A stretch of 35,108 bases of DNA from a virus (taxonomy: Duplodnaviria; Caudoviricetes). This document shows, one piece after another, positions 1 to 35,108 of the stretch. Below the pieces are notes generated by a model. The model saw nothing but the letters and a program-made list of their open reading frames with translations. It was not told where the DNA came from and searched no databases. The stretch's first letter is position 1. Each line of letters starts with the position of its first letter. The stretch spans positions 1 through 35,108 of the IMG/VR virus record IMGVR_UViG_3300037045_000078; one strand, written 5' to 3'. The translations under genes and the position numbers were made by a program.

Positions 1-8
1 TTTTCCAT
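1..8 (-). CDS. Start of the next downstream gene (partial, runs off window)
   Basis: Minus strand reads GGAGG-taacaac-ATG GAA AA (SD at 16-20, ATG at 6-8). Confidence 0.55.
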
Positions 9-43
9 GTTGTTACCTCCAATGTACCGATAAATATAATCAC

Positions 44-74
44 AAAAACATAAACCGTCCCGGTAAGGATGGTT
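44..74 (-). terminator. Possible intrinsic terminator after the giant gene
   Basis: Minus strand AACCATCC-ttaccg-GGACGGTT (8-bp stem, one A:C mismatch) then TATGTTTTT, directly after the TAA at 76-78. Confidence 0.4.
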
Positions 75-75
75 G

Positions 76-3000
76 TTAAGGTGGAAACCGTAAAAAATCG
101 TTCTTCGTCGGTACCATCACCCCTTTTATCTGTCTGCTCATCTCCGATGAACGTATGAGCGGTAGCCTTCCCGCGAGGCCCGCTTCCATTACGGCCCTGT
201 TGTATCCGCCCTGCTTCTTGTATATCTTTGTCAACGACGCATTTGTCCTCTTCGGGTCTACGGCCCAGGCCCGCAACTCCTGGTAGATCTTGTCTCTTTT
301 TCGCTCAAATGCCTGCTCCTGCTGGTACATTTCGTTGTCGCGTTCCCGCGCTACCGATTGACGCGATCCTGGAAAACCGACGACCCGGGCGGCGGTTTCC
401 GCTCCCGTGGGCGTGAACGGTTTGGCGTCCCTGCCCCATACTGGTACCCTGCCCTTTTCAGTCGTCACGCCGGTCCTTGATTCCCGTATTGCCCGCAGAG
501 GATTCGCCAGCGCCGTCGGTAAGAGTTTTTCAACGGCCCTTCCTGGCTGACCGGAGGCAAGAAGGCTGTTCGCCTGAACGATGTCTTCGGCAACGCCGCC
601 GATTGCTCCTGTCAATCCCATGAGGCCCGTTGGGATGCCCAGGCCGATGCCGAGGGAGCCGGATATGTCAACACCGGCCAACCCGAAGATACCGCGACGT
701 CCGAGGATCTCCGCCCGGTCGCCAAGGTATTTTCTCGTCTTGTCCCAGACGAACTTGTCAACCCCTGTGGTGATGCCAAGCGTACGCAGCATGCCATTGA
801 TCAACCACAGCAGCTCGTCTTTGAACGGCCACGCGGCACCACCGGCAATGATCACAGGTGTGGCCAGCGCCCATGTAAACCCTACAATGTTCTGTTTCTT
901 TGCGCCGAGATCATACAGGAGCTGGACGTAATTGTGTCCGAAATTGCCGTACACGTACATGGCCTGGCCAACCTTGGCGGATACCGATGTGCCCTGCGCC
1001 CACTCCGGAAGGTTTGATTTGCCATACGCGGCATGGGCCTTGTCGCTGGCCTCGATCGCTGCCTTGTATGCTGCTTCTTGCAATTCTTCACCTTTCAGTC
1101 CTTCTTTCGCAAAACGCATTTTTGCCACGCTGTACGCCGCGAGGATCGTCGTGCCCCTGTTCCACTGCTCAGTCTTGCTGAACACGAACATGGCCACTTT
1201 CATCATCCGGTCCCACGAGCGTTCAAGACCTCCCTGCATGGAACCCAACGCATCCCTGGTGAGCTGCGGGGCGTCGTACCCTTCCCGGGTGATGCGCTCG
1301 GCTATGATCTGATCCTCTGCCTCCAGGGTCTTGCCCACCATGTGCTTCGCATAGGAACGGCTAGCACGAGCGATCGCTTTGTGCACCGTCACCATGTTCA
1401 CCTGCCCGCCACCGGCATACTGGTGGATAGACGCCGGAGCGGATGTCACCATGGCCGTCAGGTTGACAAAGGCAGACCGGGGATTGAACCCTAAGAATTT
1501 CAAAGTCGCAACTGCCTTTGCATACGCCATAACCCTGTCGGCGGTGTCGCTGTTTCTCAGGTTCTCCTCGATGTACCGCTTCGCGGTGTCGTAAGCCTTC
1601 GGTTCAGTTGCAGGGTCGATCTGCTGGAGTAATTCGGTCGCTTTCTGGGAAACCTCTCCCTTTGCCATGCCCCCGGCAACACCGGACGTATAGCGCAGGA
1701 ACGCCTCTATCGGGTCTTGTATGTAGCCCTGGACGACTCGCCCCTTTGGGTTACGGTGTATCTTGGTCGATTCGATACCGCGTTCGCGGACCATGTTCAC
1801 GGCCTGTTCGATAAGATCTTCGTTGAATTTAACGAGAAGGTCCGCGCTCGTCTTCTTTTTCATGCCTGTTACAGCGTAATCTATGGCCTTCTGCACATCG
1901 ATCGACCTGATGTTGAGGTAGACCGACTCGGGCAACTTCTGGAAATCAGATACCTTTATTTCCTGGTACCCTTCTTTTTCCAGTTCTGCCTTCCGCAGTT
2001 CGCTCCAGTATTTTCCGCCATGTTCCCGGATATACTGCCGGTCGCCGAAATCGGCTTCCTTGTATGCGGTAATGACTATCTTCCCGGTCTTTCTCAACCG
2101 TGGGAAGTAATACCCGCGCCATTCGTCCATGACCTGTAATGCCCCTATGATGGTCTGCCGCAGTTCGGCCTTAAAATCCTTGTGGGCCTTGCGGAAAAAC
2201 CGTTTATGGTCATTCCACCACTCTTCCGCCGTCTGTTCGGTGAATGCTTCCCGGGAGAAATGGATTGATTGTACCTCCACTCCTCCGGCGCGGCTGTGGC
2301 CCATCACGTAATTGATTCCGTCATGCCAGGGTAAGCCAGCGCGTTCCTGTCGCTCTTTCCCCGAGGCCCTCCAGAAACCATCAAATTCCTTCGTGGATCT
2401 CACCGTGAAAACGTGGAAATTTGTGGTGCCCTTGTCCAGCTCGAACGGATCTTCCTGGTAGCCTTCCTGTTCAAGTTTTTTGAGTAGCTCTTTCATGGGT
2501 GCCTGCCTGGCGTCGAGCATCTTGTCGAACGCTGCCCGGACTAAAATGGCCACGCGCTTCACGTCCTCCGAAACTTTCATATTCTTGACGCGATCCTCGA
2601 AGGTCCAGTCTCTATCTTTTACCCATTCGGTATCTGCTTCTATAAGGATGGACGTGAGTTGTTCATAGCCTTTCTTGTCTTTTTTGCGCAGATCCGCTAT
2701 TGCCTCGGATACGGTCGTAGCTTCCCCCACGTCGTTGAAATCGTAAAATAACTCGTGATACGTTTCCTGGCGGTGGTGGGCCATGACGTTGAAGAGCTGT
2801 TTCAACACCGGGTGCTCGTACCATAAGGGGTTCTTCAGCACCCGTTCGAGGAAGTGTGCGTGCGGGAGGTTCTCCGGCATGTGTGCGATTATGGTTGCCG
2901 CTGCCGCCTTTGCGTGGTCTCGAATCCACCCCTTGATCTCCAAAGGCGGAGCTTTGGGCTCCGGCGGGGCCATCGCCTCGATCTGGTGCAAGATGTCGTC

Positions 3001-6000
3001 AACGAACGTGCTGCCCGTGACAGATCCGTCCAGCTCCTTCTTGAAGTACGTCCCCGTGGTCGCCTTTGGCACGACTCCGGAATAGCTTCTCGCCTGGTCA
3101 ATCAGGTGGAGGATGTCAGCGTCCGACCACGTAAGGTTCGGAGCAATCCTTCTCAGCGCTGCCCGGATGATCCCGACGATTCTCGCCCATACCGGTGTGG
3201 CTTCCCGTGCCTCCGCCATGTGGGCGATGAACTCGCTGACGGCAACCCTGCGGTCATCCCTGTCGTTTAAGTCAAGCGGGAGCCTCAAGGTCCCCATTTT
3301 GTGGCCATAACCCTTGACGATGCGATCCATGAGCGGCGTACCCTGATATGCCCTCGCGATCTGCTGCCAGATAACGTCCACGTCGGCATTCCGGAGAATT
3401 GCGGTAATCCCCCGATGCCCGACTGCCTCGTGAATGAGGGTGGCGATCGCGGCCCGTGCGTTGGGGATCAAGTCGGCGATGATGTACGTGGTATCGGTCT
3501 CCTGATCGTAGGCCCCGAAGATGGTGTCTCCCTCCTGCACGTAGCGCATGAACCTGACCGGCAACTCACGGGCAGACTTTATAACCGTGACTTTCCCGAT
3601 GTTGACCCATTGTTTCAGCGGCAGCGCGAGGAACTGTTTCACCTGGTCCACGGAGAACCGTGGCGTTTTCGGTGGCTTAATATCAAAAGACAGATTGCCC
3701 ACGTCGGCCTGGGTAGTCAGCTTGACGAATATGGGTTCAACGGAGGGGTTTATCAAGCTCCGCTGATGTAGGCTCCCGCCTCCATCTACGATATCCAGAA
3801 GGGTAAGGCCGGCACTTCTGCCAAAGTTTGCAATATTATTTGCTTCCGGACCAAGGATAGCGTGTTGCGGCGCATATATGCCGATATTCGAGGCGTTCCT
3901 CCGTTCGGCTTCCTGGAGCAACGCTCGCTGTATTTCACCGCGTATAGGCAATAACGATTCAATGGTAATGGTGCTTATGAGTTTGTTTCGTACATCGAAA
4001 AAGCCAACGGTAATGTTGGGATCGTCGCGCTTGATGCCCGCTCTCCTGAACGCCAGGACAAGCAAGGCGGGGTTGGTGGCGGACATATTTTCGGTTTTTG
4101 TTATGGCAAATCGACGCTCTACGACCGGTATTTCCTCGGTTTGTTTGGTTTTTCGAGGCATTTTAGCGGTTTTTTCCGGTAGTGAGAAGGCCCCGTATTC
4201 CGCCGACGCGTATGCTTTTGGTGTGACGGCCATAACTCCGTGGACCGTTACGCCCGATCCCTGGGCAACCCTGAACAGTCGAACGCCCACTTTCTTGTCT
4301 TCCTCGGACAGCTCCGCGACGCCCGACGGATGGTTATGGATAAACCACACACCGGTTACGCCCTCGGTGTTGAGTGCTTGGCCTATTGCTATCACGGGGG
4401 ATACGATAGATGCACTCATGCTACCCCTGCTTATGCGGTGTACGCTGTGAACCGTGCCGTCGTCTTTGGTGAGGATTGCTGCGAATGTTTCCTGGGGATC
4501 GTCGAGAAGGTTGCGCGCTATCTCAGCAACATCGTCGCTATTGCTGACTTTTCGTGTTCCAGCGCGATAGCTGCCGATTCTTTCTGTGACAACTTCCTGT
4601 TGACGCGGTACGGGACCGGATTTTCGACGTGAAGATCGTCCAGGTGTATGGGTGTCAATATTAAATAATGTACCTTGTTCTTTCGATCTGTTGTCATAGC
4701 CTAGTGTACGTTCAGATATGCGGGTTGTCAACTGGCCACCCCCGCCTTCCACGTCAAAGATGGGGCTGATGGCCAGTATTTCTTTCATAACCGCGATCCC
4801 GTCGTCGCCGGTAGGGATGAATACCCTCGTTTTGTAGCTGATGCGCTCGATGAGGGCACCGCATTGTTCGAGCTGCGTCTCGAATCTCCACAAGGTTTCG
4901 CCGGTTACTTCGATCCGGTCCATACCCTGGGTTTTCACGCGCTTCAGCGTCCAGTCGTTCGCCAGAGTTATCGTTTCCCCGTTGTCCAGGATAGCGTTAC
5001 ATGCCTCTTCCGGAGTATACGCTGCGGTTGATTTATCAACGTTCAGCTTCTTCAGTACGCCATTGAGATTCTTGTCGGGGATCAGCCGGCCCAGCAGCTT
5101 TTCGCCCGTGTTGAGCTTGAGCCGCATCACCCTGACGTGTTCCTGGGGGAGCCTGTCCCATATAGGCAAGAGCGCACCGGTAACAAGGTGGATCCTCCTC
5201 GCTTTCGTCTTCGGCACCTTGTCGTGCTGTTCACCCCATATCGCCTCGGCCTGAGCCATGTCGTCAATCCGATCGTATTTTTCCTCGTCCCGGAGGTCTC
5301 TTGCCTCCACTACATTGACAGTGCCCCGGGGGCTCGTGAGGGTTACGACAGCCGTCACTTCGCCGGTACTGGTATTGGTCGTGATACGTTCCTTGTTTGC
5401 CGCCCATACAACGCCGCTTTTTTTGTTCACCACATATCCGGAGGCTGCCCACAGTTTACTTGTCCGAAAATCAACGGTTACAGCGTCTTCGGAGAGTTCG
5501 ATCTCGTTGTACTTTGTCTGCTCTCCCTGGGGACCGGTGTAAACTATTTCTTCCCGGGTCCGTTTCGCCCCCTTCGCTAAAATTGTTTCCATGCCCGCGT
5601 CGAGGGTGCCGTCTGACGCCGCCTTTTCGATGATCTGGTCAAGGTGGGCGTCGAAGGCGTTAAAAACTTCCTCTTGCCGGTCCACGGTCAGCGAAAGCAG
5701 CCTGTTCAAAAATTGGGTTATCTCAGGAATCTCGTCACGGAGATGACCCTGGTCGTCGGTCAGCCTCATACCCGTTTCCAGTTCGAATTCCGCCATAGAC
5801 ATATTCTCAATGCCACCGCGGAAAATGGTATGTATGAGCCGGATGAACGCCTGGCGTGCATGTGAATTTTCAAGGTTGTCTTTCAGCTTGAAGATACCCT
5901 GTGTCGCCGTGTCGCGCTGTCCCTTGGTGAGCGATCCCAGCTGTTCGAGCCGTCGCGCAATAGAGGAAATAAACCGTTTCTGCCCCTTCAGATTAGTTGT

Positions 6001-9000
6001 AACCAGGTGAACGTAGGGAGGCTGTTTCTGGTTGCTCCGGTGTGTCCGGCCCAAACCCTGGATAGCTCTGTCAGCCCTCCAGCCAGGCTGCAGTAAATAG
6101 TGGTGCCGTAGCCGCTGGTTCTTCTCTGTCTTGTCTGCGTGGAAACTTCTGCCGGTTCCAGCCGCGTCGGAAAAAACAAGAAGCTGTTTCTTATCATTCA
6201 TAAAAGCATGGATGTCGTTGAGCCCTTTCGCCTTGCTCCACCGTTCCACAACCCGCTCTTTCTCGCCCTCGTTGTTTGTTTTATCTACAAGCCTTTTCGA
6301 CCGGCCCGTTGCCTCCGCTGCCTTGTCAATGCCAAAATGCCGGATGATCATGTCAAGCGGCGCATCCGGCACCTTCAGCATGCCGAGCCTCCGGAGCAGC
6401 GCGTCGCGCACGGCCACGGCTTCCCGGTTGATAACGGGGTTTCCGCTGGAATCGACAACCAAACGGGACCGTATATTCCCGTTGTCGTCGGTGTACTCTT
6501 CGTATTGCTGGATCGGGAAGCTGTTTTCCAGGTAGTTCATCAGCCCCTCACGCGGGGTGAGATCCAGGTCTTCCAGGCGGTCGCCTTCCTCCCGCTTCGC
6601 CATCGCCCGGTCGGTCTGCGCTTCGTTGGTGTTGACGAGCTGCACGACGGCGGCGTCTCCCTCGGCGAGGTTCTTCTCTATGGCCCTAATGACTGTCGGG
6701 GTCTGCATGGACGTGATGATCTGGTTGAAAAACCGCTGATGTGCGCCCCAGAATGCCCCCATAACATTTTTTCTGGCGTTGCCGTTCCTGGTGACCACCT
6801 GACCGGTGTGGGTTGTCCCGGTAATCCCGGTGGCCCGGAGCGCGGCGTGGATGTTCTGCAGGACGATCTGCCATGACCTGGCCATTTCGTCGTAAATTGC
6901 CTTCTGGTTCTCGGTCAGCTCGTGCTCGATGGTTTCGTACTTAACCCCGTCAAAAGAAAGGTTCCGGGCAATATAGGATCCCATCGCCTTGAGCCCCTGG
7001 GCGATCATTTCCATGCCGGCGATACCCGCCCCGGAGATCTGCTCAATGAAATTCCGCTTGTTGGAAAAGGGTGTTCCCTTCCCCCACAATCCAAGGTGGT
7101 CGCAATAGGAAAGGTTGACAACTTCCGTTGCGCCGGTAGCTGACGCATACACGGTCCGCGAATTGTAGAGCCGCGACTGCAGCTCCACGCCCACCACCGC
7201 CTTCATGGACGGCTTTTTTGTTCCGCGCCTCCCCCTGGTAGACAATGCGTTTCCCATGTTGTGGGATTCGTCAAAGGCTATGACGCCTTCGAATTCTTGT
7301 CCTGCCCACTCTACGACGGGGTCGATCCGGCGCACCGCGCCTTTTTTGTACTTTAACGTGTCGTAGCTTATGAAAAGAATGCCCTCTTTTTGCTTAACGG
7401 GCTGGCCGAATTTCGTGCCGGCGTAATCGATTACCAAGTTCGGGTCCATGCCGAGGGCTATAAGGTCGCGCTTTGCGTCGTGGATAAGGTCCGTATTCTG
7501 GCTTATCCATAGAGCCCTGCGCCGGCCCCGGTTCCAGTTATCGAGGATGATGCCGGCGATCTCCCGGCCCTTGCCTACTCCGGTGCCGTCACCGATAAAG
7601 AAACCCTTGCGGAATGTGTGGAACGTTTTGTTTTCCTGGCCCCCGCTGGTTGCAACGTTGCCTTTTGCGTCAAGATAGACGCCGGAGTCGAGGACTTCCC
7701 CGTGGGCCTGCCCGGCCATGGTGATGGCTTCGAGCTGGACGTCGCTTAATGCACCGGTTTCAGCAAGTTTCTTGTCGATATTCGGCACATAACTCGTTTT
7801 TGGAGCCTTTACGGTGGCCATCGCCGCACTTTCCACAAGTTCCGCCGGGTGCGGCTGCGCCCCTTCAATTTTTATGGAAGGCCTGTATTCCTCGAAGATG
7901 TTTCCCGATTCGAGGTCTTCATCGGTGTATGCTTCGGTCTGTTGTACGGTAAGGGCTGTTTCGGGGGTTAGTAGTCTGCCGCTTCCAGCATGCTCGTCAG
8001 CTGGTCTACTACCCTCCACGCCAGGTCTTCCGCTGATATCGTCGGCAGTTCTTTCTGATCCGCCAGGTCGCCGTCCCTCTGGAGCAGTTTCCAGGCCCGT
8101 TTCGGTTCCAGCCCCGCCATCTCCTCGAAGAACGGGTGTACGTACTGACCCCGGACGTTGTTCAGGGGTACCATGCCCGCGTTCCACTGTTCCTCTACCA
8201 GCTGGAGGCAATACAGCATCGACGGGTCGGGATCCTTGAGAAACTTCTTCGCTGCCCGGTTGAGCGGATGGTTGTTCTGTGACACTGCTTCTCGCATCGC
8301 GCGCTCCTTTCAGGAGGGCAACGGCATCCTTGATGTCGCTGACTTCCTCTTTTATTAGTTTAGCATTCGACTTCGCTTTGTCAATCACGATCAAACGGTT
8401 GTCATAGGTGGTGCCGTATTTTTTGTAGCCCTCGCCGGAGATGGTGATATCGACGATTACGTCATTGGTGACATCGATGTTGTCCAGCCACTCGTTGAAG
8501 GTTTTCGATTCGCCGAACAACCCCTTGCCAGTCAGCACCACGAGACGCCCGCCTGGCTCCAGCCGTGATAACGCCTGGCCAATATGCCTTATGAGGTTCT
8601 CAGGACTTCTTCGCCCCTGCATCCGGCCCGCCGAGGATGAAAAGGGCGGGTTCATGATGATTACGGAAGGCTTTATGTCGTCCGGAAGGATATTGTCGAT
8701 CTGCTCGCCGTTCTCGGTAAACACCTTCTCGAAATTCAGCTGTCTTAACAGGCTTGCCCTCCGCTGCGAAAGTTCGTTGACGTACACCTTTGCGCCTGCG
8801 TTCCGGGCAAATACCGCGAGGCCGCCCACGCCTGCCGATGGTTCCAGTACCGTTTCTCCCGGCGTGATGTTTCCCAGCCACGCCATGAGATATGCGAGGT
8901 CCGGCGGCGTGGAAAACTGTTGAAACTCGTCCATTTCTTTCGTCCGAAAACCATGTTGAGAAGGAATTTTGTCAAGGATCTGCTCTCGGATTTTCGTGAT

Positions 9001-12000
9001 AGCGTCTTGTGCGTCCATGATCGGCGTTGTTGATTTGCTCTGGCCAGGGTCATACGCCTTGTGGCCCTGTCCGAGATAACGGTTAACCCCCAACTCCATG
9101 GCGTCAAAAAGATCTTTCCATGTCAGTGCGCCGCTGGCAATCGTGCCGCCGTATGCATCTTCGCCCCACTTCATGAGCTGTTCGCGGGTAAAGGATTCCC
9201 CGTTGGCCAGGGCAGCGTCAACCTTGTCCATAACGGCGCGAGCGGCCCTTGTCTTGTCACCATCCATACGTTTTTCAATTGGCGTGTCTGCCTGTGTCTC
9301 TGGTGTGGCCGATGCTTGTGCGTTCTCGTCCACCGGGACAAACCGAGGATCTTTACGCTCTACATCGACCTGTATCCCCTCCCTGGTAGGAATAAGGCCC
9401 ACCGGTTCGGTGATCCCGATGTTTCCCTCCATGATGGAGCGGACGCCCTTGTCGTCCTCGAATACTTCCTGTCCGTATTTGTTCTTGCCGATAGACTTCG
9501 GTATAAGTGCTCCCCTGTCTGTGGTAAGGGGTGATTTCTTCGATTTCCACGGCGTCAGGGACCAATGGTCGTATTCGGCGTCGATCGCCTTGATGATCTT
9601 TTCCGCCGGGTCCTCGGTTCCATAAAAAGACCAAACCTTTTTCGGACCATACCAGTTACCTTTCGCTTGTTTGATCGCGTCCTTGTATGCCCTGGTATTT
9701 CCGCTTAAATTCCAAACCGGGTGTCCGTGCTTGGTTGTCGTTTTCGTGAGCGTAAGTTCCACGCTTTTCAGCTTTTCGTGTGCGTCCGATGTGTCGGTGA
9801 CGGTTCCCGTTTCCGGTGCCGGCGTAGTTTGCTGTTGCGGTGGCTGTGCTTCTGTTTTCTTCGGCCCCTGTATCTTCTCCGCTTCTTCCGGGTACTCTTT
9901 GGCCCACGCGTCGAACGCATCCTGATACTTCTGCGCGTCTTTCTCATAGCTTTCCGCTGTCCGTAAATGGCCGGCCTTTATTGAATCCTTTCTTGCCCGG
10001 CCAGCTGCCTCCCGTGAGTTCCGTGCCTGTCTTCCAGTATAAGAGATCATGCTGAAAAGAGTTTCCGGGATTTGCCAACGGTTATCAAAATAGATGTCTT
10101 TCACGAGCTTACCGGTAAACGGTTCTGTTTCGTGTTGGATGTCGGTCGCCCTGGACGCCGTAATGCTCACGCCATTGTCTGTTTCGATTTCATAGGTGAC
10201 GGTATGTGTTGATTGCCCGCCGAAAATAGACTGCATGGTGTAGCCGCCTACCACTTTAATAACGCCGTGTCGTCCCCGGAGAGAAGGACTGTGGTACGTG
10301 TCGGTAATGACGATCCGGTCGCCCTTTTTGTATTCTTCCTGCTTCGGCGTCTCTTTGGGTGCCTCCGTTTCCGGTTTTTTGTTAAAAAGGTCGTGCCGGC
10401 GGGCGTATTTGAGTACGGCCTCGGCAAAGCTCTTCTTGTCAAATGTGTCCAGGTATACCTTTTGTGATTGCGACAGCGGCTTGTTCGAGCCTAATATCTC
10501 GTCTACTACCTCGCCGTATGCCTCGTTTGTCGCCTTTTCGATGGTAGCGAGCAAGGCTGTTTCGCTGTTGTCCGGGTTGAGATATGGCTTTATCTTTTCG
10601 AGTGTTTTGTCACGGATGGCCTCGGAAAGAGACATATCATGCGCTATGCCTTGGGGTGCTTCCGCTGGTTTCCCTGCCTCTTCCGCCAACTTCTTGTCGA
10701 TGGCCTCGACGATCTTTACCGTTGGCCAGCCGCCCTCGAACGGTACGCCCAACATCAAAGCATACATACGGGCCTTAATAAGATGATCGCGCCAGTCATC
10801 CTCTGGATCTATGGTTGGTTTTTTACCCAGGGCGATCTGTCCGGCCACTTCCCACGCCTGTTTTTCCGACTGAAATATCCGTACTGTCGGCAAGAATTCC
10901 ATGGAATCGTTGTCCCTGATGGAAACGGAGAAATTATTTCCGTTGATGTTTCTAGCGACGAATATCTCAAGGTTGTTTTTCTTGTCCGGTATAGTACCAA
11001 GAAGCTCGGTCGGGCTAAAAGGTGGCTTCTTTGCTCCGGTTTCTTCCGGTGCCGCGCCCATTTCCCCCTTCTTGTAATTGGTTGGGCTCCAATGATGTCC
11101 GCCCATGGTGGATACTTTTATGTACCCGTCGCCCTGTACGTGTTCGACAATGCCAGGTTTCAATACATCCGTGTCGCGGATCGGGACGACGTAATGGCCG
11201 ATCTTGAAGGAGGATTGCCTGGCTTCCGGTGTTTCCTTCCCCTCCATGGCCCTTGACGCCGCCCGCTGTTCAGCCGTCGGCATACGCAAATTGCCTGTTT
11301 GAACCCCCAATATATCCTTTATTTTGGTGGCCTTTTCGGTTTCTCCCCGCTCGATCGCTTCCTTTATGGTCCTCTTGATCTCGTCAACTATAGCTTCGTA
11401 ATCGGAGAACCTCGGGCCTACCATCTTTTCGATCTGTGCGGCCAGCTCGGGGTCAGCGTCTTCCATGGCATCCGCGAGCGAATTGGAAACAGGCCCCCAT
11501 GAGAACCCGTCTTCCGCTGGTCCTTCTTCTATCTCTTTGGTAGGGGCTTCCGTTGTTGCTTGATTTTCCACCGGTGCTTTCTCGCTTCGTTCCTCGGCAT
11601 ATTGCGCCGCTGCTGCCTCGTAAAACTGTTTTGCTTTCCCTTCCGGCAGCGCGTCAACGGCACCAAAAAGGTACGCCTTGACATCGACGCCCTTTGCCGT
11701 GGCCCGCCGTGCGATCTCCGCCAGGATCGGCTTGAGCTTTTCGTACAGTTCGGGCTTTATCCCCGCCGGCTTGCCGTAATTAATGCGGCTATCGGATACT
11801 CTTCCCTCTTCTTCTTCAATAAATTCGTTGATAATATCAAAAGCCTCCGTTATCAGCTCATTGGTCGATTTCTTCGTTAGATCTTCTGCTGGTGCAGCGT
11901 TTGCTTCTGCCTCTGCCTTTTGCTTTGCTGCGAGGGCTTCCTGAAGTTTCTTTTTCTGCTCTTCTTCCTTCTCCCGCTCGGTCTGAAACACCGGTTTCGG

Positions 12001-15000
12001 GCGCAGGAATAGCTCGGCCTTCGGTTCTTTCCCCGGCGTAAAACTCCCCTGCTTTACCGGCTGATTACCGGAAAGGTTGAAAATGTCGTCGGTGTTGAAT
12101 AGTTCCCCGTCGGTTGTGGGGGCTGGTGGTGTTTCTGTTCTGGATTTCTTTACTTGTTCTTTGAGGGCCGCAAGTCTTTCAGCAAACTCTCCGCCAGTAA
12201 TTTGATTGTTAATTGCTGTTTCAAGGCTGCTAACAATTTGGCCGATTTCGGTGTCACTGAACCCTTCTCCATGTAATTCCTCCTTTATACCTATAATATT
12301 TATTTCTGTGGTGTCAATGATCTCGTCAATGCTGCTTTCCGGGATAAACCCGTCGGCCTTGAGCTGGTCGTCGGTCAGCGGGATCTCCGCCGTTTCAACC
12401 TCCGGCCCCTTCCCGCTCTTGTTCTGAAAGCGCGCCATTTCATCGGTTATAAGATCGAATACTTCCGATTCAGTCCATTCTACCGTTCCCTGTTCCTGTC
12501 CTTCCAAACCCGAGGGCGGTAACTTCATGGGTATTGCCCCATTGTTCATGGCCTCGTTGAATAGCTGGACAAAGCTGTTCCAACGCGAGTCACTGCCGCC
12601 GGCAAGATCCTGTCCTTTCCGCATCTTCTGTAATAGGGGCAAAAAGTACCGGTATTGCTTAAAAAACGTGTAGTACGGGAAGGGGGTGTCTTCGGTGATG
12701 GCCCTGGCTTCCTTGGTTTTCTTGGGCTTCCCTTTCTTCGCCTCGGCTGCCGCCGTGACGTCTTCTTCCTTGGTTGTTTCGTGGATACCCTTCTTGGCTG
12801 GTGCCTTAACGCCGAATTGTTTCGCCAGGTCCGGGTATTTCGCGAGGATCTCCGGGGGCACCGGCTTCTTGAGCTGCAATGCTACCGCTACCGTGGTTTC
12901 GTTCCATTCCTCGCCCGCTTTCCCTTTTTGCTGATTCGCCCCGATCTCAAGCCCGGCCAGCCAGTTTCGTAAAATGTTGGCTTCTTTGTTCACGGTTGCT
13001 GATAGGTGTCCTTGTGTGCGTTTTTCTAATTCAGCGCGAAAGTCATGTATGGCCCCGATCAAGGCATCGTCGCGGGTATCATATTGGTGGTATTCGTAAA
13101 TACTCGGGTGCCAGCCATGGCCGCCGTTGTCAATCTGGACACTATAACCATACGTCCAGGTACCGTTCGGGGCTTTGCCCAGGATTATGTGGTTCTGCGG
13201 ATAGTGCCCTTTTTTCGATGGTGGGGCCTCGATCTCTTCGGTTTCAAACCGATATTCCGATCTCCCCAGGTCGTCTCGTTTCTTTTCGGTAAATCCCCAT
13301 ATTGTACTTGCAATCTCGTCCGCCATGGCGTTGTCAGCGTCCGTGTGGGTTAAACCTTCCGGCATTTTCGTGGTTGACATTGCACCAGCGTAAGGATGTT
13401 TTCTCTTGATCGCTTCAACTTCCTTGGAAATATCCCCGCTTTGTTTGCCAGTAAAGGCTTTCTGAGAGCCAATACCCATCCTTTCGCGCTCTTTAACGTT
13501 GCGCATCAGATCGTCACGGGCTCCCTTTACCGTCATGGCAACACCGATCACGTCCTTATGCGGCCCTTCGGTGACAGTCGCCCTGTACCCGCCCTTGTAC
13601 GTATCTCCGGTGGTAATTTTCCTGATAGAGTGCGCTGGAAGGTGTTCCGTCTTGACCACATCGTCGGAGGAAGATTCCCCTGCCTCTTCCTCGCCAGTGT
13701 CGCTCGCGAGTGAGAGTATTTTCTTTGACTCTTCTATTTCTTTTTCATCGAGGGCTACATATCCACCGGGTGTAACGGCATTTTCATTAGTTCTGGCCGC
13801 ACCAAGCTCTAAAATCTCGTCTGAAGGTAACGTTGAGGGCGGTTCAAAACGTTCGGGCGCTGTCATCTCACCGAGTTCGTCCAGGGGTGCGTTCGGTGGC
13901 ATGGCTGATTCTTCAGCTGTTTTTTGCGCCTCCTGTGCCATCCGTATCCCGTCTGCCATCCCGGCAGGAAGGTCTGCCATGCGGGCATGGTCAAGGATGA
14001 TACGGTCCATGCGCTGTACTGCCGGGTGATCCGGGCCGAGTACGTTCGCCGTCTTGTCCCTCAAAACTTCTGCCTGCACCGTGTTTATCTGTTTCGATTC
14101 GAGCAGCCCCTTCATCTGTTCAACGATGGCTGTCGTTCTCTGATCTCCTATGACCGGTCCAGCCGGTGCGGTTGGCCCTGTCTGTGGTCCAGGCTGCGGC
14201 CTTTGTTGCCCTGGCTGTGGTGCGGTAGGCTGCCCTGTGACCGGCGGTTGTGTTGCCGGCTGTCCGCCTAATTCGGTTGTAGCTGGCGCGCCGGTTTGTT
14301 CTTTCAGCTTCGCAGCTTCGTTGTATGCTTTCCTGGTAATGGCCCCGGAAGCTCCGCCAATTGCAAAACCGCCCACGGCCCCGGCAGCTGCACCGTCCAC
14401 GGCCTGGAGAAATTGCTTCTTTGTCCACAGGTCGTTCGGGTCAATGCCCCATTGTTCTGCATACGTCTGGAAGAATTCTTCCGCTCCTTCGCCAAGCATC
14501 TGTGTTAATGCCGATTGGCTTATGCGGTTCCATAGTCCTTTTTTGGCGAATTCGGCCACTTCTGGACCGAATTTCAACAGTTTTGCGGTGGCCTTTTCTG
14601 TTCCAAGCTCTTCAAATTTACTTGCTATAAAGATAGCGGCTGCCGCTCGAAGCGGGTCAAGCTCGTTCGTTTCCCCTTTTTCGAGGCGTTCTATCTGCCC
14701 GCCGAGGATCTCACCGGCCTCCATCATGCCGATGGGCACATCCATGGGTTTTAGCTTTGCCCACTCGACGAGGTAAGTAAGTGCCTTCTTGCCGAGGCTC
14801 GTTTGCGCCACTTTCGGGGCAATTTGCGCCATCTGCACAGCCCGGCCCTGGACCATGAACGGTGCGGTTATTGCCACTTGCGCGCCCATCTGCCCTATTG
14901 CGCCAGCTCCCCACTTGAGCCCGCTCTCTATGCCATCTATTTCAAAGACTGAACCGACTTCCGGCTCAACCTTCTTCAATGGCGTGTCCCAATAGTGCCG

Positions 15001-15429
15001 AACGTTTTTACCGAAGCTGGTCGTTGCCCCTTCCTTTGGCAGTCCAGGGGGTGGCTCATATGTTGGCCCGTTCGGGTCAGCTTTCGGTATGGGTGTCCCT
15101 AAATGTTCCGGTCCGATCTCGTCTATGTCCCATTCAGGGGGTGAACCTTTGTACTGGTCACCTAACCGTCCCAGGTATTCAATGGCAGAACCAATGCCTT
15201 TGTTTGCCTGGAGCCATCCGCGAGCGACGCCTTTGACGCCCTCCCTCGTAATCCCTACCATGCCCTCGCCTATCTTCCGGTACGTGCTTCGGTCATCCGT
15301 GTCGGGGCCAAACGTTTCTGTTGTTCCAGCCAGTTCGTCGAGAAAACCACGCTTCGCCGGTTTCTCGGCCTGTTTGCCTACCGGTTTGTCAATTCCTATG
15401 AGTTCGTCAAGAAAGCTGTCGTTCGCCAC
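76..15429 (-). CDS. Giant polyvalent virion/ejection protein (DarB-like): N6-adenine MTase + Strawberry-notch SF2 helicase + JAB/RadC + zincin-like motif + LPD-like helical C-terminus
   Basis: 5117-aa ORF, GTG start with AGGAGG SD. Motifs QQFSTPP, VLEPSAGVGGLA, IIMNPPF, GDGTGVGKGRE, IAFDESHN, YASATGA, QGLGRTHRSNQ, HNHPSGxxxxSxxD, HEAVGH. It is the last gene of the virion module, where podoviral large internal proteins lie. Confidence 0.9.
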   Translation of the reverse strand: MANDSFLDELIGIDKPVGKQAEKPAKRGFLDELAGTTETFGPDTDDRSTYRKIGEGMVGITREGVKGVARGWLQANKGIGSAIEYLGRLGDQYKGSPPEWDIDEIGPEHLGTPIPKADPNGPTYEPPPGLPKEGATTSFGKNVRHYWDTPLKKVEPEVGSVFEIDGIESGLKWGAGAIGQMGAQVAITAPFMVQGRAVQMAQIAPKVAQTSLGKKALTYLVEWAKLKPMDVPIGMMEAGEILGGQIERLEKGETNELDPLRAAAAIFIASKFEELGTEKATAKLLKFGPEVAEFAKKGLWNRISQSALTQMLGEGAEEFFQTYAEQWGIDPNDLWTKKQFLQAVDGAAAGAVGGFAIGGASGAITRKAYNEAAKLKEQTGAPATTELGGQPATQPPVTGQPTAPQPGQQRPQPGPQTGPTAPAGPVIGDQRTTAIVEQMKGLLESKQINTVQAEVLRDKTANVLGPDHPAVQRMDRIILDHARMADLPAGMADGIRMAQEAQKTAEESAMPPNAPLDELGEMTAPERFEPPSTLPSDEILELGAARTNENAVTPGGYVALDEKEIEESKKILSLASDTGEEEAGESSSDDVVKTEHLPAHSIRKITTGDTYKGGYRATVTEGPHKDVIGVAMTVKGARDDLMRNVKERERMGIGSQKAFTGKQSGDISKEVEAIKRKHPYAGAMSTTKMPEGLTHTDADNAMADEIASTIWGFTEKKRDDLGRSEYRFETEEIEAPPSKKGHYPQNHIILGKAPNGTWTYGYSVQIDNGGHGWHPSIYEYHQYDTRDDALIGAIHDFRAELEKRTQGHLSATVNKEANILRNWLAGLEIGANQQKGKAGEEWNETTVAVALQLKKPVPPEILAKYPDLAKQFGVKAPAKKGIHETTKEEDVTAAAEAKKGKPKKTKEARAITEDTPFPYYTFFKQYRYFLPLLQKMRKGQDLAGGSDSRWNSFVQLFNEAMNNGAIPMKLPPSGLEGQEQGTVEWTESEVFDLITDEMARFQNKSGKGPEVETAEIPLTDDQLKADGFIPESSIDEIIDTTEINIIGIKEELHGEGFSDTEIGQIVSSLETAINNQITGGEFAERLAALKEQVKKSRTETPPAPTTDGELFNTDDIFNLSGNQPVKQGSFTPGKEPKAELFLRPKPVFQTEREKEEEQKKKLQEALAAKQKAEAEANAAPAEDLTKKSTNELITEAFDIINEFIEEEEGRVSDSRINYGKPAGIKPELYEKLKPILAEIARRATAKGVDVKAYLFGAVDALPEGKAKQFYEAAAAQYAEERSEKAPVENQATTEAPTKEIEEGPAEDGFSWGPVSNSLADAMEDADPELAAQIEKMVGPRFSDYEAIVDEIKRTIKEAIERGETEKATKIKDILGVQTGNLRMPTAEQRAASRAMEGKETPEARQSSFKIGHYVVPIRDTDVLKPGIVEHVQGDGYIKVSTMGGHHWSPTNYKKGEMGAAPEETGAKKPPFSPTELLGTIPDKKNNLEIFVARNINGNNFSVSIRDNDSMEFLPTVRIFQSEKQAWEVAGQIALGKKPTIDPEDDWRDHLIKARMYALMLGVPFEGGWPTVKIVEAIDKKLAEEAGKPAEAPQGIAHDMSLSEAIRDKTLEKIKPYLNPDNSETALLATIEKATNEAYGEVVDEILGSNKPLSQSQKVYLDTFDKKSFAEAVLKYARRHDLFNKKPETEAPKETPKQEEYKKGDRIVITDTYHSPSLRGRHGVIKVVGGYTMQSIFGGQSTHTVTYEIETDNGVSITASRATDIQHETEPFTGKLVKDIYFDNRWQIPETLFSMISYTGRQARNSREAAGRARKDSIKAGHLRTAESYEKDAQKYQDAFDAWAKEYPEEAEKIQGPKKTEAQPPQQQTTPAPETGTVTDTSDAHEKLKSVELTLTKTTTKHGHPVWNLSGNTRAYKDAIKQAKGNWYGPKKVWSFYGTEDPAEKIIKAIDAEYDHWSLTPWKSKKSPLTTDRGALIPKSIGKNKYGQEVFEDDKGVRSIMEGNIGITEPVGLIPTREGIQVDVERKDPRFVPVDENAQASATPETQADTPIEKRMDGDKTRAARAVMDKVDAALANGESFTREQLMKWGEDAYGGTIASGALTWKDLFDAMELGVNRYLGQGHKAYDPGQSKSTTPIMDAQDAITKIREQILDKIPSQHGFRTKEMDEFQQFSTPPDLAYLMAWLGNITPGETVLEPSAGVGGLAVFARNAGAKVYVNELSQRRASLLRQLNFEKVFTENGEQIDNILPDDIKPSVIIMNPPFSSSAGRMQGRRSPENLIRHIGQALSRLEPGGRLVVLTGKGLFGESKTFNEWLDNIDVTNDVIVDITISGEGYKKYGTTYDNRLIVIDKAKSNAKLIKEEVSDIKDAVALLKGARDARSSVTEQPSAQPGSEEVSQGSRPVDAVLPPAGRGTVERGHGTPEQRPGSVRTPVLRGDGGAGTETGLETAPEGRRPGGSERTADDISGRPGVEGSRPADEHAGSGRLLTPETALTVQQTEAYTDEDLESGNIFEEYRPSIKIEGAQPHPAELVESAAMATVKAPKTSYVPNIDKKLAETGALSDVQLEAITMAGQAHGEVLDSGVYLDAKGNVATSGGQENKTFHTFRKGFFIGDGTGVGKGREIAGIILDNWNRGRRRALWISQNTDLIHDAKRDLIALGMDPNLVIDYAGTKFGQPVKQKEGILFISYDTLKYKKGAVRRIDPVVEWAGQEFEGVIAFDESHNMGNALSTRGRRGTKKPSMKAVVGVELQSRLYNSRTVYASATGATEVVNLSYCDHLGLWGKGTPFSNKRNFIEQISGAGIAGMEMIAQGLKAMGSYIARNLSFDGVKYETIEHELTENQKAIYDEMARSWQIVLQNIHAALRATGITGTTHTGQVVTRNGNARKNVMGAFWGAHQRFFNQIITSMQTPTVIRAIEKNLAEGDAAVVQLVNTNEAQTDRAMAKREEGDRLEDLDLTPREGLMNYLENSFPIQQYEEYTDDNGNIRSRLVVDSSGNPVINREAVAVRDALLRRLGMLKVPDAPLDMIIRHFGIDKAAEATGRSKRLVDKTNNEGEKERVVERWSKAKGLNDIHAFMNDKKQLLVFSDAAGTGRSFHADKTEKNQRLRHHYLLQPGWRADRAIQGLGRTHRSNQKQPPYVHLVTTNLKGQKRFISSIARRLEQLGSLTKGQRDTATQGIFKLKDNLENSHARQAFIRLIHTIFRGGIENMSMAEFELETGMRLTDDQGHLRDEIPEITQFLNRLLSLTVDRQEEVFNAFDAHLDQIIEKAASDGTLDAGMETILAKGAKRTREEIVYTGPQGEQTKYNEIELSEDAVTVDFRTSKLWAASGYVVNKKSGVVWAANKERITTNTSTGEVTAVVTLTSPRGTVNVVEARDLRDEEKYDRIDDMAQAEAIWGEQHDKVPKTKARRIHLVTGALLPIWDRLPQEHVRVMRLKLNTGEKLLGRLIPDKNLNGVLKKLNVDKSTAAYTPEEACNAILDNGETITLANDWTLKRVKTQGMDRIEVTGETLWRFETQLEQCGALIERISYKTRVFIPTGDDGIAVMKEILAISPIFDVEGGGGQLTTRISERTLGYDNRSKEQGTLFNIDTHTPGRSSRRKSGPVPRQQEVVTERIGSYRAGTRKVSNSDDVAEIARNLLDDPQETFAAILTKDDGTVHSVHRISRGSMSASIVSPVIAIGQALNTEGVTGVWFIHNHPSGVAELSEEDKKVGVRLFRVAQGSGVTVHGVMAVTPKAYASAEYGAFSLPEKTAKMPRKTKQTEEIPVVERRFAITKTENMSATNPALLVLAFRRAGIKRDDPNITVGFFDVRNKLISTITIESLLPIRGEIQRALLQEAERRNASNIGIYAPQHAILGPEANNIANFGRSAGLTLLDIVDGGGSLHQRSLINPSVEPIFVKLTTQADVGNLSFDIKPPKTPRFSVDQVKQFLALPLKQWVNIGKVTVIKSARELPVRFMRYVQEGDTIFGAYDQETDTTYIIADLIPNARAAIATLIHEAVGHRGITAILRNADVDVIWQQIARAYQGTPLMDRIVKGYGHKMGTLRLPLDLNDRDDRRVAVSEFIAHMAEAREATPVWARIVGIIRAALRRIAPNLTWSDADILHLIDQARSYSGVVPKATTGTYFKKELDGSVTGSTFVDDILHQIEAMAPPEPKAPPLEIKGWIRDHAKAAAATIIAHMPENLPHAHFLERVLKNPLWYEHPVLKQLFNVMAHHRQETYHELFYDFNDVGEATTVSEAIADLRKKDKKGYEQLTSILIEADTEWVKDRDWTFEDRVKNMKVSEDVKRVAILVRAAFDKMLDARQAPMKELLKKLEQEGYQEDPFELDKGTTNFHVFTVRSTKEFDGFWRASGKERQERAGLPWHDGINYVMGHSRAGGVEVQSIHFSREAFTEQTAEEWWNDHKRFFRKAHKDFKAELRQTIIGALQVMDEWRGYYFPRLRKTGKIVITAYKEADFGDRQYIREHGGKYWSELRKAELEKEGYQEIKVSDFQKLPESVYLNIRSIDVQKAIDYAVTGMKKKTSADLLVKFNEDLIEQAVNMVRERGIESTKIHRNPKGRVVQGYIQDPIEAFLRYTSGVAGGMAKGEVSQKATELLQQIDPATEPKAYDTAKRYIEENLRNSDTADRVMAYAKAVATLKFLGFNPRSAFVNLTAMVTSAPASIHQYAGGGQVNMVTVHKAIARASRSYAKHMVGKTLEAEDQIIAERITREGYDAPQLTRDALGSMQGGLERSWDRMMKVAMFVFSKTEQWNRGTTILAAYSVAKMRFAKEGLKGEELQEAAYKAAIEASDKAHAAYGKSNLPEWAQGTSVSAKVGQAMYVYGNFGHNYVQLLYDLGAKKQNIVGFTWALATPVIIAGGAAWPFKDELLWLINGMLRTLGITTGVDKFVWDKTRKYLGDRAEILGRRGIFGLAGVDISGSLGIGLGIPTGLMGLTGAIGGVAEDIVQANSLLASGQPGRAVEKLLPTALANPLRAIRESRTGVTTEKGRVPVWGRDAKPFTPTGAETAARVVGFPGSRQSVARERDNEMYQQEQAFERKRDKIYQELRAWAVDPKRTNASLTKIYKKQGGYNRAVMEAGLAGRLPLIRSSEMSRQIKGVMVPTKNDFLRFPP
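3080..3660 (-). other. Zincin-like metallopeptidase domain of the giant protein
   Basis: GAYD..TYIIAD..TLIHEAVGHRGI (HExxGH at about 3415-3432), later SEFIAHMAE as a possible third ligand. Boundaries approximate. Confidence 0.65.
3785..4520 (-). other. JAB/RadC domain followed by a degenerate second JAB-like copy
   Basis: PQETFAAIL..HNHPSGVAELSEED has the full JAB metal motif (about 4295-4340). The second unit VGFFDVRNKLI..GLTLLDIVD keeps the RadC pattern but lacks HxH. Confidence 0.75.
4518..4697 (-). CDS. Nested +1-frame 59-aa ORF, probably leaderless (MTTDRKNKVHYLILTPIHLDDLHVENPVPYRVNRKLSQKESAAIALEHEKSAIATMLLR)
   Basis: Translated by hand. ATG lies 5 nt after a -10 box of a near-consensus promoter; TAG at 4518-4520. 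Confidence 0.5.
   Translation of the reverse strand: MTTDRKNKVHYLILTPIHLDDLHVENPVPYRVNRKLSQKESAAIALEHEKSAIATMLLR
4703..4731 (-). promoter_or_regulatory. Intragenic sigma70-type promoter
   Basis: TTGACA (4726-4731) - 17 nt - TACACT (4703-4708). Confidence 0.7.
4750..7900 (-). other. Strawberry-notch-family SF2 helicase/ATPase region
   Basis: LSDVQLEAI, Walker A GDGTGVGKG (about 7567-7593), Walker B DESH (about 7261-7272), SAT, SDAAGTGRSFH, QGLGRTHRSNQ (6028-6060). Boundaries approximate. Confidence 0.9.
7968..8297 (-). CDS. Nested +1-frame 109-aa protein in the MTase-helicase linker
   Basis: AAAGGAG SD before ATG and its own promoter. Globular helical-looking sequence with G/C-ending codons (AAC CTC AAG CAG GAG TTC), while the host frame reads as R/G/S/P filler. 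Confidence 0.8.
   Translation of the reverse strand: MREAVSQNNHPLNRAAKKFLKDPDPSMLYCLQLVEEQWNAGMVPLNNVRGQYVHPFFEEMAGLEPKRAWKLLQRDGDLADQKELPTISAEDLAWRVVDQLTSMLEAADY
8310..9240 (-). other. N6-adenine DNA methyltransferase domain
   Basis: Motif I LEPSAGVG (about 8825-8848) precedes motif IV NPPF (8641-8652), i.e. gamma order. Boundaries approximate. Confidence 0.9.
8357..8384 (-). promoter_or_regulatory. Intragenic sigma70-type promoter with extended -10
   Basis: TTGACA (8379-8384) - 16 nt - TAAACT (8357-8362), with TG at the extended -10 position (TGcTAAACT); 59 nt upstream of the nested ATG. Confidence 0.7.
12150..12272 (-). CDS. Nested +1-frame 40-aa peptide (MEKGSVTPKSAKLLAALKQQLTIKLLAESLLKDLRPSKNK)
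   Basis: Translated by hand. Perfect AAAGGAGG-aattac-ATG; TAA at 12150-12152; Leu/Lys amphipathic helix pattern. Confidence 0.6.
   Translation of the reverse strand: MEKGSVTPKSAKLLAALKQQLTIKLLAESLLKDLRPSKNK
12290..12317 (-). promoter_or_regulatory. Possible intragenic promoter
   Basis: TTGACA (12312-12317) - 16 AT-rich nt - TATAGG (12290-12295), directly before the SD. The -10 is imperfect. Confidence 0.45.
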
Positions 15430-15442
15430 TGTTGTCCTCCTG

Positions 15443-16777
15443 TCACTGCACGCCCTTTAAGCGTTTCCACGCCTGCTTTATGGTGTCCTCGCTGTAGCCC
15501 ATTTTGACCAGTGCGTCATACATGGCTTTTTGACCGAGTTTGCCCGTATTTGTTGTAAAATAGTCCGTAGCCCCGGTAATGTTGTGGTCTTTATTAGCCT
15601 TGTAATCCTGCTTTCCGCCGATAACTCCGCTACCGCCTTTGGGCTGCTTTCGGTACTTCGCCCACTGGTCGGGGTAGTCTTCCTGCATGAGCGATTCGAG
15701 GCTGTTGATCTGCCCCTGGATCGTGGCCTTCGCTGCCTCAACCTGGTCCTGGGGTATGATTTGCTGCGTGATAGGGTCAACGCCTTTCTGTATGTTGGCC
15801 ATGGATTTATAGAGGCCGTTGAGCTGGCCCATGTGCATCCTGAATTCCCTCGCGTCACCTGCGCCACCGCCACCACTTCCACCGCTATCTGGTTTGTGTA
15901 TCCGGTATGGTGCGCCGAAAGGTATGTCGTGCTGGCCCGTCTGGGGGTTCCACTGAAACTTCTGTTGCTGGTTAGAACCGATTGGCTTCTCGACGTACAT
16001 TGACGGCGTCGGCTGTTTCCCCCCGATGCTGGTGGGCTTCTGGACAACCTCAAATACGCCGTCTTTGTTCCAGCGCACAAGACCGTCGCCGCCGAATTTC
16101 AGGAAGCTCCACTCGCCCTTTTGGGTGATGTCTCCTGGTCTAATCTGTCCGTACTTCTGTGTAATCCACGGGTTTGAGTTCCATGCTTTCATGGCTCCCT
16201 GGGGCGATATCTTCGCAATGGCGAAAATGTTATCAAATTCGGCCTTTTGCAGTCTGTTTGCTTCATCAAAACGCCCGTTTGCCAAAAGGGTGTCGTGTAT
16301 CTTCATCATCATTTCGCCGCGCTTCATGAGTACGTCTGGGTGAAGGGGTGGCCTCACAACGGGATCGTTGCCTTGCAGCTCCATGGGTCCCGGAGTGACC
16401 CGTTGTCCTGGTTGGGCTTGAATGTCCTGCGGTGCAGGCTTCTGCACTGACATCCCCGCTCCGCTATCGACGTTCGGTGCACCGATGACATTTTCCACTG
16501 GGGTTGCTGCCGGTGTTCTCACCGGCAAGGGTTGTTGTGGCGGCTGCGCTCCTATGGCCGGGGCTGCCGGCATACTCCCCACTGCTTTCCGGTATTCGTC
16601 TACGTGGCCTTGGATAGTCTTCAACAGTTCTTCCTCTCGCCGAACTTTCTTGAGGCCCTGGTCTGCTATCTCTCTTCTTAGTGCAAATTCTTTATTTCGG
16701 TTCTCTCGCTCGTCGAGCCGGGGAATCTCTGAGTTCAGCGCGTGGGTTGCTCCAATTGCCATACTTTTCCAGTCCAT
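15443..16777 (-). CDS. Putative internal virion/DNA-ejection protein (444 aa)
   Basis: Real start is MDWKSM at 16777 (GGAGG SD, TGATG overlap with the upstream stop), not 17200. Coiled-coil and P/Q-rich segments; lies between tail genes and the giant gene. Confidence 0.7.
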   Translation of the reverse strand: MDWKSMAIGATHALNSEIPRLDERENRNKEFALRREIADQGLKKVRREEELLKTIQGHVDEYRKAVGSMPAAPAIGAQPPQQPLPVRTPAATPVENVIGAPNVDSGAGMSVQKPAPQDIQAQPGQRVTPGPMELQGNDPVVRPPLHPDVLMKRGEMMMKIHDTLLANGRFDEANRLQKAEFDNIFAIAKISPQGAMKAWNSNPWITQKYGQIRPGDITQKGEWSFLKFGGDGLVRWNKDGVFEVVQKPTSIGGKQPTPSMYVEKPIGSNQQQKFQWNPQTGQHDIPFGAPYRIHKPDSGGSGGGGAGDAREFRMHMGQLNGLYKSMANIQKGVDPITQQIIPQDQVEAAKATIQGQINSLESLMQEDYPDQWAKYRKQPKGGSGVIGGKQDYKANKDHNITGATDYFTTNTGKLGQKAMYDALVKMGYSEDTIKQAWKRLKGVQ

Positions 16778-18237
16778 CAGTACACCTCCCCGGTTACCCG
16801 CCGCACATACTGTTGCACATAAATTCCCACTCCGCTGCACAATCCAAGAAAAACCTTCGTAACCAAGAAGCTGGTTATCGTCGGCAATGTCGCGGTCCTT
16901 CCCGTGGCCCATCTGCCAAAGGTTATGAGCCTGTTCACAAGGAGCCGCCCGACCACGGTCTTCAGTTTCGGTTTCCGTATCATATGGGGCACGAGTCTGT
17001 CTGCCAGCACATAGTACCCGCGTATCTGTCGAGGCGTCATAAACGCATCCCGGTAATCGCGGGCGATCTGGACCTGTTCGGAGTGTCGTCCGTGGCAGCA
17101 CGTTACAATGATGCAAGAGTCGTCCAGTGCCGCTGTTGCGCCTCCGACTACTCCGCCGATAATCCCGCCGATTGCAGTGCCGACGCCGGGAAAAACCCAT
17201 GTTCCGGCTGCCGCTCCGGTTGCTGCGCCTCCCACTACTCCACCGGCTATGTCCTGTTCAGTCTCGCCGCCCTGGCCTAAAAGAACGGCCTTTCCGACAT
17301 CGTCCCTTACGCCCGTGGCCCCGAGGATACCCGAGCCCATGGCACCGAAGCCAGCGGGACCGGCAAAGGAGCCGAGGGTTGACGCTCCCGCTTCGACGAC
17401 AGGGGCAGCCGTACCGACAACAGTGTCAGCCGCGATCGGCGCGGTGCTGGTTATTCCTGATCCTATGCCTTCCGCTACCAGGCTCGTACCTACCTCGCTT
17501 GTCGGGACAACCGACGCGCCCAATTCCGTCAATCCCACGTTCGGCGCAACGGCTTCCATGGTGTTCGCTATGGGAGCGACGCCCACGCCTTCAACGCCAC
17601 CCATCATTTGGGCTGGTGCCGGTGCAATAGCCCCGCCGGATTGTACCGATGGAGCTGCGAAGGGGCCTGGCGTTACCGGTGGTGTCGTAACCGGTCCCGG
17701 CAGTGTTGACGGTGCCAGTTCAAGGGCTTGCATATCCGCTGCGCCGCCGTATCCGGCAAGGGGGCTGCCTTCCGGCATGAGGGTAGGCTGGCCTCCGATG
17801 GTCATTTTCTCACCGCCCACGGTTGTAAGATTGCCGTTCAGCTCCATGGGCGGGCCGCCGACGGTCTTCAACGGTTCTCCTGTCGCAGATCCCCCAGGGG
17901 TTGCCGCCGGATTCATCTTCTTGTCCAGCCATTTATAGCCGTAGCGAAGGGCAGTATTGCCGATAGTGCCGCCTATCCCCTGCATCATCTTCGCGTCTTC
18001 CGCCTTCTGCGCAGCGTGTTCTCTCCGCTTGGTTTCGGCCATCTCGCGAATACCCGTCATGGTGGCCTCTGCCTGTACCCTGTTTACATCCGTACCGGTT
18101 TTGAGGGCCGCCGTATACATGGCCTCCATCATTTCGGGCGTGACGACGGTACCTGTTGCTTGCATCTGCCGCATTTTCGCCTCGATCTGCTTGAGTGCGT
18201 CCGGCGACATCCCGTAATTTTTAGTTTGTGGTCTCAT
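16777..18237 (-). CDS. Putative ejection/pilot protein with glycine zipper and CFI-box-CTERM-like C-terminus (486 aa)
   Basis: G/A/P-rich body, GGVVGGAATGAAAG..GTAIGGIIGGVVGG zipper, then CIIVTCCHGRHSEQVQIARDYRD..GYY. AAGGAG SD. Confidence 0.7.
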   Translation of the reverse strand: MRPQTKNYGMSPDALKQIEAKMRQMQATGTVVTPEMMEAMYTAALKTGTDVNRVQAEATMTGIREMAETKRREHAAQKAEDAKMMQGIGGTIGNTALRYGYKWLDKKMNPAATPGGSATGEPLKTVGGPPMELNGNLTTVGGEKMTIGGQPTLMPEGSPLAGYGGAADMQALELAPSTLPGPVTTPPVTPGPFAAPSVQSGGAIAPAPAQMMGGVEGVGVAPIANTMEAVAPNVGLTELGASVVPTSEVGTSLVAEGIGSGITSTAPIAADTVVGTAAPVVEAGASTLGSFAGPAGFGAMGSGILGATGVRDDVGKAVLLGQGGETEQDIAGGVVGGAATGAAAGTWVFPGVGTAIGGIIGGVVGGATAALDDSCIIVTCCHGRHSEQVQIARDYRDAFMTPRQIRGYYVLADRLVPHMIRKPKLKTVVGRLLVNRLITFGRWATGRTATLPTITSFLVTKVFLGLCSGVGIYVQQYVRRVTGEVY

Positions 18238-18249
18238 TGTGCGTCTCCT

Positions 18250-19902
18250 TTACTGCCGTAATGTGATACCGGTTATTGTCTTCCATGCTCCGTTTATTAA
18301 AATCTTGATAGCTTCTATCAATTTCCATGCTCCCCCGATGTTGATTACCGTGACTACTTCGCCGTACTCGAACCCTCGAAGCGGCGCACGGGCAATCGTA
18401 ATGCCATGAATGGCATCGTGGACCGTGAGGCTGACCGGAGGTATAGGGGCGATATGATCAATAGTAATGTCGTGAATGGCATCGTGGACCGTGAGGGCTT
18501 TAGGTAGAATTAGCGTAAGGTCAATGCCTCCATCAATGATAACGCCGTGAACCGAGTCATGGACGGTTACACTGTATATGCCAGGGGCGACAAGCGTCGG
18601 GGTGTCGATGGTAATGCCGTGGATCACGTCATGAACAACCAGCGGGATCTCGCGGATCAGCAATACTGTACTGCCGGTAAGGGTAAATGCCCCGGGAGAA
18701 GCGGCGAGAAGATATGATTTTAAGAATGTTGCAGCCGTTCCGGTTACGGTAAACGCCCCTGGGTCAACCGAAAGGGCCTTGTTCGTAATAAGGTTAATAT
18801 TGGTAACGGAAACGCCGTGAATAAGGTCATGGATGATCAGGTCAAGGGTTGTATGGGTAAATTCAACGTCCTGGCCGGTCAGGGTAAACTCGCCCGGTTC
18901 TGCCGCGACGAGGCTTGATTTCAGAAGGCTTGCCGCTGTGCCGGTAAGGGTATATTCTCCCGCGCCAGCCAATACCAGGGCAGATTTTAAAAGGCCCGCC
19001 GCTGTTCCGGAGAGGGTAAACGCACCGCCATCCGCCGTAAGAACGTATAGGCCCGCCGTCGTCTTGGTCAGCGTCACATCTGAACCGGTAAAGGTAAACT
19101 CGCCCGGTTCTGCCCCGACAAGGAACGACGCGAGCAACGAAGCCGCCGTGCCAGTAAGGGCATATTCCCCCGCGCCAGCCGATACCAGGGAAGATTTTAA
19201 AAGGGTGGCCGCCGTGCCTGTTTCGGTAAACGCGCCGCCCGTTGCGGTGAGCGAATATGCGTTGGGGGCCGGTATCAAGGCTATCTGGAAGGTAGCCATC
19301 ACGCCCTCGGCTACCGTGACAGTCGTTGTACCGACGGCCCCGGCTGCGGCTTTCCATCCTATCGCTAAACCAACCGAGCCATCGTTGCCCGATGTGTCAT
19401 TGAAATCGAGAATTTCCCCGAGGCTGGAAAGGTTGCCGTTTGACCAGCTTGAAAAGGTGGTATTGCCACCGTGCATGGCCCCTGCGATTACCAGGGCGTT
19501 GGCAACCGATGTCGTTATCGTAGGACAAGCAATCGAAGTGCCTGACACCGGGTTGTTGCTGGCGGAGGTATCTACGGGGCTATCGGATATCTTGCAGCCA
19601 CGGAAGGCTACAATGATAGCGATAGTGTGGTCGCCTGAGTCGGCGATGCTTGGAGCTGATTCGGAAGCGCCGGCCCTCTTCCAGTAGACGTGCGCCCTCG
19701 TATCCTGGGCGGTGTCAAGGTGGGAGCGTCCCTGCTGGTCAAGGATAACGGTCCAGCCAGCCGGATCGGTAAGATCCTGCGCCCTGTCCGTCTCCACGAA
19801 CATGACAAAGATATCATTCTGCGCCCAACCGGAAGGCAGGCCAGGGGTTACAATCCCTGTGCCCACCCCTGGTTGCCCTGCGCCTACGTAGGTTATTGCC
19901 AA
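18250..19902 (-). CDS. Repeat-rich tail fibre/appendage protein (550 aa, TTG start)
   Basis: N-terminal beta-rich domain, eight Gx(F/Y)xxTG-type repeats, five HDxxH repeats, C-terminal GGAWK..NGAWK. Confidence 0.7.
   Translation of the reverse strand: MAITYVGAGQPGVGTGIVTPGLPSGWAQNDIFVMFVETDRAQDLTDPAGWTVILDQQGRSHLDTAQDTRAHVYWKRAGASESAPSIADSGDHTIAIIVAFRGCKISDSPVDTSASNNPVSGTSIACPTITTSVANALVIAGAMHGGNTTFSSWSNGNLSSLGEILDFNDTSGNDGSVGLAIGWKAAAGAVGTTTVTVAEGVMATFQIALIPAPNAYSLTATGGAFTETGTAATLLKSSLVSAGAGEYALTGTAASLLASFLVGAEPGEFTFTGSDVTLTKTTAGLYVLTADGGAFTLSGTAAGLLKSALVLAGAGEYTLTGTAASLLKSSLVAAEPGEFTLTGQDVEFTHTTLDLIIHDLIHGVSVTNINLITNKALSVDPGAFTVTGTAATFLKSYLLAASPGAFTLTGSTVLLIREIPLVVHDVIHGITIDTPTLVAPGIYSVTVHDSVHGVIIDGGIDLTLILPKALTVHDAIHDITIDHIAPIPPVSLTVHDAIHGITIARAPLRGFEYGEVVTVINIGGAWKLIEAIKILINGAWKTITGITLRQ
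18407..18496. repeat. 24-nt identical direct repeat (LTVHDAIH x2)
   Basis: tgaatggcatcgtggaccgtgagg at 18407-18430 and 18473-18496. Confidence 0.9.
18847..19260. repeat. Imperfect 210-nt (70-aa) tandem duplication within the fibre gene
   Basis: ggtaaactcgcccggttctgcc starts at 18883 and 19093 (offset 210); the protein units align. Confidence 0.9.
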
Positions 19903-19913
19903 TCAAGCACCCC

Positions 19914-20324
19914 TTATTCCAGGGTGAAAATTGATGCTCCGAAATCAACCTTGAATTTCTCACCGGCTGAAAGAGATATACTTGAACCATAATTCCACCA
20001 GCCGATAAGGGCGTCGCTGCCATGATCTTCATTGTAGAGTACTGCGTACTGGAAAGGTCCGACGGCCCCTGATGCTGTCCATTCCACATCAACGCCCGTC
20101 ACCGTCAATACCCCGCCGGTACGGCTTACGTCGTTCTGGATGTCGGCAGCGGCATAACCGTTTTGCTCGGTAATACCGGCAAGATCACCTTTGCCCGCGT
20201 GGCTGGCTGCGTTCGGGGCGTTGTTGGTAAGGTATACCTTTACCTGATTGCCGGCTGCATGCAGGTGATGCGCCCCTTTGGCCAGTTCTTCCACGAAACT
20301 ATTAAATTTGTTAAACGTTGCCAT
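19914..20324 (-). CDS. Small tail-fibre-associated structural protein (136 aa)
   Basis: MATFNKFNSFVEEL..GPFQYAVLYN..LIGWWNYGSSISL..FKVDF, a pattern recognised from phage fibre modules. AAGGAG SD. Confidence 0.65.
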   Translation of the reverse strand: MATFNKFNSFVEELAKGAHHLHAAGNQVKVYLTNNAPNAASHAGKGDLAGITEQNGYAAADIQNDVSRTGGVLTVTGVDVEWTASGAVGPFQYAVLYNEDHGSDALIGWWNYGSSISLSAGEKFKVDFGASIFTLE

Positions 20325-20336
20325 GATATTCTCCTT

Positions 20337-20747
20337 TTATGTCGGGTAATGTATTGCTACTTTCCACGATGGAATTGACACAAGGCCCCCTTCAAGCAGC
20401 TCCAACGGGGCGCACGTTGTCACGCAAAATAGGTCACGGTACACCCAGGTACCTTCCTCGATCTTCCACCACACAAGGGCTATATGGGTAGCTGTCCCGG
20501 TTACCGTGACGGGCACATCCTCCACCGCCGGTATCACCACCTTGCGCCCGTCAGATCCATCGGCCTCGGGTGCAGAATTAGCCAGGCTAACAGCTGCGAT
20601 CGCCAAATTGTATGTTTGCCGCGCCTCTGCCGCTGAATTGGGCTGCTGTGTGCATACGCATATTTCAAAGTTATACCCGTAATCATGGTGTTGCTTGAAT
20701 CTGATTAGTGCATAGTCGAGGGGTAAATCACTTATCCACTGCGCCAT
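20337..20747 (-). CDS. Tail-fibre-associated protein, paralogue A (136 aa)
   Basis: Start MAQWISD at 20747 with AAGGAGG. Motifs ICVCTQQP, GRKV, TGTATHIAL, VTTC, IPSW. Confidence 0.7.
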   Translation of the reverse strand: MAQWISDLPLDYALIRFKQHHDYGYNFEICVCTQQPNSAAEARQTYNLAIAAVSLANSAPEADGSDGRKVVIPAVEDVPVTVTGTATHIALVWWKIEEGTWVYRDLFCVTTCAPLELLEGGLVSIPSWKVAIHYPT

Positions 20748-20865
20748 GGTGTGCCTCCTTCGCTGCCTTTTTCCCGGTTTCACCCGATGTAGTTGATGAA
20801 GTACCCAATATGATGTTCCTTACTTTTAACGTCACTGGCTTGATCTGCTGTGGTGTATTTTCCAT
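20728..20865 (-). CDS. Small 45-aa protein missed by the ORF track (MENTPQQIKPVTLKVRNIILGTSSTTSGETGKKAAKEAHHGAVDK)
   Basis: AAGGGG SD; fills the gap between the two paralogues and overlaps the next start. Confidence 0.65.
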   Translation of the reverse strand: MENTPQQIKPVTLKVRNIILGTSSTTSGETGKKAAKEAHHGAVDK

Positions 20866-20876
20866 GGTATTTCCCC

Positions 20877-21272
20877 TTACCCCTGATGTTGCTCGTCAAG
20901 TTCGTCCGCCGGAGCGCCCAGGACGACTGTCCAGGCTGGTATCGTCACCTTGCCGTTTTCCGGGAGCGTTTCAGTGTCGCACGTTGTCACCACGATAAGG
21001 TCGTTGGCTACTGTAACGGCAACATGGGTTGCGTCCCCAGGTGCGGACACGTCAAGGCTTTCAATCATGGGTATGGTAATTTTTACCCCCGCCACGATCA
21101 CCAAATCAGCACTTTGGCGCGTTGCTACCGCGAGGGCGTAGGTCGATTCGGCCTCTTCCTTTGTCGTCGGCTGATCGCTGCATACGCATATTTTTACAGT
21201 TTGCTCGCCCCCTATGCCCTTGATTCGCTGGTAAAACAAGTTATAAAAGTTTGCTGGAGACCATTTTCCCAT
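20877..21272 (-). CDS. Tail-fibre-associated protein, paralogue B (131 aa)
   Basis: ICVCSDQP, ATHVAV, VTTC, IPAW shared with 20337..20747. AAGGAGG SD. Confidence 0.7.
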   Translation of the reverse strand: MGKWSPANFYNLFYQRIKGIGGEQTVKICVCSDQPTTKEEAESTYALAVATRQSADLVIVAGVKITIPMIESLDVSAPGDATHVAVTVANDLIVVTTCDTETLPENGKVTIPAWTVVLGAPADELDEQHQG

Positions 21273-21284
21273 TGTTCGCCCTCC

Positions 21285-21923
21285 TTACGGCGTGTACTGA
21301 AAGTAAATTGAGGCTTCCGGGACCGTCGCCGGGTCCGGTGGGGCACCGGTGCCGTAGAACAGCGTTACCCGCTGGTACACGGTTGGCCAGGTCGTGCTTG
21401 CTATGGCGGTTCTCGCCTTTGCTTCTGCGGCTGCTCCTGTGCCAAACCACGCGGCGCAGCACTCCTTCACCGCTCCCGCTCCAAAGGCAACCGTTCCGGT
21501 GCCGGTGAATACCTGGTACAATCCAGCCGAAAACGAGCCGGAAAAGGTCAGCGTCACGCCCTCCGCTACGGCGTAGGTGACGCCCTTCGGCACGGTTACA
21601 TTCGTCGTCACGGTCCTGTCGGCGGTAATTGCGTACTCGCCCAGGACAATGTCTTCGATGGTGATGTTGTCAATGGTAAGGGTTGCAGCTGCCCTGGTGC
21701 AGACGATCTTGAACGTTTGGTCTACGTTGTAATCAAAGGTATCGACATAAAAGGTGTACCGGCCTGCCTCGTCGGATGCTACCCCGTTGATCGCTTCCGC
21801 GCTGGCTATTGACGCGTACACGCTCGCCTGGGTCGTTGTCCCTGCAAGGAAGACCGAAACCGACGCCCCGGCTATGATGTTGCCGTGCTGGTCGCGGACC
21901 GTTGCGCTGTATTTTCTCCGCAT
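21285..21923 (-). CDS. Short tailspike-base/adaptor protein (212 aa)
   Basis: Tailspike-like N-terminal anchor (VRDQHGNIIAGASVSVFLAGTTT..SDEAGRYTFY), AGLYQVF..WFG neck, C-terminal GTGAP..IYFQY. Confidence 0.65.
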   Translation of the reverse strand: MRRKYSATVRDQHGNIIAGASVSVFLAGTTTQASVYASIASAEAINGVASDEAGRYTFYVDTFDYNVDQTFKIVCTRAAATLTIDNITIEDIVLGEYAITADRTVTTNVTVPKGVTYAVAEGVTLTFSGSFSAGLYQVFTGTGTVAFGAGAVKECCAAWFGTGAAAEAKARTAIASTTWPTVYQRVTLFYGTGAPPDPATVPEASIYFQYTP

Positions 21924-21925
21924 TG

Positions 21926-24730
21926 TTAATCTCCTTCACTGTAGAGCCATGATTGATCTTGAGCGGGATAGTCGCCCTGGTTCGGCTTCACTCGTTGATG
22001 CTCGATCTCGAAGTGGTACATCATGGCCAGCGGTTCAAAGGCTATGGCCTCGTCGTCACAGGAAAATGTTACCTTGCCGCTATGGAACACCGCGTACGGA
22101 GATTTCACCTTGGCGATCATGTTGGCTACCCTCTTGCCGTGCGCCCTGGGTGCCAGGGTAATGGCCCTGTCCATGACAGCCACGTTCGTATCGAGGTAAT
22201 GCTGGTAAGTTATGTTCTCGTCCGTCACTTCCTTTGCCACACAAAGGAACTGGATCTGTTCGCACTTCGTCTCGATGGTCACATCACCGGTCAGGGCAAC
22301 ATCACCGGGCCACATGGTACACTCGATATCGTCGCCGTCGAAGCTGGTGCCGTGTTCGAGACGCTTTACATGGCCATCGGCACAAACGCCGTAATTGTAG
22401 TGCTTTTTATACTGATCCTGCACGGAAAAGCCGAATTCAAGGCCGTGGTTGCCCCGGGCGATCTCGTACCATTCCAGCTTGTGGAGGTTAAGGACCATTT
22501 CTTTTCTCGTCCCCTCGACACCGCTCAAGAATATCCAGTGGTATTCGAGGCGTTCGTAGTCCATGAAGCCTACGGACTTGTCTATGACGTCGGGCTGGAT
22601 GTAATCGGCGTGGTTTGGGTCAAAATATTGCTCGATATCGTTGCTGACAATGCGCGGCGGCCTTCCGTCGCTTAGAAAAACGCCGGTCGTTCCCTGCCCT
22701 ATGGCTATGGTCGTTCCCATCCCCGGTATGGAAATGGGAAGATTGACAACGCACAGGGTATCGGGCGCAGCGAGGCCGTCATAACGGCTTAATTCGTGAC
22801 GCTTCCAATCGGGACCGTCTCCGGTTAAAAGGTAGGTGGCCGTTTTCTTGAATACTAAAATAGGGCTGTAATACTCCGAGCCCTGGATGGCAAAAAGGTT
22901 GCAGCCGCCGGTGATGGGGCTTTCGTCTCCCATGGGAAACGATACGTGTTCCGAACCGTTCATGACCGTGGGCCGACTTACCGGAGAACATTCCAGCATA
23001 TTGTTTTTCACAATGAAAAGGCGGTTCTGGGCGACAAAGGCCCGGATGTGTCCCGTCAAGGTAACCGGGCACGGAATACCGAGGATGCAATCAATCTTGA
23101 CGTCCGTGGTTGACAGGCTGATGCTCCAGTACACGCGGTAATAGTAAAGCTCCATGTCGTTGTTGACGCACGTCTTGAATTCGAGGGCTGCGCCGGGCGG
23201 GTCCCATGTGACGATCCCTGATTGCCATAGCGATCGTCCTCCGTTGGATGTGCCGTCGCGGATATTTGCGCAGGGTACCCAGGTTGTGCCGTTGAAATAA
23301 TCGACGCGGATTATGGCGCTTCGCCTGTTCCGGCAATCCCTGGCCATGGTATGTTGCAGGCCGGACAGCCGGACGTGAGAGCCATAGTACATATAGTCAG
23401 TCGCGGCAAAGCTGTTGAGCTTGAGGATAAGGTCGGGGTTGTCTACCCAACCGCCGTCACCGCCGGCCCACTGCTTTATCGAATCCCTGGCTGCCACGTT
23501 CATTGTATAGTCGAGGTATTTGTCATTCGTGGGGCTTTTCCACGCCTGGAGGATCGGGACCGGTGTTCCATCCCAAATATTGGTCAATGGCTGTATGGGC
23601 GCATGGACTGTGACGAAAAACAGCACGGGTCTATTCGCGCCGGAGGTCGGTAAGTTGTGAAAGCGGAAGCGAAACCAGTAGAGCATCCTCCCGAAGATGT
23701 GGGAAGGTTCTGCCGGTGCGGCTGCCGTGAACATGACGGAGCCGGTTTGTGACAGGGTTTTATCGCTTACCGCCGTTTCGTCGGTGTTGTTGACGGTCTG
23801 CATACCGCCGCTTGCCCAATAGGCTGTTTCGCAGTTTATCGTTGCCGGGGTGTAGCCCACCGGTGTCTGAACGTAGAATTTCGCGCCGTCAATCCTGTAG
23901 GGTGAGCCGATGTAGACGTCGGCGTCGTAATGTCCGCCCTGGCTTCCACCGCTATGGTAGGTAAGGCCCGTCACAATGGCCACGTTCTGATCATCGGTAA
24001 AGGTGTTCTGCAAATGGTCCGTGAAGTCGAACATATCATCCATGTCCGGCAAAGGAAAGGCTGTGGCGCTGGCGTTCACCACGGCACCGGCCTTGTGTTC
24101 ATCCCCTGGCCATATCAGAATGTCATGGCTGTTCGCGTACACCAGGGAGCCGTCGGTTGTGAGGGAAAAAGCCCCGTGAAGGGTTCCCTCCCGGCAGATC
24201 CACACGGCGGTATTGTCCGCGATCGTCGCAAGCGGCGTTGTCGGCCACTCCGGCTCGGTGGTCCCGTGGGTGGTTCCCGCCTTGATGCACTCGTAATAGC
24301 AGCCGTTGAAGGTTCTCGGGAAGACAGCCCGGCCTTTGGGCGTAACGGTGTTGGCTGCCCACGGTTCGGCAACGCTGTAAAGCAGATCGCCGAAGTCGTC
24401 GGGGTTTGGCGCGTCGCCGTCGAGGGTGTAAAGACGCAGCGAATTCTCCGCGTAATTGTATGCCTCCACGACAACATGGCTTTCGTACGGCTCTTCTTTC
24501 ACAAAATGAATGGAGTTTCGTATCTTTGCCGGTCGCCCCTGGGTGTCCTCGAAGGTCAACGGCGAGCTGGTAATCTTTGTCATGCCAGCCACGGCCCGCT
24601 TGTGTGTGCCGGTAGGCCGGAGGTTCTTCAATTCCCGGAAGTTCTCGCCAACGACGACAGGGTCCAGGGCTTCAATGAGCTTCCCGGTCATAGGGATCGG
24701 GCGTATCTTGTACGGTATCGGTTCCGGCAT
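21926..24730 (-). CDS. Tail nozzle/stabilisation protein (P22 gp10/T7 gp12 position) with inserted domains (934 aa)
   Basis: Size, position after the adaptor and beta-propeller-like C-half (QNRLFI, ILVFKK, GVFLSDG). Inferred mainly from synteny. Confidence 0.65.
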   Translation of the reverse strand: MPEPIPYKIRPIPMTGKLIEALDPVVVGENFRELKNLRPTGTHKRAVAGMTKITSSPLTFEDTQGRPAKIRNSIHFVKEEPYESHVVVEAYNYAENSLRLYTLDGDAPNPDDFGDLLYSVAEPWAANTVTPKGRAVFPRTFNGCYYECIKAGTTHGTTEPEWPTTPLATIADNTAVWICREGTLHGAFSLTTDGSLVYANSHDILIWPGDEHKAGAVVNASATAFPLPDMDDMFDFTDHLQNTFTDDQNVAIVTGLTYHSGGSQGGHYDADVYIGSPYRIDGAKFYVQTPVGYTPATINCETAYWASGGMQTVNNTDETAVSDKTLSQTGSVMFTAAAPAEPSHIFGRMLYWFRFRFHNLPTSGANRPVLFFVTVHAPIQPLTNIWDGTPVPILQAWKSPTNDKYLDYTMNVAARDSIKQWAGGDGGWVDNPDLILKLNSFAATDYMYYGSHVRLSGLQHTMARDCRNRRSAIIRVDYFNGTTWVPCANIRDGTSNGGRSLWQSGIVTWDPPGAALEFKTCVNNDMELYYYRVYWSISLSTTDVKIDCILGIPCPVTLTGHIRAFVAQNRLFIVKNNMLECSPVSRPTVMNGSEHVSFPMGDESPITGGCNLFAIQGSEYYSPILVFKKTATYLLTGDGPDWKRHELSRYDGLAAPDTLCVVNLPISIPGMGTTIAIGQGTTGVFLSDGRPPRIVSNDIEQYFDPNHADYIQPDVIDKSVGFMDYERLEYHWIFLSGVEGTRKEMVLNLHKLEWYEIARGNHGLEFGFSVQDQYKKHYNYGVCADGHVKRLEHGTSFDGDDIECTMWPGDVALTGDVTIETKCEQIQFLCVAKEVTDENITYQHYLDTNVAVMDRAITLAPRAHGKRVANMIAKVKSPYAVFHSGKVTFSCDDEAIAFEPLAMMYHFEIEHQRVKPNQGDYPAQDQSWLYSEGD

Positions 24731-24739
24731 GGCTTACCC

Positions 24740-25696
24740 CTATATGCGATACTTGCTGCTTGCTCCGCGCCCCTTGAGCTTCGTCGCCACTCTCATTTGT
24801 TCAATGTTGGCTGTCTTGCGCGGACCGAAAACAGCGGTGAACAGTTCAAGGTGTGTCATGGACCGCTGCAAGTCGAGGGTCTTTTTCCCGTTCTTCTTGT
24901 AGGCCAGGTAACACACGTAGTCGATAAGGTCTCGGTGGTACTGCTCCGGGATCTCCGGCGAGGACGATACAATCACGGTTGCCCCTGCTGCCTCGTCGGT
25001 AATGGTGTCGGTGTCGATAACCGTCAACGCTCCGCTGGTCACGACTGCAATCGTGTAGTTTCCGTCGTTACTCGCAGATCCGCTGACGTTCACGGTGGCC
25101 CCTGGCTGGTAGCTATGGGTCTTGAACGAACCGGCTGCCCGGCGTATCTGCTTTGTTCCAGCGTCAAAAGAAATGTCTATCCCGTATTCGGGTACCGCCA
25201 TGGGAAAGCGCGGGAGAAGGGCAACGGTAAGGAAAAGGGTGTAGTCAGCGTCCGGCATTGGCCACACAAGTAATTCCGTGCCTATCTCCGAGATAAGATA
25301 CTCCGGCCTCGTTCCGGTTCCGTCATAAATCGAGAGCGGGCCTTCGAGATCCGCAAGCTGTTTCCTGGTGACGATTGCAATTTCCGGGTAATTCGTGGAC
25401 AGCCTCGCCGAAATGATTTCGATAATCTTCGGGCTTCGGGCGTACTCGGCAATACCTTCCTTGAGGTCAATTACGCAGATATCGTCAGCCGTTTTGTCGG
25501 GCAGGGCGTCATTCGCAGTGCCGAAAATGTCGTCCGTTGCCCGGTATCGCAAACAAAGGGAGCGGGCTGCTGCCTCCCGCTCCGCCTTGTTGAAATAGCT
25601 GGTTAATTCCTCGATGCCCCAAAAGTGTTCGGTGGCCTCGTCTTCCAGCGCTGTCCACGCGCCATCGTAGCCGACAATTAAGTCGTAGAGCGTCAT
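24740..25696 (-). CDS. Head-tail adaptor/connector protein (318 aa)
   Basis: HFW..ELTSYFNKAEREAA, LLVWPMPD..LTV..LP, PEIPEQYHRDLIDYVCYLAYKK pattern of podoviral adaptors. Confidence 0.75.
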   Translation of the reverse strand: MTLYDLIVGYDGAWTALEDEATEHFWGIEELTSYFNKAEREAAARSLCLRYRATDDIFGTANDALPDKTADDICVIDLKEGIAEYARSPKIIEIISARLSTNYPEIAIVTRKQLADLEGPLSIYDGTGTRPEYLISEIGTELLVWPMPDADYTLFLTVALLPRFPMAVPEYGIDISFDAGTKQIRRAAGSFKTHSYQPGATVNVSGSASNDGNYTIAVVTSGALTVIDTDTITDEAAGATVIVSSSPEIPEQYHRDLIDYVCYLAYKKNGKKTLDLQRSMTHLELFTAVFGPRKTANIEQMRVATKLKGRGASSKYRI

Positions 25697-26064
25697 TTCT
25701 TCCCCTTCTTGGATGTGGCTTTCGGTTCTTCCGGTGGCGGTAGGGGCCCCGTACCTTCAACACCGTCGCCGGTGAGGGTTCCTGCCGGTATGATGTCCTC
25801 ATTCGGATCGTCAGACACCACAATCGGCCCCGGTGCGTTTGGCACTTCCTGTGGTGTCAGCGTTGACGGTTCGACCGACTCGAAGGGTCCGCCCACGACC
25901 TTGAAAATGGCCACGCTTGTCCCTAAAAGATAGGATGCATCTCCATACTCAACGGGAGCGGTCATTCCGTTGCCCTCATCGAAGGTATACTCGCCCCTCA
26001 GCCGTGGCATGGTGAGGTGTAATGATGGTTTCTTTCCCACATACTGTAATCTTACAAACTTCAT
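25693..26064 (-). CDS. Hypothetical head-region protein (123 aa)
   Basis: AGGAG SD, ATGA overlap with the adaptor; folded N-half and P/E/K-rich tail. Confidence 0.65.
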   Translation of the reverse strand: MKFVRLQYVGKKPSLHLTMPRLRGEYTFDEGNGMTAPVEYGDASYLLGTSVAIFKVVGGPFESVEPSTLTPQEVPNAPGPIVVSDDPNEDIIPAGTLTGDGVEGTGPLPPPEEPKATSKKGKK

Positions 26065-26068
26065 GGCA

Positions 26069-26380
26069 TCACTCCTTTTCTATAACGTCTATTTCCTGGG
26101 CTTCCAGGACGCGCCGGACAAATTCGATGTCCTCTTTCCCATAGCCCCTCACGGTTTCGCAGGCACCTTTTAGCTGTGCGTACTCAGCTTCTTCCAGTAA
26201 AATGGAGCCTTTCGCGTCCATAATCTGCTCTGCAAGCTTATTCGTCTTGAGCAATTCAAGTGCGGTGAGCTTCCTTTCCGGGTTAAAAAGGATCGTTATT
26301 GCTGAATCCTTTACCCGATAGGGTAATGTCTGTCCATCCGCCATCGTTACTTCATACTCTGTTACGTCAAATTTCCGCAT
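26069..26380 (-). CDS. Hypothetical protein, possible fibre chaperone (103 aa)
   Basis: AAAGGAG SD, helical ILLEEAEYAQLK. Function inferred from position after a fibre-like gene. Confidence 0.65.
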   Translation of the reverse strand: MRKFDVTEYEVTMADGQTLPYRVKDSAITILFNPERKLTALELLKTNKLAEQIMDAKGSILLEEAEYAQLKGACETVRGYGKEDIEFVRRVLEAQEIDVIEKE

Positions 26381-26409
26381 ATGGTGTTCTCCTTTCGTGG
26401 TGTGGATAA

Positions 26410-26432
26410 GGGAGGGGCTTGTCGCCCCTCCC
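26410..26432. terminator. Intergenic GC hairpin (weak terminator or mRNA stabiliser)
   Basis: GGGAGGGGC-ttgtc-GCCCCTCCC perfect 9-bp stem; only TTAT follows on the minus strand. Confidence 0.55.
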
Positions 26433-26450
26433 GGTTACGCGTGGTGTTGT

Positions 26451-27140
26451 TTATGAGCCGGTACCGTAAGTTATCCACCGGGTTCCAATGCCATCAATGT
26501 ATATTTTGATACACCCACCCGCAGTGTTGGCCGTTCTGTTTGAGTCTATGACGCCGTTTGTAGCGTCAACACAGCCTGCGTCAAAGTGAAACGCCGCACA
26601 GTTAGTCTGTTGCGTCAGTGCGGTAATGCCTGTTGCGTTCCCTCCGAGCGAAAAGCGGACAAATGACAATATCCCGCCATTGGCAGAAGATGCGCCGTCG
26701 GCATATAACTCTGCCTGGATGGCCGCGCACGTCCCGCCAAGTGCCCTGTTCGGTACATGGAGGGTGGCCCGCACCGCTGTACCAAGGCCCGTGACGTTCC
26801 CAACCGTAGCCCCGAAGGACAGCGATATGTGGGCACCGTTGACCGTGTCAGCCGGCGTGTTGTTGACTACCGTTGTGAAGATTCGTGCCGCTTCACCGCC
26901 AGCTCCACCGGTGAGATACAGCCGCAGATACATACCGCGAGAAGTACCGCCGACAGCCTCCGAGCCGAGATAGAAGGAAATGAAATTCTTATCTGCTACC
27001 AGGGTTGATTTGTACGACGTCGATTTTCCCGATCCGAGAATGAGGCCGTCGTGCTGGTAGAGTCCGAGGGAAATGGCGTTGAGCATATTCTTGTCAGGAT
27101 CGCTGCTCCGCCATGATGGTCTGCCTATCTTTAATGACAT
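26451..27140 (-). CDS. Putative head fibre/decoration protein (229 aa)
   Basis: G/A/T-rich beta-strand repeats, C-terminal IKIYIDG..RWI. AAAGGAGG SD; follows the capsid genes. Confidence 0.6.
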   Translation of the reverse strand: MSLKIGRPSWRSSDPDKNMLNAISLGLYQHDGLILGSGKSTSYKSTLVADKNFISFYLGSEAVGGTSRGMYLRLYLTGGAGGEAARIFTTVVNNTPADTVNGAHISLSFGATVGNVTGLGTAVRATLHVPNRALGGTCAAIQAELYADGASSANGGILSFVRFSLGGNATGITALTQQTNCAAFHFDAGCVDATNGVIDSNRTANTAGGCIKIYIDGIGTRWITYGTGS

Positions 27141-27162
27141 GATTCAACCCTCCTTTCAGGGG

Positions 27163-27199
27163 ACCGGGGCGTGAGATTGTGTCCCGTTACCGCCCCGGT
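27163..27199 (-). promoter_or_regulatory. Intergenic bulged hairpin
   Basis: Minus strand ACCGGGGCG..GGGA-cacaa-TCTC..CGCCCCGGT, just upstream of the next SD. Confidence 0.5.
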
Positions 27200-27208
27200 T
27201 GATTGGTT

Positions 27209-27670
27209 CTACGTGGTGTAAACCGCGATTTCGTCCTCGATGGTGTCGCCCATCTTGTAAAAGACGTTCATGTGGATGGTCTGGCCGAGTTCCACGGTAT
27301 CGCCGAGCCACTTCACATCAATGGTGTCGTATACGGTGTACTCGTAGTTTTCAACGCAGGCCATGTCGCCATCTTCGTGAAAATCGCTCCGGATGGGTCC
27401 GCTCGAAGGGTCTACCCCGTCGAGAAACCTATCGACGAGGCCGCCGTCGCCCACGTCAAAGGTCCTGCCGGTTCCCGAATCACCCACAAACATCTGGATG
27501 TCAAGGATCTGAGCCCCCTTCGGCACCGGGACCATCTGGATGATGCTGTTCGCGTCGAGGGCGGCCGCTGCCTTGTAGTAGCCGGTCCGGCACAGAACAA
27601 CGCCGGCCCTCCTGTCGTCGGGCCTGAGCCCGCTCTTTACTGCTTCTGACTGTACGGTTACTGCTGCCAT
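27209..27670 (-). CDS. Capsid decoration/cement-like protein (153 aa)
   Basis: Directly follows MCP; IQMVPVPKGAQILD..TFDVGD..DRF pattern; GGAGG SD. Confidence 0.7.
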   Translation of the reverse strand: MAAVTVQSEAVKSGLRPDDRRAGVVLCRTGYYKAAAALDANSIIQMVPVPKGAQILDIQMFVGDSGTGRTFDVGDGGLVDRFLDGVDPSSGPIRSDFHEDGDMACVENYEYTVYDTIDVKWLGDTVELGQTIHMNVFYKMGDTIEDEIAVYTT

Positions 27671-27688
27671 GGTATCACCTCCCTTATC

Positions 27689-28768
27689 CTATGCGTTCGG
27701 GTTGACACAGTAGGTGTCTACTGCGACAACCCCGAAATCCTTGCTGTTGTACCGGGACTTCTTCACCCCGTAGATGGTGCCTGCCGTGATGGCAAGGGCA
27801 TTGCCCCTGTCATCCGTTTCCTCGTTCCAGGTGTACCGTCCTGGGGCGTTGTTCCCGCCCCACGCAATAATCCCCGCCTGTGCACCGAGTAAGAGTGCCC
27901 TGGCTGCGGGCTGCGCCCCGTCGGAGCCGTAATCGGAGAAGCGGATCACGTTGCGGTGCTTGTGCATCACGATGCCGTTGTAGCTGCCAAGGGCGTTTTT
28001 GTAAATCAAGCTGTCCTTGCCGTCAGTGTTCTTGTGGATATCGATCCAGTCGTTGGCGCTGACCGAGGCCCGGAGGTCGAACGCCTGCCACACGTGCATG
28101 AGCAGCACGTATTCCAGCTCACCGTCCACGGAGAAGGGGAGCATGACCGGGTCGACCGTTTCCACTGAGGCAACTGCCTTGTCGCAAATGGTCAGGTCCA
28201 TCTTGTCGCCGGAGTCAAGGTCTGCCTTGGCCGTGGCGTTCCCACCGTAGAAGATGTGGGACGAGTCCGGTGCTGTGAGAGCGTTGTTGGCCCTTCCGGT
28301 GAAACCGATGTGCGCGTGCAACGACGCGTCGATCCCCCTGGCTCCCGCCAGGTACATCATGATCTGCTCGTCGTAGTCCTCAGCCCACCAGGTGGCAAGG
28401 GCATCACGCCCTTCCTTGCGCATGTTATAGGGGACGCGCTGCTCCGACATCTGGCCCTTGGACTTGGTGCCCTTCCTCCTCTTGTCGATGTAGAGCGCAT
28501 CGTGGAAGAAGTTGAGGGCTTCCTCCGCGCTGGTGCCTTCGATGAGGTTGTCGCCTTCGGTGCCGTCTCCCGACAGTTTCATTCTCAAGCCTACGGTTAT
28601 CATCTCACCGGACTTCTTTGACAATTCCTGCTGAATCTTGATCAGCGCATTTTCGTCGGTGCCCATGAATTTCCGGAAGTACTGTTTCTTCTCGGCTTCT
28701 ACGGCCAGCGACGTACTCCACCGGCGCACTGCCAATGGGTCATTCAATGGAAAATCTGTTGCTGCCAT
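27689..28768 (-). CDS. Major capsid protein, N4-gp56/DUF4043 family (359 aa)
   Basis: LAVRRWS..L, ELSKKSGE.I, IEGTSAEEAL, MSEQRV..NMR, YVLLMH..Q..DLR, RALLLGAQA, GVKKSRY..DFGVVAVDT. Confidence 0.9.
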   Translation of the reverse strand: MAATDFPLNDPLAVRRWSTSLAVEAEKKQYFRKFMGTDENALIKIQQELSKKSGEMITVGLRMKLSGDGTEGDNLIEGTSAEEALNFFHDALYIDKRRKGTKSKGQMSEQRVPYNMRKEGRDALATWWAEDYDEQIMMYLAGARGIDASLHAHIGFTGRANNALTAPDSSHIFYGGNATAKADLDSGDKMDLTICDKAVASVETVDPVMLPFSVDGELEYVLLMHVWQAFDLRASVSANDWIDIHKNTDGKDSLIYKNALGSYNGIVMHKHRNVIRFSDYGSDGAQPAARALLLGAQAGIIAWGGNNAPGRYTWNEETDDRGNALAITAGTIYGVKKSRYNSKDFGVVAVDTYCVNPNA

Positions 28769-28789
28769 GGTCGTTCTCCTTTTTTGGTC

Positions 28790-29872
28790 TTATCTTCCCT
28801 GGAGGTACCTCTCCTGCTCCTCCGGTGACATCCGCGCCATTTCCGCCTCGGTGACTACCCGGTTCGGATCATTCGGCACGGACGAACCGCCCGGAGGGGT
28901 GCCCCCGATATTGCGATAGCCCGTTGTTGTATTTTGTATTTTTCCCAGGAGTTCTGCTGCGCCCTGGGCTTTCAGTAAATCTTCCTTCGTCGCATCAGGC
29001 TTCACCGCCTTATACGCGTTGTTGAGCAGGGTAAGCATCTGCACCGCGCCCTTCCCGAGCAGAAGAATCCGCCCGTCCTCCCCGACGATGCGGGTGGCGG
29101 GGTCGGTCATGACGGACAGGAATGTTTCTTCCATGCCGTTGTTTGCGGCGAATTGGGTAAGGGCCTTGTTGACGTCGCCGCCCTCGGCGAATATCCCCGG
29201 CACCGCCTGTTCCATTTCGCTATACCGCTGCTCGATCAGGGCCTTCGTCTGGTGCTCCGCCGCCTTCCTCTGCCGCTCTTCTTTCTGTTTTTGTTCCTCC
29301 TGGTTTTGAAACCGGTTCAGGTTGTGGAGGTAGATCTGCGCTTCCACGAGGTCATTCTCGGCCAGGTCCCGGTATTCCTGGGATGTCAATACCTTAAAGT
29401 CGGATGGTATCTCATCATCTTCTGTCTCATGCGTAACGGGTATGTCCTGACGTGCCTCTGCCGGTTTCCCCTGCTGCAATGCGGCCACGGTTGCCTCAAG
29501 CTCCTGAAGCGCTGAAGACATGGCCTGCCGTTTGCCACGTTCCTCGTGCAGCGCTGCCAGCGGCACGTATCCCGGCGGCGGCTTCACGGCCTCACCCGTT
29601 ACCCCATCCCCTGAAGCATTATTGGGTGGCTCTGGCGGTGGTTCTGCATCGTCCTGGTTCTCGGGTGGCCCCTGGCTGTCCGTTGCTTCTTCGGGAGTTT
29701 CCGGTGCCTGTTCCTCGCCCATCAGCTCGGCATCAGTGACGGCTTCCCCGAATAACGAGGATGTTACGGTTTCGTTCTCCGGCGCGAGGTCGGTTCCTGC
29801 GTCCTGAACGGTCGGGTCATCACGCTGATCCGCGGCGTCATTTGGTGTTTCTGCTTCTGTGTTTGTATCCAT
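28790..29872 (-). CDS. Capsid scaffolding protein (360 aa)
   Basis: Start MDTNTE at 29872 (AAAGGAG SD). Acidic disordered N-terminus, VPLAALHEERGKRQ, coiled coil, C-terminal MARMSPEEQERYL; immediately upstream of MCP. Confidence 0.8.
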   Translation of the reverse strand: MDTNTEAETPNDAADQRDDPTVQDAGTDLAPENETVTSSLFGEAVTDAELMGEEQAPETPEEATDSQGPPENQDDAEPPPEPPNNASGDGVTGEAVKPPPGYVPLAALHEERGKRQAMSSALQELEATVAALQQGKPAEARQDIPVTHETEDDEIPSDFKVLTSQEYRDLAENDLVEAQIYLHNLNRFQNQEEQKQKEERQRKAAEHQTKALIEQRYSEMEQAVPGIFAEGGDVNKALTQFAANNGMEETFLSVMTDPATRIVGEDGRILLLGKGAVQMLTLLNNAYKAVKPDATKEDLLKAQGAAELLGKIQNTTTGYRNIGGTPPGGSSVPNDPNRVVTEAEMARMSPEEQERYLQGR

Positions 29873-29899
29873 GTCTCGCTCCTTTCTTTGCCTGCTCTT

Positions 29900-30076
29900 T
29901 TCCGGGTTGCAGGCCCCCGAATTTATGGTGCCCGTGTACGCCACCGGGCAAGCGTCACAACAAAAAAGCCCCCTGAAGACCGATACACACGAACGGAGTG
30001 GTCCCATGCGTACCGGTTCCAGGGGGCTTATTTCAGCGCGCTGGCTGCCCTTGTGCCGCTTACCTGCGCGGCGGGC
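29900..30076 (-). promoter_or_regulatory. Structured RNA leader of the scaffold/capsid genes, including a long hairpin with U-tract
   Basis: Four hairpins; the largest (29962-30029) pairs fully only with G:U on the minus-strand RNA and ends in U6. Confidence 0.7.
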
Positions 30077-30095
30077 GATATGGTGTTGCCTCGTT

Positions 30096-30416
30096 TTACT
30101 TCATGGTTGCTGTCTCCTTTGCCGTCTTCACTTTGTTTACAACATTTTTGACCACGGACACGATCGCCATGATTGCACCGTGCGCCTGTATGCCGACGGT
30201 TACAAGCATGATGACGGCGTCGGTGACGCTCTTGAGCGCCGCCTCGTTCACTTCCACACCGAAGAATTCCCTCAATGCCTGGCCGATCAGAACAAGAACC
30301 GGCCCTACCGCCTTCCTGGACAGCAACACTCCGAGGATCTTCCCGATGGAATACTCTGCCACGATTGCCTTTCTAGCGTCTTTGAACTGCGCATAGAGTC
30401 TCAAATACTTCATCAT
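30096..30416 (-). CDS. Membrane protein of the lysis cassette (106 aa)
   Basis: Two hydrophobic segments and a basic C-terminus; follows the holin. Confidence 0.6.
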   Translation of the reverse strand: MMKYLRLYAQFKDARKAIVAEYSIGKILGVLLSRKAVGPVLVLIGQALREFFGVEVNEAALKSVTDAVIMLVTVGIQAHGAIMAIVSVVKNVVNKVKTAKETATMK

Positions 30417-30419
30417 GGC

Positions 30420-30719
30420 CTATTCCTCCTCTTTGAGCTTCTGGACCGCTGCCTCGATGGCGGCATAGATCATGGAGGTCGTCACCTGGACGCCGAGGGT
30501 TATGCCCTGCCCTTTCAGGTCGGTGACGATGGCATCGAAAGCCGCTTTCCGCTTGGCGTCTCCGTCAGCGTTGCCCATGGTTTGGGCCATAGTCTTGACG
30601 GCAGCTATGGCCGAGGCTGCCAGGATGTTCCCTGCGCTCGACAGAAACACCTTGACGAAGGGCGTGAGAAAATCCCAGATCCTGGAAAACACGAGTTTCA
30701 GTTTCTCTGAAAATGTCAT
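30420..30719 (-). CDS. Holin, LL-H-like (99 aa)
   Basis: Start MTFSEK at 30719 (AAAGGAG SD). GDAKRKAAF..LKGQGI..IYAAIEAAVQKL matches the LL-H family pattern. Confidence 0.7.
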   Translation of the reverse strand: MTFSEKLKLVFSRIWDFLTPFVKVFLSSAGNILAASAIAAVKTMAQTMGNADGDAKRKAAFDAIVTDLKGQGITLGVQVTTSMIYAAIEAAVQKLKEEE

Positions 30720-30886
30720 TTCTTTTCTCCTTTGCGAAACAGTTTCTTGAAGAAATTGGCGATGGTGTCGTCCCAATTCCAGCCAAAGGTTGTGCCGATC
30801 TTTACCACGACTCCGCCATGCTTGAGGTCCTCCCGCTTCGCCATCTCTTCTATTACATTCACGGTGTTGCTCCCCTGCTCATCCAT
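30716..30886 (-). CDS. Small 56-aa lysis-cassette protein missed by the ORF track (MDEQGSNTVNVIEEMAKREDLKHGGVVVKIGTTFGWNWDDTIANFFKKLFRKGEKK)
   Basis: AGGAG SD; overlaps the endolysin end and the holin start (ATGA), filling the gap exactly. Confidence 0.7.
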   Translation of the reverse strand: MDEQGSNTVNVIEEMAKREDLKHGGVVVKIGTTFGWNWDDTIANFFKKLFRKGEKK

Positions 30887-31466
30887 TCAGCACGCTCCTG
30901 ACTTTCTCTCGAAAGACACCACGGAACGTTGTATCCCTGTCTGCCTCTGCCAGCATCAGCCTGATCCGTGTTATGGCCTGGCTGGCCTCGTACCACTCGC
31001 ACAGGGCAGCCGACGCTGCCAGCACATTGAGCGTCCTCCTGGTCAATCCACGGAAGAAACCCACGTATCCCGGCAATCGATCAGCCAGGGACAGGTAGTA
31101 AGCAATCTGGTGGATGGCGAACCCGTTTATATTCGGTGACTTCCGTGATAATTCCCGAGCCCTGAAGGGACCGGCATTGAACGCGAAGTCAGCCGTCTGA
31201 ACGTCCATTCCCGCTGCAAGGCTGTCCGCTTTTACCCGGTTCCAGAACTCCTTCCGGTACACGTCGAGGACAACGTCTTCCGTCACGAGGTGCACGTCGT
31301 CCACCGATATGCTTCCGTCACGGTTGAGGTCGAGGCCAATGTTCTTCATCAGCCCCATGGTGAGGCCCATCTTTGTTGGTCCGCCACGGTCATGGGGATC
31401 GTTGACGAACGGGACGCCCTCCTGGGCCATGGTCATCCTGAATCCGTAGGCAAGGTTACTCTCCAT
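30879..31466 (-). CDS. Endolysin, glycoside hydrolase family 108 (195 aa)
   Basis: QEG..VNDPHDRGGPTKMGLT, YRKEFW, DFAFNAG. AGGAGG SD. Confidence 0.85.
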   Translation of the reverse strand: MESNLAYGFRMTMAQEGVPFVNDPHDRGGPTKMGLTMGLMKNIGLDLNRDGSISVDDVHLVTEDVVLDVYRKEFWNRVKADSLAAGMDVQTADFAFNAGPFRARELSRKSPNINGFAIHQIAYYLSLADRLPGYVGFFRGLTRRTLNVLAASAALCEWYEASQAITRIRLMLAEADRDTTFRGVFREKVRSVLNG

Positions 31467-31647
31467 GTGCTATCCTCCTGCACTCCGGGCACAGGGTGTG
31501 GTGTTCGCAGTGGTTGTGCCGCGCAAGGTCCAGCCTCTCGCCCGGCGCAAGGTGTCCCCAATGCGGATACCGGTCGCCGCGATTGTACTTCTGGACGCGC
31601 CCGCACACGGAACAGATCTTGAGAACAATCCGGAATACCCCATGTCC
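31456..31647 (-). pseudogene. Zinc-binding-like CxxC..CxxC reading frame lacking a canonical start (frameshifted, read-through or error)
   Basis: Frame reads VFRIVLKICSVCGRVQK..W..HTLCPECRRIAHGE*. In frame with the upstream TAG; the nearby ATG (31643) is one base out of frame. Confidence 0.55.
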
Positions 31648-31869
31648 CTATCCTTTCTGCGGGATTACAACGCTCCCGCCGCCGTTATGCTTGTGATAAT
31701 TGATCCTGTTCCACATATCCTCATGAGCCTGCTTGTTGTCCTCGCATACCTTCTCGATGTACTCCCTGACTTCCCGTTTCCAGGACCGCAGCGAGGTGAG
31801 TAAAATGCCCAGCAAGCTGACTGCTATTCCCGAAAACCCTGTCAACAGCGCCAACCACGTATTCTCCAT
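31648..31869 (-). CDS. Small TM + coiled-coil protein (holin/antiholin-like, 73 aa)
   Basis: Start MENTWL at 31869; one N-terminal TM helix and a charged helix; upstream of the endolysin. Confidence 0.65.
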   Translation of the reverse strand: MENTWLALLTGFSGIAVSLLGILLTSLRSWKREVREYIEKVCEDNKQAHEDMWNRINYHKHNGGGSVVIPQKG

Positions 31870-31880
31870 TGCCCGCCCTC

Positions 31881-32114
31881 TCACTCGCATGGCCTGTTGT
31901 AATCGAGGCGGAGCCGTGAACTCTCGGTAAACTCAACCCGCTCTCCGTTCGTCAGCCATACCCGCCATAATTTTCCTGCTCGCACTACCCTGGTGGCGCA
32001 GTAGCTCTCGTAGTTTAGCTGGTACTGATCGTCCCCTGCGGTGGTGATGGTATCTACCCGGTCGGCAACGAGGACAAACCCGATGAGAATCAGGAGTGAC
32101 GCCAGCGCTTTCAT
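31881..32114 (-). CDS. Small exported/membrane-anchored protein (77 aa)
   Basis: Start MKALASLLILIGFVLVA at 32114 (ATGA overlap); signal-like N-terminus without a lipobox Cys. Confidence 0.6.
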   Translation of the reverse strand: MKALASLLILIGFVLVADRVDTITTAGDDQYQLNYESYCATRVVRAGKLWRVWLTNGERVEFTESSRLRLDYNRPCE

Positions 32115-32527
32115 TGGGATGCCCCTATAATCCGAAGCAGGGTCGGCACGGAGAGCGGCTTGCCCGCGTACAACAGGGAAATGGTGTTGCTCGGAACGCT
32201 CTCGATGTTCTCCGAGTTCACCGCCGTAAGCCGGAACCATTTCGTGGTGTTCGCCCCGTCAGGGAAGGTAATGGTCTGGGCCGACGTATACTCTGCCTGC
32301 GGTGTGCCGGTATAGGCAATCGACGCAGCCAGGGTGTATTGTCCGGCCTCGGTTGTCGAACTGTAAAGCCGCCACTCCTTCAGGTAAGGCAAGTCCTCGC
32401 TCGCCTGACCCCAGCCGAATGTCCTGGTTACCGATGCCCCTTGAGCTGTAACTGTGACAACAAGGGCACACATGAGCGCAAAGAGCGCTGCACGAAAAAT
32501 CCTGTTCATCATCCTGTTCGTGTTCAT
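32111..32527 (-). CDS. Secreted fibronectin type III-like protein (138 aa)
   Basis: Start at 32527 (AAGGAGG). Signal peptide ending AQG/A; FGW..WRLYSS..GQY..WFRLTAVN..ESVPSN Fn3 pattern. Confidence 0.75.
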   Translation of the reverse strand: MNTNRMMNRIFRAALFALMCALVVTVTAQGASVTRTFGWGQASEDLPYLKEWRLYSSTTEAGQYTLAASIAYTGTPQAEYTSAQTITFPDGANTTKWFRLTAVNSENIESVPSNTISLLYAGKPLSVPTLLRIIGASQ

Positions 32528-32540
32528 GGTGGTCCTCCTT

Positions 32541-32726
32541 TCATATCCCCACGCCAGGGGCGTTCGGGAAAATCTGGTCAAAGTTGTGCCGGTAGTGGGT
32601 TAAATCCGCCTCGGTATTAAACCGGAAGGTGTTCCACCGGAAATCCCTGCCCCGCGGCAGCTCCCGGTGGCTTCGGAAATGCCTTTCCGCCTTTGCCTCA
32701 AACACTGCTTCCTCGTGTCGTGTCAT
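32541..32726 (-). CDS. Hypothetical protein (61 aa)
   Basis: AGGAGG SD, ATGA overlap with the portal stop. Confidence 0.65.
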   Translation of the reverse strand: MTRHEEAVFEAKAERHFRSHRELPRGRDFRWNTFRFNTEADLTHYRHNFDQIFPNAPGVGI

Positions 32727-34822
32727 GCTGCTCCTCCTGCTGGTGCTGCCATTGCCTTCCGGTAGCCGTTGCCGATGGCCGCCTTCTTTGTCGCTTCCTG
32801 CTGGTACCCGGTCTTCGTGGCAATGATGTCCTTCTCCATGTCGTACCCGGCGCGGATACCACGCAGGGCTGCGTCGTCGCGCTTCACCTTGTCACCCGCC
32901 TTGAGGGATTCGATCTCGGCAGCGAGCTTCTCGTTCACGAGCTGGAGGTTCTCAAGCTTGAGCCTGAGCGCCGCCTCTTCCACCTGGGCCGCTTTGGCCT
33001 GGGCCGCCTTCTGCGCCTCTAACTGCTGGGCAACGTGTTCCTTGATTTCTTCCGGACTCCTGTTCTGGTCTTCCCCCTCGATGCCGAGGATGGGTCTGAT
33101 CCGTGCCATGAGCTGGTCCTTGTTGGGGAGGTTTGATATCTCCATGGCCGCGTTCATGAGGTACGGGATGATCTCTGGCGGGCTCTTCTTCACCCACTCA
33201 ATGAGCATGTTGAGATGCTGCTCCCTCACGGTATCGGTTGCTGGCGCCTCGGAAACCACGCAGTCGAACTTGCCCTGGGTAATGTTGTTGCGCAGCACGA
33301 TCTCACCGACGGGTCCCTGCTCACGCTTGTTCAGGTGCACCCACTTTCTGGCCCCGGTGAGTCTGTCGGTGACCCGCAGGATCTTCTCGCCGCGCCACTG
33401 GCTCTGTATCTCAGGGATGATCAACTCCCCCAAACGCTTTTCGCTCCTTCGCTTATTCCCGAAGATGGGGGCGAGTATCGTGTTGCCCTGCTGCTGCTTG
33501 CGTTCGATAGCTACCCCGCTCACCTGGCTTGACCGGTACCCGAGTGAATCGGCATTCGCCCCGGAGACTTCCTGGATCTCCCGCTCCGACTGGAGCAGCA
33601 GGTCCACCTGGGGGCGATACAACTCGGCCATCTCCTCGACCTTGACGGCGTTGATCTTGCCTTCCTTGACCACGATGAACCCGTCGAGTTTGTTCGCTTC
33701 CTCGTAGATGTCCTGGAGCTTGGTGGCGTCGTCGACGACCTTCTCCTCCACGGTCACGCGCCTGCTCTTGAGCAGCGCCAGTGCCATGGACCGGCGCTTG
33801 TTGATCTCCTCGTTCTGTCCCCGGAGGTTGCGCGGGACGCCATAGGGGTAGTTGAACCGGTCAAGGTAGCCGTAGAAGGGCACGAACGGATATTCGTCGT
33901 GCTTGTACGGGCTGTAACCCCAGTTGAGGACAATGTCGCCGAGGAACGTGATGGTCTTGATCTTCGGAACCTGGGCCTTGACGACCTCCTCTGCCGACAG
34001 GACAGCCTGCCGCAGGTCAAGGGGGTCTGCGTCCCTCGTGAGCTCCAGGGAGTCGCCGTTGGCGAACCTGGCCCACAGTCCTTCCTCGTACACGCAGTAC
34101 CACAGCTCCACGGGCCTCACCCGCTTGCGACCATAGGCATTGATGGCAACCCGCTCCTTCATCTCCTCGATGAGGGTCGACTCGTCAAGGACGACTCCGT
34201 GGGACATGCCCCCTCGCCTGGACATTTCGTGATACTCTTCGAAGGCATCCTTCAGCTCCTGCCGTTTTTCCGGAAACTGCGTTATCAGCCAGTCCAGGTC
34301 CTTCCAAGGCTGGTAATATACGTAGCGGCAACCGTTCGCCGACAGCCACGGGTCGCCGAAGGGGTCCCACCCCATGTCCTTCCAGTCGTGATATTGCACC
34401 CACACACGTTCCTTGCGGGGGTCGGGGTTATGGCTGATTGACAGGAACCCTGCGCCCGGGATGACGCTGTCCTTGAACGCCTGCGATACCAACGACGGGC
34501 CGTTATACTGCTCCATGATGTAGCGTACCGCCTCGGTCATGGTGGTGCTGATCTCGGCATCGTCCTGGGTGCGGCCCTCGATGGTAATGTCGTTCTTGTT
34601 GATCTGCTCGGAACCAAGGAGAAGGTTAACCACGGGGAATGTCCGGTTGATGGTCAGCGGGTCGATACCCGCGTCCTTGGCCTTCCGGTGGTCCTCTTCG
34701 CTCCACTGCTTGCCGTCATAGATCTCGCAGTCCCGCCATGCCTCTGCACGCCACGCCTCGGACACGAGCATGGACTCGTAGACGAAGTCCTGAATTTCTT
34801 TCAGGGTGTAGTCGCCGGTCAT
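32723..34822 (-). CDS. Portal protein, P22/933W-like (699 aa)
   Basis: YDGKQW, LTINR, YPFVPF..YGVPRNL..QNEEINKRRS, SGVAIERKQQQG, C-terminal Q/A-rich helical barrel; follows terminase. Confidence 0.92.
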   Translation of the reverse strand: MTGDYTLKEIQDFVYESMLVSEAWRAEAWRDCEIYDGKQWSEEDHRKAKDAGIDPLTINRTFPVVNLLLGSEQINKNDITIEGRTQDDAEISTTMTEAVRYIMEQYNGPSLVSQAFKDSVIPGAGFLSISHNPDPRKERVWVQYHDWKDMGWDPFGDPWLSANGCRYVYYQPWKDLDWLITQFPEKRQELKDAFEEYHEMSRRGGMSHGVVLDESTLIEEMKERVAINAYGRKRVRPVELWYCVYEEGLWARFANGDSLELTRDADPLDLRQAVLSAEEVVKAQVPKIKTITFLGDIVLNWGYSPYKHDEYPFVPFYGYLDRFNYPYGVPRNLRGQNEEINKRRSMALALLKSRRVTVEEKVVDDATKLQDIYEEANKLDGFIVVKEGKINAVKVEEMAELYRPQVDLLLQSEREIQEVSGANADSLGYRSSQVSGVAIERKQQQGNTILAPIFGNKRRSEKRLGELIIPEIQSQWRGEKILRVTDRLTGARKWVHLNKREQGPVGEIVLRNNITQGKFDCVVSEAPATDTVREQHLNMLIEWVKKSPPEIIPYLMNAAMEISNLPNKDQLMARIRPILGIEGEDQNRSPEEIKEHVAQQLEAQKAAQAKAAQVEEAALRLKLENLQLVNEKLAAEIESLKAGDKVKRDDAALRGIRAGYDMEKDIIATKTGYQQEATKKAAIGNGYRKAMAAPAGGAA

Positions 34823-35108
34823 CGGCTCCTCCTGGGCACAAAACCCGAATTGCTTTTTCTCCCGATGTCGGATGACACCACTGCGAAGACCTCGAAGGCG
34901 TCAGCAGGGTTGCTCGCCCAATCGTGGAGCGGATCGTTCTTGTAGCAGCCGTTCCTGTCATCCCACACTTTTCTATACGCTTCGAGTCCATTGATCCCGT
35001 CGTTACACCTGGCCTCGTCGAACCAGCAGTGCTGAAGGATGTTCCGCGCCGCCTCGATCTGATCGGCCTTGGCCAATTTCGGGGCGACACAGAACGATAT
35101 GCCATAGG
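34819..35108 (-). CDS. terL: Terminase large subunit, C-terminal nuclease part (partial)
   Basis: Frame is open to the window edge: YGISFCVAPKL..IEAAR..CWFD..C..G..L..YRK.WD..PLHDWASNPADAF. Confidence 0.9.
   Translation of the reverse strand, partial: YGISFCVAPKLAKADQIEAARNILQHCWFDEARCNDGINGLEAYRKVWDDRNGCYKNDPLHDWASNPADAFEVFAVVSSDIGRKSNSGFVPRRSR

Follow-up and report, generated by a model that had tools for sequence, protein, structure and literature searches.

Lambda Rz1 is a small gene that lies wholly inside Rz in the +1 frame, has its own start, and encodes a product that acts together with that of Rz. Small proteins paired with an enzyme are familiar from type II toxin-antitoxin and polymorphic toxin-immunity systems, in which orphan immunity genes are also known. 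The gene studied here belongs with the polyvalent proteins, giant multidomain proteins with P1 DarB as their archetype, whose domains include a methylase-helicase dyad and RadC (Iyer et al. 2017, PMC5512222). Its main text mentions a Strawberry-notch variant as well as JAB domains of the RadC type and treats the activity of RadC as an open question; within it, the word "overlap" is absent, and "nested" and "reading frame" occur on other matters. The wider literature searched, comprising few subscription papers and no supplements, yielded no account of genes nested within polyvalent or DarB-like ones and nothing on JAB-linked peptides.

Our window is a viral DNA of 35,108 nucleotides, analyzed at its full length; all features given below lie on its minus strand. 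A giant polyvalent (DarB-like) gene (76..15429, 5117 aa) is the last in a portal-capsid-adaptor-tail module, in which the virion genes include a P22-like portal, a capsid, and an SU10 adaptor. As in the polyvalent proteins described in the main text of PMC5512222, the giant gene adjoins virion genes, and an N6-adenine methylase is followed by an SF2 ATPase. Unlike the classical dyad of that account, the helicase here is of the Strawberry-notch rather than the SWI2/SNF2 type. The giant protein is probably packaged in the virion and injected, by analogy with P1 DarB as described in the same source.

The N6-adenine methyltransferase domain (8296..9267) has Pfam and PHROG methylase matches and NPPF at aa 2260, and its STPP and NPPF motifs are invariant or nearly so across 52 aligned rows. 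C-terminal to it, completing a methylase-helicase dyad, is a Strawberry-notch-type SF2 helicase/translocase (5587..7896; AAA_34, E 6e-94; Helicase_C_4, E 3e-81). A RadC-like JAB domain with an intact HNHPS motif (4195..4593) is followed by a second conserved domain (3760..4122), by eye a degenerate JAB copy with no Pfam match. An HExxGH motif (3415..3432), read from the sequence and also with no Pfam match, suggests a probable metallopeptidase (MPTase). The C-terminus gave a weak DarB-like PHROG match (E 6e-5). The whole gene is present in four relatives at 78–80% identity, three of them classed as proviruses; no tyrosine integrase was found in the four, and among cultured phages in the GenBank collection, none matched the methylase-helicase query at 80% coverage.

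Three reading frames nested in the giant gene

A sequence-only reading of this DNA had reported three same-strand ORFs in the +1 frame of the giant gene, and all were found where it had placed them: A (12150..12272, 40 aa, giant codons 1053–1093), B (7968..8297, 109 aa, giant codons 2378–2487, in the methylase-helicase linker), and C (4518..4697, 59 aa, giant codons 3578–3637, extending into the beginning of the JAB domain). Each is wholly contained in the giant ORF, and giant and nested frames are both open in the relatives. Among 50 same-strand alternative-frame ORFs, only these three have an intact start, stop, and open frame in 4/4 relatives; +1-frame stops in close homologues had been set as a check, and none interrupts A, B, or C in 4/4. 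In pairwise counts that are not independent, the five genomes (window plus four relatives) sharing kinship, +1-frame pN/pS is 0.73 for A, 0.33 for B, and 0.70 for C, lower than in 212/212, 190/190, and 206/206 background windows, respectively. Purifying selection in the nested frame is clear for B and weaker for A and C.

Codon shuffles of the giant gene rarely reproduce this arrangement. The gene holds two promoter-plus-ORF units, as against none in each of 150 shuffles at two thresholds; at the loosest threshold, 3/150 shuffles yielded one. It also holds two ORFs with Shine-Dalgarno scores of at least 6, a count reached by 3/300 shuffles. ORF length alone is unremarkable, as 131/300 shuffles contain an ATG ORF of at least 109 aa. 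Intact frames in all four relatives, selection in the +1 frame, and the rarity of such triplets in codon shuffles together argue that these are real, unannotated nested small genes, as had been proposed. Pfam and PHROG hold no family for A, B, or C, and no strong terminator was found 3′ of the nested ORFs. A fourth candidate near 13270–13090, noticed for its low giant-frame pS, was rejected because its +1 frame is broken in 4/4 relatives.

The earlier reading had assigned each ORF a TTGACA with a −10 box at 16–17 nt. This holds for B (TTGACA-16-TAAACT, with an upstream TG) and C (TTGACA-17-TACACT), which at 10/12 are the best sigma70 matches in the window, the other 14 promoter-like matches all scoring 9/12. 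The −35 of B (8379..8384) is built from the methylase I-D-K codons, and its extended −10 (8357..8365) is TG-n-TAAACT, with TACAGT in three relatives. For C, the −35 (4726..4731) is preceded by three bases that vary, and the −10 (4703..4708) is TACACT, or TAAACT or TAAGCT in relatives. Both −35 hexamers, and a TAnnnT −10 for each, are kept in 5/5 genomes. The 11 remaining sense-strand TTGACA hexamers in the gene all lack a valid −10, as the first inspection had suggested. A sigma70 promoter for A was not borne out: its TTGACA (12312..12317) is kept in three of four relatives and lost in one, no hexamer with A2 and T6 stands at 16–18 nt in the window, and A is absent from the promoter scan; in three relatives, the best −10 candidate is a 3/6 hexamer at 18 nt. 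Separate regulation, claimed for all three, has sequence support here for B and C and not for A.

The two strong Shine-Dalgarno sites reported before are present, each 6 nt from its ATG. That of A (12279..12285) has seven matches, follows an A/T-rich stretch, and is kept in 5/5 genomes; that of B (8304..8310) has six and falls within giant-frame L-K/E-G codons, and both it and the ATG of B come shortly 3′ of the methylase I-D-K codons. The −10 of C ends only 5 nt before the ATG, consistent with the leaderless mRNA predicted for it. That all three lie in interdomain linkers is true only in part: the signals of B fall partly in methylase codons, the second half of C overlaps the JAB start, and the region of A has no recognized domain, yet its giant frame is constrained (pN/pS 0.53). 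Over B, giant-frame pN/pS is 1.41 as against 0.33 in its own frame, and the host frame encodes a spacer of low complexity (hydrophobic fraction 0.11 vs 0.32). Overall, the earlier reading is largely borne out: its observation is partly confirmed and its interpretation supported in part, with the core of it, the nested genes, passing the sequence checks proposed at the outset. A probably encodes a genuine basic peptide (9 K/R, 3 D/E), known from one clade only, with no distant relatives found; a partner and a promoter for it are unsupported.

Recurrence of B and C with their enzyme domains

B is an old, folded, and widespread family without a name. Its profile matched at the same position in 61/82 loci. 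An ORF at the B position begins 79–97 nt past the methylase I-D-K in 51/59 lineage clusters, 43 of them profile-matched; the 51 leave out L027 (no Shine-Dalgarno, Arg/Pro-rich) and L043 (TTG start, no Shine-Dalgarno). In the representative search, the long matches P0005 and P0015 were repeats and were excluded, and three partial matches were not all used. Shine-Dalgarno scores of at least 4 precede B in 49/51 lineages, compared with a 15% background, and at this position the giant frame is open in 51/51 and the third frame in 0/51. The distance to the methylase is fixed even where the linker reaches 595 aa, and the position is constant across methylases 37–63% identical and loci of about 34–67% GC. 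B is missing from a clade of five short-linker, mostly stand-alone methylase-helicase enzymes.

A sigma70-like promoter accompanies B in 11/51 lineages and is absent in 40/51; separate transcription is therefore optional, and the earlier claim of separate regulation extends to those 11. At I-D-K, a −10 covaries with a perfect −35 (10/17, vs 1/42 and 8/179). Across 59 giants, there are 16 nested promoter units, as against 2 in shuffles, and nested elsewhere in related giants are further families of small basic proteins, as well as promoter-led ORFs that are unique.

B also occurs outside phages. A plasmid-borne giant gene carries it, in a record that lists the giant gene alone (its feature table is known to be incomplete). 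Thirteen free-standing B genes were found among bacterial chromosomal genes, 11 of them in one clade, to which the genome carrying the phage's 86% relative also belongs; in a weak tree, they fall inside the diversity of nested B. A search made free of context returned 16 matches, of which 2 adjoin a methylase-helicase, 13 are free, and 1 is nested in a different ORF. With only 2/16 adjoining that module, B does not need its supposed target close by in order to persist. In the protein collection, the relatives of B that had been called all came from contigs no longer than 4.1 kb.

The B protein is predicted to be all-helical (AF2 pLDDT 82.5). Structure comparison gave best Z scores of 4.2 and 4.1 (rmsd 3.7; 88 and 84 residues aligned), none reaching 5, and Foldseek of the model against PDB and viral models found no match at E ≤ 0.001. 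By sequence, only designed helical proteins were matched, at E about 0.003. Assignment to TnpV (PF14198) was rejected, as 0/52 B-position proteins match at E ≤ 0.1; a strongly acidic DNA mimic is likewise unsupported, the median net charge being −6. An atlas search, useful as a lead only, linked B at 0.91 to an unnamed cluster and C at 0.89 at most.

C precedes the tandem RadC/JAB module, and comparable ORFs recur there. Shine-Dalgarno- or promoter-led +1 ORFs stand before 12/53 embedded JABs in phage giants, compared with 26/1060 control positions; for promoter-led ORFs alone, the counts are 7/53 and 2/1060. Hand-picked C-like peptides occur with 22/51 tandem JABs and 0/19 stand-alone JABs, no recognizable one being present at the other 29/51. 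A loose Pro/Tyr motif, defined post hoc, is common to C and the JAB-adjacent peptides of other phages. With a profile built without the window clade, the five C proteins outscore 953–1000 of 1000 shuffles. Against this, C gave no match to two distant peptides when profiles were compared with each other, a C-only profile missed both, and a held-out candidate ranked 4th of 2036 (E 2.2). No C homologue was found among called proteins. The idea that C mimics the N-terminus of stand-alone RadC was discarded, because 636–889 of 1000 shuffles scored equally well. Since gene callers retain one frame, both the B family and this JAB-linked class of peptides are missing from annotations.

Possible roles and known parallels

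In the reading that we favor, at a probability of about 0.45, all three +1 frames are under purifying selection of their own, and B and C would be partners that restrain the adjoining enzyme modules. The putative targets are the methylase-helicase for B and the tandem JAB for C, each module being bound and held in check. During transcription of the late operon, the Shine-Dalgarno sites of B and A would yield both proteins alongside the giant protein, and the co-made small proteins could hold freshly made enzyme inactive up to packaging. Their internal sigma70 promoters would supply B and C without the giant protein, in a prophage or just after injection, where they might inactivate the injected enzyme or one brought in by a related superinfecting phage. 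Captured by bacteria, B may be retained as an orphan antidote. What the sequences show is the frames, their translation signals, selection specific to each frame, recurrence with particular domains in distant phages, and free chromosomal copies of B; the rest of this scheme is inferred.

The earlier proposal that the small genes travel with each effector module is supported in distant phages for B with the methylase-helicase and for C with the tandem JAB; for A, no distant relatives were found. This genetic linkage across lineages is partly automatic because any gene within a module is passed on together with it. Also counting against antidotes, short stand-alone methylase-helicases exist without B, and 40/51 B lineages have no promoter.

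The nested genes could instead be real but independent of the neighboring domains, as moron-like anti-defense, host-takeover, or superinfection-exclusion factors lodged in linkers, which tolerate double coding, and expressed from internal promoters early on or in a lysogen. Free B genes with no methylase nearby, the B nested in another ORF, the other basic families and promoter-led ORFs nested elsewhere in related giants, and internal promoters that are the window's best would all fit. We nevertheless think this unlikely, because the position of B is fixed across divergent methylases and GC contents, C-type units cluster at JAB starts rather than at random positions in giant genes, and most B lineages have no promoter; moreover, host-directed phage factors usually turn over faster. 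It is more improbable still that the nested products serve the giant protein as stoichiometric helpers translated from its own late mRNA, either as chaperones for folding, packaging, or ejection or as small proteins inside the virion. Such helpers would account for B having a Shine-Dalgarno site in 49/51 lineages and no promoter in 40/51, for its absence from short enzymes that are presumably unpackaged, and for the basic character of A and several other nested peptides; they leave unexplained the promoters independent of the giant start, the leaderless C, and the 13 chromosomal B genes, and the plasmid giant carries B too.

Chance frames preserved by conservation of the giant frame have a slim probability, being credible just for A and, to a slight degree, C. 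Among opposite-strand ORFs, 6/107 also keep start, stop, and frame in 4/4 relatives; giant-frame pS is as low as that of A in 4/212 background windows and as that of C in 13/206, and all such pairwise counts come from related genomes and are not independent. For B, every sequence test excludes chance, and third-position variation is depressed in A (15/41 vs 59%, binomial p 0.004) and C (23/60 vs 59%, binomial p 0.001), with a Shine-Dalgarno site or promoter kept. The +1 frames might also act in cis, as frameshift tails ending the giant protein early or as leader ORFs restarting downstream domains, and the promoters do point into the helicase and JAB. This is scarcely credible: in the five close genomes, +1-frame stops occur 4–10 codons before the ATGs of B and C and 0–4 before that of A, no giant-frame ATG or GTG with a Shine-Dalgarno score of at least 5 follows the B stop in any of 51/51 lineages, B has a predicted fold and free-standing copies, and C is unlike the N-terminus of stand-alone RadC.

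A broader extension of the favored partner reading is tentative, and we would sooner doubt than adopt it. Injected polyvalent proteins might be cassettes in which each enzyme domain comes with its own +1-frame antidote gene, often with a promoter, while the giant frame reads through as spacer; antidotes made in a prophage would then confer kin immunity, and hosts may have captured B more than once against injected anti-restriction enzymes. If B and C are antidotes, this would explain how a DNA-modifying enzyme is made and timed without self-harm, and would supply inhibitors specific to two domains that are poorly understood. Hidden genes could be sought by looking for low-complexity linkers in polyvalent proteins, and the copies of B on chromosomes are candidates for new counter-defense. 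The question is directly testable because each nested gene can be removed without altering the giant protein.

Like Rz1 within Rz, each of these genes is small, lies in the +1 frame wholly within another gene, and has its own start. Unlike in that pair, one gene here contains three such frames, of which two have internal promoters, and nothing about this 15-kb enzyme gene points to lysis. Toxin-immunity pairs are comparable in that a small protein is linked genetically to an enzyme domain and also has free copies on chromosomes; in toxin-antitoxin pairs the partner gene stands next to the enzyme gene, whereas here the putative partner is encoded within it.

Small genes nested in the giant gene

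Comparative sequence evidence indicates that the nested genes in the giant gene (a 5117-aa ORF at 76..15429, minus strand) are real. The three +1-frame ORFs proposed by the sequence-only reading are present as described, all on the minus strand: A (12150..12272, 40 aa) in a stretch without a recognised domain, B (7968..8297, 109 aa) in the methylase-helicase linker, and C (4518..4697, 59 aa) before and into the RadC JAB domain. In a codon alignment with four complete giant homologues at 78–80% nucleotide identity, exactly these three, among 50 same-strand alternative-frame ORFs of at least 30 aa, are intact in every relative, with start, stop and open frame retained. Because 6 of 107 opposite-strand ORFs do so too, such retention alone is no proof. 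Nested-frame pN/pS values of 0.73 (A), 0.33 (B) and 0.70 (C) lie under all 212, 190 and 206 overlapping background windows, respectively (medians ~1.7), and third positions are variable at 15/41 (A), 11/110 (B) and 23/60 (C) sites versus 59% gene-wide. In the giant frame, pS across B is 0.06 and pN/pS 1.41. As judged from these patterns, B is a real gene beyond doubt, the case for C is strong, and A is a probable gene. Low synonymous change in the giant frame also occurs at 13090-13270 (minus strand), without a kept alternative ORF, perhaps due to recombination.

The signals of the nested ORFs are unusual; their lengths are ordinary. An ORF of B's length arises in 131/300 codon shuffles of the gene, and the prediction that promoter-led units would be rare in such shuffles was borne out (2 promoter+ORF units observed in the gene versus 0 in 150 shuffles). 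For A and B the described SDs were confirmed in the sequence, as was the leaderless geometry for C. The proposed nested promoters stand for B and C, whose sigma70 matches are the top two in the whole window (10/12 versus 9/12 for the other 14), but not for A, as no valid -10 was found downstream of its TTGACA. The total count of sigma70 matches in the window is not above shuffles. The -35 elements of B and C are kept in 5/5 genomes, and the -10 shifts among TAnnnT variants.

A is basic and retains its strong SD in 5/5 genomes; A and its flanks had no match among 168 other loci. Three distant giants (L023, L034 and L037; codons ~393, 790 and 499) carry a recurring SD-led, +1-nested basic ORF of 46-55 aa, which would represent a further hidden family. 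Another +1-nested basic ORF (50-82 aa, SD 6-7) is shared by L015 and L029 (codons ~861 and 809). Unique promoter+SD+ORF units of 52-58 aa in L024, L030 and L070 (codons ~893, 746 and 675) are nested in the N-terminal parts of their giants, placed like A.

The B family, nested and free-standing

A B profile search over 1.84 billion representatives gave 17 matches, two being repeat artefacts. We assembled 82 methylase-helicase loci, of which 78 come from viral contigs, 3 from plasmids and one from the window; they form 59 clusters. In 53 clusters, a +1 ORF of at least 90 aa begins 70-100 nt after the methylase I-D-K; leaving out two as doubtful gives 51 B lineages. Throughout these the giant frame is open (51/51) and the third frame never is (0/51). 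An SD of at least 4 precedes 49/51 B starts versus 15% of 5503 background ATGs, a figure with a small bias since starts were picked partly by SD. The deep B profile finds B at the expected place in 61/82 loci. Of the 21 misses, five are short-linker enzymes (one clade in a quick tree), two are divergent loci and 14 belong to one subtree, where an SD-led ORF at the right place has no B-profile match. That ORF (L018, L050-L052, L070, L072-L079, L086) is acidic, 113-124 aa long and exactly at the B position, and may be a diverged B or a replacement. Structure prediction gives B a helical domain fold (pLDDT 81.5 and 82.5), for which sequence-family and structure searches returned no family or fold match.

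The I-D-K codons themselves make up B's -35. A -10 of at least 4/6 accompanies 10/17 clusters with a perfect -35, versus 1/42 with an imperfect -35 and 8/179 control sites; those 10 clusters are scattered over the tree, forcing at least 3 changes. Since any such promoter occurs in only 11/51 B lineages, the constant feature of B is its SD, to which some lineages add a promoter. The 59 giants together contain 16 nested promoter+ORF units, versus 2 in shuffles. With a hydrophobic fraction of 0.11 versus 0.32, the giant frame across B reads as spacer, leaving B as the principal coding frame of that stretch. B may have been engulfed when the domains fused or have arisen later, the tree having no root. 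A Methylomonas plasmid giant carries an unlisted nested B (L009:3683-4024, NZ_CP064652.1) adjoining traF, topoisomerase III and traD; the arrangement thus reaches beyond phages.

A context-free search of 401 genomes from the putative host's phylum found 16 B matches in 15 genomes: 2 nested in methylase-helicase genes, 1 in a different 418-aa ORF, and 13 stand-alone, with neighbours including adenylosuccinate synthetase, peptide deformylase, NikR and Ppx. The 418-aa ORF (L230:2280-3536, G230:C109), beside a transposase-like gene and with its nested B intact, has no Pfam match; by eye it resembles a DdrB-like ParB, and it may be what is left of a giant gene that decayed but was kept for its B. 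Free-standing copies have 1-16 stops in the host-equivalent frame, which shows that the open frame of nested copies is under selection. Eleven of the 13 group as one clade, to which a copy from the MAG holding the phage relative belongs. Two are separate, one retaining a TTGACA promoter and, by eye, an apparent upstream methylase-frame relic. Because the B tree is midpoint-rooted and built from 116 columns, bacterial capture from phage is suggested at most.

Peptides at JAB domains

No relatives of C were detectable outside its own clade among the compared loci and called proteins. Nevertheless placed alike, an SD- or promoter-led +1 ORF occurs at the start of 12/53 distinct JABs embedded in long ORFs versus 26/1060 controls, with a promoter at 7/53 (6/52 without the window) versus 2/1060 control positions. 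A loose Pro-rich motif with Tyr at its end, defined post hoc, is common among these peptides (15/53 versus 53/2120). By hand count, such a peptide accompanies 22/51 tandem JAB modules and 0/19 stand-alone JABs; JABs that have one do not group together on the JAB tree. A profile excluding the window clade, from a jointly built alignment, was beaten on C proteins by 0-47 of 1000 shuffles; a held-out candidate ranked 4 of 2036 (E 2.2), and profile-profile comparison of C with two distant JAB-linked peptides gave no match. Homology of C to these peptides is moderately supported at best.

A conserved second domain after the JAB (3760-4122, minus strand) resembles a degenerate second JAB. Such a domain follows 51/53 embedded JABs versus 0/19 stand-alone ones, and the pair brings to mind active/inactive MPN pairs.

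The phage and the role of its nested genes

A podovirus-like virion module (P22-like portal, capsid, SU10 adaptor) fills the window and ends with the giant ORF, whose domains are an adenine methylase, a Strawberry-notch SF2 helicase, the RadC JAB, the second JAB-like domain and an HExxGH motif. Upstream, two genes apparently overlap by 424 nt (16777-17200, minus strand); relatives' shorter ORFs suggest that the 585-aa ORF really starts further downstream. A 4.8-kb contig from a Syntrophorhabdus MAG holds an 86% relative of the phage, and 3/4 viral relatives carry a provirus classification; the phage is likely temperate and of the Syntrophorhabdus group.

We favour the reading that the nested genes encode domain-linked antidotes or partners, at a probability of roughly 0.45. 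It would explain why B holds its place in deeply diverged loci of widely differing GC and is missing from short enzymes, why the predicted promoters would be active independently of the giant, and why chromosomes carry orphan B copies. Embedding by itself forces co-inheritance with the module, and most context-free B matches have no enzyme nearby. Both points suit independent moron-like factors, which we consider rather unlikely, and equally packaging helpers, which appear less probable still.

Our search, mostly of non-subscription papers, found no literature joining nested +1 genes with polyvalent proteins, and queries on B's sequence and on the JAB-linked peptides brought up nothing either. 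Nested +1 genes as such are already known, for example Rz/Rz1. Polyvalent proteins are also known, and the giant protein fits the type as set out in PMC5512222; by analogy with them, it would be packaged and injected.

Follow-up and report, generated by a model that had tools for sequence, protein, structure and literature searches.

Does a phage gene for a giant enzyme hold a second gene in the linker between two of its domains, and could the product of that second gene act on the enzyme itself? The question is raised by a window of 35,108 bases, a viral record that is 60% complete and was analysed over its full length. The window carries podovirus-type genes, each encoded on the minus strand, for a P22-like portal, capsid, SU10 adaptor, endolysin and holin, and the phage is probably temperate. 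Its run of virion genes is closed by an ORF for a polyvalent, DarB-like protein of 5117 aa (76..15429, minus strand). A reading made without database searches (the sequence-only reading) had placed an overlapping 109-codon gene inside this ORF. Elsewhere in the window, two minus-strand ORFs, at 16777-18237 (486 aa) and 15443-17200 (585 aa), share 424 nt when taken from their first start codons. This overlap, at 16777-17200, may merely reflect a start called too early.

The giant host ORF

Functional annotation of the host ORF identified an NPPF methylase, a Strawberry-notch ATPase (AAA_34 and Helicase_C_4) and a RadC-like JAB domain. The adenine methylase core (8299..8898, minus) has an EPSAG motif and NPPF at 8652-8641, and matches Pfam MTS weakly (E 0.0017). 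The Strawberry-notch-like SF2 ATPase core (5575..7947, minus) comprises AAA_34 at about 7854-6886 (Pfam, E 2e-105) and Helicase_C_4 at about 6360-5587 (E 1e-81). Its model (pLDDT 85.2) has a SWI2/SNF2-like fold and matches the translocases Chd1, CSB, Mot1 and Rad54. Across the 98 loci compared below, EPSAGxG is present in 95 and NPPF/Y in all 98, NPPF having belonged to the rule by which loci were selected. The ATPase motifs are intact (GxGKG in 96, DExH in 98 and GRxHR in 95).

P1 DarB is the archetype of the methylase-helicase dyad of polyvalent proteins, which has a Strawberry-notch-like variant (excerpts of PMC5512222), and it enters the next cell along with the DNA and acts there (excerpts of PMC5512222 and PMC9024508). 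The host ORF has the corresponding parts, methylase motifs and a C-terminal SWI2/SNF2-like ATPase. From the place of its gene after portal, capsid and adaptor, and from section 14 of PMC5512222, we infer by analogy that the giant protein would be packed in the virion and injected with the DNA, acting in the newly entered cell, where it may shield that DNA against restriction.

A 109-codon frame in the linker

The nested gene (7968..8297, minus) lies in the +1 frame of the giant ORF, with its ATG at 8297 and its stop ending at 7968. It spans host residues 2378-2488, between the NPPF methylase and the AAA_34/Helicase_C_4 domains, and is wholly contained in an intact host ORF in another frame, as in Rz1-type embedding. 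The elements reported by the sequence-only reading (TTGACA/TG/TAAACT, AAAGGAG, the ATG and the 109-aa frame) are all present at this place on the minus strand. Its remark that the codons resemble those of genuine phage genes also stands: codon-position GC (1/2/3) of the nested frame, at 0.66/0.35/0.75, follows the pattern of the capsid and portal genes, and over this span the host frame gives 0.75/0.67/0.35. The host-frame linker is 19% G and almost without F, W, Y, C and M, whereas the nested frame is protein-like in composition. ORF length alone is not beyond chance, as the longest stop-free +1 stretches in the giant gene run to 125, 113, 111 and 102 codons. It is the comparative tests that put both the nested ORF and its promoter beyond chance, though neither is so when taken alone.

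We compared substitution patterns between the window and four IMG/VR loci at 89-91% identity, in all four of which both frames stay open. Over the nested span dN/dS was 0.29 for the nested and 1.37 for the host frame, compared with 0.12 and 0.09 for the host frame in the 600-nt flanks; these are pairwise values from five close, related sequences and are not independent counts. Selection thus changes frame over exactly the nested span, and the earlier proposal that the nested frame is the one under selection is borne out. In the same span only 7 of 60 host third positions vary, against 21-48 of about 60 codons in most windows. The nested pS of 0.16 is half of the 0.34 in the flanks, which suggests that the host frame still constrains the sequence somewhat, at least to remain open. 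The host frame may tolerate the nested gene because the linker needs only to be an open, flexible tether rich in G, R, P and S.

The nested gene across related loci

A HMMER search of 1.84 billion representatives yielded 11 matches to the nested protein, mostly of 96-124 aa and at 35-54% identity. In four distant loci (31-32% identity) the nested gene occupies the identical frame and place. To avoid selecting on the nested gene, further loci were fetched with the host ATPase alone. Of 155 viral matches the best 80 were taken, and likewise the best 80 of 461 matches from a scan of genomes. A locus was called a carrier if a +1 start lay 110-135 codons past NPPF and opened a frame of at least 90 codons, a rule set after a first look at the data. 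It held for 79 of these 80 viral loci and 19 of these 80 cellular loci; a similar rule was satisfied by 89 of 1983 control windows (4.5%). The sequence-only reading had asked whether homologues always sit between a methylase and a Strawberry-notch domain, and this is true of every homologue with visible DNA context. The nested proteins are 105-146 aa long with a median net charge of -7. The family is highly divergent and fast-evolving, with 17% mean column identity.

The 61 cellular non-carriers consist of 57 short-linker loci (0/57 with the gene), one longer-linker relative of these and three without a methylase in view. The short-linker loci, mostly alphaproteobacterial genes, have both enzymes but lack the nested gene. 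A tree built by a quick method from methylase plus ATPase (85 rows) places the carriers together on one side of a branch whose support is 100. The only non-carrier among the best 80 of 155 viral loci (L096) also keeps both enzymes and sits on a long branch within the carrier side, from which loss of the nested gene is likely. Its linker before position 3001 is taken up by in-frame sequence of ordinary appearance, part of which resembles a helical domain, and no SD/ATG context is left. Five carriers (L062, L079, L085, L101 and L103) have 80-140 additional in-frame residues between the nested stop and the ATPase, which indicates that the gene keeps its position relative to the methylase end rather than to the start of the ATPase.

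Start signals were examined in the same loci. The Shine-Dalgarno sequence AAAGGAG (8304..8310, minus) lies 6 nt ahead of the ATG, within host codons L-K-G-A-R-D of the last methylase helix. A 5-mer SD is present in 55 of 77 non-redundant loci, compared with a mean of 23.2 and a maximum of 32 in 200 synonymous shuffles. The nested starts (94 ATG and 4 GTG) fall 116-134 codons past NPPF and nearly always within host codons R-N or R-D, and often an in-frame stop stands 1-4 codons ahead of the nested ATG. We also considered a coupled restart of ATPase translation after the nested stop and rejected it, since a host-frame ATG lies near that stop in just 3 of 98 loci.

An ORF that begins exactly where the methylase ends could in principle extend the methylase by frameshifting, serve in translational control or simply follow from the composition of the linker, and would then not be translated on its own. 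This is very improbable given the conserved start codon and SD, the in-frame stop so often found shortly before the ATG, the purifying selection, the confident fold described below and the rarity of any restart codon for the ATPase. The nested gene is almost certainly real.

In one metatranscriptome run, 0.20 of the words were found, and two of four contigs cover the nested gene (7924-8124, identical; 8047-8195, about 90%). Because the run was found by using this stretch and consists of contigs only, it is no evidence of separate transcription.

An internal promoter in some lineages

The sequence-only reading gave the nested gene its own promoter. The sigma70-type promoter-like site (8357..8384, minus) consists of TTGACA at 8384-8379, a 16-nt spacer, an extended -10 TG at 8365-8364 and TAAACT at 8362-8357, with the -35 hexamer in methylase codons I-D-K. 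A scan of promoters alone is at chance (12 sites vs 11.1 expected), though this site ranks first. Across loci, and with an approximate sigma70 matrix, the 138 nt ahead of the SD outscore their own codon-shuffled versions (Wilcoxon p 3e-6). Scores of 9.5 or higher were reached by 21 of the 77 loci; for each of 12 control windows the number was 0-5 of 77, and among 58 non-carrier loci it was 0.

The I-D-K site itself is conserved (76 of 77 loci have the motif). Counting a -10 box when its score was above 1 at a distance of 16-18 nt, we found one in 13 of 21 loci with TTGACA and in 1 of 55 with another hexamer, and the Fisher p of 1.6e-8 overstates this association because the 13 loci are not independent events. 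They sit in one broad subclade with long branches and account for 4 changes on the tree. The -10 boxes are encoded by different residues in different loci, and in the five closest sequences the box retains T-A---T despite residue changes. We interpret the promoter as being under selection, since without it synonymous sites should hardly have lasted across distances of this size. That it is a by-product of AT content is unlikely: the 55 loci with other hexamers include 15 with the AT-richer TTGATA or TAGATA, and have a single -10 box (with TAGATA).

The promoter is not a universal feature. The score of 9.5 is reached in only 21 of 77 loci, and the four distant loci have no TTGACA at the site; other loci have strong sites elsewhere, and most have no recognisable promoter. 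The claim of an own promoter is therefore supported by family-wide statistics as a feature of about a quarter of lineages, the window included, and not of the family as a whole. In those lineages promoter, ribosome site and start codon are all encoded within the codons of an enzyme, and the promoter is statistically visible across lineages in which synonymous sites are expected to be saturated.

Phages, plasmids and host range

Tyrosine integrase genes were detected in 23 of 50 loci hand-picked from 80, and in 19 of 28 near-complete records, which suggests that carriers of the nested gene are mostly temperate. None of the four closest loci has one; three of the four closest viral records are classed as proviruses. 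A 4.8 kb contig from a Syntrophorhabdus bin (L097) holds a near-identical locus including the nested gene, with an ATPase 92% identical, and points to Syntrophorhabdus as the phage host genus without proving it.

The nested gene was also found on four plasmid records. On NC_016108.1 (RefSeq), a plasmid of the cultured Methylotuvimicrobium alcaliphilum 20Z, it is unannotated inside MEALZ_RS20390, downstream of traI and genes for a coupling protein, traF and topoisomerase III. On a plasmid of Thioflavicoccus mobilis (NC_019941.1; L179, 3914-8996) the host gene is apparently split into frames of 1311 and 490 aa adjoining an IS66 transposase, and a match to the nested protein remains in an unannotated stretch. 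Among cultured phages the nested protein had no match under E 0.3, and the host ORF matched in its methylase part only.

A confident fold without a recognised family

AlphaFold2, run with 94 sequences, predicted a six-helix all-alpha domain with pLDDT 91.6 and pTM 0.86, so that the proposed protein also has the confident fold by which the sequence-only reading would have judged it. No Pfam or PHROG family was common to more than 1 of 94 members, and PF14198, which we take to be TnpV, matched 0 of 94 at E 0.05. A PDB sequence search returned nothing under E 0.057, Foldseek against PDB and BFVD gave no match at E 0.001, and matches in the ESM Atlas were confined to unnamed clusters (best 0.91, with low recognition). 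The best VIA-align match had Z 4.0 and an rmsd of 3.8 over 85 aligned residues; the lack of matches does not prove a new fold. Known DNA mimics showed no sequence or fold kinship among the matches listed, and a family outside those matches could still be kin. A deep profile of the nested protein found only four database proteins, as would be expected if gene callers skip the frame, and in keeping with the limits of the word index. This is a widespread protein family that gene callers miss and that has no family or fold match.

Predicted complex with the ATPase

We predicted the complex of the nested protein with the ATPase core and obtained ipSAE values of 0.76, 0.80 and 0.00 in three runs (median 0.76). 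The best of three controls, which were unrelated proteins not matched for acidity, reached 0.01. Among solved pairs 116 of 157 attain the mark for a predicted complex, and among mismatched pairs 2 of 215; these rates apply here roughly, as our own alignments were used. Runs agreed on 42% of contacts or more, with a partner pLDDT of 76 or above. The PDB holds no sequence relative of the ATPase core, which makes memory of a like complex unlikely.

The predicted interface is strongly charged, with 13 D/E and 2 K/R on the small protein and 13 K/R and 8 D/E on the ATPase. Across the family (81 rows) the interface columns of the small protein are acidic, with a median net charge of -6 vs 0 elsewhere, and the ATPase side is basic (median +3). 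Contacts on the ATPase include residues 150-151, 194-203 and 441-449 and are closest at 388-397. SF2 motifs Ia, Ib and IV bind nucleic acid, and we take the first three segments to lie at or after these motifs (441-449 being the helix after IV). The predicted site is thus likely the DNA-binding face of the ATPase, as assigned from SF2 motifs and not from superposition.

Other features of the interface count against this picture, as does the run that scored 0.00. On the small protein the interface columns show lower conservation (0.27) than all others (0.39, a set that includes the buried core), and charges do not covary between the partners (rho -0.07, p 0.52). Since the controls were not charge-matched, an acidic protein could dock in a basic groove for generic reasons. 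On balance, the models make it fairly probable that the nested protein binds the ATPase. The earlier suggestion of a regulator or inhibitor of the methylase-helicase module is strengthened by a controlled predicted complex with the ATPase half, and inhibition itself stays a prediction.

Alternatively, the true target could be the methylase domain, with the nested protein as its inhibitor or specificity subunit and the ATPase docking an artefact of prediction. The start is fixed relative to the methylase end, at 116-134 codons past NPPF, while domains can insert before the ATPase, and an acidic protein could equally mimic the DNA substrate of the methylase. We give this little credence: the fixed start is explained by the SD and ATG lying in the last methylase codons, and the ATPase complex passed its controls in two of three runs.

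T7 Ocr and ArdA are small acidic DNA mimics that occupy the DNA-binding surfaces of host restriction enzymes. The nested protein would resemble them in its acidic predicted docking face and differ in its predicted target, which is the phage's own enzyme, whereas Ocr and ArdA hit host restriction enzymes in trans. It could nevertheless be an independent anti-defence or host-acting protein of this kind, directed at host restriction or at further defence enzymes that bind DNA, which uses the permissive linker only as a shelter and is made early from its own promoter. An acidic, fast-evolving product and a promoter in a subset of lineages fit this idea, and ardD, an antirestriction gene placed antisense inside tniA (excerpts of PMC3533173), is a precedent for such a gene within another gene. 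The idea is decidedly unlikely, as every copy with visible context lies inside this one linker, most lineages have no recognisable promoter and the predicted complex with the phage's own ATPase passes controls. No free-standing copy was found in five records without the nested gene, a weak search that had no positive control.

A candidate plug for the phage's own motor

Our preferred reading, at a probability of about 0.52, is that the nested protein is a cis-encoded, DNA-mimic-like inhibitor that plugs the Strawberry-notch translocase of its own phage. As modelled, the acidic product would sit on the DNA face of the ATPase and keep the motor off DNA in the producing cell. The giant protein would travel with the DNA, like P1 DarB, and act in the next cell. 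The small protein, made from the same mRNA, would always be present where the giant protein is made and would not travel along. Co-expression from the host mRNA is the feature common to all carriers, and the promoter is an add-on that could supply the small protein when the virion operon is silent, in a prophage or in early infection. Nesting would make the lock inseparable from the enzyme. Retention of the gene on conjugative plasmids, which have no virion, counts for the inhibitor reading, and its absence from the 57 short-linker relatives and from L096 counts against it, as the gene is evidently not obligatory.

Binding as predicted does not by itself fix the sign of the effect. The nested protein might instead be a folding chaperone, a packaging or secretion adaptor or an activator of the ATPase or the whole module, comparable to Ulx and DdrB, which help P1 DarB into the head. 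Co-expression from one mRNA fits a stoichiometric helper, and P1 Ulx is listed as an aid to DarB localisation (excerpts of PMC9024508). We consider such a helper unlikely: the gene is retained on conjugative plasmids that have no capsid, an internal promoter that can act independently of the host gene makes little sense for a helper, and the predicted site is the likely DNA face.

We think unlikely a further extension of the inhibitor reading, in which temperate phages and conjugative plasmids alike would carry an inhibitor with a new fold, and prophages of the promoter-bearing lineages would make it constantly and so disarm the anti-restriction enzyme injected by superinfecting relatives, as an anti-anti-restriction defence. 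The DNA of those relatives would then be left open to host restriction. If the predicted binding is true, it would explain how cells that make large DNA-acting cargo proteins are protected. It would also provide a specific inhibitor for cloning and assaying the uncharacterised methylase/Strawberry-notch ATPase module, and a first handle on prokaryotic Strawberry-notch enzymes.

Relation to known embedded genes

To our knowledge, bacteria and phages seldom have long genes that are fully embedded and clearly under selection. One counterpart among the cases we compared is lambda Rz1, an out-of-frame gene embedded in Rz whose product forms a complex with that of Rz (excerpts of PMC6139136 and 10.64898/2025.12.20.695498). 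As with Rz1, a whole out-of-frame gene with a start signal and purifying selection lies inside a phage gene; binding is here predicted only, in two of three runs. Spanins are membrane lysis proteins in which both partners are structural, whereas the nested protein is soluble, acidic and placed in an enzyme linker. Unlike Rz1, it takes over selection from the host frame, has a promoter in some lineages and is predicted to block a motor. In spanins a lipoprotein o-spanin is encoded inside a membrane-anchored i-spanin within a lysis cassette. We rejected a spanin identity, because the nested gene lies in a polyprotein of enzymes, its product is modelled as a compact helical domain and the endolysin and holin genes are 22 kb off.

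In Synechocystis slr0489, slr1079 and slr1082, long genes lie internally in another frame, and their products bind to or otherwise interact with that of the host frame (excerpts of 10.64898/2025.12.20.695498). Translation was shown for those genes, whereas it is deduced for the nested gene of the window. Their host genes also differ, the words "helicase", "methyltransferase" and "strawberry" occurring 0 times in the main text of that source. Section 14 of PMC5512222 describes no second gene in the linker, and "overlapping" and "linker" occur 0 times in its main text. We found no description of a gene inside a methylase-ATPase linker in literature whose full-text coverage omits most subscription papers. 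Embedded genes with interacting products were thus already known, and what appears to be new is an unclassified protein family in this linker.

The giant ORF contains a second promoter-like site, TTGACA-16/17-TA(A/C)(A/G)CT, within window positions 4731-4518 (minus) and at 8567 in L001-L004. Five nt past it, an ATG opens a 59-codon +1 frame just ahead of the JAB domain. The site, its spacing and the length of 59 codons are preserved in all four close relatives, though the host residues differ. Selection on this frame is ambiguous, with dN/dS of 0.62 vs 0.54 for the host frame, and 0.41 vs 0.83 over the first 30 codons. The site is possibly the start of a leaderless second nested gene, or of a transcript for the downstream domains.
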